Below, piece after piece: positions 1 through 64,000 of a stretch of DNA of 64,000 bases. Made by a program: the position numbers and the translations under genes. Under the pieces are notes generated by a model. The model was not told the DNA's origin. It did not search any database and saw only the letters and a program-made list of their open reading frames with translations. The DNA is taken from positions 64,001 through 128,000 of the forward strand of contig CAXXHB010000003.1 of the NCBI GenBank assembly GCA_963664815.2, in the 5' to 3' direction. The DNA is from Spirochaetota bacterium. GTDB lineage: Bacteria > Spirochaetota > UBA4802 > UBA5550. The number at the start of each line of letters is the position of its first letter. Position 1 is the stretch's first letter.

Positions 1-2224
1 TTATTTGCGCGTCTTTTGCCTCAACGTAGAGTATATCTTTGGATACATCGAAATAAATTGAAGAGAGATCAACAGCACAGAAATTCAGCATCTTCCTGTA
101 AACCTGATGGAATTCGAACTTCTCATAATTTTTTATTACCCCATCTGAAAGATGGTAGAGTTTATGAAGGATCCATTTGTCAACATCAGTGAGGTCTTTA
201 TATGGCACTCTCTCGTTATCGGAAAAATCAGCGATGTTACCTATGATATACTTCATGGTGTTTCTGATCCTCCGGTATGAATCGGCAACCTGGTTCATCA
301 TGTTCATGCCGATACGGACATCATTCCTGTAGTCTTCAGAGGATACCCACATCCTGAGAATATCGGCGCCGAACTTTTCCATGATTACTTCGGGCTCAAT
401 ACCATTACCCATTGATTTGCTCATCGCCCTTCCGGTTTCATCAAGCATAAATCCGTGAGTAAGAACCGTTTTAAATGGAGCACGTCCCCTGAGCGCAAGT
501 GCAGGCCATAGTGAAGACTGAAACCATCCCCTGTGCTGGTCGCTCCCCTCAAGATAAACGTCTGCCGGCCAGCTGAGTTCTTTCCACTTTTGACTGTCAA
601 GAACGGCAAAATGTGATACTCCGGAATCAAACCATACGTCAAGTATGTCAAATTCCTTCACAAGGTTTTCCGAACCGCATGAACATCTGGTTCCTGCCGG
701 GATAAGTTCTTTTAAGTCTCTGGTGTACCATGAATCTATTCCGTCTTTCAGCGCAATGTCAGCAAATAACTGAACGGATTCTGCTGTCATGAGATTTTTG
801 TTGCAGTCGGCACATTTGAAAGAAGGGATTGGAACTCCCCAGGATCTCTGCCGTGAGAGGCACCAGTCCGGTCTTGTTTCAACCATGCTCCTGAATCTTG
901 ATTCACCCCATGATGGAACCCATTCTGTCTGGTCAACTGATTCTAGTCCTTTTTTTCTCAGATCATTATGATCCATGCTGAAGAACCACTGTTCCGTTGC
1001 TCTGTAGATCAGAGGTTTTTTACATCTCCAGCAGTGTGGATAGGAGTGATCAATCTTCCCGCTTTGTACAAGGGCATTCCCGGCCTCCAGCAGTTTAACA
1101 ATTTCGCCATCAGCTTTGAATACATGCATTCCTTTCATTTCAGGAAAGTCTGATGTGTACTTTCCTTCATCATCAACCGGGCAGTAAACTTCCAGGCCGT
1201 TGGCAAGACCAATTATATAGTCATCGTGCCCATGGCCAGGAGCGGTGTGTACAATGCCTGTTCCCTGTTCGAGAGTAACATGGGTACCGAGAAGAACCTT
1301 TGATTCCCTGTCAATAAACGGATGGCGGACATGTAACTCTTTTATGTTATCAGGAGTAAGCTCAATTGTTTCGGAATGTTTTCTGCCGGTAGCAGATTCA
1401 AATTGTTCCAGGAGACCCTTCGCAAGAATAAAATATTCGTCTCCGAATTTATATGAGCAGTACTCGAAATCCGGGTGAAAGCTGACTCCGAGGTTAGCCG
1501 GTATTGTCCATGGTGTAGTTGTCCAGATCACTGCAAATGTCTTGTTTTTATCTCCGCCGAATTTAATGGATGCTGTTTCAACAGGGAATTTTACATAAAT
1601 GGATGTTGAGGTGTGCATGTCATACTCAACTTCAGCCTCTGCAAGAGCTGTTACGCAGGTTGGGCACCAGTAGATCGGTTTTTTGTTTTTATATATGAAT
1701 CCATTTTTAAGTATTTCACCGAAAACTTCAACTATGCGCGCTTCATAATCGGGAGACATTGTCTTATAAGGGTGATCGTAGTCTCCGAAAACCCCAAGCC
1801 GTTTAAATCCCTCCATCTGTATTCCTACATATTTTTCAGCATAGTCGCGGCATTTTTTCCTGATATCGACTTTAGGCATGGTTTTTGCCTTGTCGCCAAG
1901 TTCTTTGGTGACGTTAAGTTCAATGGGAAGACCGTGGCAGTCCCATCCCGGTACGTACGGGGATCTGTATCCCATCATGGTCTTGTGTTTTACAATAATA
2001 TCTTTCAGAATTTTGTTAAGAGCGTGACCAAGATGAAGGTGACCATTGGCATATGGAGGTCCGTCATGAAGAATATATGATTCGGCACCTTCGCGGGATT
2101 TCTGAATCTGTTCATAAATCTTTTCATCCTGCCATTTTTTGACAATTGCAGGTTCTTTCTGGGGGAGATTTGCCCTCATAGGGAAATCGGTTACGGGAAG
2201 GTTGACAGTTTTTGAATAATCCAT
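1..2224 (-). CDS. ileS: Isoleucine--tRNA ligase (5' portion; continues beyond left edge of window)
   Basis: Not in the ORF track because there is no stop in the window. Manual translation from ATG at 2224 gives MDYSKTVNLPVTDFPMRANL, then LHDGPPYANGHLHLGHALNK (HIGH-type motif), WTTTPWTIPAN, GTGIVHTAPGHG, DWCLSRQRSWG and LTHGFMLDETGRAMSKSMGNG (KMSKS-type motif). Confidence 0.97.
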   Translation of the reverse strand, partial: MDYSKTVNLPVTDFPMRANLPQKEPAIVKKWQDEKIYEQIQKSREGAESYILHDGPPYANGHLHLGHALNKILKDIIVKHKTMMGYRSPYVPGWDCHGLPIELNVTKELGDKAKTMPKVDIRKKCRDYAEKYVGIQMEGFKRLGVFGDYDHPYKTMSPDYEARIVEVFGEILKNGFIYKNKKPIYWCPTCVTALAEAEVEYDMHTSTSIYVKFPVETASIKFGGDKNKTFAVIWTTTPWTIPANLGVSFHPDFEYCSYKFGDEYFILAKGLLEQFESATGRKHSETIELTPDNIKELHVRHPFIDRESKVLLGTHVTLEQGTGIVHTAPGHGHDDYIIGLANGLEVYCPVDDEGKYTSDFPEMKGMHVFKADGEIVKLLEAGNALVQSGKIDHSYPHCWRCKKPLIYRATEQWFFSMDHNDLRKKGLESVDQTEWVPSWGESRFRSMVETRPDWCLSRQRSWGVPIPSFKCADCNKNLMTAESVQLFADIALKDGIDSWYTRDLKELIPAGTRCSCGSENLVKEFDILDVWFDSGVSHFAVLDSQKWKELSWPADVYLEGSDQHRGWFQSSLWPALALRGRAPFKTVLTHGFMLDETGRAMSKSMGNGIEPEVIMEKFGADILRMWVSSEDYRNDVRIGMNMMNQVADSYRRIRNTMKYIIGNIADFSDNERVPYKDLTDVDKWILHKLYHLSDGVIKNYEKFEFHQVYRKMLNFCAVDLSSIYFDVSKDILYVEAKDAQI

Positions 2225-2404
2225 TTGGTCCTCTTAAACTATGGCATATTGTTAAGGGTTCACTTAAAAATTCTGTGACACCCTTGAGGGTCTTTTAAAC
2301 AGGAAAAAGCCTCTAAAACCCTATTAAAAACAAATTAAAACGTCTTTCCGGGAGGCATATTTGTCAATATTTTTTTATGGATACATCAAACTATAGTCTT
2401 CAGG

Positions 2405-3352
2405 TTATGGTTCTGTATTATAAATATTCTCCGAAATCCTGTCGAGTTCAGAAATTTCCCCGGCTGTAAGTATTAAATCCGAACCGCCAAGATTATCCAA
2501 TACCTGGTTTGCAGTACGCGCTCCGGCGATTGCTGCGGCAATTCCATTTTTTGAGAGAATCCACGCAACAGCAACATGTTCCGGCTTAACCCCTTTTTCC
2601 CCGGCGATTTCGGCGACTTTGTCAACAACTGTTTTTACCTTCGGCCAGTATTGCTTTTTAAAGAACCTGTAGAAAAAGCTTCTTGCGTCTCCCTTTTTAA
2701 ACTGCGGGTGTTCCTTATACTTTCCCGTAAGCATTCCTGCACCAAGTGAGCCGTATGAAATTATCCCTATATTATTATCAATGCATACCTTCATCTGGTC
2801 TGATTCGATTTCCCTTTCGAGGAGTGAGTAGTTCGGCTGAAAAGATACTATTTCTCCGTATCTCAAAGCATCTTTCAGCATTTGCCCTGAGAAATTACAT
2901 ATACCAATGTGTTTTATTTTTCCTGATTCTTTAGCTTTCATAAGTGAGACCATTGAATCTTCAAGAGGCGTTGATGGATCTGGCCAGTGAATCTGGTAGA
3001 GATCTATATAATCGGTTCTGAGCCTTTTCAGGGATTGTTCAAGATCGTGCATAATAAAATCCGGTTTAAGATTGTTCCTGTTCCCGTTTTCTATATCAAG
3101 ACCGCATTTTGTCGCAATGATGATCCTGTCTCTTCTGCCGGAAACAACAGAACCTATAAGCTCCTCAGCATGTCCGTTACCGTAAACCGGAGCGGTATCT
3201 ATGCAGTTGATTCCATTATCTATCGCCGTTTCTATTGATTTTATTGCGTTTTCCTCATCATAGCCGCTCCACATGGTTCCGCCGATTGCCCATGTTCCGA
3301 GGATTATCTCTGTTACATCGAGATCGCTCGATCCGAGTCTGCGTGTTTTCAT
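2405..3352 (-). CDS. Aldo/keto reductase (IolS/Tas-like)
   Basis: LGTWAIGG, IDTAPVYGNG, IATKCG, SLKRLRTDYIDLYQIHWPD: the AKR catalytic tetrad D/Y/K/H is present. Confidence 0.95.
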   Translation of the reverse strand: MKTRRLGSSDLDVTEIILGTWAIGGTMWSGYDEENAIKSIETAIDNGINCIDTAPVYGNGHAEELIGSVVSGRRDRIIIATKCGLDIENGNRNNLKPDFIMHDLEQSLKRLRTDYIDLYQIHWPDPSTPLEDSMVSLMKAKESGKIKHIGICNFSGQMLKDALRYGEIVSFQPNYSLLEREIESDQMKVCIDNNIGIISYGSLGAGMLTGKYKEHPQFKKGDARSFFYRFFKKQYWPKVKTVVDKVAEIAGEKGVKPEHVAVAWILSKNGIAAAIAGARTANQVLDNLGGSDLILTAGEISELDRISENIYNTEP

Positions 3353-3843
3353 TTATTCACCTTTTATTAAAATATTTTCTGTGATAGATACTATAAATAC
3401 TCTCAGGGGAAATATGTCTAACCAGTTCAGAACTTTCCAGAAAAATTTATTCATTTAATAAGACAGTAACTGTTCTTACTTAATGCTGTAATAAACAGGT
3501 ATAACTTTACCGGGAAAATAAGTTTTAATGAATTTTTGTCAGGAATGATTCCCGCTGCTCCCTATACAGGGATTGTTTTGTCTCTTTGAGGTTAGCCGGT
3601 CTTTACAGCATTTATGCCATTTCCAGTACTGGAGATATAAAATATGTTACCGGCAACAGTTAAACAAGTTTCATCAGCAAATTCATACTGATCTAACAGA
3701 GTAATATTTATTTTTTACTACCCATAAAATCTAAAAAAAGACTTTACATTTACTTAAAAATAAATATTATCAAGTATATTATTAAGACTGCAGCCAGTAA
3801 AAGGTGATTTTTTGTTTATAATTAATTATTCAGAGGAGATATA

Positions 3844-3975
3844 ATGGGAGATAAGAGTCCGAAATCAAAAGATAAAAATCAGAAACAGAAAGACAGCAGT
3901 AAAGCAAAAGCTGTACAAAAAGCTAAGGATGAAAAAGATGCTAAGGTTGTAAATACAGCGAAGCCTAAGAAGTAA
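3844..3975 (+). CDS. Small Lys-rich hypothetical protein (43 aa, MGDKSPKSKDKNQKQKD...)
   Basis: Below the ORF-track size cut-off. Strong RBS (AGAGGAG) 5 nt before ATG 3844, TAA at 3973-3975, downstream hairpin at about 4056-4087. Confidence 0.75.
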   Translation: MGDKSPKSKDKNQKQKDSSKAKAVQKAKDEKDAKVVNTAKPKK

Positions 3976-4407
3976 TTTTTATAAGAATTTTTAATGTCTG
4001 TTGTACTGACATTGTTAAGAATACAGTTATTTGTACATGTAGTTTGCAGACAGATTAACCTCACTGTTTTATCAGTGAAAGAGGTTAAAAGTTTGAATCT
4101 ATAAAAATTAAGGTATAATTAAGAAATTCTTTTCATATCCGCAGGTACTATATATATCAATCCTGTTTTGCCTGTTAAATATTCCTTATTTATTACCTGT
4201 CTATATTATTTACATTCCCGTCGATAATTCAGCCGCCCGATTTTGCATTATTCAATTATAAATATTTAAAAAAAACATTCAGCTTATAATATTATTATTG
4301 ATTATCCACAGAGCATTCTTTTGCATGCATATTAAAGATAAGAACTATACAGAGCAGAGATTTCTTAAGCCGAATTTATAAAGATATAATAAGAGGATGC
4401 TTTTCTC

Positions 4408-5793
4408 ATGGAAAAAAAAGAGAGATTTTTAGAGAGCTACATTTTAAAAAACTACCAGTCAGCGCCATTCATGACAAAACAGCGTGTGTATGTTTTAATG
4501 TGGATGCAGATTGTATATATGCTGTTAAACGTCACAACTCAGACTTTGACAAATATACTGTCACCTCATGCAGCAACAAAATTTTACAACATAAGTATGA
4601 TTTTTTTAACTTTTGCTTTTATGGTCTGTTTTATAATTCTTAAATCAGGCACATACAGGATTGCTGCATATCTGTCTATTGTTCTTCCGCTTGTTCTTAT
4701 GACATTGCAGGGACTTCAGATAAGCACAGAAAGCGGAAAATTTGTATTCATGTATTATCTTGTGATGTTTATTGTTATGGCCTCTTTATTAGGGGACAGG
4801 ATCACTATCATTTTTATTACTGCTATGGTAATTACCGGGATTATTCTGATTGTAACGAAATCGGGTGATATCATTCCTGTTGATAAACATGGATCTTCTA
4901 TTGTAAATTTATCGATTGCCTCTTTTTTTACATCTGTAGTATGTATTCTTACATCTTGGATTGTAAAAGCAACTCTTGAAGAAACAGAAAAAAAGAATAC
5001 GGAGCTTGAGGAATCTCTTGCTGGAAATAATGAGATTTTAACAACGTGCACATCAGTAGCTTATACACTCAAAAACACAGCTGAAAATCTTTCTGTCAAC
5101 TCTGCAACATTTTCAGACAGCGCCCGGGCACAGGCTGCAGGTGTTGAAGAGATATCATCAACAATGGAGGAGATGCTGTCCTCCGTAAGTCAGAGTGCAG
5201 ATAACTCTGCTGAAGCTGAGTTGATTTCGGAAAAATCATATAAGCTGGCGGGAGAGGGGACTGAAATAGTAAACAAAGCAGTTATCGCGATAAACGAAGT
5301 GAACGAATCCTCAAGAAAGATATCGGACATTATTAATCTTATTAACGATATTGCTTTCCAGACAAACCTCCTTGCCCTCAATGCATCTGTTGAAGCAGCA
5401 CGGGCAGGTGACAGCGGCAGAGGTTTTGCAGTTGTTGCCTCAGAAGTGAGAAACCTGGCTCAGCGATCCAGAGGTGCTTCAGATGAAATAAGCAAGCTTA
5501 TAAAGGCATCAGTTGAAAAAATTTCAATCGGAACAGATCTTGTCAACAAAAGCGGAAGAGCATTAAAAGAAATATTCGGTTCAATAGAACAGACGAGGAA
5601 AATAATTTCAGAAATAAACTCTGTCAGCCGTGAGCAGAAAGAAGGGCTTGGGCAGGTTACAAATGCGCTGAACCAGGCTGATGTATTAAGCCAGAAGACA
5701 GCGACAGCCGCGGAGGAGCTCTTCTATTCATCAGAACAGCTAAAGAAGAATTCGGCCGAGCTTCAGGAACTCATGTCAATTTTTAAAAACTGA
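4408..5793 (+). CDS. Methyl-accepting chemotaxis protein with multi-TM N-terminus
   Basis: Hydrophobic N-terminal ~185 aa; signalling hairpin [40 protein letters not shown]. Confidence 0.95.
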
Positions 5794-5920
5794 TGATGTT
5801 TTCATTATCAGTTTTTAATCAATCTTATACAGCAAATATGGTAATTGCTGAGTTGGATTTCATAAAAAAAGAATACAGGCTGGCGGTGATCATCCGGCTG
5901 AAAAAAATAAAAACCTTGTT

Positions 5921-7072
5921 TTACTTGACAACGGTTATTATTTTAATAGTGTCTTTAAGCTGATGGTTTCTTGAATAGTTATTTATTGCAATAATAAGAG
6001 CTGAAGTGAGCTTCTGATTTCTGTTTCCTATAATAACTCCTGAAGCTGTAATTAAATCCTCAGATAAATACATCCCCTCTTCAAGACTCTCCACCGGGAG
6101 TACCTTGTTGACAAAGCTTTTCTTTGTCGGGTCTGTTCGAAAAAACATTTTCTGTGCAATTGATAGAAGTGAGGGATCATAAAAACCTGGTTTTTTACTC
6201 ATATCAAGCAGCGCTTTCTCACTTTCAATACCTCCGGTTACTGCCTTATCATAGTCCAGGGCTATTTTTAAAATTCTGGAACCGACCGGTATTATATCTC
6301 CGGCAACATCATCAACTGGAAAGCCGTTGCCATCAAAGTTTTTCTCCTGGTACCTGATAATCTCTGCAACCTTGTCCAGCCGTGGAATGGTTTTTATCAT
6401 ATCAGCTCCTGTTGAGGGGTGGCTTAAAAACATTACATTTTCAGCTTCGGACAGGGTAAGGCCTTTATAGATTTTTTTTAATATATCATCAGGAATTGTG
6501 ATACAACCAATCTGTGAAAGAGTCGCCGCTATTTCAATCTGCCATTTGTTGTCGATATCAAGCTCATTGTAGATAGATCTTGCCAGGCTTCTGATTTTCT
6601 GTGTTTTATTGAAAGCCTGGGGTTTTGCAAGTGAAAGAAGATCTGTCAGTACTTTAATGCTTCCACCAAGCGTTTTCCCGAGCAGTTCTTTTTCTGCGGA
6701 GACGAGTTCATATTGTCTCACAGCATCTTTTATATTATTTACAAGATCATCCGGGGAACATGGTTTTGTGAGAAATCTGAAAATTTTTCCTTTATTTATA
6801 AGATTTATTATCGCTTCAAGATCAGCCTGACCGGTAAGCATTATCTGGATAGTGTCGGGCGAAAGGCTCCTTACTTTTTCAAGAAGTTCAACTCCATTCA
6901 TTTTAGGCATTTTAAAGTCCGATATAATAACCTGGAATGATTTATCATTCTCTATTTTTTCAATTGCGGAGGTACCTGAGTCTGCAACTTCAACATCAAA
7001 TTCATCGCACAGATTTCTTCTATATGCTTCAAGAATGTTTTTTTCATCATCAACAAGCAGTATTCGGTTCAT
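5921..7072 (-). CDS. Response regulator with degenerate HD-GYP-like output domain (RpfG-like)
   Basis: REC domain (LLVDDE, IISDFKMP, FLTKP), then an HD-GYP-like region in which SQIG replaces HDIG and YQEKNFDGNGFP replaces HHExxDGxGYP. Confidence 0.88.
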   Translation of the reverse strand: MNRILLVDDEKNILEAYRRNLCDEFDVEVADSGTSAIEKIENDKSFQVIISDFKMPKMNGVELLEKVRSLSPDTIQIMLTGQADLEAIINLINKGKIFRFLTKPCSPDDLVNNIKDAVRQYELVSAEKELLGKTLGGSIKVLTDLLSLAKPQAFNKTQKIRSLARSIYNELDIDNKWQIEIAATLSQIGCITIPDDILKKIYKGLTLSEAENVMFLSHPSTGADMIKTIPRLDKVAEIIRYQEKNFDGNGFPVDDVAGDIIPVGSRILKIALDYDKAVTGGIESEKALLDMSKKPGFYDPSLLSIAQKMFFRTDPTKKSFVNKVLPVESLEEGMYLSEDLITASGVIIGNRNQKLTSALIIAINNYSRNHQLKDTIKIITVVK

Positions 7073-7204
7073 AAAACAACTCCCTGATAAAATATATTTT
7101 TCAAATACACCCGTTTTGCTGAATCTGCAGCATTCAATTTCAGCAATAACCCGGATGAGAAGTTAAAAGCGCCTCCAGCCGATCCCGGACTGCAGCTAAG
7201 GGTG

Positions 7205-7567
7205 TCAGTTGAAAAGCTTTTCAATCTCCAGTATTATCATTTCGAAATCGCACGGTTTTGAGATATATTTATGTGCCAGAGATTCGGCCTCCTGAAATAT
7301 ATTTTCATTTACCTGTGCTGAAAGCATCACCCTTTTCATGTCGGGGTATTTGGTCCTTGCAGTGCTGAGCAGAGTTAAACCGGACATCCCGGGCATCATC
7401 TGATCTGATACAATTACATCATACCTTTTGGTTTCAAGCAATCTCAAGGCGTCTTCACCGGATGACGCAGTATCAAAATTTATATAACTTTTCTCTATAG
7501 TAAGAAGACGACTTAACCCCTCAATAAGATTCTCATCATCATCAACGAACAATATAGACAATTTCAT
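7205..7567 (-). CDS. Single-domain response regulator
   Basis: ILFVDDD, IVSDQMMPGMSG, ISKP. Confidence 0.92.
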   Translation of the reverse strand: MKLSILFVDDDENLIEGLSRLLTIEKSYINFDTASSGEDALRLLETKRYDVIVSDQMMPGMSGLTLLSTARTKYPDMKRVMLSAQVNENIFQEAESLAHKYISKPCDFEMIILEIEKLFN

Positions 7568-7569
7568 TT

Positions 7570-9975
7570 TTACTCCTTATCTTCAAGGGGAAGTTTTATA
7601 ATAAAAGTTGTCCCTCTTCCCGGATCACTTTCAAAATATAAAGAACCATGATGTTTTTCAACTATTATTGAATAAGATATGGCAAGACCCTGGCCTGTTC
7701 CCTTACCTACGTCTTTTGTCGTGAAAAATGGATTAAAGATCTTTTCCTTAATTTCAGCGGGAATACCGGTACCGTTATCTTCCACCCTGATAATTGCATG
7801 TGTATTATTACAGCCGGTATATATTTTAATAAGCCCTGAATCAGTTTTATTCTTTTCTTTTGCTTCAACTATTGCATCCTTGGCATTAACTAAAAGATTA
7901 AGGATCACCTGGTTTAATTCCGATTCATAACATGGTACATCAGGAAGAGTTTCATCCAGATTCAGCTGAAGTTCACAATCATATTTCCACTCGTTGCGTG
8001 AAACTGTTACTGTATTTTTAATAGCCTTGTTTATATTTGCCGGCATTTTTGTCCCAGTACCGGGATGGGAGAAGGCTTTCATCGATTGGATTATTCCGGA
8101 GACCTTGGCAACACCCTCCAGTGACTGCTCAAGAGCCTTGGGCATCTGCTCCAGGAGAAACGGGAGCTTTATTTTTTCGCTGAGTTCTTTTGCCTGCCTG
8201 ATTATGCGTGAAAATTCATCTAAATTGACGATTTTAGTATATGCCCTTTCATAAATATCCAGCGTATTAATAAGCCCGATAAATGATTTATTGATGAATT
8301 TAAGATTATCTCCAACATACTGCATAGGTGTGTTTATTTCATGTGCAACACCTGCGGCTAGCTGCCCTATTGCCTCAAGCTTATTAGACTGCAGAAGCTG
8401 GCTTTCAAGAATCTTCTGTTCGGTGAGGTCTTTGCCGAGAATTATAAATCCATCAAGCTTTTCCCCCCCTTTCTTTAATGGATTAATTGTCAGCCCCAGT
8501 ATGCCGTTTTTATTATCCTGTTTGCTGAACTTCAGGTTGTCAATTCTTATGCTTCTGTCTTCAATAATACAGTCGGAAATTCCCTCATAAATAATCTGCC
8601 AGTTCCAGTCAATTGCGGTCTCATAAAACAGTTTCCCGATTATATCAGAAGCATTTATTCCGAAAACCTGTTCTGCGAATGGATTCCAGTGAGTAATCCG
8701 GTCTTTTACTGAAACTCCGATAATAATACTTGAAAGGGAATTAATCAGGATATCCAGCTCCTCATTTATTTTTTTTAGTTCCTTTTCGTTTTCAACCCGA
8801 TCAGTAATATCAACCATTATTCCGACAATACCGGCTGTTTTCCCGTCGGGATTATTATACGTTGTTTTGTTGAAGTGGAAAACACGGGTTATCCCGTCAG
8901 CACATTTTATCTGTGATTCATAAATCTGAATTCCGGGATTATCCAGCAGCTCTTTATCCTTAGCTGTGTAATTCATTGCGAGATCGTGTGGTATTGTTTC
9001 GCCAAGATCAAAAGCGGTTTTATTTATTATTTCTTCACGTGGGAGACCCATTATTAATTCAGCAAATGAGTTATTACACCCCAGGAAGACCCCGTTAACG
9101 TCTTTATAAAAAACCGGATTGCTGATTGTGTTGATTAACGTTTCAAGAAACTGGAGATAATTGTTGAGTTTATCCTCTATTTCGATTTTATCGGTTACAT
9201 CTTCAAGTACACCATCAATCCAGTCCGGATTCCCGGACTCGCTGAAATGACACAACGCGGATATTGATGCCCAGAAAGGTTCTCCGGTAGTTTTTTTAAG
9301 TTTAACAAGATTATTCCGCATTTTTTTAAGCTCAATTATATCTGATCTGAACTCTTTCATTCTATCCATATCAAAAAACAATTCCTGGACAGTTGCCTCC
9401 AGCAGTTCTTCAATTGAATTATAACCAAATATAAGTGCTGCTGATAAATTAGCCTGAAGGATCTGCCCCGGGTTGGAAACAGATATCCTGAATACACCAA
9501 CAGGAAGATTTTCCATAAGTGTTCTATACCGTTCTTCACTTACTTTCAGAGCATTAAAAAGTTTTTTTCTTTCTTTTAAAATTCTGTTTTCATTGATGGC
9601 TCTTTTAATAGCAGGGACAAGGAGGTCAAGGTTATCTTTCAGTATAAAGTCAGTAGCGCCGGATTTAAGCGCTGTGACTGCCATTTCTTCACCAACAGCG
9701 CCTGTAACAAAAATAAAGGGAGTGTCCGGTGATAACTTCTTTGCCGTCTCAAGAGCTTTAAACCCGTCAAATCCCGGCAGATCAATATCAGAGAGTATAA
9801 TGTCCGGAGATAATTTTGTTATTTTTTCAGTAAAAGCTGACCTGTCTGATACCGAGTGGATCTGAAAGTTCAGATCACTGTGATTTAGTATATTCATTAT
9901 CAGTTCTGCATCTTCCTGGGAGTTTTCAATATGCAGAATTTTTTTTGATTCCCCTTTCAGTTTGTTTAACGTCAT
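7570..9975 (-). CDS. Hybrid REC-PAS-PAS-PAS histidine kinase (NtrB-like HisKA/HATPase)
   Basis: N-terminal REC, three PAS-like segments, H-box [12 protein letters not shown]-box [10 protein letters not shown] boxes DNGTGI and GKGTGQGL; no TM segments seen. Confidence 0.95.
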
Positions 9976-9999
9976 TTATTCATCTCTTCTTTATTTAGT

Positions 10000-10401
10000 T
10001 TACTTATCTGAATAAAAAGATTCAACAATTCTGATAAATTCGGGCAGATTGAGCGGCTTTAAAAAAAAGTAGAGGGGATGTACTTTCATAGCTCTTTCCA
10101 TTAACTCAGGATCAGAATATCCGGTTAAAAAAATTATCTGTACATTATAGCGGGAAGTTTTCATTATTAATTCTGCCGTTTCAATTCCATCCATACTTCC
10201 GGCAAGCCTGATATCAAGAATAACCAGATCCGGTTTTAAGGCGGCAACGGATTCTATCGCTTCTTCACCGGTTGATACGCATGCAAGGACATTGTAGCCG
10301 CGGCGGGAAAAAATTTTCCCCATATACATTGCTGTAACTGCTTCATCCTCTACAATTATTATTGAGATTTCATTCATAACCAGACTCTTTTTTATAAACA
10401 T
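10000..10401 (-). CDS. Single-domain response regulator (start may be 10377)
   Basis: IIVEDE, ILDIRLAGSMDGI, FLTGY, FLKP. Confidence 0.92.
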   Translation of the reverse strand: MFIKKSLVMNEISIIIVEDEAVTAMYMGKIFSRRGYNVLACVSTGEEAIESVAALKPDLVILDIRLAGSMDGIETAELIMKTSRYNVQIIFLTGYSDPELMERAMKVHPLYFFLKPLNLPEFIRIVESFYSDK

Positions 10402-10493
10402 TGTATTTAAATTTAATTGTCCATTTTATTAAGATTTTTTCGCCTGAGTTTAATTATACGCTTCAATCGATAATATTTACAATTCAACAGTTA

Positions 10494-12344
10494 TTAAATA
10501 TCCTGATGTTTAAAGTAAATGGAGGTTGTGGTTCCATTTTCACTATTAATTTTTAAATTACCGTCAATCTGCCTTGTGAGTATCGATACAAGCATTAAAC
10601 CCATGCTTGCTGAATCTTCAATATTGAAGTCATCCGGCATGCCTATACCGTCATCTGAAACACTGAGTATTAATAAATCATCTGATTTATGCAGAGACAC
10701 CCTGATCTCCCCATTCATGGTGCCGGGGTATGCATATTTTAATGAGTTTGTAATTAACTCATTAAGGATAAGACCCAATGGTATTAGTCTTTTTAAATCA
10801 AGCTTAACATCATCCAGTGTTGTTATAAGTCTGCCCGTAGTGGAATCAAAGTTATATGTTCTGAATATCGAATCGGTCAGACTTTTTATGTAAACATTCA
10901 GATCAATCCTGTCCAGATTTTTGGAACTATAAAGCTGTTCATATATTGCCGACATGGAATTAATACGCGAAATTGCATCGGCAAATATATTCCGGGCATC
11001 ATCATCCCTGATCTTATCCATGCCGAGGTGCAGCAGGCTGGCTATTATATTCATATTGTTTTTAACCCGGTGCTGAAGCTCCTTCAGCAGGATTTCCTTT
11101 TCACTGATCAGTCTTCGCAGGCTCTCTTCGGCATGTTTCTGGTCAGTTATATCCTGGTTGGCGCCATACCATTTAATAATTTCTCCCATGGAATTTCTGA
11201 TTACCCGCGCAAGAACGGCAATAATGCGTATTTCGCCGTCTCTGCAGATAATGCGGTGTTCAAGGCGTGTAGTATATTCCGGATTCTTATTTTCCAGAGC
11301 TTTGTCTATTTCCTGTTTAACTATAAATGCATCATCAGGGTGAACAAATTCCTTCGCATATTTTTCCATAGGCATTATTAAGCCCTCTATTGCTGCGCTT
11401 GTCCGGTAAATTTTATAGAATTCATCATTAAAAGTAAAACTACCTGTTTTAAAGTCATAGTCCCATGGGCCAAGTTGCGACAGTTCCGCGGCAAGAGAAA
11501 GAATGACCTGGCCTGATTTAATTAACTCCTCGTCAGCCTTTCTTTCTGTGATATCCTGGTTGATCCCGTGAATTTTCTTAAACAGATTATCATGTTCTTT
11601 TTCAACAAACAGCCATACGTTTACCCAGAATTTTTCATGATTTTCACGTAACATCTGTATTTCTATTTGCTCATGAAAATCGGGATCTTCTGACACAATA
11701 GCCTTGGTGATAAAATGCTTGAACTCTGCAGAAGATTCCGGAGCAATATATTTATCCATGAATACTTTCATTGACATTTTATAATCACCGGCATTGCTCA
11801 ACTGTATACCATGCATGTTATAAAACCGTTGATTAAAATAAAAAACACCTGTTGTTATATCCAGTTCCCAGTATGCCATATTTGCTGCCTGCATTGCATC
11901 TTCGTATTTATGATTTAACTGCAGTATTAATTTTTCTGCCTGTTTATTTTCCGTGATATCAGTAACAAAATTGAGAGTTGCGGGTTTCCCGTTCCAGTAG
12001 AAGAGAATAGCGTTAAGCTCAATCCATCGGATTGTTCCGTCTTTATTAATTATTCTGAACTGATAAATGTGGGGAACATAGTCACCTCTGATCCGGCTCA
12101 GATGATTTTCCATAACTATGTTACGATCTTCAGTATAAATAAAGTCGATAAACTGGCGTGAATACATCTCCTCTTTTGTATAACCTGTTAATTTTGTTGT
12201 GGCAGGATTAACATATTTCAGAGTATTATCCTGTGCAATAAATATGGCCTCTTTCGCATTTTCAATCAGCTGCTCATATAACCTGCCGGCTTCAGAGAAA
12301 ATATTTACAGTTGAATTATTTCCGTTTTTTTCTGATTTATCCAT
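10494..12344 (-). CDS. PAS-domain sensor histidine kinase, HisKA_2 (PdtaS-like) family
   Basis: Three PAS domains; H-box LLKELQHRVKNNM, NELITNSLKYAY, VSDDGIGM, SMGLML. Confidence 0.93.
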   Translation of the reverse strand: MDKSEKNGNNSTVNIFSEAGRLYEQLIENAKEAIFIAQDNTLKYVNPATTKLTGYTKEEMYSRQFIDFIYTEDRNIVMENHLSRIRGDYVPHIYQFRIINKDGTIRWIELNAILFYWNGKPATLNFVTDITENKQAEKLILQLNHKYEDAMQAANMAYWELDITTGVFYFNQRFYNMHGIQLSNAGDYKMSMKVFMDKYIAPESSAEFKHFITKAIVSEDPDFHEQIEIQMLRENHEKFWVNVWLFVEKEHDNLFKKIHGINQDITERKADEELIKSGQVILSLAAELSQLGPWDYDFKTGSFTFNDEFYKIYRTSAAIEGLIMPMEKYAKEFVHPDDAFIVKQEIDKALENKNPEYTTRLEHRIICRDGEIRIIAVLARVIRNSMGEIIKWYGANQDITDQKHAEESLRRLISEKEILLKELQHRVKNNMNIIASLLHLGMDKIRDDDARNIFADAISRINSMSAIYEQLYSSKNLDRIDLNVYIKSLTDSIFRTYNFDSTTGRLITTLDDVKLDLKRLIPLGLILNELITNSLKYAYPGTMNGEIRVSLHKSDDLLILSVSDDGIGMPDDFNIEDSASMGLMLVSILTRQIDGNLKINSENGTTTSIYFKHQDI

Positions 12345-12618
12345 TTAATTATTCCGGTTTTATAAAAGTGTTTTACACTCTTATAAATATATAATAAGGA
12401 ATATAACCGGAAAAACAAATTATTTGAAAGTAACGGCTGCGAAATTGAAACTAATATAACTGTTTATTTTATGTTAAAATATATGTTAAGGTATTAAGAA
12501 TGAAATTTTGTAAATTTCATTACGTCTGAAAATAACTCTACAGCGCTTTATCATTACATGTTAAATAAATTTAATTGACAGATGTTTTTCTGTAAATATA
12601 GGCTTATGGTATTTTTAA

Positions 12619-14280
12619 ATGGAATTCAAACGCTTGTCCACTCGAATACAGCTATTATTACTTGCTGCACTACTTGCATCTGCTCTCTGCTCAGGCTGCG
12701 GCAAGAAGGAAAAGGATGTCCCGTACGCCTCTGAAGGTGTAATAGATCTGCGCGGCCATGATTTCGGCAGCCGGGGGAGTGCAAGTCTCAGCGGAGACTG
12801 GGAATACTATCCTATGAAACTCCTGTCTCCGGATGATCTGGAAAAACAGGAGAATACCGGCAGCAGGAGATTTGCCCGTATACCCGGCAGATGGAACTCC
12901 GGATGGAGAGTATACTTCCCGTCTTACGCCAGGGGGTTCGCGACATATCGTATCAGGGTCATCACCGGGAAAGTCCATGACGACTATCTCTCTCTGAGAA
13001 TACCAGTAATACAGTCAGCATACAGACTTTATATCAATGGTAAATTAATTCACAGGGAGGGGAATCCCGGAACATCAGCCGGATCTGCTGTTTCGGCTTA
13101 CTCAGACAAGGTTGTGCTGCTTCCCCCTGCAGATGGAGTATATGATATAGTTATTCAGGTTTCAAATTATATTTCCCCCAGCGGAGGGATCACGAGAAGG
13201 CTCAGTATCGGAGAAATGTCATATCTTGCCGATTCACGTCAGATGGAGAATCTCCTCTCTGCATTTCTTGTAAGCGCACTGCTGCTTCTAGGATTGTACC
13301 AGCTGTTAATGTTTTCTTTGCAGCGCGCGGAATTGCGCTACCTCCATTTCGGGATCTTCTGCTGGTGCACTATGATATATTCAATTGGTCTTAATAATTC
13401 CTACTGGTATACTGTTTTCTCTTTTCTGAGCTGGCCGCGCACCTACAGCTGCATGGCGATCGCCATATATATGGGCGGCGCATTTATACTGGCCTACATC
13501 CGGCAGATTTTTTCACCGGATATCCCGCGCAGGATTTTATATGTGACTTTCACTGTTAATACCGCCCTTTCAGCAGTTATGGCGGTTATTCCGGCTGAGT
13601 ATTACGCCTATCTGCTTCCTGTATTACATGCCGACATTGTAATTATAATCATGATGTCTGCATTCTTCATTATGCGCTCATCCTCAAAGTACCGTGAGGA
13701 TGCTGTTTATGTATATCTCGGGCTTGCTATTTATGCGCTGACAACTGTGTTTGACATATTATCTGCGGCAGGAATTGCACCTGGCTTTCCTAAGACGGCC
13801 CAATGGGGAATTCTTGTTATATGCATTATCCAGGTTGTCGGCATGTCCCGGTATTTTATAAAGGCCCGTCACAGGTCTCTTCATCTTGCCGTAGATAACG
13901 AAAAACTCAGGTCTCTGCTCGCCGGGAGGATGAACGAGGGACAGTATTCAATCACTGAGAGTATAGAAGGTAAAATAAATACTGCCATAGCATACCTGCA
14001 TGAGAACTTTAAAGATGATATTTCAAGGGAAAACCTTGCAGCTGCGCTTGAACTTCACCCGGACAGCTTCAGCCGCTACTTCAGGCTTCATACCGGCAGG
14101 AAATACAGTGAATACATAAATGAACTGCGAATTAAAGAGGCAATCCGTCTCATCAGTGAAACTGATGACTCAATAATATCTATTGCGATGAATGTCGGTT
14201 ACAACAGTCTTCGCACATTCAACCACTCTTTTCTTTCCATTACCGGGCGTACACCTGGTGATTTCCGCAAGGCTCAGTAG
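12619..14280 (+). CDS. AraC-family regulator with extracytoplasmic galactose-binding-like domain and 7TM (7TMR-DISM-type) sensor
   Basis: Lipoprotein-like N-terminus; LSGDWEYY...GFATYRI...AYRLYING (DISM extracellular domain); about 7 TM helices; C-terminal AraC HTH (YINELRIKEA...IAMNVGYNSLRTFNHSF...GRTPGDFRK). Confidence 0.9.
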   Translation: MEFKRLSTRIQLLLLAALLASALCSGCGKKEKDVPYASEGVIDLRGHDFGSRGSASLSGDWEYYPMKLLSPDDLEKQENTGSRRFARIPGRWNSGWRVYFPSYARGFATYRIRVITGKVHDDYLSLRIPVIQSAYRLYINGKLIHREGNPGTSAGSAVSAYSDKVVLLPPADGVYDIVIQVSNYISPSGGITRRLSIGEMSYLADSRQMENLLSAFLVSALLLLGLYQLLMFSLQRAELRYLHFGIFCWCTMIYSIGLNNSYWYTVFSFLSWPRTYSCMAIAIYMGGAFILAYIRQIFSPDIPRRILYVTFTVNTALSAVMAVIPAEYYAYLLPVLHADIVIIIMMSAFFIMRSSSKYREDAVYVYLGLAIYALTTVFDILSAAGIAPGFPKTAQWGILVICIIQVVGMSRYFIKARHRSLHLAVDNEKLRSLLAGRMNEGQYSITESIEGKINTAIAYLHENFKDDISRENLAAALELHPDSFSRYFRLHTGRKYSEYINELRIKEAIRLISETDDSIISIAMNVGYNSLRTFNHSFLSITGRTPGDFRKAQ

Positions 14281-14805
14281 CATTTAAAATTCTTTTTTCC
14301 CCATTTCCTTTATGTAGAGTCTGAATTTTTCTACAGGGTTGTAAGTCGGGAACCATTTAAATCCGATGCTGTCACTGTCCGGTTCTCCCTTCAGCCCTGA
14401 GTGGTTACCCCGTGCCATAAAAAAACTTCGCTTCTGCTGATTTTAAAGATAAACTGTCATCAGCGTGAAATATTGCAGGAAAGGCCTGAAATTCAAATGG
14501 ATTTTTTTTAGAGTAAAAAATATTATAAGTAGACTGAAAAACCGTGTTTAACTGTTCAGTTGTTTATTATTAAACAGTTTTTTTTCAGATATTTTATTCT
14601 GTTACAGGCTGGAATATCAACATAAAGTAAACATTTATTCTTATCAGGTGAAATGGATCAAAAATATCTGATGTGTAAAAAGCGGTAATATATACACATA
14701 TTTCATGAAATTAACCCCGAAAGTTTATGTATTTTAGTAATGAATTAAAAAAATTCCTCTTGCAAATATTATTATATTATATAAAAATATTCAAATATCT
14801 TATAT

Positions 14806-15005
14806 TATAGCAGTTAACGGTTGAATCAGTATACTCATTGTCATTTTTGCGAAGGCGGGAATCCCATAGAACAAGTATTATGAGATTCCGACAGTACAGC
14901 CACGATGGTTGTCTGTAAGCACAAAACAGAATGTTTTATAATTCTTGCCTTAGTTATAACTACGGCCGGAATGGTATGGTGCTAATTTTTTCGTGAAATG
15001 CTATA
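14806..15005. mobile_element. Candidate MITE (TA-terminated imperfect inverted repeats, internal REP-like arm)
   Basis: Left end TATAGCAGTTAACG versus reverse complement of right end TATAGCATTTCACG. Internal GTCATTTTTGCGAAGGCGGGAATCC (14840-14864) resembles the GTCATTCCCGCGAAGGCGGGAATC palindrome family. No ORF. Confidence 0.5.
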
Positions 15006-15062
15006 GTTTTACTGGTCGTCAGAGCATTAATAGAAAAATACAATACGGGATGGAGAATTGAA

Positions 15063-15992
15063 ATGCGGAGAACTATTTTATTTTTTATTTCTTTAGCAGT
15101 ACTTTTTGCAGGATGTGGCGGTCTTGAAATGCAGATCAAAGATGCTTATGTTTATAGCCCTGTATCTCATTTAAAGGCAAAGTATCCGATTAAAGTTGTG
15201 ATATCAGGAAAATATGTTTCAAAAGAAGTTATATTGAAAGATGATATTTCCCAGATATGTAAAACAGAACTGGAATCTCTTAAATTGTTTACCGAAGTGG
15301 GCAATAAAGCCTCCGGAGGATATGATGTTGGAATTGATATGGATTTCTCCGAGGCAAAGGTTAACGGCAAACCCGGCCTGGTTCTGAATATAAGTATGAA
15401 ACAGTTTCCGGACAAAAAGCTTATTTATAAAACAAAGTACTCGGGAGCAGGGGAGGATGACAGTTATAAAAACTCCGAACAGTTTGCGGCCCTTTTGAAA
15501 AATGTTATCACTCAGTTTACCACTGATATTGATGCGAAATTTGCATTGTATGCCAAAGAAGGAAACCTTCCGGTAAACCGTTCAGGTAAAGAGGTAATCT
15601 GCGCAGTATTTAAATTTAAAGATACTGTGGAGAATGAACAATATGGTGATGCCGTATCAGGGATAATGATGGCAAACCTGACAAAAACAGAGAATGTTAA
15701 AATTGTTGAGCGGGACAGGATCCAGCAGGCAGTAAATGAGCTGCAGCTTCAGAGTTCCGGTATTTCAGATCCGGATAATGCCAAGAAAGTAGGGCAGTTT
15801 CTTAATGCTGATTTTTTAATATATGGCGATGTTTCAAAAATTAAAAACACCTACCACATAGTAATGCATGTTGTGGATGTTAAACTCGGGCAGATTGTTA
15901 TATCAAAGGATATCTCTGCGGACGATCCCGACAAGTTTGATCAGATTATTCAGCAGCAGGCAAATTATGTTTCACAGTTTGTATCCAGATAA
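15063..15992 (+). CDS. Lipoprotein with C-terminal CsgG/HfaB/FlgO-like domain
   Basis: Lipobox LFAG-C; C-terminal AVFKF...KIVERDRIQQAVNELQLQSSG...AKKVGQFLNADFLIYGDV. Confidence 0.82.
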   Translation: MRRTILFFISLAVLFAGCGGLEMQIKDAYVYSPVSHLKAKYPIKVVISGKYVSKEVILKDDISQICKTELESLKLFTEVGNKASGGYDVGIDMDFSEAKVNGKPGLVLNISMKQFPDKKLIYKTKYSGAGEDDSYKNSEQFAALLKNVITQFTTDIDAKFALYAKEGNLPVNRSGKEVICAVFKFKDTVENEQYGDAVSGIMMANLTKTENVKIVERDRIQQAVNELQLQSSGISDPDNAKKVGQFLNADFLIYGDVSKIKNTYHIVMHVVDVKLGQIVISKDISADDPDKFDQIIQQQANYVSQFVSR

Positions 15993-16010
15993 TTTAAAAT
16001 TATAACTGAT

Positions 16011-16044
16011 AATAAAAAACCCCGGAATTGCGGGGTTTTTTATT
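16011..16044. terminator. Bidirectional intrinsic terminator
   Basis: AATAAAAAACCCCG-gaattg-CGGGGTTTTTTATT just after the CsgG-like gene. Confidence 0.85.
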
Positions 16045-16091
16045 ATTCAGATACTGACTCTAAAAGTCAAAATTTCATCTCTTTGAATTTT

Positions 16092-16130
16092 AATCCCGGT
16101 AATCCCTTAATCCTGTAATCTTGTTCAGAC
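16092..16130 (+). repeat. AATCC-rich direct repeat, copy 1
   Basis: AATCCCGGTAATCCCTTAATCCTGTAATCTTGTTCAGA, nearly identical to the copy at 17003-17040. Confidence 0.8.
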
Positions 16131-16321
16131 TTTTATCCGCAAAATCGTACAGGTTCACCTGCGTCGGGATATTGTTACACTGTTTTTCTGAAAAAATATT
16201 ATTCCTGAAATTTTTAAAAAATCTGCTTGCCCCATGTCATTTGCTTTTCCGGACTGGTTATATAGAGACATAAGTCTCAATATAACGACAAAAAATAATA
16301 ATAAATAAGGAGAGTAAATGA

Positions 16322-16861
16322 ATGGCACAAGTAAAGCTTCACCCCTACTTAAGAACTGCGCATGGAGGTCTGGATGGTCTTGTGCTTTACAGGCGCTATG
16401 GAAAGATCTACATTAAAAGACGCACAATTCCCAATAATCCCCGCACAGAACCGCAGGTGAAATGCAGGGGTAATTTCAGCGTCAGTGTAAAGGCATGGCA
16501 GGTACTTCCGGAAGAGGAGAAGAACATTTACAGAATAAGGGCAAAGAGGAAAAAGAAGTCAGGTTACAGTCTCTTTATGTCGGAATATCTCCGTGGCATT
16601 GCACCCGGTTCCCCTGTAACTCCATCGGGAAGCATCGGAACGGGGGATGCAGCGATTGTATCCGCTTCAGGTGAAGTTACAGAAAATACATGTTACTATT
16701 CAGAAAACAGCAAATCAGCAGATGGGCAGAATAATTTTTATATGGTAAAAGATAAAAGTACATCTGTTAAAACGGGACTTAAACAGTATGAAGATCCTGT
16801 TAAAAACCGTTTCAATACCGTTTCAACACCGTTACCGACAGAGAAAAAAACACGTTTTTAA
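16322..16861 (+). CDS. Hypothetical basic protein (NPRTxxQ-type N-terminal domain, low-complexity tail)
   Basis: Strong RBS AAGGAG; Arg/Lys-rich first ~90 aa. Confidence 0.75.
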   Translation: MAQVKLHPYLRTAHGGLDGLVLYRRYGKIYIKRRTIPNNPRTEPQVKCRGNFSVSVKAWQVLPEEEKNIYRIRAKRKKKSGYSLFMSEYLRGIAPGSPVTPSGSIGTGDAAIVSASGEVTENTCYYSENSKSADGQNNFYMVKDKSTSVKTGLKQYEDPVKNRFNTVSTPLPTEKKTRF

Positions 16862-16876
16862 CTGTCAGCAGCGTGT

Positions 16877-16902
16877 TTGAGGCGAAATTGAGGCGAAATT
16901 GA
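16877..16902. repeat. 11-bp tandem repeat (TTGAGGCGAAA x2 plus partial)
   Basis: Read directly from the sequence. Confidence 0.7.
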
Positions 16903-17002
16903 CTTCTTGGTAAAGAGAGTCAGGAATTTGTCATAAATATGCCATGGAATTGCATGTACACGATGTAGAGGAAGCTCGTACACGGTCAGTGTATTCGCAG
17001 TA

Positions 17003-17040
17003 AATCCCGCTAATCCCTTAATCCTGAAATCGTGTTCAGA
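17003..17040 (+). repeat. AATCC-rich direct repeat, copy 2
   Basis: AATCCCGCTAATCCCTTAATCCTGAAATCGTGTTCAGA; 3 mismatches over 38 nt relative to copy 1. Confidence 0.8.
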
Positions 17041-17160
17041 ATTATATATATAACAGGTTTAAGTTCGGGACTGGCTTCTTCGCAGCGATCCACCCGGATT
17101 ATCTGATAATTTCTTGACGACTCAGGTTATGATTGATTTAACTACTGTTATGGAGACTCT

Positions 17161-18156
17161 ATGAAAAAGGCACGTTATATATTTCTTGCTGTGGGAATAA
17201 TTCTTCTTGTTTTACTATTTGCAGTTTTCGGAATTAAAAAACCGGTTATGCAGATTATTGATTTCGGCTGGAGATTCTGGATATGCGTGCTGATATACAT
17301 GTTCAATCAGCTTCTGCTCACCTATGGCTGGATGGTTCTTATTACTTATCCATTGAAGGCCCGTCAATATTTTGATGTTCTTCTGGCAAGAATTGCGGGA
17401 GATTCAACTACAACTATAAACACAGCAGCCGGAATAGCCGGCGATGCGTTAAAGGCAATGTATTTAAAGGACGTTGTTCCCTTTAAAATAGGGTTCGCAT
17501 CTGTTGTAATGGACAGAACAATCCACATGGCGGGAAACACGTTGCTGATTCTCACGGGATTGTTTGTAGGTTTTTTTAAACTCAATATGCCCTTCTATGT
17601 CCTTGCGGGAATTTTTTTATTTTTCTCGGTTTTTATGGGGCTTTTGATATATATAATGAAGAAACAGAAGGATGGATTTATAAAATACGGTATATCAATG
17701 CTTCCGGTAAAATTCAGAGAAAAGATTTATGCATCTGAAAGCAGAAAAGAGAAGATAAATAATATTGATCAGGAGATCAGCTTTATTTTCAACAGCAGGG
17801 AAAATCTCAATCATTTCTGGATATCTCTCTGTATGCATACACTCCCTGTTATGGCGGCCGGCACGTTTGAGATTTTCATTATAATGTATTATGCGGGGGG
17901 GAGCGCAACAATACTCGATGCAATGTTCGTTTACCTGTTTGGACTTTTTATTGCGGCTGCGGCATTCTTTGTGCCGCTTAATATAGGTACAAGCGAGGGT
18001 TCTTACTCAATGGTACTGGCGTTTCTGGGTTATGATCCGGTTCTCGGATTAACTGTAGGTATTATCCGCCGCCTGAGAGCGCTGGTGTGGTCTGGTATCG
18101 GGTTGTTGCTTCTTTTCCATAAAGGACTTACGGGGAAGGACGCGGGAATTGAATAG
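17161..18156 (+). CDS. Lysylphosphatidylglycerol-synthase TM domain / flippase-like membrane protein (UPF0104/AglD2-like)
   Basis: Multi-TM; GIAGDALKAMYL, ASVVMDR, FFVPLNIGTSEG...IIRRLR motifs typical of the LPG_synthase_TM family. Confidence 0.82.
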   Translation: MKKARYIFLAVGIILLVLLFAVFGIKKPVMQIIDFGWRFWICVLIYMFNQLLLTYGWMVLITYPLKARQYFDVLLARIAGDSTTTINTAAGIAGDALKAMYLKDVVPFKIGFASVVMDRTIHMAGNTLLILTGLFVGFFKLNMPFYVLAGIFLFFSVFMGLLIYIMKKQKDGFIKYGISMLPVKFREKIYASESRKEKINNIDQEISFIFNSRENLNHFWISLCMHTLPVMAAGTFEIFIIMYYAGGSATILDAMFVYLFGLFIAAAAFFVPLNIGTSEGSYSMVLAFLGYDPVLGLTVGIIRRLRALVWSGIGLLLLFHKGLTGKDAGIE

Positions 18157-18180
18157 AATAATAAAAAACGGATGGAATAA

Positions 18181-19848
18181 ATGAAGAGAGTACAACCGCT
18201 ATCTGACAGAATTGAACAGATGAAAGAGCCGCTGTTTTTGTTTTTTCTTTTTATAACAACACTGATATTCAGACTGCCGACTTTATTTAATGATTTCTAT
18301 GATGTGGACGAACTTGCTGCGATTGTCCAGACAAAAGAATTCCTCGCGGGATTCAAACCTGGAATTGATTTTTCAGAAAGCAAACTTCCCCTTTTTCATA
18401 CAATATATAAATTCTCCTATGGCATCAATGCTGCGTATGGATGGGTAATAGTTCATGCTGTAACAATTATTATTGTTTTCCTTACGGCACTTTCAGTCTA
18501 TTATATCGGCAGAGTGGTACGTGACCGGAGGACCGGTATTATAGCATCAATAATGTATGCTGTTCTTATCTCCTCTTTCAACAGGCATTTTATGGCGACA
18601 AACGGGGAGGTGATATATAATCTCCCGATCACGGCCGGGTTGCTCTTTTTTATTTTAATGATTAAAAACCGGTCCTGGTATTTAAGAATGCTTTATTCTG
18701 CTTTTATATTCATTGCTGTATACGCAGCAATGAATATTAAGGTTCATGGGGTAATACTGCTTTTATTTATTGCTTTCTTCATTATTCTGTATATCCCATA
18801 TTACCGTAATATTTTATCGCGAAGGATTTTACCATACATGGTAACAGCGGCGGTTGTTTTACTTGTTTTTACCATTGATTATTTTATAACAAAGAAATTT
18901 GCCTCCGGGATGATAAGCAGACTGCTGAATCTTTTGTTTTATGCCACATCAGATCGCAGCAGTAATCCACTTTTCCTGATCGGAGTATACACATACAGGC
19001 AGTTGACGCTTGGATTATGGCATATGGTTCTATGGGTACCGGCAGCGGTGTACATGTACAGGTTTGTCCGCAGCAGATTCAGGAGAGATACAATAGAGGA
19101 ATCGGCTGTGGCTATTTTTGCGCTGATTACCTTTCTTATGGTTTTCGCCGGGGGCGCCCGGCTTTATTACCACTATTTTATGACGACGTATCCTTCACTA
19201 TGTGTTATCGCTGCCATTGCGCTGGTTGCTGCTGATTCTTCTGCGGTTAAGAAAATCTATTCAAACATTACAATCGCTTTTTTAATTCCGGGATTGTTTT
19301 TTCTTTCATGGAATATTAAGGATATATATATTAAGTATTATAACCGGGAACTTTTTTATAATGAACCAGCGCCGCTTTTCTGGTTTCGTGCTGTTGTTGT
19401 AAGCTCGATGGATGACTATTTGCTGCCGAACGGCATTTATGTAAATACCGTTGAGTATATAAAAAACAGCACAAAACCTGATGAAACAATATTTGTCTGG
19501 GGTGATGGTCCGCATCTTTATTATTTCTCAGACCGGAGAATAGCAATACATCATGTATGGCCGAAAGGTATAGCATTAAGGATAGAACGGCTTTACAGGG
19601 AAAACAGTACCGGATCTTTATCTGAAGCTGAGATACTGGAGAATGGGTTTATCGTAAATATGGAAAGTAAAAAGCCGGCTCTGTTTATTGATACCTCGCC
19701 TAAAGGGCTTCACCGTGGCATAACAAGGTTCGGCAGTTTCGCCATGTATCCCTGCAAAGTTCCACCTCTTATGAAAAAGTATCTTGATGATCATTACCGG
19801 CTTGAAAAGGTAGTTGATGATTACAGAATATACCGGCGCGTCAGATAA
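18181..19848 (+). CDS. GT-C fold glycosyltransferase family 39 (ArnT/PMT_2-like)
   Basis: DVDE first-loop acidic motif, ESKLPL, NGE, KVHG, YYHYF; about 11 TM helices; C-terminal TKPDETIFVWG periplasmic domain. Confidence 0.82.
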   Translation: MKRVQPLSDRIEQMKEPLFLFFLFITTLIFRLPTLFNDFYDVDELAAIVQTKEFLAGFKPGIDFSESKLPLFHTIYKFSYGINAAYGWVIVHAVTIIIVFLTALSVYYIGRVVRDRRTGIIASIMYAVLISSFNRHFMATNGEVIYNLPITAGLLFFILMIKNRSWYLRMLYSAFIFIAVYAAMNIKVHGVILLLFIAFFIILYIPYYRNILSRRILPYMVTAAVVLLVFTIDYFITKKFASGMISRLLNLLFYATSDRSSNPLFLIGVYTYRQLTLGLWHMVLWVPAAVYMYRFVRSRFRRDTIEESAVAIFALITFLMVFAGGARLYYHYFMTTYPSLCVIAAIALVAADSSAVKKIYSNITIAFLIPGLFFLSWNIKDIYIKYYNRELFYNEPAPLFWFRAVVVSSMDDYLLPNGIYVNTVEYIKNSTKPDETIFVWGDGPHLYYFSDRRIAIHHVWPKGIALRIERLYRENSTGSLSEAEILENGFIVNMESKKPALFIDTSPKGLHRGITRFGSFAMYPCKVPPLMKKYLDDHYRLEKVVDDYRIYRRVR

Positions 19849-19874
19849 TAAGGAGAACCCGGTTTTTTGTTACA

Positions 19875-22825
<2,951 letters not shown>

Positions 22826-22839
22826 TTTATTCTCCTCTG

Positions 22840-24138
22840 CTACTTTGTTCCCGGGATAAGTTCAAGAATTTCTTTTATAGGCATACAGACAGAATCCGCT
22901 TCCTTTGACCTCTCATTTTCCAGAATCATTTTTGCAGTGCTGAACATTGCCGGATAGGATGACCTCAGCATATGGTTGGCATATATAATAATATTGGCAC
23001 CCCATGAATGAAGTTCGGTTTCAGTGAACTGGTTATATGTGGTGGGTACAAGAACAATCGGAATTGAAGTGTAATCTTTTCTGAACCTTAAACAGAATTC
23101 TTTTATATCATTGCCGGACTTTTCCTTGCTGTGGATCATGATGCCGTCGGCTCCGGCATGTACATAGGCCGCCGCTCTTTCAAGAGCGTCATCAACAGTT
23201 TTTCCGGCTATCAGGCTTTCAAGCCTGGCAATAATCATAAAATCAGCAGTTACCTGAGCTTTTTTCCCCGCACTTATTTTCTCGCAGAATTCAGGGATTG
23301 AGGCGAGGTTCTGTTCAACATCCGTTCCGAAAAGTGAATTTTTTTTAAGCCCCACTTTGTCTTCGATTATAACTGCGGAGACTCCGTTGCGTTCAAGAGT
23401 ACGGACTGTAAAAACGAAGTGTTCGGGAATGCCCCCTGTATCACCGTCAAAAATAATAGGTTTTGTTGTACACTCAAGGATATTTGTCAGATCCTGTAAT
23501 CTTGTAGTAAGATCAACAGCCTCTATGTCAGGTTTCCCCTTGCTGGTTGAATCAGTTAAACTGGAAGACCACATGCCGTCATAATGATGTATCCCGTCCT
23601 CTTTTTCTATTTCAATATTTTCAACTATAAGTCCTGACAGGCCGGAGTGTGCTTCCATAATCCTTACAATCTTTTTTGCGTGAATAAGGCGGCGTAGTGC
23701 TTTGAGGCGTATATCAGGAGTGGTGCCTATCGATTTTTGTGCTTCATGAAGCATCGAAGAGGTAATCCCGTGAGTATAGGGAATTTCTATTACGTCACCG
23801 CCGATCTGTTTCATGACTTCAAGAACGTCATCGCGTACCCTGCTTAACGGGCCGCTTTTCCAGTCGTCTCCGTGAATGATTGCATCCGGCCTGTATTTCA
23901 GAAGATTAGGGACATAACTCCATTCCTCCTGAGGTACAATAGTATCCACCCCTTTAATGTTTTCAACAACCGTTTTACGCTGTTCATATGTGAGGAAGGG
24001 GAGGCGCTTGTGTGAAGCTATTGCTGAATCAGTTAACAGGCCCGCCATTACCTTTCCGTGTTTTGACGCTTCATTGATAATATTGATTATTCCGGGGTGG
24101 ATGATATCGCCGGTTAAACCAAGATATATGGTTTTCAT
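22840..24138 (-). CDS. aepX: Phosphoenolpyruvate mutase with N-terminal cytidylyltransferase-like domain
   Basis: Diagnostic EDKxxxxxNS motif (EDKVGLKKNS), EAHSGLS, DGDTGG, YANHMLR; N-terminal CTP_transf-like domain (HGDDW, PYTHGITSS). Confidence 0.97.
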   Translation of the reverse strand: MKTIYLGLTGDIIHPGIINIINEASKHGKVMAGLLTDSAIASHKRLPFLTYEQRKTVVENIKGVDTIVPQEEWSYVPNLLKYRPDAIIHGDDWKSGPLSRVRDDVLEVMKQIGGDVIEIPYTHGITSSMLHEAQKSIGTTPDIRLKALRRLIHAKKIVRIMEAHSGLSGLIVENIEIEKEDGIHHYDGMWSSSLTDSTSKGKPDIEAVDLTTRLQDLTNILECTTKPIIFDGDTGGIPEHFVFTVRTLERNGVSAVIIEDKVGLKKNSLFGTDVEQNLASIPEFCEKISAGKKAQVTADFMIIARLESLIAGKTVDDALERAAAYVHAGADGIMIHSKEKSGNDIKEFCLRFRKDYTSIPIVLVPTTYNQFTETELHSWGANIIIYANHMLRSSYPAMFSTAKMILENERSKEADSVCMPIKEILELIPGTK

Positions 24139-24503
24139 AGTTTCTCCTTTTTTATAATGCAGTAAGGTTGCTTTAATCCCATAAAATATGCCATATCCCT
24201 GTGAAGAATAAAAAATGCCGTGGCTGCCTGTTCCTGTTTAATGATTCAGAGTTCAATATAACAGATCGGTTCACGGTGTTTTCACTGAGACTGATATAAT
24301 CTATTTGATTAAATTGCAACAATAATGAATTATAACAATCACCATCAGGTAACAGGGGCAATTTATTATATCAGTCAATTAATTAAAAGTTTTTTTTAAA
24401 AAGTCTCTTTTTTTTAAGAAACGTTTCAGGTAAATTTAACCGCAGGGTTTTCTGTTAATAATGCAGAGTGCTAATATTATTGACAAAATTTAAACAGGGT
24501 TTT

Positions 24504-24551
24504 CTCTATCATAAAGAAGAGATTTTTTAAAATCACTTCTTTATGATAGAG
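24504..24551. promoter_or_regulatory. 48-bp near-perfect palindrome in the divergent aepX/yidC-like intergenic region
   Basis: CTCTATCATAAAGAAGaGATTTT-tt-AAAATCaCTTCTTTATGATAGAG: 23-bp arms with one mismatch, just downstream of TTGACA (24480-24485). Confidence 0.6.
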
Positions 24552-24608
24552 CCCCGGAGTTTAATGCAGAGAGCAGAGCACTGTAAGTATTATGCATGAG
24601 GTGTAAAT

Positions 24609-25295
24609 TTGAATATTTTATATATGATTTTTTTCTATCCTATTGAACTCCTGATGGAGTTCCTGATGAGTAATATTTTTTTGTTTGTCGGTTCATACGG
24701 TGTATCTTTGATTTTGACGAGCCTGTCTATAAATATAGTAATGATTCCGGTTTTCTGGTATGCGGAAAAACTTCAGCAGCGGGAACGCGACATTCAGGCG
24801 GCAATGAGACCGAAAATTCAGGAATACAAGAGCGTTTTTAAAGGGTATGAACTGCATCTGTATATAACCAACCTCCATAAGCAGCACAACTACCATCCGG
24901 TATATGCACTGAGGTCATTACTCGGCTTATTTATCCAGGTACCTTTTTTTGTTGCGACTTATAATTTTTTATCTCATTACAAGGCTGTAGAGGGAGTTTC
25001 TTTCCTGTTTTTCTTGGATCTTGGAAAACCGGATATGCTTCTTTCCATGTTCAGTTATAGTATAAATATATTGCCATTTATAATGACAGCCGTTAATCTT
25101 GTATCAAGTTTTGTCTATGGTAAAATGCTTACAAAAGCGGAAAGAATCAATATATATGTTATAGCTCTGTTTTTTCTTGTGCTGTTGTATAAATCTCCGT
25201 CCGGTCTGCTGCTCTACTGGACCTGTAATAATATTTTCAGTCTGTTTAAAAGTATAGTGTTTGTAAAGCAGCTTCAAAAAAAATCTGACGCATAA
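24609..25295 (+). CDS. Short YidC/Oxa1-family paralog (no periplasmic P1 domain)
   Basis: TTG start with GAGGTG RBS; YGVSLILTS..PV, MRPKIQ, LFIQVPFF, FLFFLDLGKPD, ILPFIM, PSGLLLYWTCNNIFS signatures. Confidence 0.88.
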   Translation: MNILYMIFFYPIELLMEFLMSNIFLFVGSYGVSLILTSLSINIVMIPVFWYAEKLQQRERDIQAAMRPKIQEYKSVFKGYELHLYITNLHKQHNYHPVYALRSLLGLFIQVPFFVATYNFLSHYKAVEGVSFLFFLDLGKPDMLLSMFSYSINILPFIMTAVNLVSSFVYGKMLTKAERINIYVIALFFLVLLYKSPSGLLLYWTCNNIFSLFKSIVFVKQLQKKSDA

Positions 25296-25311
25296 TGTAA
25301 CGGGGTTAAAT

Positions 25312-26604
25312 ATGTTAACAATTACAGCCGTTTTCTTTTTATATTTTCTGCTTGTCGGCGCTAATGCCTATGCCTACCTGGATCCCGGTTCAGGGAGTAT
25401 GCTTATTTCCGCTCTTGTTGCCATGGTGACAATTTTAATCTACATGGTAAAGAGTTTTATATATGACAAGGTGAAGGTTCTCGGGAAAAAAAGCGATCTG
25501 CCTGATCTGAAAAGAGAATACAATGTTGTGGTATACTCGGAAGGGGGGCAGTACTGGAATGTTTTTCTTCCTTTACTTCAGGAACTTGAATCAAGAGGTG
25601 AGTCTGCCGTATATTTTACCAGCAGGCAGGATGATCCCGGTCTGCAGCAGGAATTTGAACATATAGAAAAAAAATACATAGGTGAAGGAAATAATGCATT
25701 CTTTGTTCTGAACAAACTCAGGGCGAATTTTGTCATCATGACAACTCCCGGTCTTGGAGTACTCCAGATTAAAAGGAGCAGGGGGGTAAAACACTATTGC
25801 CATATAACACATTCCGCCGGCACCTGCTCAAGCTACAAGGCCTTTTCTCTCGATTATTTTGACAGCGTACTTGTCGGCGGTACTGCCGATAAAAATATTA
25901 TAGCCGAACTGGAAGAAAAAAGAAGAACCCCCAAAAAACAGGTTGAGATAATCGGCTGCAGCTATCTTGACGTGTTACGTACAAAACTTAAAAACGGCAG
26001 TTACAGTTACAATCTTTTCGCTGAAAAGAAACCTACAATTCTGATCTCTCCCACATGGGGAGAACATGGCCTGCTGAGCAAATACGGCAGAGATCTCTTG
26101 AAGACACTTTCAGAATGCAGAGATTTTAATATAATAGTAAGACCTCATCCGCAATCCTTTGTATCGGAAAAAAAACTGATGGATGAGTTATTAAGCAGTT
26201 ATCCGGACAGTGACAGCTTAAAGTGGGATTCTGAAAAGGATGGATTAAAGGCGATGTTCCATGCTGACCTGATGGTAAGTGATTTTTCAGGGATAATATA
26301 CGATTATCTTTTCCTCTTTGAACGCCCGGTGCTTACTTTCAAGGCGCAGTTTGAAAAACGTGGAAGAGAGGCCATGGACTTGAAGGATGACTCACCCGAT
26401 ATTAAGTTTCTTGATAAAATAGGCAGAACGCTTCAGGAAACGGATATATCTGATTTAATAACGATTATAAAAAAGAGTCTGTCTGACAGGAGTGCGCTGC
26501 CTGATGTAATTAAAGAGGCTAAGGAAGCGCTTACACAGTTTCCCGGCGAATCGGGTAAGCGTGCTGTTGATTTCATTCAGTCTGTATTGAACAGTAAAAA
26601 ATAA
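25312..26604 (+). CDS. CDP-glycerol glycerophosphotransferase (TagB/TagF)-family protein with N-terminal AYLDPGSG membrane segment
   Basis: HITHS, ILISPTWG, IVRPHPQ, ADLMVSDFSGIIYDYLFLFERPV motifs of the Glyphos_transf family. Confidence 0.87.
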   Translation: MLTITAVFFLYFLLVGANAYAYLDPGSGSMLISALVAMVTILIYMVKSFIYDKVKVLGKKSDLPDLKREYNVVVYSEGGQYWNVFLPLLQELESRGESAVYFTSRQDDPGLQQEFEHIEKKYIGEGNNAFFVLNKLRANFVIMTTPGLGVLQIKRSRGVKHYCHITHSAGTCSSYKAFSLDYFDSVLVGGTADKNIIAELEEKRRTPKKQVEIIGCSYLDVLRTKLKNGSYSYNLFAEKKPTILISPTWGEHGLLSKYGRDLLKTLSECRDFNIIVRPHPQSFVSEKKLMDELLSSYPDSDSLKWDSEKDGLKAMFHADLMVSDFSGIIYDYLFLFERPVLTFKAQFEKRGREAMDLKDDSPDIKFLDKIGRTLQETDISDLITIIKKSLSDRSALPDVIKEAKEALTQFPGESGKRAVDFIQSVLNSKK

Positions 26605-26617
26605 TAAGGCAGCAGTT

Positions 26618-28411
26618 ATGATAAACAGAAATCCGCTTTTCATTAAAATTGATATGAGTATAAAAAGATTTATGCAGAGAGATTTAACAGTTTTTTTCAC
26701 GAACTCATTATTCTTTACAGGCCTGCTGTTAATCTATTCACTTGGATGTTCTTATCTTCTTCCACAGGGGGTAAATGCACATTTTGCCTCAATTTTATTG
26801 ATAGTTCTTTCCGGGATTTTTCTGCTTTTTGTGCTGATTTTTTCAGGCTGGCGTTTTCTTACACGGAAAATGTCTTATGCATATAATAAAAAATACGAGC
26901 CGTTTAAGACAGCAGACTTTATTTTCATATTGATCCCGATGACACCGGTTATGCAGTATATTCTGTCAAACCAGGATTCTCTGACTATGTTCAGCTCGTC
27001 TTTAATCTTTATAATCTTTGGAGTAACTATTGCCATATTCGGTATTGTTATTCCGGTACTGCTGTCACGTTTTGCTTTTAAAAAGGTGTTAATAACAGCA
27101 TCTGTCAGTTTTCTTTACATGATAATGAGTATGGCGTCTCTTGCGGCAGCCAATGGGTGGAGCGGGAAGGGAATAATCAGTATTCAAATTGTGATCCTCC
27201 TGATCGTTATTCTTGTTTTATCGTTACTGAGATTTATTCCTGAAAAAATTATTATAATTGCCATTGTTGTCTTTTTTACTGTAAACACAGTTACCGGAGT
27301 TTTATTTAAAAAATCAGAAGGTGGAGAGTCTGAAACGGTTAAGAATTTTTCTGTAATGTCTGCTCTTGAAGGGAAGAGGGTTAAAAAGCATAATGATGTT
27401 CTGCTGATAGTATATGAATCTTATCCCAATTATGAAACCTTAAAGCATTACGGTTTTGAAAACAGTGAACAGCTTGCATTTCTGGAATCAAATGGTTTCC
27501 GTATTTATAATGGAGTATATTCTCTCGGGATACCCACAGAACAGTCCATGTCGAGAGTTTTTAATGTCGAGCTGGATCTGAAAGAACATAAAAAGTACCT
27601 GGCAGGGGGTGGGGCTGTTCACAGTATTCTCAGAGGACAGGGATATAAAACATATGGTGTTTTTGACAACAGCTGGAATTTAAGAGGGCTCCCCATTGAC
27701 CAGATTAAATATGATAACTGTTTTCCAAGACCTTCCGGCGTTATGGATAGTAAGGTGCTTGTGAATGCAATATTTACAGGAGAGTTCAGCGATGCCGTGA
27801 GTTTTGAAGGGGTGGATTACAACTCATATATAGATCACAAGCATAAAGTAATTAAAAAGGAATATCCCTGCCCGGTTTTTATGTACTCACACAGCAGTTT
27901 TCCCGGTCATGGTCCCAGCGGTATGGGGATGAGACTTGAAGAGAGGGAGGGGAAGATAGCCGGACATCTTGAAGGCATCCAAAAAGCGAACGTTGAGATG
28001 AAACAGGATGTGGATGTAATAATAAAAAGTAATCCCGACGCTATTGTTGTTATAGCAGGGGATCATGGACCGTTTCTGACAAAAACAGGTTATGGTTTAA
28101 GCAAGGGACGGGGAGGTTTCAGCGCAGAGGATATCGACAGATATGATATCCAGGACAGGTTCGGGTCATTCCTTGCAATAAGATGGCCTGAAAAAAAATA
28201 TGCGGAAAAGTATGATATTAAGGTCTTTCAGGATATATTTCCGGCAATTTTTTCATACCTCTATGATGATGATTCGATATTTAATAAAATCAGGATTGAG
28301 AGAGTAACGAGAGAAATCAAGCGGATACTGGGTGTTTATGTAAAAGACGGGGTCATATATGGAGGTAAAGACAACGGGCAGAAACTCTTTTTAATGGAAC
28401 AGAAAAAATAA
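26618..28411 (+). CDS. Membrane-anchored alkaline-phosphatase-superfamily (LtaS/EptA-like) transferase/hydrolase
   Basis: About 7 N-terminal TM helices, then LLIVYESY (metal Glu), GIPTEQSM (Thr nucleophile position), SHSSFPGH and IAGDHG metal ligands. Confidence 0.8.
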   Translation: MINRNPLFIKIDMSIKRFMQRDLTVFFTNSLFFTGLLLIYSLGCSYLLPQGVNAHFASILLIVLSGIFLLFVLIFSGWRFLTRKMSYAYNKKYEPFKTADFIFILIPMTPVMQYILSNQDSLTMFSSSLIFIIFGVTIAIFGIVIPVLLSRFAFKKVLITASVSFLYMIMSMASLAAANGWSGKGIISIQIVILLIVILVLSLLRFIPEKIIIIAIVVFFTVNTVTGVLFKKSEGGESETVKNFSVMSALEGKRVKKHNDVLLIVYESYPNYETLKHYGFENSEQLAFLESNGFRIYNGVYSLGIPTEQSMSRVFNVELDLKEHKKYLAGGGAVHSILRGQGYKTYGVFDNSWNLRGLPIDQIKYDNCFPRPSGVMDSKVLVNAIFTGEFSDAVSFEGVDYNSYIDHKHKVIKKEYPCPVFMYSHSSFPGHGPSGMGMRLEEREGKIAGHLEGIQKANVEMKQDVDVIIKSNPDAIVVIAGDHGPFLTKTGYGLSKGRGGFSAEDIDRYDIQDRFGSFLAIRWPEKKYAEKYDIKVFQDIFPAIFSYLYDDDSIFNKIRIERVTREIKRILGVYVKDGVIYGGKDNGQKLFLMEQKK

Positions 28412-28718
28412 AAGTTCAGACGAATGCCTGGTCATTACATCCGGTTTACAGAAAACTTTCCCGCAGAAAAGAGGAACAGTAAACTTCACGATCTTTCAGG
28501 TAATATTTTTTCAGGTTGTATTATGCAGTGTTATATCACACCGGTTTTAATACCTCAAAAATAAAAATATTCTCCATTATTATTAATTCACTTAAAGATA
28601 TACTTGATTTTTCGGTAATATAGGGCGATAATCATACTGAATATCCGGATTTATCGTTTAATGACTCTGATTTATTCCCGGTATCATAAACATAATCCGG
28701 CTAAATGGAAGGGGGAAT

Positions 28719-29555
28719 ATGAAACGCATTATTACATTTGCGGTTATGATCGCTGCAGCTTTTACTCTCGCTTTTACTCTCTATGGGGAAACCCAGCCTG
28801 AACTTATGGTCTTTACAAGGCCCGCCTGCGGGAGGTGTACTTATACTGTCGATTTCCTTAAAAAAAATAATATTAAATATACTGAATATTCAACATCGGA
28901 AACTGAAAACAGAACAAAGATGTGGGAAATCGTCCGCGCATCGGGGAAATATAAAAACGGTTCAATAAGCATGCCTGTTGTTGTTATAAAAGGGGAGGTA
29001 TTTATTAATATCCCTGACATGCAGGAGTTTACAGGATCAATCGCTTCGTTGATTGCCGGCAGGAGTACCCCGGTTATCGAAGGAGAAAATAAAACGGATT
29101 CTTCCGATCCATTTATTAATAGCATAAGAGAAAGGCATAACTATTACAGGAAAAACCATAATACTCCCGGTTTAAAATGGAATCCTGTCATTCAGCAGTA
29201 TGCGCAGGCATGGGCGGATAAACTTGCAGCTGAAGACAGAATGTATCACCGTCAACCGAATAAATATGGTGAAAATATATACTGGATCTCCGGCGGGGAG
29301 GTGGATGGCAGCTCTGTTGTTGACAGCTGGTATTCCGAAATAAAGTATTATAACTATAAAAACCCGGGTTTCGGAATGTCCACCGGACATTTTACCCAGG
29401 TAGTATGGAGCGGGTCAACCGAACTGGGATGCGGCAAATCCAGGTCAAAAAGGGGCGGAACATATGTGGTATGCAACTATAATCCTCCGGGGAATTATAT
29501 GGGGATGTTTGATAAAAATGTATTACCAGTAAGCGATAAGAGAAGTGGTAATTGA
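28719..29555 (+). CDS. Secreted glutaredoxin-like domain + CAP (SCP/PR-1/GAPR-1-like) domain protein
   Basis: Signal peptide; FTRPACGRC and SMPVVVIKG (Grx fold); HNYYRKNH, YGENI, GHFTQVVW, YVVCNYNPPGN (CAP signatures). Confidence 0.88.
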   Translation: MKRIITFAVMIAAAFTLAFTLYGETQPELMVFTRPACGRCTYTVDFLKKNNIKYTEYSTSETENRTKMWEIVRASGKYKNGSISMPVVVIKGEVFINIPDMQEFTGSIASLIAGRSTPVIEGENKTDSSDPFINSIRERHNYYRKNHNTPGLKWNPVIQQYAQAWADKLAAEDRMYHRQPNKYGENIYWISGGEVDGSSVVDSWYSEIKYYNYKNPGFGMSTGHFTQVVWSGSTELGCGKSRSKRGGTYVVCNYNPPGNYMGMFDKNVLPVSDKRSGN

Positions 29556-29600
29556 AAATTACCTGTCATGTAAAAACAGCATAATTTATGAAAAAGGAGA

Positions 29601-30425
29601 ATGTATATAATGAAAATTAACAGGCTAAAGGAGTGTATCGTTTATTTTGCTTCTTTATGTATTTTATCTGTGGTAATTACCGGATGTACATCGGCAAAAC
29701 TTATTGAGTATTCATCAACTGCCGGTCAGGAACAGAAGGCATCCCTGATACGCACTGAAATGCTTATTATACATGGTGATGATGAAAAGATAAAGAGAAA
29801 TTATTTTGTTGTTTCTGCTGTTGATTATCCGCAGGATAATAAAAAAAATTATTATTTGATAATAGTTCCATCATTAGGGACAAACTCATATCCGAAGGTT
29901 GATGATCTGTTACTTAGCTATAATTATCCTTTTATAATTCAGGGGGGCAATATAAGCGATCTTATATCGAACCTTGAAAAAATCAGCGCTGAATGGGACA
30001 GCGCCGATATGAAATATTCGGGTGCAGTTTATAACTTTTTTCTCACTTCACCGCAGAGTTCTCATCCGATGTTTATAGATAACAGAACATTTGAAATAAC
30101 ACCGTTTATAAAGTTTAACTACAGCAAAACCGAAAACGGAGCCATGGCGAAACTTTCGCTTGGTAACCGTATGGAAGAAATTATTAATTCCACTGTTGAT
30201 GGAAAAACTGTTAAAACCAGGCTATTCATTCAGGATGATGAACAGAACTGGATATTCGAAAAGTCTGACCAGATGAAGGATTTTCTGAATATTCTTAAAA
30301 AAGGACTTATGGATCTTAAAGTAAAAGGTATGGATGGTTTTTCAAAAAAAGCTGAAGGCCTGACAGATACAAAACCTGCCGAAGAAAAGATTCAGAAAAA
30401 GGTACAAAAAAGAAGGAAAAAGTAG
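29601..30425 (+). CDS. Hypothetical lipoprotein
   Basis: AAGGAG RBS, lipobox VITG-C, long ORF. Confidence 0.75.
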   Translation: MYIMKINRLKECIVYFASLCILSVVITGCTSAKLIEYSSTAGQEQKASLIRTEMLIIHGDDEKIKRNYFVVSAVDYPQDNKKNYYLIIVPSLGTNSYPKVDDLLLSYNYPFIIQGGNISDLISNLEKISAEWDSADMKYSGAVYNFFLTSPQSSHPMFIDNRTFEITPFIKFNYSKTENGAMAKLSLGNRMEEIINSTVDGKTVKTRLFIQDDEQNWIFEKSDQMKDFLNILKKGLMDLKVKGMDGFSKKAEGLTDTKPAEEKIQKKVQKRRKK

Positions 30426-30681
30426 AATTTTATGTTATAAAAATTAAGGAATATTTATTGATTTCATATAGTAAATTCTGCAGGATTATCAATGAAATAT
30501 GATTATCCTGCAGGAAAATTTAATTGCATTCCGGTTCTTTAATCCGGGGTTTCATGTTCCGGATTAAAGTACAGCTCGTATGATAATTATTTTGTTGATT
30601 TGATAACGACGCTCACCTGTAGTAATATACGGTTCAGCTATCAGGTATGGAAACCGTAATTTGAAATGTAGGGATTTGATA

Positions 30682-31608
30682 ATGAGCGTAATTTTTTTCT
30701 CTGTAATGAAACTGTTTATTATGCTTTTTGCAGGATTCACTGCCCGAAAGCTGGATGTTATCGATCAGCAAAGTACAAAAGGACTATCTTCACTTCTGAT
30801 AAAGGTAACACTCCCCGCGCTTATATTTACATCCATGCAGAAAGAATTCTCCCCGGAACTTCTCAGAGAGAGTTTCCTGATTACCGCCTTATCATTTGGA
30901 GTGTACGGCCTGTACTTTCTGATTGCCATGGTAACAGGGAGAGTGCTTGGCGGAGATAAAAAGGATACGGGTGTATATCAATTCTCAATACTTTTTTCAA
31001 ATGTAGGTTTTATGGGATTTCCTGTATTGGGCAGCGTATTCGGCGGCGAGTCAATCTTTTACGCGGCAATGTTTAATATTCCGTTTCACTTTTTTGTTTT
31101 CACGCTTGGAGTATTTCTTATGACCCGGGGACACTCGGAAGATGCAAGGTTTGACTGGAAACTGTTTCTTAGCCCCGGAATAATTGCTACAGCGGCAGGG
31201 TTTATTTTCTTCGTCTTCAGTCTTAAACTTTCTGTTATAATATATGATCCGATAAAATCAGTCGGTGATATTACTATTCCTCTTTCAATGATTACCGTAG
31301 GTTCAATGCTGACAGAAGTTCATTATAGTGAACTGCTCGCAGGATGGCGGGTATATCTTATATGCTTCATGCGCCTGGCAGTTTTACCCGCTGTGGTTTT
31401 TATCTTCGTGACGCTGTTTACTGATAACCCTGTGATGATTTGTGTACCTGTTGTTATAGCGGCTATGCCTGTTGCAGTTAATGCACCGCTTATAGCGCAC
31501 GAATATAACGGCAATGCCATTCTTGCATCAAGGCTTATGTTTATATCGACATTTCTTTCTTTGTTTACGCTCCCGGTTGTATTAATGGTTCTGAAAGCGT
31601 TAATTTAA
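30682..31608 (+). CDS. AEC (auxin efflux carrier) family transporter
   Basis: VTLPALIF, FSNVGFMGFP, PLSMITVG, AAMPVA motifs; about 10 TM helices; ATG at 30682 preferred over TTG at 30661. Confidence 0.93.
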   Translation: MSVIFFSVMKLFIMLFAGFTARKLDVIDQQSTKGLSSLLIKVTLPALIFTSMQKEFSPELLRESFLITALSFGVYGLYFLIAMVTGRVLGGDKKDTGVYQFSILFSNVGFMGFPVLGSVFGGESIFYAAMFNIPFHFFVFTLGVFLMTRGHSEDARFDWKLFLSPGIIATAAGFIFFVFSLKLSVIIYDPIKSVGDITIPLSMITVGSMLTEVHYSELLAGWRVYLICFMRLAVLPAVVFIFVTLFTDNPVMICVPVVIAAMPVAVNAPLIAHEYNGNAILASRLMFISTFLSLFTLPVVLMVLKALI

Positions 31609-31721
31609 CTCTTTGTAAAGGGTTATCCGGAAACATTTTTTATAAAGAGATAAATTCTATCTTGACTAAATTTCAGGATGAAACCTGATCTTTCTTATAA
31701 AACTAAATTTAAAGGTAACGT

Positions 31722-32399
31722 ATGAAAACAAAAATTTTTTATCTGATTATGACAGTAGTTATTTTCTCTACTGCCGGCTCATGCAAACAGGCTGACCTCA
31801 ATAGTGATAAAGGTAAATACAGCTACGCAATCGGATTTAATATCGGATCCAGTATGAAGAAGGATAATGTTGACCTTGATATGGATTCATTCACTGCTGC
31901 AATTGAAGATGCATTAAAAGGAACAGAGAGTAAGCTTTCTCAGGATCAGACACAGGCTGCCATGCAGAGTCTGATGGCTATTCTGCAGAAAAAGAGAATG
32001 GAAATTTCCGACGGTAACAAGAAAAAAGGGGATGATTTCCTCGCTTCCAATAAATCTAAAGAGGGTGTGAAGACAACCGCATCAGGCCTTCAGTACAGGG
32101 TTATAAAAGAAGGGAACGGTGCAAAACCTAAATCAACAGATGTCGTAAAAGTTCATTATTCGGGAAGGCTTATTGACGGTAAAGAATTTGACAGCTCTTA
32201 TAAAAGGAACGAACCGGCACAGTTTAAACTGGATGGTGTAATAAAGGGATGGACGGAAGGGGTTCAGCTTATGACTGTCGGGTCAAAATATGAGTTTGTT
32301 ATACCTGCTGATCTTGCATATGGTCCTGCGGGAAATCAGGGTATTCCCGGTAATTCCGTACTTATTTTTGAAGTGGAACTTCTCAGTATAGGACAATAA
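31722..32399 (+). CDS. fkpA: FKBP-type peptidyl-prolyl isomerase (FkpA/Mip), lipoprotein
   Basis: SYAIG dimerisation domain, TASGLQY, VHYSGRLIDGKEFDSSY, VIKGWTEG, IPADLAYG, LIFEVELL. Confidence 0.93.
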   Translation: MKTKIFYLIMTVVIFSTAGSCKQADLNSDKGKYSYAIGFNIGSSMKKDNVDLDMDSFTAAIEDALKGTESKLSQDQTQAAMQSLMAILQKKRMEISDGNKKKGDDFLASNKSKEGVKTTASGLQYRVIKEGNGAKPKSTDVVKVHYSGRLIDGKEFDSSYKRNEPAQFKLDGVIKGWTEGVQLMTVGSKYEFVIPADLAYGPAGNQGIPGNSVLIFEVELLSIGQ

Positions 32400-32429
32400 A
32401 TACTCCCGGCAGACATAAACTGCAGTAAT

Positions 32430-32459
32430 ATGGTCAGAGGGCGTATTTCCCCTGACCAT
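32430..32459 (+). terminator. Hairpin after fkpA (probable terminator)
   Basis: ATGGTCAG...CTGACCAT stem; poor U-tract. Confidence 0.45.
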
Positions 32460-32631
32460 TCGTAAACTGGTTTTTGCCAGTCTGCTCAATTTTGACGGTA
32501 ACAATACCGGAATATCTTATTAAAACAGAAAATATACAAAAAAAATTGACATAAAGAGAGAGATATTATAATATTTTGAGTATATCTGATTTCATGGTTA
32601 GAGTCTGTAATTATATAATCTGGAGTTTAAC

Positions 32632-34239
32632 ATGGCAATGAAGCGAAGTTTTATAGAATTTCTGATCCCTGTAATATCTTTATTCTTAATATTATCCTGC
32701 GAGTTTAATGTTCCCCTGAAAGAGGCTGTCACCGCAAGAAATGCGATTGAAGAAGCAAAAAAATACGATGCGGAAAAATATGCCCCGGATGAGATTAAAA
32801 AAGCGGAGACTCTTCTGTTTCAGAGCCATGGTTTTATAACATCAGGTAAAGCAGATGATGCTAAAAAAGCTGCTGTTGATTCTTTTGCTTCAGCTCAGGA
32901 AGCGGAGAAAAAAGCTCTTCCTCCATATGCTGCTGAAAAGATGAAAAAATCCGATGAAGCGTATGCTGAAGCTGATCAGGCGTATTCAGAAAAATTTTCA
33001 CCTGAAAAGTTTGCAGAAGCGAAATCGCTGAATGTCGAATCAAAATCTCTCTATGAAAAAAATGATTATAAAAAATCGGCAGATGCAGCGATGAAGTCAT
33101 ATGATCTTTCGGTTGCTGCAAAAAATGAATCTTTGAAAAATTCTTCTGCAATTGAGAGCGAGGTTAACACTGCAGAGAACAGGCTTTCAACCCTTAAGAG
33201 TGATAAATTCAGCAGTGCTGCGAAGGAGAATCTGGCAAACGCCGGGACTTCAATTGGTAATGCAAAAAAAGGTATGGAGAGCAGCGATTATAAAACCTCC
33301 CTCCATGAAATTGAAACAGCTAAAAAGGAACTTGAGGCTGCGGCTGATCTTATAAGAAAACAGAAGACTGCAGCCTCTATAGAAAAACTCAGGGCGGAAT
33401 TAAACGGACTTACTGGGAAAAGCGATTCGGCTGATGTGAAGCAGGATCTGGATAATGCAATGCTTGAATTAAATGGGGCGGAATCAGCTCTTGAACAGAA
33501 TAATATTACTGATGCGGAAATAAAAGTTGAAAATGCGGAGAAATTGATAAGCGGCTCGAATATCAAAATGAAGAAGAAAACAGCTCTTGATGCCATTGCG
33601 AAAGCCGATAAACTTCTGGGAGAGGCAAGGGATAAAGATCAGGATAAAAAATACAGTGAGAATCTGGATAAAGCTGAAAAGGTTCTTGATCAGGGAAGGT
33701 CATCAGTTGAAGCCGGGAAGTTTAATGATGGAATAAACAATGCAGAAGAGGCCGAGACAATAGTAAATGCGGTGCTGAATTCCATGGAAGCTGCTGCCGC
33801 GGAACTTGCAGTAAAATCGGCGAAGGAAGAACATGCTGAAGAAAAAAAACCGGCAGATGAAACAGCAGCTGCAGATAAAACAAAGATCGAAGAAAAAAAG
33901 CCGGCGGAAGAAACAGTAGTTTCAGAGAAAACAAAGATTGAAGAAAAAAGCGGGGAAAAGACTGAAGAAAAAGCTGTTGCCGCCGAGGATAAGAAAGAGG
34001 AACAGACCAGAACATACGTTGTTCAGTGGAGAAAAAAGAAAACTGATTGCCTGTGGAGGATAGCCGAAAAAGTTTACAAGGATGCTTCATTATGGCCTGC
34101 AATTTATCTTGCGAACAGGGAACAGATAAAGGATCCGGATCTTATATTCCCCGGTCAGAAATTTATTATTCCTCCCAAGCCGCAGAAAAAAACCTCATAT
34201 AAAAAAGTTAAGGAGCAGATTAAAGAAAAATCTAAATGA
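32632..34239 (+). CDS. Coiled-coil lipoprotein with C-terminal LysM domain (LipL71/LruA-like)
   Basis: Lipobox ILS-C; repeated AEKYAP/DUF4398-like helices; LysM TYVVQW...DCLWRIAEKVY...WPAIYLANREQIKDPDLIFPGQ. Confidence 0.85.
   Translation: MAMKRSFIEFLIPVISLFLILSCEFNVPLKEAVTARNAIEEAKKYDAEKYAPDEIKKAETLLFQSHGFITSGKADDAKKAAVDSFASAQEAEKKALPPYAAEKMKKSDEAYAEADQAYSEKFSPEKFAEAKSLNVESKSLYEKNDYKKSADAAMKSYDLSVAAKNESLKNSSAIESEVNTAENRLSTLKSDKFSSAAKENLANAGTSIGNAKKGMESSDYKTSLHEIETAKKELEAAADLIRKQKTAASIEKLRAELNGLTGKSDSADVKQDLDNAMLELNGAESALEQNNITDAEIKVENAEKLISGSNIKMKKKTALDAIAKADKLLGEARDKDQDKKYSENLDKAEKVLDQGRSSVEAGKFNDGINNAEEAETIVNAVLNSMEAAAAELAVKSAKEEHAEEKKPADETAAADKTKIEEKKPAEETVVSEKTKIEEKSGEKTEEKAVAAEDKKEEQTRTYVVQWRKKKTDCLWRIAEKVYKDASLWPAIYLANREQIKDPDLIFPGQKFIIPPKPQKKTSYKKVKEQIKEKSK
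33838..33950 (+). repeat. In-frame 51-bp imperfect tandem repeat (EEKKPAxET...KTKI linker)
   Basis: Units start at 33838 and 33889, with a partial unit at 33940. Confidence 0.75.
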
Positions 34240-35447
34240 TAAAAAAATTTTCAGCTTTAATATTTCTTGTTTTTTTAATCAATGTCCCTCTACAGTCGAG
34301 GGACATTGATTTAGACGGCATCTATCTTGATAAGAGTTCCGGTCTCTACAGGCAGATAACAGCAGACAAGGAGAGACTTTACAGCAACATATCATCTCTG
34401 TTTATAGACAGTAATGTTATTTACGCGGAATGGTCAGGCGGGGATGAATTAATCTATATAAAAGAATTTGCCGGGATAAATATAGTTTATAAGTATGTAA
34501 GGATAAACCGCAGCAGAAGCGAAATTGGAAGGTTCGGCGGTACAGTAACCTCGGTACTGATGAGTAGAGATAACAGTTATTTATACGCTAAAACCCTGTT
34601 TTACAATGAAGACGCTGAGGCTGTCTCGGAAACCGTAACAGTTGATATAAACTCAAAAGAAATAAGTAAAAAAAAATCAGGTTTTCTCTTTCTGGATTTT
34701 ACAATGTATCCTTCGGGAAACAGTATTGTTTATAAGAACGGTCAGGGAATTGTTAAAACCGATACTGCTACCGGTAACAGCAGGCTTCTCCTGCCGGGTG
34801 AAACCTTCACAAATTTATCGGAGGGGGGAGATCCTGTGCTGGCATTTATTTCACCTGATGAAAAGAAAACTATCCTGGTTTCGGGGAATGGAGGTTCCTA
34901 CAGGACAAGAATTATTTCTCCGGCGGGAGGGGTTGATCTTGCGGGGGTCTCTTCAGGGACTGATTTAAGGTGGATAGACAACAACAGGTTTGTCTACAGG
35001 TCTGGCGGAGGAGGGGATTATTCTGTCAGGGTTTATGACCTTACTTCCGGAAAATCAAAAGAGCTTCTTTCCGGAACATTAAATCCCGATATAAATTATT
35101 CGGAAATTCCCGGTATTATTACATGCCTTGATAACCAGGTTATTACAGTAATCTCCCGCGATCTTAAGAGAAGAATAGATACCGGCATCGAAGGGGAGGA
35201 GTCGTATTTTTCTCCCGACGGAAGAAAGTTCACATCCATATATCTCGGAAAGCTTTATGTAAACAGTTTGAACATGGTGGAGAAGTACAGTATTGAAATC
35301 AGAAGAAATGCGGAAGATCTTCTTAAGTTATATCGAAAAGCGGCTGAGATGAAAAGCATCTGGGAGAATGATTATTCCGGAGAATACATAGGGAAAAAAG
35401 TTAAGCAGTATGACAGATTCCTGAAAATTAAAGAGAATAAAAGATGA
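34236..35447 (+). CDS. Secreted hypothetical protein, probable beta-propeller (TolB-like)
   Basis: Signal peptide; repeated SPDEK / SPDGRK / WIDNN motifs; ATGA overlap with upstream gene. Confidence 0.7.
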   Translation: MIKKFSALIFLVFLINVPLQSRDIDLDGIYLDKSSGLYRQITADKERLYSNISSLFIDSNVIYAEWSGGDELIYIKEFAGINIVYKYVRINRSRSEIGRFGGTVTSVLMSRDNSYLYAKTLFYNEDAEAVSETVTVDINSKEISKKKSGFLFLDFTMYPSGNSIVYKNGQGIVKTDTATGNSRLLLPGETFTNLSEGGDPVLAFISPDEKKTILVSGNGGSYRTRIISPAGGVDLAGVSSGTDLRWIDNNRFVYRSGGGGDYSVRVYDLTSGKSKELLSGTLNPDINYSEIPGIITCLDNQVITVISRDLKRRIDTGIEGEESYFSPDGRKFTSIYLGKLYVNSLNMVEKYSIEIRRNAEDLLKLYRKAAEMKSIWENDYSGEYIGKKVKQYDRFLKIKENKR

Positions 35448-36394
35448 TAAACAAAAGGTCGCTGAACCGGTTTTTCAGATTGTACTTTTACAGGTTAAAT
35501 CATGGAGTATCTGCCGGCTCCAGGATGATGACTGCCGAAGAGTTCATCGGGGAAAAAAGGAACCAGTCTCCGGTGAAAAAAAGATGGATAGTCAATCTGG
35601 CACTTTTTTTTGTAACTCTGGCAACTACGACTCTTGCCGGTGCAGATTATAATGATGATATGATAAAATCAGTGCTCAGCGGACTTCCATACTCTCTTAC
35701 ACTGATGCTGATACTCGGTGTTCATGAATTCGGGCATTATTTTGCGGCACGAAGATTCGGAGTTGAAGCTACACTCCCTTTTTTTATTCCGTTTCCGTCA
35801 ATTGTAGGGACTATGGGCGCTGTAATAAAAACAAAATCACCGATACCGCACAGGAAGGCGCTTTTCTACATTGGTGTAATGGGGCCGGTTCCAGGATTTA
35901 TCATAAGCCTTACAGCAGTAATCACCGGTGTTGCATTTTCAAGGGTTCTGCCTCTCCCTCCGGCTGACGGATTAACTCCGATTTTCGGGGATTCAATACT
36001 TTTTGGATTAATTGTCCGTTTTTTTCACGGGAATATACCGTCAGGATTTGATATTGCTCTTCATCCGGTTGCATGGGCGGGATGGATAGGATTTCTGATA
36101 ACCAGTTTAAACCTTATTCCCATAGGTCAGCTGGATGGAGGCCATGTTTTGTATTCTTTAATCGGGAGAAAACAGGTGTATGCCGGATGGGCTTCACTGG
36201 CTGCCCTTATTGTGCTTACATTTATATGGTCGGGGTGGAGCGTCTGGATTATCCTCACTCTGCTGCTTCTCATGGTTGCGCATCCCGAAATTCCTGAAAC
36301 AGTGGAACTTTCATTTAAAGAAAAAGTTGCAGGATGGCTCTGCATGGTTATATTTGTAATTACATTTATTCCCGTTCCTGTCCGGGTGTACTGA
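35444..36394 (+). CDS. Site-2 protease (peptidase M50)
   Basis: HEFGH zinc motif, GVMGP, NLIPIGQLDGGH. Confidence 0.95.
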   Translation: MINKRSLNRFFRLYFYRLNHGVSAGSRMMTAEEFIGEKRNQSPVKKRWIVNLALFFVTLATTTLAGADYNDDMIKSVLSGLPYSLTLMLILGVHEFGHYFAARRFGVEATLPFFIPFPSIVGTMGAVIKTKSPIPHRKALFYIGVMGPVPGFIISLTAVITGVAFSRVLPLPPADGLTPIFGDSILFGLIVRFFHGNIPSGFDIALHPVAWAGWIGFLITSLNLIPIGQLDGGHVLYSLIGRKQVYAGWASLAALIVLTFIWSGWSVWIILTLLLLMVAHPEIPETVELSFKEKVAGWLCMVIFVITFIPVPVRVY

Positions 36395-36752
36395 CAGTTA
36401 TTGAGTTAACATCAAGGTACTTTCTGTAGTTTTTGATTATTTTAAAGATAACAATAATATCAGCGGCAAACCATATGATACATACGTATATAAATGTTGT
36501 CATGTTCATCCCGGTATTGAGTATCTCAAACAGGTCACTCTTATCAAAAACCATGATACCATAAATAAAAAATGCAGTTGTCATACTTGTTATAACAGTA
36601 ATCATGAAGAGGATTTTGTATATGCTGCCGTATTTTGTGAGAGACGCGTAAAGCATAACAATAATCAGAAGGAGTATGATAAAACTCATAGTTAAAGCCT
36701 CCATAACTGCCCTGGCTTGTTTTTTTGAATAATTTAATAAGCGGAAGCTCAC
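36366..36752 (-). CDS. Hypothetical membrane protein (3 TM)
   Basis: Hydrophobic ORF co-oriented with the upstream minus-strand genes; start uncertain; 3' end overlaps the M50 gene. Confidence 0.6.
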   Translation of the reverse strand: MSFRLLNYSKKQARAVMEALTMSFIILLLIIVMLYASLTKYGSIYKILFMITVITSMTTAFFIYGIMVFDKSDLFEILNTGMNMTTFIYVCIIWFAADIIVIFKIIKNYRKYLDVNSITVSTPGQERE

Positions 36753-36805
36753 TTTACTGTTAACGGTAGCATCAGAATGACAGAACCGTTAACAGTTTAA
36801 TAAAA

Positions 36806-37525
36806 TTATTCTTTATGAAATCCCCAGTTGAAAAAGAAGAATCCACTGTTATTTATATGATAAATTATTGACCGGTCATTTTTGTCAATTTTAAATACTG
36901 ATTTTGAGGAATTTTCGATATCGGCATATTCATTAAAATTAAGTTTAGAATCGACAAATTTAATTTTTAAAAGTTTTCCTTCATTCATGAACTCATAATA
37001 GAAAAAAGTATTGCTGTAATTTTCAGTGAAAATCTTTGAATTAAGAACCGCAGCGCCTCCCGAAAGGAAAAACATTTTTGCCGGTACCATTTCTCCTCCG
37101 GGATAAATATATGTATCAGCAAGCAGTAAAGATGAAGACTCAAACGCTTTAACAAAATCCGCGCTTAAGTTTCCTTTTTGCTCAGCGAATGAAACTTTTA
37201 GCTGTTCAGTGACAGAACCGGCTGTGCCTACTGATGTATCCTGTACCCATCCGCTTTTCCCGTTCCACTGGGTTTTGTACCATATGGTTTTATCCTCTGC
37301 AGATGCGGATTTTACTTTGTCAGATGATTCTGTCAGCGTAATTTTTTCTCCAAATGGTATTACAGTAACCATTGAACTCTTAACATCGGGTGACGATTTC
37401 AGAATAATACCTTCAGGATTCTGACTGAAGGCGTCGCGGGGGAGAACCTCCGCAGTTTTCTGCTTGCATGATATTATTGATATCATAACAATTGATGCCA
37501 ATAGTACTATTTGTGTTTTTTTCAT
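36806..37525 (-). CDS. SH3-like domain lipoprotein
   Basis: Lipobox IIS-C; ILKSSPD...IPFGEKI...WYKTQWNGKSGWV (SH3b). Confidence 0.8.
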   Translation of the reverse strand: MKKTQIVLLASIVMISIISCKQKTAEVLPRDAFSQNPEGIILKSSPDVKSSMVTVIPFGEKITLTESSDKVKSASAEDKTIWYKTQWNGKSGWVQDTSVGTAGSVTEQLKVSFAEQKGNLSADFVKAFESSSLLLADTYIYPGGEMVPAKMFFLSGGAAVLNSKIFTENYSNTFFYYEFMNEGKLLKIKFVDSKLNFNEYADIENSSKSVFKIDKNDRSIIYHINNSGFFFFNWGFHKE

Positions 37526-37528
37526 ATC

Positions 37529-40500
37529 CTACCTCACTAGTTGTTTTATTTCATTAATTGAACTTTTTGCCGCATAGTCGGAAGCTGTTTTACCATCAGT
37601 GTCTTTTATGTCAAGAACTGCTCCGCGGGCTCTGAGAACTGGAACAATATCTGCAACCTTCTGATAGTTCTTCTGGTTGGCTTCTTTAATTACATGAGTC
37701 AGGGCTGTCCGGCCTTTGCTGTCCTTAAAGTTGATATCTGCTCCGTTTTTTATCAGAAGGTCAATAAGTTCTGTTACAGCTTTTTTCTCTTTATCTGAAA
37801 TTTTATATTCACCGATGTAATCCATCACAATCCTTTTAAGCGCGGTGTTGCCGTCGCTGTCTGTTCCATTGACATTGGCGCCCCCTTTAATCAGCGCTTC
37901 AATGATAACAGCATTTTTCGTTTTACAGGCTATGCTCAGGGGTGTCCGCCCGTATTTATCTGGGAGATCGGCATTTGAACCTTTGGAAGTCAGTTCGGCA
38001 ATAAGTTTTGCTGCCTGTGTGGACTTCGGCTTATCTTTCACAGTCGAATACTGCGTTTTTGACAGAACCATAATCAGTGTTTCATTTTTCTGGTTGAGGA
38101 TATTGGAGTCCCCTCCGTTTTTAATGAAAAGACTTACTATGTTGAATTTTTCAAGAGCTGCAGCTTCATGGAGAAGAGGTGTTCCCGAGGTTGTCCTGTC
38201 GTTGATTTCTGCGCCGGCTTTAACAAGGAGCTCAGCGCACAGGTAGGCGCCTTCGCCTGATGCTTTGATTGCTTTATAGAGGGCGGATTCTCCTGCTTTA
38301 TCCTTGAGCTTAAAGTCTGCTCCGCCGGTTATAAGGGCTTTGACAATATTGCTGTAACCTTTTTCTGATGCCAGCATTATGGCTGTTTTATTTTCTAAAT
38401 TCACAGAGTTAAGGTCTGTCTTGTTTTTTACAAGAGAGTTTATAAAACCAGGTTTATTCCCAAGGGCTGACATGTGCAGAAGTGTATTGCCGTTTTCAAA
38501 TTTTTCATTTGACGGGGCGCCCGCGGCAACAAGCATATCGAAAATATCCGGTCTGTTTTTTTCAAAAGAGATAAGAACAACACTTTTGCCGCCAGAAGTT
38601 TTTACACTGGTATCAGCTTTTGTTCCTGGTTCTGTTTTATCTTTAAGAAGCAGAGATACTGTTCTGGAATCGCTTTTTGTTACAGCGGTAATAAGAGGGG
38701 TATTCCCGGCATTATCCTTTTCGTTAAGTTCAGCACCTGCTGAAATCAGAAACTCTATAATCTGTGTTCTTCCCTTATCAATGGCATGGTTAAGAGGGTA
38801 GAGACCCCCCATATATTTTTTATTAATATCGCCTTTTTTTTCAACAAGGAGTTTGAGAGTTACGATATCGTTTTTTTCTATGGTGAGGTAAAACAGGGTT
38901 TTCCCGTCAGAATTCTCCACTCCGGGATTAGCACCATTGTTGAGGAGAAGATTCAGCATGGCTTTGCTTTTTTCATATGCCGTTATTACGAGTTTTGAAT
39001 TCTTCCAGTCATTGCCATTCGGATCTGCGCCGTTTTTCAGAAAAAAATCTGCATTATCTGTAAGGTTTGCATAAACGGCTATTGCAAGAGGAGTGCGGCC
39101 GGCGGCATCAATTTCCAATACCCATTGCTGATTTACTGTGAGCATTGAAAGTAGTGTCGAGCCGCCTTTAGCGGAGGCAAGATAATGAAGAACTGACATC
39201 CCCTGCAGGTCTTTATCTTTTAGATTTATTTTTTCCTGCTGATTAAGAAGAAGTTTTGCAAACTGGAGTTTCCCCTTTTCGATTGATACAAAGAGCGGGG
39301 TTTTCCCGGCAGCATTTTTAATGTTGAAATCGGGATTCGATGTCGCAAGGGAATTGAGGAACGCAATGTCATTTTTTTCAGCGGAAAGGTGAAGCATTGA
39401 GTTTCCCTCGCCGTCTTTGAGAGAGATATCAGCTCCGCGTTTTATCAGTTCGGTAAATGCCGGCTTCAGATTCTTTTTATAGGCATAAAGAACAATTGGA
39501 TCTGTGCCATGTTCTTTGATGTTTATATTAAGTCCTTTATCGAGAAGTGTTATAAAACCTGAAATATTTCCTGAATCAACAGCGACTGCAGCAGAAGAGA
39601 TTCCGGAGCCGTCGGGCTCATTGACATTTCCGCCGCTTTCAATAATCTGTGCTATAATTTTGTCCCATTCTTTTCCTTTAACTGCGGATGCGTAGTGAAG
39701 AGCGGTTTTTCCGGAAGAATCCTTTTTTTTAACGTCGATACCTTTACTTATAAGAAACTGAGATAGTGATGAATTTTTTCCTTCAATAGTATTTACAAGA
39801 AGAGTTTTCCCCGTGCTGTCGGTAAATTTAAAGTCAGCCCCTGCATCAATAAGCGCCTGTACGTTTTCCCATCTCTTGCTGCTTATAGCAGTGTTAAGCG
39901 GAGTTGATCCTGCGGTATCCTTTTTATTTATGTTAATGCCATAGGCGGAAAAAGCCGTGATAGTTTTTCCGTTGTTTTTCCCGGCAGCAAGGAGATGCAT
40001 TATATTTTTTCCTGAGTAGTCAGATGTGTCTGCAGTGTATCCGTTTTGCAAAAGAAATTCGGCGGTTTTTAAATAGCCCTTTTCCATGGCAATAAAAAGA
40101 GGAGTTCTTCCCTGGGATCCTTTCATATCGATAATGGCTTTCTTTTCAATCAGGTATTTAATTGTAACCATATCGTTTTTTAAAACAGCAAGATGAAGTA
40201 TTGTATCTTTTGCAGCATTTACTCCATTTATATTTGCCCCTTTTTCTGCAAGCATCTTCATTATATTAAACTGTTTTGATTCATAAGCAAAAACAATAGC
40301 CGGCCTGTTGCCTATGAAATAGTCAGGAGTTACACCCCTGGTCATCAGGAGTTCAAGAGCGTGAATATTCCCTTTGCTTATTGCAATTTCTGCCGGATTT
40401 TGTCTTGGTGAACTGAAGTTCAGCGCATGAACATCGGCCCCTTTATTTATAGCCTTTTCCATCAATTCAAGGGCTTCCTTCCTGCTGCTTGAAGCAAGAA

Positions 40501-40795
40501 AGTGGAGTATTGTATTTCCCTTTGAATCAGCTGATTTTATATTTGCCCTTTCATCAATCAGCAGTGACGCAGCAGCATACTTTCCTCCGGAAACGGCAAG
40601 GAGAAGCAGGGTCTTTCCTGAACTGTCGGCAGTATCAACACTTAAACCGGTGCCGAGTAACTCCTGAATTACTTTTGTGTTGCCGGTTTTTGCGGCATTT
40701 ATCAGTTTTGTTTCAGTGGCGGAACCATTTGTTAAACCGGTAAAGAAGAAAAAAACAGCTGCTAAAAAAAATATAACAATCTTTTTCATAATCAT
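37529..40795 (-). CDS. Large secreted ankyrin-repeat protein
   Basis: Signal peptide; many GxTPL/GxTxLH...GAD repeats along the whole 1088 aa. Confidence 0.93.
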   Translation of the reverse strand: MIMKKIVIFFLAAVFFFFTGLTNGSATETKLINAAKTGNTKVIQELLGTGLSVDTADSSGKTLLLLAVSGGKYAAASLLIDERANIKSADSKGNTILHFLASSSRKEALELMEKAINKGADVHALNFSSPRQNPAEIAISKGNIHALELLMTRGVTPDYFIGNRPAIVFAYESKQFNIMKMLAEKGANINGVNAAKDTILHLAVLKNDMVTIKYLIEKKAIIDMKGSQGRTPLFIAMEKGYLKTAEFLLQNGYTADTSDYSGKNIMHLLAAGKNNGKTITAFSAYGININKKDTAGSTPLNTAISSKRWENVQALIDAGADFKFTDSTGKTLLVNTIEGKNSSLSQFLISKGIDVKKKDSSGKTALHYASAVKGKEWDKIIAQIIESGGNVNEPDGSGISSAAVAVDSGNISGFITLLDKGLNINIKEHGTDPIVLYAYKKNLKPAFTELIKRGADISLKDGEGNSMLHLSAEKNDIAFLNSLATSNPDFNIKNAAGKTPLFVSIEKGKLQFAKLLLNQQEKINLKDKDLQGMSVLHYLASAKGGSTLLSMLTVNQQWVLEIDAAGRTPLAIAVYANLTDNADFFLKNGADPNGNDWKNSKLVITAYEKSKAMLNLLLNNGANPGVENSDGKTLFYLTIEKNDIVTLKLLVEKKGDINKKYMGGLYPLNHAIDKGRTQIIEFLISAGAELNEKDNAGNTPLITAVTKSDSRTVSLLLKDKTEPGTKADTSVKTSGGKSVVLISFEKNRPDIFDMLVAAGAPSNEKFENGNTLLHMSALGNKPGFINSLVKNKTDLNSVNLENKTAIMLASEKGYSNIVKALITGGADFKLKDKAGESALYKAIKASGEGAYLCAELLVKAGAEINDRTTSGTPLLHEAAALEKFNIVSLFIKNGGDSNILNQKNETLIMVLSKTQYSTVKDKPKSTQAAKLIAELTSKGSNADLPDKYGRTPLSIACKTKNAVIIEALIKGGANVNGTDSDGNTALKRIVMDYIGEYKISDKEKKAVTELIDLLIKNGADINFKDSKGRTALTHVIKEANQKNYQKVADIVPVLRARGAVLDIKDTDGKTASDYAAKSSINEIKQLVR

Positions 40796-40916
40796 TTCCT
40801 TGTTATTTAATTATACCTTTTATAACCGAATTTATTACAGAGGCTGGCGGATGCCAGCCCATTAATTGTTTCAGAGTTGCCAGGAAGCAGGGATACAGTA
40901 AAAGCCGACATGAACG

Positions 40917-42497
40917 TTATGGATGAATATAATTCATCGGATCAATTGCTTCCTCATTAACCCTTATTTCAAAATGAAGGTGGCAGCCATATGAATTTCC
41001 CGTGTTGCCGACGCGGCCGATTTTTTCACCTGCTTTAACCTTCTTCCCTTCGGTTGTATTTACTTCGCTGAGATGGCCATAAATTATTCTTGTGCCATCT
41101 TTAGTTTCAACGATTACATGAGATCCGTAACCGCAGGTTCCGCAGGTTCTGTTATCGATTACGGTTCGTATAACAGTTCCGTCAGTAGAGGAATGAACTT
41201 CCGTGCCTAGTGGTGCAGCCAGATCAATCCCGGAATGCATATTTGCCTTACCGTTTAACAGCCTCTTGCCGAATTTACTTGATATAAAATAAGTGCCTGC
41301 ATCTAAAGGTATCTGGAATAAATTATTTATATCGTCACCCTCTTCAAATGCATTTTTATCTTTTGACAGAAATGCTCCGAAGACCCAGCCGTCGTAATCC
41401 AGGTATTTGATTTTTACCCATTTCGATTTTTTACCGGCGAGTGTTACTTCTTCACTTTCAATCTCTGTCACTTTGACTTTTTCCTTATTCTGAAGGCTGA
41501 ACAGTACAGTGCTGAGGTCATCCGGGGCATCCCGCACCCTGAGAATATCCGGTTTTACGTAGAGATCGGCTCCCTTGTTGAGATATGAGGTAAAATCCGC
41601 GCCTGCTCCATCTCCTCCGCTGCCGCTGACTTCAGTCAGATAATATCCAAAAACCCATCCAGTGATGTCGTTTTTCCTGATTTTTGCCCATTTTGAACTT
41701 TTTCCTTCGTAGACATCTGAATGTGATGAATATTCGATAACTTCAACGGTTTCGTTTTTATTGAGGCTGTAAATTGTTTCACTGTCAAGAGAGGGCTCGG
41801 ATCTCACCTTGAGAATTGATGTGTTGACTTTCATGTTTTTCGGGAGGGAGGAATCATCTCCGGAGTATTGTGTAAGAATAAGAAGCCCTTCATTTTCCCG
41901 CGGATTTAAGCTGTCGCGGAAAGAGCAGTTGACTGATGGAGCGTCAGTGTCATAAATAAGCCCCGATTTTTTCCAGGAACCGGAAGGTTTTTTATTGAGT
42001 ATAAGGTTCAGTGGAATATATCCCTCTGTTCCGTCACCTTTTCTTATCAGAAGCCAGTCTTTTGTTATGCTCCTGTAGTTTTTATCTTTCTTTACATCAG
42101 GCTTCATCAATACCAGAACTTTATCACCCCTTGATACAGAGGCTGTGAATTCTTTTATGCTGTCATATGGGAGAGATCTCAGTTTGTAGCTGTCAGCTGC
42201 AAATGCATAATATTCGTTCGGCTTTTTAACTTTAGAGGAGGTGTTTTGTTCATCGATATCATCAGTTTTATCAGGATTAATTGGCATTTTGAGTTTCAGA
42301 TCGGGGGAAAAGTTTTTTACTTTCTCCTGAAAATCTGTAAATTTTTTAAGTATTTTTGCTCTTCTCTCTTCATCTTTTTTAATAATTTCATTCTGAAGAA
42401 GTTTATTTTTTTCTGAAATTTTTTCAGGAGAATTCTCTGCAGAAAGGGTATAAAAAGGGAATAAAAGTATTAACGTTATAAAAGCGTATTTTTTCAT
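40917..42497 (-). CDS. M23 metallopeptidase with multiple SH3 domains
   Basis: Signal peptide from MKKYAF (ATG 42497); three SH3b-like segments (GYIP, GWVFG twice); HSGID, YGHL and HLHFE M23 motifs. Confidence 0.92.
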   Translation of the reverse strand: MKKYAFITLILLFPFYTLSAENSPEKISEKNKLLQNEIIKKDEERRAKILKKFTDFQEKVKNFSPDLKLKMPINPDKTDDIDEQNTSSKVKKPNEYYAFAADSYKLRSLPYDSIKEFTASVSRGDKVLVLMKPDVKKDKNYRSITKDWLLIRKGDGTEGYIPLNLILNKKPSGSWKKSGLIYDTDAPSVNCSFRDSLNPRENEGLLILTQYSGDDSSLPKNMKVNTSILKVRSEPSLDSETIYSLNKNETVEVIEYSSHSDVYEGKSSKWAKIRKNDITGWVFGYYLTEVSGSGGDGAGADFTSYLNKGADLYVKPDILRVRDAPDDLSTVLFSLQNKEKVKVTEIESEEVTLAGKKSKWVKIKYLDYDGWVFGAFLSKDKNAFEEGDDINNLFQIPLDAGTYFISSKFGKRLLNGKANMHSGIDLAAPLGTEVHSSTDGTVIRTVIDNRTCGTCGYGSHVIVETKDGTRIIYGHLSEVNTTEGKKVKAGEKIGRVGNTGNSYGCHLHFEIRVNEEAIDPMNYIHP

Positions 42498-42722
42498 ATT
42501 CACCACTCGCAAAATTTAGTAATATAATTTACTCAATAAAGAATAGAAAAGTCAAATCTATTTATTGTGTCTAATTTAATCTTCTTTAAAAACCTCCAGT
42601 GGCGCTCTTCTCAGTTTTAAATTTAAATAAACTTGACTGACAGGTGATTTACTGCTGATATTGACGGAGATATTTAACAGTAATGTAATTTTTTATTATT
42701 TTTTTTTATAAGGATATAGCTG

Positions 42723-43202
42723 ATGAAACTTACAAATGAGCAGATACTGGCCATGTCGCAATATTCCTTTGTACGGATGGACGGGGCATGGTTTATGGGT
42801 GTTGCAAAAAAGTTTGGTATTGACGCTGCGTGGGAAATGGATATTGAGGCATGGAAACAGTTTTCATACCTGCTGGGGAAAAAAATGCGTAGTGATTATA
42901 TTCCGGAACCGGAATGGCCCGTGAGCTTTATTGATGCTGTGGAGATATTCAGTACAATTGTTAAAATGGAGGGGCGCAGCGTGCTGGTTGAAGGCAACTC
43001 TGTTATAGTAAGAGTAACAGATTGTGAGACACAAAAAGCAATTGCCAAAGCCGGAATTGCTGATTGCGGGATAGTAACAGTGGAGTCATACAAAAATCTT
43101 GTACGGGGACTTTTTCAGAAAGATATAGAGATTGACGTGGTCCACGCAAAAAACCTGAATCATAATGCCGATTGCTGTGAAGTAGTTATTACAAAGAAAT
43201 AG
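42723..43202 (+). CDS. DUF6125 / ATC-hydrolase-like (V4R-related) protein
   Basis: DGAWF...KKFG motif; Cys residues in VTDC, DCG and CCE. Confidence 0.7.
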   Translation: MKLTNEQILAMSQYSFVRMDGAWFMGVAKKFGIDAAWEMDIEAWKQFSYLLGKKMRSDYIPEPEWPVSFIDAVEIFSTIVKMEGRSVLVEGNSVIVRVTDCETQKAIAKAGIADCGIVTVESYKNLVRGLFQKDIEIDVVHAKNLNHNADCCEVVITKK

Positions 43203-43254
43203 TTTCAGGAATCTGTTTTATACAACTCAATTTATTAGTATGAAAATAATGCGG

Positions 43255-44172
43255 TCAGGTTATTTTTTTGGCCCGTTTTTTTATTTCAGAACTTCTTCTG
43301 CGCCTGACTATGAAAAGTCCATATCTTCCGTAGAGATTAAACAGATTTAGTGCCGCCGGGGCTATTTTTTCAAGCAGAGGTGTTAAATAAGTTATACTGA
43401 CTAACTTTCTGTAAAAACTATCAAAATTTTCAGCGGTAAAGGTAATGCTGCTGCCATTGTGTTTTAAGCCCCATCTCGCTGCAGTTTTTTCTGCGGCATT
43501 TGCTCCATCGCGCATCTGTAGTTCAATGTTAAATGGCGGATGCATTGTGTAAGGTGCTGTTTTTGTATTGTCTAATGAATCAGCTGCTGCAGATGCAAGC
43601 GCACTTCTGCTTTTAATCTTATCAGTCTGGCCGGATTCATCTTTTATAACAGGGAATACATTAATCCCTCTGATATCCTCTTCGGCTTCCATGCATGCAA
43701 CAGGGCAGCCGGAAAAGAAAACAGGTTTGATAGAAAATCTGTAAAGGGAAGAAGCAAAAAGCTGAAGTTCGGATACTCTTTTATTGTTAACAAGAATCCG
43801 TTTGTATCTTGAAGTAAGGGTATGTGCAATGAATCCCCCTGACCCGGAAGATGCATGAAACCCTATAAACATCACAGCCTCAGAATCATATACCTCTCCA
43901 ATTCCCGGTACAGGACCTTCTTTATAACCGTGAATAATATCTGCTCTTTCATCAATCAGTTCCGGCAGAAGATTATAGCCGGTACGGTGAAAATCCCTGA
44001 CATAAACTTTATCCGCGCCTTTTTCAAATAGTTTAGTGACTATGAAGTCTATATCGAGGGACATCTCTATGCATGCGTCGTACCATGATGAAGTGTTGAA
44101 AGAGGATGCTTCGTACCCGGCGCAGCCTGTACTCCCTTCTATATCTGCTATGATTAAAATATTTTTATACAT
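43255..44172 (-). CDS. M55 family D-aminopeptidase (DppA-like)
   Basis: ADIEG, DFHRTGYN, GFHA...AHT metal ligands; ATG at 44172 preferred. Confidence 0.88.
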   Translation of the reverse strand: MYKNILIIADIEGSTGCAGYEASSFNTSSWYDACIEMSLDIDFIVTKLFEKGADKVYVRDFHRTGYNLLPELIDERADIIHGYKEGPVPGIGEVYDSEAVMFIGFHASSGSGGFIAHTLTSRYKRILVNNKRVSELQLFASSLYRFSIKPVFFSGCPVACMEAEEDIRGINVFPVIKDESGQTDKIKSRSALASAAADSLDNTKTAPYTMHPPFNIELQMRDGANAAEKTAARWGLKHNGSSITFTAENFDSFYRKLVSITYLTPLLEKIAPAALNLFNLYGRYGLFIVRRRRSSEIKKRAKKIT

Positions 44173-44476
44173 TGACTTATGACTTCCGGTAATGACAGTA
44201 TTAACTGATACCATTTATTTTACAAGTCAACAGTTTTACACTGTATCTGTTATGCATCGCTTGTCTTTGATATTGAGTAATCATTTAACTTAATTTACCC
44301 CGGGTTGAAGTATTATAAAATACTTTTATATCAGGGCGTGTTTTTTATGCTTGGAAAAAGTGATTTTGTGATTTTCATATTGCTGAGATTTTTTATGAGA
44401 TGAAAAAATAAAAAATTCTTGAAACGGAGCACTAATATTATAAATTGTAGTCAACTATGTTAAAAAGGATTATAAA

Positions 44477-45016
44477 ATGAGAAAACTGTTCTATCTGTTA
44501 CTCGCGGGAATATTTTCCCTGCAGATGATTTCCTGTAAAACTGTTACTGTTGAAGATATACGCTCGAAAATAAAAGAGGAAAATGAAGATTTTCTGAATC
44601 CTGATAAAAAGGCGACGGAAGTTTTCCGCGTACTTTTAACCTCTGATGAGTACAGGGTAGTACAGTTAAAAAATGAAAAGACAATGGAACGGGTTAAGGA
44701 TGAAGGTGGAGATAAATATATCTCAAGTGAAATCCAGAAGCTGGATATGATAGACGAGGTGAGAGTAGGTGTAATCAGTGTATGGCTGTATCCGGATTCC
44801 GGAAGAATTATGAAGATCAGATCTATGAGGCCTACATATTTCAAGGAGGTGGACAGCCTTCTTAATGATGATATTATGAGATGGAACCTGATCTTTCCCA
44901 AAAAGGTAGTTGAACCTACAAAATTTGATATTGTGTACCGTGTTGTTCTCTCCAAAAAGCAGAGTGACGAGGATATAATAAAGGCGGTTCAGGACAGAAT
45001 GAAAGAAGGAGATTGA
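44477..45016 (+). CDS. Lipoprotein with possible TonB-C-like C-terminal fold
   Basis: Lipobox MIS-C; C-terminal VWLYPDSGRIMKIR...EVDSLLNDDIMRWNL pattern. Confidence 0.6.
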   Translation: MRKLFYLLLAGIFSLQMISCKTVTVEDIRSKIKEENEDFLNPDKKATEVFRVLLTSDEYRVVQLKNEKTMERVKDEGGDKYISSEIQKLDMIDEVRVGVISVWLYPDSGRIMKIRSMRPTYFKEVDSLLNDDIMRWNLIFPKKVVEPTKFDIVYRVVLSKKQSDEDIIKAVQDRMKEGD

Positions 45017-45222
45017 TAGAAAGAAGGTAATTATATAGAAAGAAGGAGATTAATAAATATTCTGTTTTACAATATAACGCATGTCAGGGTCATTTATTAA
45101 TTAAAAAAAGTGTAACTATTACAGAGATAGATATCTAACTTTATAAAAATATAGTCTTATTTGCATACTACCCATTTTATCCTCAAATATTAACCCCCTG
45201 ATAAAAAGAGGAGATAAAAATT

Positions 45223-47802
45223 ATGAGAATGGATCGATTAACTCTCAGGGCGCAGGATGTTATCAACAGTGCGCAGAATATTGCTGCAGAGAACAACAGT
45301 GTTGAAATTCACCCTGAACATATTCTTAAGGCTGCAGCCGATCAGGATGGGGGAATCTTCAGTGCGATTGCCGAGAAACTCGGCGCGTCTTTAAAAGATG
45401 TTAAAAATGAAATAAACCAGCATATATCCTCTATGCCCAGGCAGACCGGCGGCGGTCCTGGCGGGGGTGCTCTTTCACCGAAGACAAGAGATCTGCTGAA
45501 TGAAGGGTGGAACCATGCCGTAAATCTCGGAGATCAATACCTGAGTACGGAACATCTTGTTCTTGCACTTTCAACCAGTGACAGCTCAAAGGCAAAACAT
45601 ATTCTCAATTCACACGGGTTTAATAAAGAGAGTATTCTGAGAGTCCTGATGGACGTCCGCGGCAACAAGAAAGCCGAGGATGAACATGCCGAGGATAAGT
45701 ATAACGCCCTTGCAAAGTACAGCCGTGATCTTACAGATTATGCAAGAATGAATAAGCTTGATCCGGTCATTGGCAGGGATGAGGAGATTCGCCGTGTTAT
45801 GCAGGTTCTCTCCCGCAGAACAAAGAATAATCCTGTACTTATCGGGGAGCCTGGAGTCGGGAAGACCGCTATCGTTGAGGGGCTTGCACAGAGAATAGTA
45901 CAGGGAGATGTTCCGGAAAGCCTTAAAAACAAAAGACTTATTGCACTGGACATGGGCGCGCTGATTGCGGGAGCGAAGTACAGGGGCGAGTTCGAGGAGA
46001 GACTTAAAAGCGTAGTGGAGGAGGTTGAGGAATCGGCCGGTGAAATAATACTTTTTATTGATGAGCTGCATACGTTGGTTGGCGCCGGTGCGGCTGAAGG
46101 ATCCATGGACGCATCAAACATGCTTAAACCTGCCCTTTCACGCGGTGCAATGCGGACAATTGGCGCCACGACTCTTTCTGAATACCAGAAATATATTGAA
46201 AAGGACAAAGCCCTTGAAAGGAGATTCCAGCCGGTATTTGCTACGGAACCGTCAGTTGAGGATACAATTGCCATACTGCGCGGACTTAAGGAGAAGTACG
46301 AGGTTCATCATGGTGTGAGAATATCGGACTCTGCATGTGTTGCAGCTGCAGTTCTCTCCAGCAGGTATATAACCGACCGCTTTCTTCCGGATAAGGCGGT
46401 TGATCTGATAGATGAAGCCGCATCTCTCATAAAAATGGAGATAGATTCAATGCCAACTGAGATTGATGAAATTGAGAGAAGAATACGGCAGCTTATGATA
46501 GAGAGCGAGGCGCTGAAGAAAGAAAAGGATACCGCTTCAAAGGAACGCCTTGATAAAATAGAGAGGGAACTGGCCGAGCTTAACGAAAGTAAAAATGTTC
46601 TCGTGGTACAGTGGCGCAAGGAAAAAGAGATTATAAAAAAAATCAGCAATGTCAAGGAAGCCATCGAACAGTACAGGATTGAAGAACAGCGGGCGGAGAG
46701 AGAGGGTAACCTCAATCGCGTTGCCGAGATAAGGTATGGTAAAATTGTTGAACTTGAAAAAGAGATAAATGAGCTGAACAGCAGGGCAGGGGAGATACAG
46801 GGTGAAAATTCCCTTCTGAAAGAGGAGGTCACAGACCAGGAGATTGCGGCGGTTGTTGCAAGGTGGACTGGTATCCCGGTAGCAAGAATGCTTGAGGGGG
46901 AGAAAGAGAAGCTTATAAATATGGAGAAGATAATCGAAAAACGTGTCATTGGTCAGAGAAAGGCTGTGGAGGCTATTTCAGGCGCGGTTAGAAGGTCACG
47001 TTCCGGCATACAGGATCCAAACAGGCCTGTGGGGACATTTATTTTTCTGGGACCTACCGGTGTTGGTAAAACTGAAACCGCGAAGGCCGTGGCGGAGTTT
47101 CTCTTTAACGACGAGAAGTCTGTTATACGAATAGATATGTCTGAATACATGGAAAAACATGCTGTAGCAAGGCTTATCGGCGCGCCTCCCGGATACGTGG
47201 GATACGAAGAGGGGGGGCAGCTCACAGAGGCTGTCAGAAGAAGACCCTATAGCGTAATTCTCTTTGATGAGATTGAGAAGGCCCACCATGATGTATTCAA
47301 TATATTCCTCCAGATACTTGACGAGGGGAGGCTTACCGATTCGAAAGGGCGTGTTGTGGATTTAAAGAACACTCTTATAATAATGACTTCGAATATCGGT
47401 ACTTCATATATAAGCGATCAGTCGATACCTGAAGAGAAGAGAATGGCCGGGATTGAGCAGGAATTGAAGATGAACTTCAAGCCTGAGTTCCTCAACAGAG
47501 TGGACGAGATTATTGTATTCAATCCTCTGACAAAAGAGAATATAGCAGACATAGTGAAGACTCAGCTTGCGGATGTTGCCCTGAGGCTCAAGGATAGGGG
47601 GCTTTTGCTTGAGATTACGCGAAGCGCCCTTGATTTCCTGGCGAAAGAGGGGTATGATCCTGCTTTCGGCGCAAGACCGCTTAAACGGGCGATACAGAAG
47701 TATATTCTGAATCCTCTGTCTGTAAAAATCCTTTCAGGTGATTTTAAAGAGAATTCCGCTATCAGGATGGATATAAAAGGGGGCGAACCTGTTTTTATAT
47801 GA
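45223..47802 (+). CDS. clpB: ATP-dependent chaperone ClpB
   Basis: Clp N-domain, GEPGVGKT and GPTGVGKT Walker A motifs, long coiled-coil middle domain, [16 protein letters not shown]; 859 aa. Confidence 0.97.
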
Positions 47803-47825
47803 AAAACGGGTTCTGCTTCTTTTCC

Positions 47826-47859
47826 TGCCGCTCTGATTTTTAAGTTATCAAAGCGGCAG
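47826..47859 (+). terminator. Hairpin after clpB
   Basis: CTGCCGCT...AGCGGCAG stem. Confidence 0.45.
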
Positions 47860-47932
47860 AATTAAAAATCTTTCTTGAATTATTTATTTGCCTGCTGTAG
47901 ATTAAGACAGCGATCTGCTATTGAGGCACCTG

Positions 47933-48997
47933 ATGAAAAACAGACTTTTAATTATTATGCTGTTTGTACTCTTTTTTTCTGTGGACCTGTATGCATTGAC
48001 AGTTTCCGTTGATTTCGGCAATACAACACTTAATACGGTTTTGGCCCCAAAGGTTGCAACGGAGATATCAAACCAGATTGCAAAGTATGATAATATGCCT
48101 GAACTTGCAAAGGGTTTCGGAAATGCCAACACTTATGCCTCTCATGCCGCGACTTTAAGGGGATACCAGGGTTATGATCTTTTTGCCATATCCGGCGGAG
48201 CAATGCTTTCAGTCCAGGCTCCTGATAAAAACCCGAAGTTTTATAATGATCTCAAGGATAAACTTGATAACGGGGATGTTTATGCCGGTTTAGGAGGAAA
48301 TCCTGCGGTTGGGCAACTGGGTATTAATCTTGGATTTATTACAGACGGGCTTTACATCTCCTTTAAATTCGGAAAATTCAGTTATGGAATTGATCAATCT
48401 GACATTAAGATCGATTATAAATCCAGGCTTTATGGAGTTCTTGTAAACTACCAGTTCTTTGGAGAGGAGGCGATATTTAAACGTATTTTTTTATGGAGAG
48501 GCTTATCCGTTGAGTCAGGTTATATTTATTCAAATAACGTGGTTTCTTTCTATAAGGATATTGATGCAGTTACTGTCAGCAATGGTGGTTATACTGCAAC
48601 AGTAGATCCGTCTATAGATCTTGTTCTTGATACAAGATCAGGAGTTGTTCCTATAGAGGTTTATACATCAATAAGGTTTCTTTATGTGGCAAATATAGGT
48701 GTTGGCGGGGGTATAGATTTTGTCCCTCATGGAAGCACCAGTTTCAAACTTAAAAGTGCCGGAACTATATCGGTTACCGGCGATTCAGTTACCCCCGCTC
48801 CTGCAACCCTGGTTGGCACCAAAGGTTCAGTAACAATTGACGCAGGGACAAGAGATAAGGAGCCTGATTTCTGCAGACCCAAGCTTATGATAAATATGGG
48901 ATTAAGTGCAGGGCCGGTATTTATAGATATTCCTCTTGCCTATTATTTTACGGATAACGGTTATGCGGTTGGTGTTTCTGCCGGTTTTGCCTGGTAG
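47933..48997 (+). CDS. Probable outer-membrane beta-barrel protein (Lsa36-like spirochaete surface protein)
   Basis: Signal peptide, amphipathic beta-strand pattern, C-terminal aromatic BAM-type signature (GVSAGFAW); family assignment from recollection only. Confidence 0.65.
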   Translation: MKNRLLIIMLFVLFFSVDLYALTVSVDFGNTTLNTVLAPKVATEISNQIAKYDNMPELAKGFGNANTYASHAATLRGYQGYDLFAISGGAMLSVQAPDKNPKFYNDLKDKLDNGDVYAGLGGNPAVGQLGINLGFITDGLYISFKFGKFSYGIDQSDIKIDYKSRLYGVLVNYQFFGEEAIFKRIFLWRGLSVESGYIYSNNVVSFYKDIDAVTVSNGGYTATVDPSIDLVLDTRSGVVPIEVYTSIRFLYVANIGVGGGIDFVPHGSTSFKLKSAGTISVTGDSVTPAPATLVGTKGSVTIDAGTRDKEPDFCRPKLMINMGLSAGPVFIDIPLAYYFTDNGYAVGVSAGFAW

Positions 48998-49060
48998 GAA
49001 ATATTTATTTTTTTCATAAACTCTTGACATTTTTTTATGCTTAATAATTGTTAATTTCTG

Positions 49061-49200
49061 TTAAATAAAAACCTTTATGGTAGTATTAAATATACTTTTC
49101 AAAGAACTCTGGGTAAAAAAATAATTTTTATGCTGACGCAGCATAAGCTTATTCTTCCCATGGTGTAGTTGTTATATATTCCGGAGGGTTTTTAATTTAA
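49061..49200 (+). other. Candidate 140-nt long irregular hairpin (ncRNA or structured leader) upstream of ferredoxin
   Basis: Nested complementarity: TTAAATAAAAACC/GGTTTTTAATTTAA, TGGG/CCCA, AATAA/TTATT, TTATGCTG-acg-CAGCATAA. Confidence 0.4.
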
Positions 49201-49228
49201 TAAATTTTATTTTCTTCAGGAGGAAACT

Positions 49229-49402
49229 ATGGCTTACAAAATCGATAAAGATGCCTGTACAAATTGCGGTGCATGCGCTGCCGAGTGTCCGGTTGAAGCA
49301 ATAGCTGAAAAAGGCGACGTTCATGCAATTAACCCGGATGTATGTATTGACTGTGGTTCATGTGAAAGCGTTTGTCCTGCTGATGCCATCTCTGCGGGTT
49401 GA
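49229..49402 (+). CDS. 2[4Fe-4S] ferredoxin (57 aa)
   Basis: Below the ORF-track cut-off. AGGAGG RBS; MAYKIDKDACTNCGACAAECPVEAI...CIDCGSCESVCPADAISAG has two CxxCxxCxxxCP motifs. Confidence 0.97.
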   Translation: MAYKIDKDACTNCGACAAECPVEAIAEKGDVHAINPDVCIDCGSCESVCPADAISAG

Positions 49403-49415
49403 AATTGGAATTATT

Positions 49416-49459
49416 TCGCGGATAAAAAAACCGGTCTAAACCGGTTTTTTTATCCGCGA
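49416..49459. terminator. Bidirectional intrinsic terminator
   Basis: Perfect 20-bp stem TCGCGGATAAAAAAACCGGT-ctaa-ACCGGTTTTTTTATCCGCGA between convergent genes. Confidence 0.9.
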
Positions 49460-49478
49460 TCTGTGAATTGGGATCAGA

Positions 49479-50726
49479 TCAGTTTTTATCCAGTTTCACT
49501 GCAAACATCCTTATTATTGCAGGAAGCGATGCTGCTACAGGAATTATAGTCCCGGCAGTTGTTATGGTTGCTATAGTAGCTGCGGATATGTCAAGAGTCA
49601 GTTTTACGCCGGGTATGCTTATTGATTGAAGTATATATATTTTTAAGTACTGGATTATAAAAATTCCACCCCATGATGCAAGAAAACCCATGAGCGCAAA
49701 TTTTATCAGGATTGTAAGAGCTATAAAAAATTTAGAGGCACCGAGAGTTCTCATTATACGGTAGTAATCAATTCTTCCCCATACGGCTGTAACTGAGCAT
49801 AATGCTGTTGTTACAACAGCGAGTATGGAAACAAGGGAAATCATAAGGGTTATAAAGGCATTTACTACTCTTTTAAGTTTCAGTATCTCTGAGGAGAGGC
49901 TTTCTCCTGTTTCAACAACATATCCCATCTTTTTAATACGGGTTTTGACATCTTCAAAGTATTTGTGATCTTTAACCTTGACCAGACTGAACATGTATCT
50001 TCCGCTTTTTTCAAACTTTTTATTTATCTCTTCCGCGGCTTTAAGTGGAATTACAAGCCCCATTATATTAACTTTATCTGTGTAGCCTGCAACAACAGAT
50101 GATGAATCATATGCTCCATCAATGCCCGCTACGCTTGAACGCCCGAAAGAGAGCTTGAATTTTAATCCAGAGAGTCTGTCGGGGACAATTTCAGGGAGTG
50201 CATTTGCCGCTGCGAGACCGTTGTTATATGAATCGATCAGAGCTTTCGGTACAAGCACAGGGATCCCCTTTTCATGAGTTCCCCTGATCCATGCCTGTTT
50301 CATCTCTTTGCTTTTAAGATCATTTTCAACAAAGCTGTAACTAGTTCCGGCGCAGATAAGATCAGTTTTATACTGAAACGAAAAGAAATATATTGTTGCC
50401 GATGTAGGAACAGTTACAGCCATTGCGGGATCAACCCTTTTAACACCGGGGATGTTCGTTATTCTGTTTATGGCGGTACTGTTCAGTTCTTTACCGGTAC
50501 CGGTGGAGAAAAGGAAGACACTTTTGCTTTCACCCGGCTTTACCTTTATTTCATCCGGAGGTATCGCCGAAGCAAAATTGTTTTTTATATAATTATTAAA
50601 ATTATCTGAAAGAATATTGAATGAAACTATAGCCGATACTGAGAGAAGTATTACGCAGAATACTATGAATGAGATGAACTTTCCGCCGGCGAGTTCCTTT
50701 TTTATAAGATATAATTTACTGAGCAT
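49479..50726 (-). CDS. ABC transporter permease (MacB/FtsX-like)
   Basis: 1+3 TM topology with a large periplasmic loop; IMRTLGAS motif. Confidence 0.88.
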   Translation of the reverse strand: MLSKLYLIKKELAGGKFISFIVFCVILLSVSAIVSFNILSDNFNNYIKNNFASAIPPDEIKVKPGESKSVFLFSTGTGKELNSTAINRITNIPGVKRVDPAMAVTVPTSATIYFFSFQYKTDLICAGTSYSFVENDLKSKEMKQAWIRGTHEKGIPVLVPKALIDSYNNGLAAANALPEIVPDRLSGLKFKLSFGRSSVAGIDGAYDSSSVVAGYTDKVNIMGLVIPLKAAEEINKKFEKSGRYMFSLVKVKDHKYFEDVKTRIKKMGYVVETGESLSSEILKLKRVVNAFITLMISLVSILAVVTTALCSVTAVWGRIDYYRIMRTLGASKFFIALTILIKFALMGFLASWGGIFIIQYLKIYILQSISIPGVKLTLDISAATIATITTAGTIIPVAASLPAIIRMFAVKLDKN

Positions 50727-51394
50727 TAAAGTTCTGTAAGTCTCCCTTTGTCCATTTTATATGATCTGTCCGCTTTTTTAAGCATATACTCCTTGTGAGT
50801 AACGATGATTATAGATTTTCCTTCGCGTTTAAGCATTTCAAGAAGTGAAAAAATTTCATTGGATGTTTCAATATCAAGATTTGCATCCGGTTCGTCGGCG
50901 AGTATCAGAGAAGGTCTGTTAACAATAGCGCGTGCTATTGCTACCCGCTGCTTCTGTCCGCCTGACAGGAGTCCCGCTTTTGTGTTCTGATATTCCGCTA
51001 TCCCCGCTTTCCCGAGAATTTCAACAGCGTAATTTCTCACGGCAGATCCCGCCTTTCCTTTTATACGGGCGGGCATCATCACATTTGACATGACAGTTTC
51101 ATCATCAAGAAGACGAAATGTCTGGAAAATCTGCCCGATCTCTCTGTTCCTTATTCTTGACATTGAAAAGTCTGAATAATATTTCAGCTTTTTTTCTCTG
51201 AAGTAAATCTGACCATTGTCCGGTTTTGTAATTCCGGTAATAATGTTGAGCAGTGTGGTTTTACCACAACCAGACCTTCCTGTAATAGCTATAATCTCTC
51301 CTTTGTCAAGTTCCAGAGAGAGGTCTCTGATCACGGGGATTTTTTCACCGGCAATCCTGTATGATTTATTGATGTTTTTAACTGATATTATCAT
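50726..51394 (-). CDS. ABC transporter ATP-binding protein (LolD/MacB-like)
   Basis: GRSGCGKTT, LSGGQKQRVAIARA, ILADEP, IVTH. Confidence 0.95.
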   Translation of the reverse strand: MIISVKNINKSYRIAGEKIPVIRDLSLELDKGEIIAITGRSGCGKTTLLNIITGITKPDNGQIYFREKKLKYYSDFSMSRIRNREIGQIFQTFRLLDDETVMSNVMMPARIKGKAGSAVRNYAVEILGKAGIAEYQNTKAGLLSGGQKQRVAIARAIVNRPSLILADEPDANLDIETSNEIFSLLEMLKREGKSIIIVTHKEYMLKKADRSYKMDKGRLTEL

Positions 51395-51396
51395 AA

Positions 51397-51582
51397 TCAG
51401 ATATCGGTCAGAAGCTTTCCGCCTGCCGCCCAGTTTTCCCTTTCTACCTCGTCAAAGACAACATATGTAGTCTTTGGATCTTTCCCCGCAACTTCCTCAA
51501 GTGCCGAGGTGATTTTAGAAGCCAGGGCCTTTTTCTGATCCTTTGTCAGAGGACCTGCAACCATAACATTTACAAAAGGCAT
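51397..51582 (-). CDS. 4-oxalocrotonate tautomerase family protein
   Basis: AGGAGG RBS; Pro-1 after Met removal, LTKDQKKAL..IT, VVFDEV..ENWAAGG; 61 aa. Confidence 0.93.
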   Translation of the reverse strand: MPFVNVMVAGPLTKDQKKALASKITSALEEVAGKDPKTTYVVFDEVERENWAAGGKLLTDI

Positions 51583-51593
51583 TTTTCCTCCTT

Positions 51594-53636
51594 TTACTCC
51601 CTTGCAAAGGGGAGTGATATCATTAAATTTACTTTAACCTGGGGATCTTTTTTTATGTCAGAATAATCGATGATATTTTCCGCAAAAATTTCCCCTCCAT
51701 GGCGAGTTACAATTTTTTCAACGAAAGTGAGTCCGATTCCGAAGTCCAGAGTATTATAACGCTCATAAACAAGCTTTGAAAGCCGGTAAAATGGCTCAAA
51801 AATCAATTTTTCGAATTCTTCAGGAATTCCAATAATACCATCGGTTGTTTTTTGCGGCTCATTGATTACTGAAATTCTCAATGTATTGTTCTGTGAGTAA
51901 ACCATTACAATAACATTAGAAGCCGCTCTTGAAAATTTAAGCGCATTTATAATCAATTCAGAGATAGCTTCTGTCATGTATTGTATATTGATTTTTATTT
52001 TCTGATTTTTCAGACCTTTTGGCAGATCATTTATTACTATTCTGTGCTTATTCAGCTGGGCAAATTTGCCGTATTTTTTTATTGTTCCCTTTATCAGGGT
52101 ATAGAGTTCACGGATACTTTTATCTTCGAGATCTATATTGTTGGAAATAATCCAGTCAATTCCTGCAAAGATTTTAAAAGCATCCTGCGCGATTTTTACG
52201 TTTTTCATCGCTTCATTAAAAAGGGTTGCATCAACAATCCGGTTGCCATCTTTCTCTTTGGAAGACTTTGACATCATTTCCATAAATGTTATAAGCGTAC
52301 CAAACCCTGCTCCCTGAGTGAAACTGTTATTTATGTTGCTGAAAATGGATCTGTCTGTACGTGAAACGTTTCGGCTCAACATCTTCTCTTTCCAGGTCTG
52401 CCATGCCATATCTTTGTCTATTGAATCTGAAGCGGAATTTTTCATGACATGCTTCATCTGTTCCAGAGCAATTTCATCTCTTTTCACTTCAGTAATATCT
52501 TCAGCCGTTACAACAAAAAAACTTGTTTTTCCGCTTTCATTTTTTATTCTGGAGACAGATGATTTGAGGTAATAGATCTCACCGCTCTTTTTTATGTTAT
52601 ATGATTCCCCTTTCCAGAAATTTACGTCCTTTATCTGATTAAGAGCGCTTTCTTCAGGTAAAATAGGATTTGGAATATTCCCTACATTAATGCCGATGAG
52701 TTCATCTTTTGAATAACCGGATAGTTCGGAGAAAGCGCTGTTGGCATATTTAACAATTCCATTTCTTTCAATGATGACTATACAGTTTGTGCTCTGCTCA
52801 ACGACGTCTTTGAAAAGCTTTATCTCTACTTCAGCCAAATTCCTTTTGTCGATCTCGTCATAAAGGTTTTTATTCAGTTCCTGAAGTTTGTTGGTTCTCT
52901 CCCGGATGGCGTCTTCCATTTCATTCATCTGTGAGGATATACGGACTTCGCCGATCTTTTTTTCTGTAACGTCTCTTGTTATTACAAGAAGAAGATCAAT
53001 GTCTACTTTAACAATCCTTGACTCGTAATATCTGGTTACGTTTTTTTCATTTATCGCATATTCAAAAATTTCAACTGAATCTGAACTATATGCTTTATCA
53101 ATAGATTGTCTGGCTTTCTCCTCTGTTCCTGCAGGCCATATTTCTTTAAGCAGCAGTTCATCTTCAGCGGAGCACGGAGTTCCATCAGCCCTGATTTCAA
53201 ACATCTTATCCGGAATTGATTCAAGGATTTTATTCTTTTTAAGTTCACTCTGCCTGAGTCTGCTTTCCATGTCGAATTTAAAAAGAGCTATTTCGATAGC
53301 TGAATTGAGCATCTGGGAGTTGAAAGGTTTCACAATATAGTTCAGCGGGAGTGATTTTTTTGCTCTTTCAAAAGTAGTATCATCTGTTCCAGCGGTTATG
53401 TATATAAATGGTATACTATTAGTCTGATAAATCTGTTCAGCGGCTTCAATTCCGTCAATTTTACCGGCAAGAGAAATATCCATTAAAATCAGATCGGGTT
53501 TATTTTTTATTATTGCACTTATTGCTTCTTCGCCGGATTCTACTATATCAGTTACATTATACCCGGATTTATCCAGAAGTTTTTTTAGTATAAGACCTGA
53601 TGGTTTGTCGTCTTCAACGACTAAAATATTTGTCAT
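51594..53636 (-). CDS. REC-PAS-PAS-HATPase hybrid sensor with atypical dimerisation domain
   Basis: REC (VVEDD, LMDISL, IVKPF), PAS domains, ELIINALKFS, IFEPFYRL, GIGLT...HGG; no canonical H-box. Confidence 0.85.
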   Translation of the reverse strand: MTNILVVEDDKPSGLILKKLLDKSGYNVTDIVESGEEAISAIIKNKPDLILMDISLAGKIDGIEAAEQIYQTNSIPFIYITAGTDDTTFERAKKSLPLNYIVKPFNSQMLNSAIEIALFKFDMESRLRQSELKKNKILESIPDKMFEIRADGTPCSAEDELLLKEIWPAGTEEKARQSIDKAYSSDSVEIFEYAINEKNVTRYYESRIVKVDIDLLLVITRDVTEKKIGEVRISSQMNEMEDAIRERTNKLQELNKNLYDEIDKRNLAEVEIKLFKDVVEQSTNCIVIIERNGIVKYANSAFSELSGYSKDELIGINVGNIPNPILPEESALNQIKDVNFWKGESYNIKKSGEIYYLKSSVSRIKNESGKTSFFVVTAEDITEVKRDEIALEQMKHVMKNSASDSIDKDMAWQTWKEKMLSRNVSRTDRSIFSNINNSFTQGAGFGTLITFMEMMSKSSKEKDGNRIVDATLFNEAMKNVKIAQDAFKIFAGIDWIISNNIDLEDKSIRELYTLIKGTIKKYGKFAQLNKHRIVINDLPKGLKNQKIKINIQYMTEAISELIINALKFSRAASNVIVMVYSQNNTLRISVINEPQKTTDGIIGIPEEFEKLIFEPFYRLSKLVYERYNTLDFGIGLTFVEKIVTRHGGEIFAENIIDYSDIKKDPQVKVNLMISLPFARE

Positions 53637-54024
53637 TTTCTGGCTCCCGGAAATTTATATATACAATCAACTGAAAAAGTCATTAAAGGTCTTTTGCCCC
53701 CTTTTCAGGGACAATTTACAAAGCTATTTGCAGAACATCTCAGTTCCGAAGTTCTGGTTAAGTATAATACTTAGAAACCGATGCTATTCCTCCATATAGT
53801 GTTGCCGTTTCCTGTTTTTAATGAAACTGCAAATATATAGAATTTTACTTGATGTAATTAGCTTTATTCTTTAGAATAAAGTTAGTCAATTAAATTTTAA
53901 TATGTTAAATAATTAGATTATTGCCAATATTTTTTTAGAAATATTTTTTATTTTCTTTTATTATGTTTAATTTTTAATCTGGCAGATTCTGCGGCTGTAA
54001 AATTAATTTATTTATGGAGTTTTA

Positions 54025-55371
54025 ATGGATGAAGTAATAATCAACTCTAAAATCACGGAAGATCTTAAAAAGATCATACCATTCATTGATTTTCCGAGTT
54101 TTACAAGAATTATTAATAAACTTACCGATTTTGCGGAAATTCTTACAGAGGGGAAGCTGGCCAGCCTTATTAATTTCAACTACAGGCTGAATGCATCCCA
54201 GTCAAATATGATCATAGATCTTCTTGTCAATATACAGGCTCTTTCAAAAATTTACACAATAGCTCAGAAAGGGAAAAGAGATCTTGATGTGGAATATATA
54301 TCAAATATTCTTTCTGATATTAATAATCCGGGATCGATTTCATCCTATCTGTCGCTCAGAAATTTAATTGAGAACAGGCTGAGTCACCAGATTCAGCAAT
54401 ATAACATGAACATGAGTAAAAGTAATACCACCATGTCTATACCTGTAAATGAACTTCACGGTCATGTGAAAACTTTTAAAGACCTGATAACCAGTGATAT
54501 TACGATTTCTCACAAGGCCCGGCATGGATATATAACAGCATCCCTGCATGATGCTTATCTTACAATACTCAACAGATTTGACTGGTGGGATGATAAAACA
54601 TATCAGAAATTCTTTTTTAATGATGACAACTCACCCAAAAAAAATCTTAATCTGATTACAAAAGAGACCAGACTCACGCTTTTTGAAATTGATAATAACG
54701 TAAAAAAGGTTCTGGATTATTTTCAGAACATATCTGTTTTTAAAACGAAGTCTAAAACTTCTGATCAGGATTTAGTTCCCGGTGAAAATCTTTCAGATGG
54801 AAGGTCTTCAAATAACAATGGTCATACTGCAAATTATTCAGATAAACTTTTATCTACACCATTTGGCATTCAGTATGGGCAAAAGATAGATGAAATTATT
54901 TATGATATTTTTAATAGTGAAAAAATAAATAATGCCGCTGCAATGAGAAGTGATGAGGTAAGAAAGATCGTAGCAGCTCTTTATCAGGTTTATAAAGCTT
55001 TTCCCGGATCACTTGCAATGCCGCAGAATCTGAAAATGGTAATGACTCTGGTATACTACCTTCTTGCACAGGATTTTGGTATCAAAAGATTCACCGAAGA
55101 GTTTGTTTATACAGACAGGAAAATCCCCTTTGTAAGATTTTTTCCTGATGTAAAAGATGATATAGAGGAGTTTCTTATAAGGCTCTTTATCGTTTTTTTT
55201 GAAGAGTTATTCAGTAATATTTTTCGAATTATAAGAAGCCTTGACATGAAACAGTATGCATGCGCTTTTATAATAAAAAGAATATATCTTGCAAAAGGTG
55301 AGGATATGCCTGTTTTTGGTTATTTTCTTGTAAAAGCGATAGCAAGACATGGTAAGATAAAAGTAAGCTGA
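54025..55371 (+). CDS. Hypothetical cytoplasmic protein
   Basis: 448-aa ORF with GGAG RBS; no recognised motif. Confidence 0.75.
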   Translation: MDEVIINSKITEDLKKIIPFIDFPSFTRIINKLTDFAEILTEGKLASLINFNYRLNASQSNMIIDLLVNIQALSKIYTIAQKGKRDLDVEYISNILSDINNPGSISSYLSLRNLIENRLSHQIQQYNMNMSKSNTTMSIPVNELHGHVKTFKDLITSDITISHKARHGYITASLHDAYLTILNRFDWWDDKTYQKFFFNDDNSPKKNLNLITKETRLTLFEIDNNVKKVLDYFQNISVFKTKSKTSDQDLVPGENLSDGRSSNNNGHTANYSDKLLSTPFGIQYGQKIDEIIYDIFNSEKINNAAAMRSDEVRKIVAALYQVYKAFPGSLAMPQNLKMVMTLVYYLLAQDFGIKRFTEEFVYTDRKIPFVRFFPDVKDDIEEFLIRLFIVFFEELFSNIFRIIRSLDMKQYACAFIIKRIYLAKGEDMPVFGYFLVKAIARHGKIKVS

Positions 55372-55516
55372 CTGTGAATAATAAATCAGGTTATATCTCT
55401 CCGTTACGCGGAGCGGACAGGGTTTTATTTTTTATCCACTCAACGTGCGGGGCATAAAAAAGAAAATGTTGTTTTGAATTATATTGCTGTTATATTTGTT
55501 TTATGGAGGTCTTGAA

Positions 55517-55834
55517 ATGCCTGCGGGTTCAGATAACAATTTTGATGGAGGCGTTAGCCTTGAATCTGAACAGAATCTGAAAAAACCCGATATGTATAGA
55601 GTTCTGCTTCACAATGATCATTATACAACTATGGATTTTGTGGTGGAAGTGCTCACTACAGTTTTTCATATGCCATCCGCGAAAGCTACTTCGGTAATGC
55701 TGGATGTGCATAAAAAAGGTATCGGGGTTTGCGGAGTTTACACTTATGATATTGCTGTAACTAAAGTTGAAAGAGTTCATCTGATGGCAAAGGAAAAACA
55801 GTTCCCTTTGAGATGTTCATATGAAAAGGTTTAA
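55517..55834 (+). CDS. clpS: ATP-dependent Clp protease adaptor ClpS
   Basis: GGAGG RBS before ATG 55517; PDMYRVLLHNDHYTTMDFVV, MLDVHKKG.G.CGVYTYDIA.TK, FPLRC. Confidence 0.96.
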   Translation: MPAGSDNNFDGGVSLESEQNLKKPDMYRVLLHNDHYTTMDFVVEVLTTVFHMPSAKATSVMLDVHKKGIGVCGVYTYDIAVTKVERVHLMAKEKQFPLRCSYEKV

Positions 55835-56014
55835 TTTTAACAGAAAATAAAATTTATATATTAATCTGTCTGAATTCTGAAAACAGGTAATACTATCACT
55901 CCGGATGACGGTGTGGGTATAAATAAGGCGGTTATAATTATAAATATCTTTTAATGTAACTGGTGTTAAAAATAAACAATCGAATGATACAATGTTAATT
56001 TAGAAGGATAGAAT

Positions 56015-58258
56015 ATGGAACTTAATCCTGTATTGAATGATATCCTCATGTCGGCATTTAATGAGGCTAAATTTAAAAAGCACGAGTATCTTACGCCCGA
56101 ACATCTGCTCTACGCAATATTGCAGTATGAAGAGGGGAGAGAAGTAATTGAAGCTGCCGGGGGAGATGTACGCTCTATAAAACATAACATAGAAGAATTT
56201 TTTAATGAGAAAATGGAGATTGTTGAGGTAGATGAGCCGAGACAGTCTTCAGGTTTTCAGAATGTAATGGAACGTGCTATATGGCATACAGCTTCTGCCC
56301 AAAAAGAAATTCTTGATATAGGGGATGTTCTTGTCTCTATTCTCGACGAGGAGGAATCTTTTGCGGCGTATTTTATGGGGATTGAAGGCATTACCAGGTA
56401 CGAGTTGCTGAAGTATATATCGCATGGTGTATCTGTTTATCCGCATGAGCCATATGAGGATTTAGGGGAAATGGAGGAGGAGGAAGAGAAAAAAGATAAG
56501 AAGTCGGGAGAAAAATTCATTGAGATGTTTACGACTGAGCTGACCGGGAAAGCCATGAATGGTGAGATCGATCCATTAATCGGCCGTGAGGATATAATTG
56601 AACGTACTATACAGGTACTCTGCCGCCGGACAAAAAATAATCCGGTTCATGTTGGTGATCCAGGTGTTGGTAAAACGGCTATTACAGAAGGCCTTGCAAT
56701 GAGAATAGCTGAAGGTGCAGTTCCGGAAAAGCTTAAAGGGCTTAAAATTTACTCTCTCGATATAGGGAGTCTTCTTGCCGGGACAAAGTTCAGGGGTGAT
56801 TTTGAAGAGCGTATGAAAAAAGTAATCAATGAACTTAAAAAGATGAAGGATGTAATTTTATTTATTGATGAGATACATAATGTAGTGGGCGCTGGCGCTG
56901 TTTCCGGAGGGTCAATGGATGCCTCTAACATGCTGAAACCGGTTCTCACCTCCGGGGAGATCAAATGTATCGGTTCAACAACATATGAAGAATATAAAAA
57001 GTATTTTGAAAAAGACAGGGCTCTTTCAAGGAGATTCCAGAAGATAGAAATTCCGGAGCCGGGAATTGAAGATACGATAAATATTCTTCATGGCATAAAG
57101 GACAAATATGAGGAGTATCACAAAGTAAAATATACTGATGAGTCCATAAGAGCCGCAGCTGAGCTTTCAAGCAAATACATAAATGACCGGCACCTGCCTG
57201 ATAAGGCGATTGATGTGATCGACGAGGCCGGCTCATTTGCAAGGATTTATAATTTCGCGAAAAGTGATATAATAGAAATCGGGACAGTGGATGTTGAGAA
57301 GATTGTGGCAAAGATCGCCAAACTCCCGGAGAAGAGCGTTTCCTCATCTGAAAAAACCAGGCTGAAGGACCTTTCTCTCGACCTGAAAAAAGAGATTTTC
57401 GGTCAGGAGGGTGCGATAGAGACTGTTGTTAATGCCATAAAACGGAGCAGGGCAGGATTCGGGAATCCTTCAAAGCCGATTGCTTCACTTCTTTTTGTCG
57501 GGCCGACGGGTGTTGGTAAAACCGAACTTGCGCGGCAGCTTGCCCTTTCACTCGGAATAGAAATTCACAGATTTGATATGAGCGAATATCAGGAGAAGCA
57601 CACTGTGGCAAGACTGATCGGCGCTCCTCCGGGGTATGTGGGATATGATGAGGGGGGGCTTCTTACCGAGGCAATAAGAAAGACTCCGTATGCTGTTCTT
57701 CTCCTCGATGAAATAGAGAAGGCTCATTCAGATATCTTCAATACCCTGTTACAGGTGATGGATTATGCAACGCTTACCGATAATACCGGGAAAAAAGCGG
57801 ATTTCCGTAATGTTATTATTATAATGACATCAAATGCCGGCGCGAGAGAAATAGGGAAAAAGCAGGTAGGCTTTGATGAACGTCATGTCAAAGAGGACGC
57901 AATTGACAGGGCCGTTGACCGTTTATTTTCACCGGAATTCCGGAACAGACTTGATGCTACAGTGACATTCAATGATCTTCCGGAAGATATAATTCTTGAT
58001 ATTGTGGGTAAAGAGATAAATGTTTTCAGCGAGCAGCTGAAGGGTAAGAATGTGACTCTGGAGGTTACTCCTGAATGCAGGAGGTGGCTTGCTAAAAAAG
58101 GTTATTCGCGTGAATTCGGAGCGCGTCAGATAGGACGGCTTGTCCAGGATAAGCTTAAAAGTTTTTTTGTGGATGAGGTTCTGTTCGGTAAACTCTCCGG
58201 TGGCGGTCATGCAGTGGCTGACATAGAGGGTGATGAAATCGGGATAAAAGTGAAATAA
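56015..58258 (+). CDS. clpA: ATP-dependent Clp protease ATP-binding subunit ClpA
   Basis: Two AAA+ modules without a middle domain, ClpP-binding VGF loop, follows clpS; 747 aa. Confidence 0.96.
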   Translation: MELNPVLNDILMSAFNEAKFKKHEYLTPEHLLYAILQYEEGREVIEAAGGDVRSIKHNIEEFFNEKMEIVEVDEPRQSSGFQNVMERAIWHTASAQKEILDIGDVLVSILDEEESFAAYFMGIEGITRYELLKYISHGVSVYPHEPYEDLGEMEEEEEKKDKKSGEKFIEMFTTELTGKAMNGEIDPLIGREDIIERTIQVLCRRTKNNPVHVGDPGVGKTAITEGLAMRIAEGAVPEKLKGLKIYSLDIGSLLAGTKFRGDFEERMKKVINELKKMKDVILFIDEIHNVVGAGAVSGGSMDASNMLKPVLTSGEIKCIGSTTYEEYKKYFEKDRALSRRFQKIEIPEPGIEDTINILHGIKDKYEEYHKVKYTDESIRAAAELSSKYINDRHLPDKAIDVIDEAGSFARIYNFAKSDIIEIGTVDVEKIVAKIAKLPEKSVSSSEKTRLKDLSLDLKKEIFGQEGAIETVVNAIKRSRAGFGNPSKPIASLLFVGPTGVGKTELARQLALSLGIEIHRFDMSEYQEKHTVARLIGAPPGYVGYDEGGLLTEAIRKTPYAVLLLDEIEKAHSDIFNTLLQVMDYATLTDNTGKKADFRNVIIIMTSNAGAREIGKKQVGFDERHVKEDAIDRAVDRLFSPEFRNRLDATVTFNDLPEDIILDIVGKEINVFSEQLKGKNVTLEVTPECRRWLAKKGYSREFGARQIGRLVQDKLKSFFVDEVLFGKLSGGGHAVADIEGDEIGIKVK

Positions 58259-58267
58259 AAGCGTTCT

Positions 58268-58972
58268 ATGCCTGTTTACTATCTTGGTTCTGACCCTTTT
58301 TTCCCCCCTGCGACTGATTCCGATCGGGACGGGATTCTTGCAGTTGGCGGTGATCTCTCCCCGGAAAGATTATACGAGGCATATACTCACGGCATTTTCC
58401 CCTGGTATTCATCAGAATCTCCGATAATCTGGTGGTCGCCTGATCCCAGGTTTGTCATCTATCCATCTGAAGTGAAAGTATCAAAAAGTATGAGACAGAT
58501 TCTCAGGAGAAAAATTTTCGATATAAAATTCGACACATCTTTCCGTGAAGTTATAACAGAATGCAGCGGCAGAAGAAGGCATGAAAAGGGAACATGGATA
58601 ACACCTGAAATGATCGAAGCATATGTAATTCTTCACAAATTGGGTCTTGCGCATTCAATTGAATCCTGGCATGATGATAAACTCGCCGGCGGATTATACG
58701 GCGTATCTATTGGCGGGATATTTTTTGGTGAGTCCATGTTTTCAAGGGAGAGCAATGCATCCAAGGCGGCATTTATTGTTCTTGCGGATAACCTTCTGAG
58801 GCTCGGTTTTGATCTTATAGACAGTCAGGTCCACACCAGTCACATGGAAAGCCTTGGCGCTGTTGAAATGGACAGAGATCTCTTCCTGAATATAGTAACA
58901 GAATCTGTCAGGAAAGAGACCATAAAAGGTAACTGGGGCACTAATCCGCTCTTTAAAACGGATTTATATTAA
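58268..58972 (+). CDS. aat: Leucyl/phenylalanyl-tRNA--protein transferase
   Basis: GILAVGGDLS, GIFPWY, WWSPDPR, TWIT, GGLYGV, GESMFS, NASK, IDSQ. Confidence 0.97.
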   Translation: MPVYYLGSDPFFPPATDSDRDGILAVGGDLSPERLYEAYTHGIFPWYSSESPIIWWSPDPRFVIYPSEVKVSKSMRQILRRKIFDIKFDTSFREVITECSGRRRHEKGTWITPEMIEAYVILHKLGLAHSIESWHDDKLAGGLYGVSIGGIFFGESMFSRESNASKAAFIVLADNLLRLGFDLIDSQVHTSHMESLGAVEMDRDLFLNIVTESVRKETIKGNWGTNPLFKTDLY

Positions 58973-58982
58973 TTTATTTTAT

Positions 58983-61553
58983 TTATATTGACGATTCTTT
59001 AATCTCAAGATTTCTGAATATATCCGACAGGGTTCTGTTAAGCTGTCGGTACATATCTCCTGTGGTTTTTCCCGATAGTATTATTACATATCCGTTTTTC
59101 GGTATCATGTATGATTCCATGATCCCGTCATAGGTATTTTTAGATGTGCTTTTAATATAGTCGCAGTTATTTTTTTTACCCCAGTTTTTTTCAATCATGG
59201 AAAAGCCGGACTTTTTAGGCCATAAACCCGCAAGATACTGAAGATTATTCACTTCCTCCCGAACTGATGTTACCTCAATTAATCCCTTCATATCGGGGCT
59301 TTCAAAGCTTATTCTATTAATATTATCACCTTTCTTATCCGGAATTTTTTTCCATCCGGCAGGTGGAGTAAATGCAACATTAATTCCTGTTTTATCTATA
59401 GTCAGTATCTCCGTTGCGGCACTACTGCCCGCATTGTTCCAGGCGTTTTTGTTATTAAGTTTTTTAAGTTCTGCCGCAACATTCAAATCTATCTGCCTGA
59501 AATTTTTACCATTCATTTTCCATGATGAAACAATAATCTCGGGACTATTAGAGAACTCCTTTTTTATTAATGAGATCTCTTCACCTGTAGGAGTATATTT
59601 CACAGGTATACATTTTCTTTTATAATACTGCATCAGTGTTATAGACCCGCTGAGGGCATCAAGTCCTTCTCTGGCAAGAAGTTCTCTTGTCGCAGTTTCT
59701 TTTTCAATTGTTTCAGCTTTAAAATCCGGGATCGAGGAGAAAAATGGTGCAGAAGCATCATTACCTGAGAATTGGATTTTATTCCCTTTTTTAAGTTCAT
59801 TGCTGATTCTGCCGTATTCATCTCTGTATTTCTGCAGAGCTGTCATGGTATAGTTCATGTTTGCAAGCTTTTCGGCGCATTTCTTTGCGAAGCTGAAAAG
59901 CCTGTCGGTTTCATCCTGTGCTATCTGAGTCTCGGAATTAATTGAGGATTCTTTTTTTGTTGCCACGGCCCTGGAGAATCCCGCGATGCACTCATCATAA
60001 TTTTTTCTTGTCTGGTTTATCAATAATGTACCTTTTGTACGCAAACCGGCATTTATAGAGGAAAACTCTTTAAGATTCTCCTTGCTTAAGGTTTCTCTTA
60101 CAGAGGTTGGTATGTTTTCCGGTTTCAACAGACTTTTAGCAAAGGTGAGTACACCAGGCAATGTGCCTTTGCAGGTGGAATGAAATTTCCCGGATCCCGT
60201 TTCAGAAAGCGTTAGAATGTTTGACGTAAGTTTTTCAGAAAATGAGATATATAAAATATATCTTTCAGTTCTGTATCTGTGGAAATCGATGTATTTTTGA
60301 GGTGAGCTCTTAACGGCAGAGTAAATAGCTCCGGTAAATTCAGATGAAAGATTTGCATAACGGTAGAGTTCCTCTCTCACTGCATTAAAATGAGTTTTTG
60401 ATGTTTTAAAAACCTCTTCGTTGTAAATAATAATATCACCCCTGGTTTTTTTAAGCCGATCGATACGCGTCTCTTCATTTTTAAACTGCAGCTCAATATG
60501 GTTTAAACTTCTGGTGGCAATTCCTGTATTGTTGTTTTTAATTTTTGAGATAGATTCCTCATCTTCATTACCATTAATATTCTGTATAAGGCTTTTCCGG
60601 TATCGGTCTATTTCATCAATGGCCGCGCATAGTTTCTTCAAATCCGGAATATCGTAGTATGGATTGTTTCCCATAGCTCCGTTAGTTGCAGTCGTATTTT
60701 GAAGCATATCTGTTATTTTTTCCCTGGCATTATCGAAGACCTCTTTTTCAGCGCTGTTTATGTCGTGAGCTTTAGTTTTATCAAAACCGGGATTATTGAT
60801 GGAGCTGATAAAATTAATAGCTGCCCTGTTTCTATCTTCAATATTCGAATATTGTTCTGTTATATATTTCCATTGAGGTACAGGGCTGAGGTATTTTTCA
60901 TTGAATGAACTATTATCGGAGAATATTTTTGATGCAAGTGATTCTTCTGAGCATTTCCGTATAATCCTTTTTATATCAGTTTCGTTGGAATTATAGTCAG
61001 TTCTGCTCAATTCATATTCTGTTTTACTCAATATATCGGATGTAGCGATTTTAATTGCTTCTTCAAATTCAGCCATACCTTTTTCAAGCAGATACAGTCT
61101 TGACAACGCATTGAGTTCAGCGGAAGATATTTTAATTCCCGCTCCGTATTTTTTTACAGCATGTTGTGTAATTTCACCTGTAATCTGTTCTTTAAGCCTT
61201 GTGTCATCAACGGCTCTGTAAATATCTGAAAGATAATAAACAGTTATTGCCGGGAGGGATATATCCTTTACTTTTTTTTCTATTTCGGTCAGGGAATATT
61301 TTTTATTTTCTGATTTAAGAGATCCATCCTCCTCCCTGTAGCGGTTCAGAAGACTGAGGAATTCTTCACCGGACTTTATTTCATTTGCAGTCAGTTCATT
61401 GACAACATCTTTATCTGTTTTACCGGATGAGGTTTCACTCCGGATTTTTTTCAGTCTGTCAATTCTCATGTTCCATCTCTCCACTCTCGAATCGACACTA
61501 AATGCTGAAACAGAGAAAAGTATTATAAGAAATAAAGCAGCTGATCTGTACAT
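58983..61553 (-). CDS. Large secreted hypothetical protein (helical body, C-terminal PsbP-like alpha/beta domain possible)
   Basis: Signal peptide; 856 aa; C-terminal FTPPAGWKK motif. Confidence 0.75.
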   Translation of the reverse strand: MYRSAALFLIILFSVSAFSVDSRVERWNMRIDRLKKIRSETSSGKTDKDVVNELTANEIKSGEEFLSLLNRYREEDGSLKSENKKYSLTEIEKKVKDISLPAITVYYLSDIYRAVDDTRLKEQITGEITQHAVKKYGAGIKISSAELNALSRLYLLEKGMAEFEEAIKIATSDILSKTEYELSRTDYNSNETDIKRIIRKCSEESLASKIFSDNSSFNEKYLSPVPQWKYITEQYSNIEDRNRAAINFISSINNPGFDKTKAHDINSAEKEVFDNAREKITDMLQNTTATNGAMGNNPYYDIPDLKKLCAAIDEIDRYRKSLIQNINGNEDEESISKIKNNNTGIATRSLNHIELQFKNEETRIDRLKKTRGDIIIYNEEVFKTSKTHFNAVREELYRYANLSSEFTGAIYSAVKSSPQKYIDFHRYRTERYILYISFSEKLTSNILTLSETGSGKFHSTCKGTLPGVLTFAKSLLKPENIPTSVRETLSKENLKEFSSINAGLRTKGTLLINQTRKNYDECIAGFSRAVATKKESSINSETQIAQDETDRLFSFAKKCAEKLANMNYTMTALQKYRDEYGRISNELKKGNKIQFSGNDASAPFFSSIPDFKAETIEKETATRELLAREGLDALSGSITLMQYYKRKCIPVKYTPTGEEISLIKKEFSNSPEIIVSSWKMNGKNFRQIDLNVAAELKKLNNKNAWNNAGSSAATEILTIDKTGINVAFTPPAGWKKIPDKKGDNINRISFESPDMKGLIEVTSVREEVNNLQYLAGLWPKKSGFSMIEKNWGKKNNCDYIKSTSKNTYDGIMESYMIPKNGYVIILSGKTTGDMYRQLNRTLSDIFRNLEIKESSI

Positions 61554-61877
61554 GGCTATCCCCGTAAATATAGTTTTTTACATATTTATTATCGGAAAAA
61601 ATTATAATAACTATATGACATAATTACAGAGAGAGGAATGTTTTTTAAACGATTGAATGAATTCCGGAAAAATTTACAAATATATTTATAGATATGAGAG
61701 AAAACATCGCAGTACGCCGGTGCAGTATTACAAGGTCTGTTTGATATTTTTGATATTTAAGGAAGAGATACAGTTTAAATAAGTAATTATTAAAGATATA
61801 TGCTGCTGAAGCTTTTTTGTTGACTTATTAAACTTTACAGGTATAAATAATAAGAATATATAAAATGGTTTGATTAT

Positions 61878-63842
61878 ATGGATAGTGAACAGAACAGAAA
61901 ACGCCTTGAGAGGCAGGCAAGATCTCTTATATTGTCAAAAGAAATCTCTATAGAAGACAGAGATAAAATAAACTCATTAATGAGAAACCAGGAGATCTCT
62001 TTTGAGGTGAGATTTACAAATATTATTAATATTCTGAAAAAATCGCCCGATAAGGAAATTGCTGATATAGAGGATGAAGTTCCTGATATTAAAAAGCCTG
62101 TACCTGCAAAAAAAGCTTCACTGTCACCAGCTGTGAAAATACAGACTTCAGCTATTCAGCAGGCAACAAGAAGATACCCCGACATTAATGGACCTACCGA
62201 GACTAAGCTTTATATAAATGATATATACTTAAAATACAGAAGATATAAGCTTTTTAAAAAAAGACATCTTGCAAGGAGAGAAAACAGGTTTGGTATAGGT
62301 TTCAGCAAAAGGCTAATCCCGACAAAAAAATTCCTTGTTCTTATGAATGAGATAAAGGCGTTTCAGGAGAGCATACTTTCCCGTCTGCCGCAGATTCTTG
62401 AACGCATTCTGAAAGATGAATCGATTGAAACGCCGCTTGAATTTAACTATCTCCGGCAGATGAGAAGATGGATGATTATATCACCTTTCACTTCGATACC
62501 TTTAGAAAGACTCAAATGGATGGAGCAATGGGATTTTGAACGTGAACTTAAATCATATGCAGTTCATTTTCATTCTTTTTTACGGGTTGAGAGTGAAACG
62601 AGAGAGCAGGTATTGTCTATGGTGGAAAGGTTTCTTCGAGAAGAACCTGATCTTCTGAAGGAGGAGATATCTGAAAATGATGATCGGGGAGATGCCATCC
62701 GGAAAGAGAATGAAAACTACCGGAAGGAAAAGTACATATTTGAATATCTCGGGGAGATCAGGTCTTTTATGGCAATCCATGGTGAAGCGGACAGTCTCCT
62801 GGCCGCGTTTTTAAAAAAAAAATACGAGATATTTACACTGGAAGATCTGTTGAATATAGCCATTGAAGCACTTGTTTTTCAGAGACCGTTTTCCGGTTCT
62901 GAGCTCAGAGAATATTTTGAAATCAGACCTATGAGTATCAGCAGTGAAATATGGGATATCAGCAGCGCGAGGTTAAAAATTTACGGAAAGGATCCGGAAT
63001 CAAAAAGAAGAAGACAGGTTGAAAAGCTGAAGAAAGATCTTTTATGGTACGAAACAATTTACCGGATAATCAGAGTTGATGAAAACGGGGAGAGTATACT
63101 TGTAAAATCAGTTGATGACCAGTGGAAATATGCAGACCGCATAAACAGGGATGCCGGAGATTCGTACAAGAATAACTTTATTGTTTTTCTTGAAGGGATG
63201 ATCTGTTATTTTAAAAATTTATTTATCCCGGTGCTTAATGGCGATCCGCTTTTTTTTGATCTGTATGGTAATATCGCTGAAGGGGCCATTTTCTCTCACG
63301 AGTTTTTCATTGAAGAGATAGGGGAGATAGAACAGCTCGCTGTAGATGTTTACAATTTCAGAAATCTTAATCCAACATTGAAAATAACAGAGGATGAGCT
63401 GAAAAAGATTGTAGCGGGAAAGATTTCATCAATGGATCATGTTGAGGGCATTGTTTTTAAGGCCGGGAGCTGTTTCTACGCATTTGCGAACAGTCTTCAT
63501 GAAGTTTATCATAATCATATCAGGGCCATGGAAAAGACCGGGAAATCAGAGTTAAAGACTGCTCCACTGAATCCTGAAGATAAAAATTCTGAAGTCTTTA
63601 TTCCATACAGCGTATGTATGTTTAAAGAATTTGAACCTCAGACTCCGCTGTTAAAAAGAATATCCGGGAAAAAAATATTAAGCAGTTCAACTAAAGGTGG
63701 AGTTATAGTTTTTATCATGGCATACTGTTACCAGGCTGCTCTTGTCTGCGGTTACCCCCAGCTGCAGAATGATCTGGGGAAGAGGGATATCATCAGACGA
63801 CAGATAAAGGATCTGCAGGGAGAGGGGAATGCTTCTGAATGA
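61878..63842 (+). CDS. Hypothetical cytoplasmic protein
   Basis: 654-aa ORF; upstream TTGACT-N17-TAAAT promoter-like sequence; no recognised motif. Confidence 0.75.
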   Translation: MDSEQNRKRLERQARSLILSKEISIEDRDKINSLMRNQEISFEVRFTNIINILKKSPDKEIADIEDEVPDIKKPVPAKKASLSPAVKIQTSAIQQATRRYPDINGPTETKLYINDIYLKYRRYKLFKKRHLARRENRFGIGFSKRLIPTKKFLVLMNEIKAFQESILSRLPQILERILKDESIETPLEFNYLRQMRRWMIISPFTSIPLERLKWMEQWDFERELKSYAVHFHSFLRVESETREQVLSMVERFLREEPDLLKEEISENDDRGDAIRKENENYRKEKYIFEYLGEIRSFMAIHGEADSLLAAFLKKKYEIFTLEDLLNIAIEALVFQRPFSGSELREYFEIRPMSISSEIWDISSARLKIYGKDPESKRRRQVEKLKKDLLWYETIYRIIRVDENGESILVKSVDDQWKYADRINRDAGDSYKNNFIVFLEGMICYFKNLFIPVLNGDPLFFDLYGNIAEGAIFSHEFFIEEIGEIEQLAVDVYNFRNLNPTLKITEDELKKIVAGKISSMDHVEGIVFKAGSCFYAFANSLHEVYHNHIRAMEKTGKSELKTAPLNPEDKNSEVFIPYSVCMFKEFEPQTPLLKRISGKKILSSSTKGGVIVFIMAYCYQAALVCGYPQLQNDLGKRDIIRRQIKDLQGEGNASE

Positions 63843-64000
63843 TAACAGGGTAACCCTGCAGGGGGAGAATGGCCTTGTCGAGATAGAAAGAAATGAACAT
63901 GGCGTCCCGGTAATTTCCGCTTATACGTTTAAAGACGCCTCTTTTGCGCTGGGCTGGGTTCATGCCAATGACCGGCAGCTGCAGATGATGCTGACAAGAA
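63829..64000 (+). CDS. Penicillin acylase family (peptidase S45) protein, 5' fragment
   Basis: Manual translation MLLNDNRVTLQGENGLVEIERNEHGVPVISAYTFKDASFALGWVHANDRQLQM matches the VxIxRDxxGVPHI...GYxHAxDRLxQM N-terminus; GGAGAGG RBS; runs off the right edge. Confidence 0.88.
   Translation, partial: MLLNDNRVTLQGENGLVEIERNEHGVPVISAYTFKDASFALGWVHANDRQLQMMLTR

Follow-up and report, generated by a model that had tools for sequence, protein, structure and literature searches.

A YidC-fold paralogue without the groove cation, encoded with TagF-like and alkaline-phosphatase-superfamily partners beside a phosphonate operon

What does a YidC-like protein do beside a phosphonate operon when the cation of its groove is replaced by asparagine? 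This question was raised by a 228-aa gene on the + strand (24609..25295) of the window, by which we mean the whole 64,000-nucleotide stretch of a Spirochaetota contig analysed here. An original prediction, made from the DNA letters, had taken its product for a YidC paralog with Asn in place of the conserved groove arginine.

A YidC-fold paralogue with asparagine in the groove

The ORF comprises 228 codons and opens with TTG. We favoured this start because homologues have methionine at the same position (MNI[FL]Y...); one database record of the same protein (P0002) begins five codons later and is 223 aa long. The product (P0001) scored 77.8 bits with Pfam 60KD_IMP (PF02096; cut-off 35), the match spanning positions 1-161 of the 163-position profile, and barely passed TIGR03592 (85.4 bits, cut-off 84.3). 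It missed all YidC/SpoIIIJ equivalog models by hundreds of bits, its best equivalog score being 76.6 bits against a cut-off of 891 (NCBIfam PRK01318, PRK02944 and others). In HMMER alignments to YidCs of known structure, Asn42 (SLSINIVMIP) falls on the groove Arg of B. halodurans YidC2 (3wo6/3wo7, E 2e-13) and, with E. coli YidC as the reference, on R366 (3wvf, E 2e-4), with no gap around the residue, which bears out the ungapped placement originally proposed. The description of a 228-aa protein without a P1 domain also held.

We used AlphaFold2 with 67 relatives to model P0001 (mean pLDDT 89.5). The model contains helices at residues 30-44, 46-76/79-92, 97-122, 155-171, 176-192 and 198-227, corresponding to a five-TM core and a cytoplasmic hairpin. 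Its top Foldseek match was 3wo7_A, B. halodurans YidC (TM 0.70), and its best PDB matches were the YidC structures 3wo6/3wo7/6al2 (TM 0.67-0.71); an ESM Atlas search with the protein returned generic YidC clusters only. The five-TM core and coiled-coil hairpin are shared with the short YidC2/SpoIIIJ type, represented by B. halodurans YidC2 (3WO6/3WO7; TM 0.70, 24-26% identity), as are the absence of P1, the Q110/P112 motif, the Y203-W204 pair and N208. The protein ends in KQLQKKSDA and lacks the long basic C-tail of YidC/Oxa1/Alb3 proteins. Judged from sequence and predicted structure, the ORF is a genuine YidC-fold paralogue of the five-helix-core/cytoplasmic-hairpin type.

A search for a housekeeping yidC elsewhere in the genome identified a second PF02096 gene on another contig (contig 2). 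It encodes 551 aa with 60KD_IMP (198.8 bits) and YidC_periplas domains, has Lys at the groove position, and is flanked by yidD, jag (Jag/R3H) and mnmE. The usual yidC setting therefore belongs to this other copy, in line with the earlier observation that the 228-aa gene stands outside it, and P0001 is not the genome's only YidC. Each of five other carrier genomes tested likewise had one canonical YidC (192-230 bits) and one to four copies of the P0001 type (82-98 bits), and one of the five had a further weak, partial PF02096 match (38.5 bits). Because a separate housekeeping yidC exists, as in 6 of the 6 carrier genomes checked, we regard the YidC-like protein as an accessory paralogue.

A clade tied to TagF-like and sulfatase-type partners

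A near-length search returned 79 relatives of P0001, and a search for longer relatives returned 257 at E ≤ 1e-10; the matches listed (n = 120) are 562-1247 aa long, and 42 of these 120 have a precomputed PF00884 Sulfatase match. An exhaustive search of 50%-identity representatives yielded 1096 clusters at E ≤ 1e-30, the best 150 of which are mostly 600-1250 aa, and 231 of the 337 clade proteins that we collected exceed 600 aa. Pfam scans of the fusions found 60KD_IMP at the N-terminus and Sulfatase at the C-terminus, with some Sulfatase matches over the cut-off and some slightly under it. The common architecture, about 850-1100 aa, joins a YidC-like domain to a polytopic block and an LtaS/EptA-type sulfatase-superfamily domain. 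The 228-aa gene is a free-standing form of the N-terminal domain of these fusions. Clade members bear generic database names ('YidC/Oxa1 family membrane protein insertase') and are common in host-associated spirochaetes, clostridia and Sutterella.

We aligned the 337 collected proteins with 78 genomic copies, giving 415 rows from two sources that were not de-replicated against each other. Across these rows, the groove column holds Asn (219), Ser (127), Thr (46), Gln (6), Cys (5), Gly (2) and Lys (1), with eight gaps and no Arg, whereas in six canonical YidCs from these genomes it is Lys or Arg. Residue 102, where core TM2 begins on the cytoplasmic side, is Arg or Lys in 402 of the 415 rows and Gly or a gap in the canonical YidCs (n = 6). 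Set against YidC/Oxa1/Alb3 proteins, the clade thus has N/S/T for the groove Arg/Lys and R-S-x-x-G for GG(C)xP at the start of core TM2; it also has extra invariant polar residues, is usually fused to an alkaline-phosphatase-superfamily (AP-type) domain, and is always a paralogue to a canonical YidC where checked. Its specific invariant residues are E59, E81, Y95, N153, T160, N163, Y170, T205, N207 and K214. Conservation over the 415 rows reaches 90% or more at about 20 positions, many of them polar and within TM helices (N153, T160, N163, T205, N207, N208); the cytoplasmic hairpin is kept and highly conserved (A52, E59, G79, E81), and the Y203-W204 pair is kept. P0001 fits this signature, with Asn at the groove, Arg102, the invariant polar set, an adjacent TagF-like gene and its AP-type partner split off. 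A quick maximum-likelihood tree set 79 clade rows apart from the same six canonical YidCs with SH-aLRT 100. According to the available text of PMC8920935, the groove cation is 'strictly conserved' in all YidC homologues; by contrast, the clade comprises more than 1000 clusters at 50% identity that lack it throughout.

The first partner gene begins 16 bases past the yidC-like stop (25312..26604, + strand) and encodes a 430-aa TagF-like phosphotransferase (P0202), whose catalytic domain is preceded, in this order, by a signal-like N-terminus, the YLDPGSGS motif and one TM helix. The protein matched Glyphos_transf (PF04464) at 40 bits (cut-off 22.1) over profile positions 134-298 only. Residues H164, H167 and H279, candidate catalytic histidines, are conserved in 11 TagF-like partners. 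Among 78 loci from species-representative genomes, with neighbours counted within the fetched flank, 60 had a TagF-like homologue. Its distance from the YidC-like ORF was no more than 400 bp in 50 loci, and in 58 of the 60 the two genes share a strand; of the loci flanked by 5 kb or more of sequence on each side, 36 of 39 had the gene.

We then turned to 151 evenly drawn Spirochaetota genomes, in which clade matches reached ≥180.6 bits when full-length and ≥155 bits as fragments (best canonical YidC, 139.9). A clade-type match was found in 23 of the 151, and in none of 15 sampled genomes of the source organism's own family or order, so the distribution of the clade is patchy. Both genes were present in 23 genomes, the TagF-like gene only in two (86-87% complete), the YidC-like gene only in none, and neither in 126; the 25 genomes with the TagF-like partner thus include all 23 clade carriers. 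Because related genomes are not independent, we treat this co-occurrence as a pattern and attach no statistic to it.

The N-terminus of the TagF-like partners runs from Y[LI]DPG[TS]GS through one TM helix to basic residues (Lys/Arg). The motif is present in 58 of 69 TagF-like ORFs; four more have DPGTGG and three are cut by contig ends, and in L008 and L037 a short frame of its own, immediately upstream of the TagF-like gene, encodes the motif. Some partners, indeed many, have a signal-peptide-like segment ending in A-x-A ahead of the motif (e.g. ...AFA-YLDPGTGS), and others start a few residues before it (M-x(2-6)-LYIDPGTGS...). The anchor motif is retained even in fusions of the TagF-like protein to an AP-type domain.

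The third gene of the row (26618..28411, + strand) begins 13 bases past the TagF-like stop. It encodes a 597-aa polytopic membrane protein (P0201), to which we assign an extracytoplasmic alkaline-phosphatase/sulfatase-superfamily domain on the basis of its predicted fold and the PF00884 matches of its relatives. The protein has no Pfam match of its own; relatives at 55-57% identity reach PF00884. Its AlphaFold2 model (pLDDT 87.2, about 7-8 predicted helices) retrieved PbgA/YejM, LtaS, EptA and MCR-1 in Foldseek, and phmmer and profile searches of PDB sequences with the family gave nothing significant, so that its placement comes from the fold search only. All 35 aligned relatives retain E/D267, T/S307, H431 and D482-H483, which from motif likeness we take to be putative metal ligands and nucleophile.

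Known members of the LtaS, EptA/MCR-1 and PbgA/YejM group take a phospho-head group off a membrane lipid and transfer it to an acceptor in the envelope. Like LtaS, EptA/MCR-1, PptA and PbgA/YejM, P0201 and the C-terminal half of the fusions combine an N-terminal polytopic block with a predicted outward-facing AP-type domain, and the 597-aa family has a conserved Thr/Ser, Glu/Asp, His and Asp-His set that resembles the LtaS/EptA type, with residue roles given by motif likeness. Known enzymes of that type have five helices, compared with about 7-8 predicted here, and similarity to them is too low for Pfam in the window's copy and for a PDB profile search. Unlike known members, the 597-aa protein is linked both with a YidC fold and with a CDP-/CMP-dependent enzyme in the cytoplasm.

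Fusions connect the same parts in other genomes. Fourteen YidC-like proteins (550-842 aa, including that of the Neptunomonas locus L024) have a C-terminal part homologous to P0201, with profile E-values down to 5e-164. In three Bacillota loci (L010, L012 and L023), one ORF of 1001-1047 codons, counted from stop to stop, encodes both the TagF-like and the 597-aa type, and the YidC-like gene stands separately beside it; TagF-like::YidC-like fusions were absent from the collected clade proteins. BLASTP of P0201 against two fusions of the major type (P0083 and P0088) was not significant, and profile and word searches linked the 597-aa type to the YidC-like domain through a rarer fusion subtype of about 800 aa. 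Since the 597-aa type is unlike P0083 and P0088 and matches the rarer subtype, the YidC-like domain has been fused to AP-type domains from two or more divergent lineages. By homology, the 597-aa gene, two genes downstream of the YidC-like gene, is the missing half of a split YidC-like::sulfatase-type fusion, a relation that the original prediction had not recognised. A complex prediction for P0201 and P0001 scored 0.00, which is no verdict and counts neither way.

Predicted head-group activation in the window and elsewhere

The yidC-like, TagF-like and 597-aa genes form one operon-like row on the + strand (gaps of 16 and 13 bases), divergent from an operon on the - strand. Nearest to the row, the latter encodes a 432-aa fusion of a cytidylyltransferase-like domain to PEP mutase (PepM; 22840..24138; PF01467, 40 bits; PF13714, 185 bits; TIGR02320, 412.5 bits against a cut-off of 319.55). 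This is followed by a 368-aa phosphonopyruvate decarboxylase (Ppd; 21719..22825; TIGR03297, 403.1 bits, cut-off 312.5) and a 615-aa fusion of a LicC/PntC-type nucleotidyltransferase to 2-aminoethylphosphonate transaminase (19875..21722; N-terminal PF12804/PF00483; TIGR03301, 369.4 against 360.8). The 615-aa protein has the same architecture as the ~70-kDa PntC Tde1415 described in the available text of Rice et al. (PMC6697681). Because PntC enzymes make CMP-2-aminoethylphosphonate (CMP-AEP) in that work, the pepM operon of the window should, on gene content, yield CMP-AEP.

The other loci present a broader picture. The original prediction had asked whether the R-to-N clade tracks with pepM and TagF-like genes; the TagF-like part stood, with 60 of 78 loci and all 23 clade-positive Spirochaetota genomes, and the pepM part was borne out only partially, with pepM in 15 of 78 clade loci (12 of the 39 with at least 5 kb on both sides). 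Judged by eye, the pepM-linked loci are scattered across the clade tree. A Pfam scan of 73 neighbouring ORFs from ten loci found a choline/ethanolamine kinase fused to a nucleotidyltransferase in Brachyspira, together with an EamA transporter, and the same kind of fusion with EutH in Bulleidia. CTP_transf_like cytidylyltransferases lie beside the YidC-like/TagF-like pair in Photobacterium and one MAG, and LicD, glycosyltransferases and a PMT_2 protein are among the other neighbours in these ten loci. Treponema putidum has four tandem YidC-like fusions and two TagF-like genes. With pepM in only 15 of 78 loci and other cytidylyltransferase genes elsewhere, the system appears general for CDP-/CMP-activated head groups rather than phosphonate-specific; judging by gene content, what unites the clade loci is a small head group activated by a cytidine nucleotide, and phosphonate itself is not the shared element.

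This neighbourhood also bears on the donor of the TagF-like enzyme. The PF04464 catalytic domain is shared with TagF/TagB and with C. difficile CD0244 of the flagellin type A glycan pathway. The available text of PMC10714395 proposes that CD0244, a TagF-like protein, uses a CDP-activated amino compound (a CDP-amino-acid) and not CDP-glycerol, and the cytidylyltransferase neighbourhood of the TagF-like partner fits a donor of the CD0244 type. The partner differs from TagF/TagB/CD0244 in its own N-out Y[LI]DPGTGS-TM anchor and its obligate pairing with the YidC-like protein.

A possible relay across the membrane and its rivals

Because a cytoplasmic CDP-/CMP-dependent transferase and an outward LtaS/EptA-type transferase are genetically locked together, a head group would cross the membrane between them. 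In lipid-carrier systems such as GtrA/GtrB/GtrC and ArnC/ArnEF/ArnT, a carrier is loaded in the cytoplasm and flipped, and its cargo is transferred outside; in MprF, a synthase is fused to a flippase. We propose, by analogy, the same logic of loading, flipping and transfer here, in unrelated folds and with a phosph(on)o-amino-alcohol as cargo in place of the sugar or aminoacyl lipid of Gtr, Arn and MprF. We put at slightly below even the chance that the three proteins form a trans-membrane relay for aminoalkyl-phosph(on)ate head groups in which the YidC fold acts as the hub or as the route of the lipid. In such a relay, the cytoplasmic TagF-like domain would load an aminoalkyl-phosph(on)ate from a CMP or CDP donor onto an inner-leaflet lipid acceptor, for which diacylglycerol or a glycolipid is our guess. 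The YidC-like module would serve as a membrane hub to which the TagF-like enzyme is held by its Y[LI]DPGTGS-TM anchor, and the uncharged, highly polar groove of the module would pass the zwitterionic head group of the loaded, hypothetical lipid intermediate to the outer leaflet in the manner of a scramblase. The outward AP-type domain would then put the head group on an envelope acceptor by means of its conserved Thr/Ser nucleophile, as in LtaS/EptA. In the window, the compound attached to the cell surface would probably be one with a carbon-phosphorus bond.

Several observations agree with this model. A membrane lipid is the expected donor because known AP-type enzymes use one; the available text of PMC10434233 describes PptA and its lipid donors, with phospho-head groups moved from a membrane lipid. 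YidC and other insertases are reported as lipid scramblers (PMC11047089, available text). A clade groove that is uncharged yet rich in invariant polar residues would be consistent with a lipid path, and we speculate that loss of the groove cation fits a cargo with its own amine. A lipid-carrier relay with the YidC-like module as both hub and crossing path would be the most economical model. The third step is not universal, since L007, L008, L037 and L040 have YidC-like and TagF-like genes with no detectable AP-type gene within the flank. AP-type enzymes normally draw on ordinary phospholipid donors, so that a dedicated loader would not be needed, which speaks against the relay. A more specific form of the proposal holds that the YidC fold has been repurposed from protein segments to lipid head groups as a dedicated scramblase or hand-over channel, for which the TagF-like enzyme loads AEP, phosphocholine or phosphoethanolamine from a cytidine-nucleotide donor onto diacylglycerol or some other lipid, the fused LtaS/EptA-type domain delivers it and the carrier is regenerated. 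We advance this form only tentatively and consider it rather unlikely.

The original prediction had offered a scramblase or a dedicated chaperone, and either may be right; the main rival to the lipid relay is a protein-handling role. The YidC-like protein would be a dedicated insertase, holdase or docking receptor that inserts, and perhaps permanently holds, the TagF-like protein's short N-out tail with its TM anchor and/or aids folding of the polytopic AP-type protein, with no lipid movement; we regard this as possible but doubtful. A short N-tail with a single TM helix is the type of substrate inserted by YidC alone, and the partner N-terminus has that form, a short tail and one TM followed by Lys/Arg, often without a signal peptide. 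The resemblance of this segment to a classical YidC substrate counts against the relay, in that a protein-handling role fits it too. The near-universal Y[LI]DPGTGS motif of the partners, the minimal YidC-like/TagF-like pairs without a nearby AP-type gene and the retained, highly conserved cytoplasmic hairpin of YidC all point the same way. Many partners, however, have a cleavable-looking signal peptide ahead of the motif and for that reason would not need a YidC-only route. Moreover, a housekeeping YidC was present in all six genomes checked, and it is not obvious why a catalytic insertase should be fused 1:1 to its client. The YidC-like module could instead be a structural scaffold only, an inert fold that oligomerises or positions the AP-type enzyme and has neither insertase nor lipid activity. 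Fusion in most family members and loss of the hallmark groove residue would suit such a role, and simple complex formation would account for the TagF-like link. We consider it improbable, since some 20 positions conserved at 90% or more, many of them polar and in TM helices, exceed what is usual for a passive anchor, and since the YidC-like module persists also as a separate gene.

Some bacteria have two general YidCs, and the P0001 gene might be an ordinary second one, a YidC2/YqjG-like general back-up insertase that lies beside the phosphonate cluster by chance. Although general YidC domain models were reached, we find this very improbable: the protein falls far under every YidC/SpoIIIJ equivalog cut-off, the clade is split from canonical YidCs with full support, nearly all relatives are fused to an AP-type enzyme and lie beside a TagF-like gene, and the clade is patchy, with none in the 15 genomes of the same family or order. 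The groove residue itself speaks both for and against insertase activity. In the available text of Chen et al. (PMC8920935), E. coli YidC R366N works if residue 517 is aromatic or polar, whereas S. mutans YidC2, with Trp at the 517-equivalent, needs its Arg unless the Trp is made polar. The dispensability of the E. coli Arg favours an ordinary second YidC. The clade has Trp at the 517-equivalent, as in S. mutans YidC2, and the groove charge that such Gram-positive YidCs require is missing, which argues against a dedicated insertase. Because R366N is active in E. coli, the missing charge is suggestive of insertase loss but no proof of it (PMC8920935); this activity, together with the retained Y203-W204 of the clade, counts against the relay.

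In this clade, a YidC fold occurs in a functional setting that is new and so far unstudied, tied to envelope phosphotransferases rather than to protein export. Literature searches on YidC together with phosphonate/PEP mutase, sulfatase/LtaS, TagF/glycerophosphotransferase or phosphocholine/phosphoethanolamine transferase turned up no account of the family, and the main text of PMC6697681 and PMC8942020, whose supplements might list such neighbours, mentions neither insertase nor TagF nor glycerophosphotransferase. If the relay is true, it would fill the step that takes CMP-AEP, and elsewhere CDP-choline or CDP-ethanolamine, to extracytoplasmic acceptors, a step left open in the available text of both papers. 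The clade would then also be a natural test case for the proposed lipid scrambling by insertases, and many records named 'membrane protein insertase YidC' would need correcting. If the head-group reading is true, the clade would be the first natural member of the Oxa1 superfamily with a non-protein primary cargo and would provide the missing transfer route for cell-surface phosphonates. Zwitterionic surface decorations in host-associated bacteria affect immune recognition.

Two further membrane proteins are encoded nearby on the + strand, and their membership in the system is uncertain. One is a 331-aa LPG_synthase_TM/HpnL-like protein (17161..18156; PF03706, 66.4 bits) with a homologue in L005; its presence in the window as another possible lipid flipper is an observation against the relay. 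The other is a 555-aa polytopic protein (18181..19848) with weak GT-C likeness (PMT_2, 21.8 bits, under the cut-off of 26.1), which has homologues in the syntenic loci L004 and L005; a PMT_2 protein also occurs in L008. A consensus scan for promoters and terminators over 24000-28800 gave matches no commoner than in shuffles, and an Rfam search over 16000-30000 gave nothing near the operon, with sub-threshold rimP-leader matches at 16000-16094 only. The 470-bp intergenic region between the divergent pepM and yidC-like operons (24139..24608) contains an inverted repeat with 23-nt arms at 24504-24551.

Sequences flanking the three-gene row

We found a near-perfect inverted repeat upstream of the yidC-like gene (window 24504-24551), consisting of 23-nt arms with 96% complementarity separated by a 2-nt spacer, and the TTG start of the yidC-like gene lies 57 nt downstream of it. 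The 16-mer core of the repeat occurs a single time in the window (0.08 further occurrences expected by chance) and was absent from all related loci searched. This inverted repeat could serve as an operator or form a 5'-UTR hairpin. Immediately 3' of the row formed by the yidC-like, TagF-like and AP-superfamily genes, a 278-aa protein with glutaredoxin-like and CAP (cysteine-rich secretory protein) domains is encoded (window 28719-29555).

Groove residue of housekeeping YidCs

The housekeeping YidC of the window's own genome (G000 contig 2; L001, 433-2088) carries Lys, not Arg, at the groove position. Among five further genomes examined, three likewise have Lys there in their housekeeping YidC.

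Close and interrupted copies of the clade

The tree of YidC-like domains contains two sets of loci (L015/L016/L017 and L054/L038/L060/L064) with near-identical sequences (branch lengths 0.007-0.036). MAGs carrying the labels Bulleidia, Odoribacter and Desulfovibrio share such domains, and equal closeness is seen for the domain from a MAG labelled Paratractidigestivibacter, which nests among Treponema. Such closeness across differently labelled MAGs points either to transfer in the very recent past or to faulty binning of the MAGs. Another Spirochaetota genome contains a clade copy broken by TAG, TGA and TAA stop codons (G122 contig 20, 126368-127026), which is probably a decaying paralogue alongside an intact copy.

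Gene arrangements at other loci

At the Treponema putidum locus (L011, 3340-16870), four genes of 895-953 aa, each joining a YidC-like domain to a polytopic region with or without a sulfatase domain, lie in tandem. Two TagF-like genes are interspersed among them, and a GT25 glycosyltransferase gene precedes the array.

At two further loci, the Y[LI]DPGTGS motif and TM anchor of the TagF-like partner occupy a separate short frame, spanning 68 codons from stop to stop in L008 (about 8690-8890) and 76 in L037 (about 8650-8885), with a 371-aa TagF-like ORF directly 3' in both. Either a frameshift separates the two frames, or the anchor exists naturally as a peptide of its own. Immediately after its free-standing YidC-like gene, L008 also encodes a 1009-aa protein with NTP_transf_3, PPDK_N and PEP-utilizers domains (10657-13686), which may provide a route to another activated head group.
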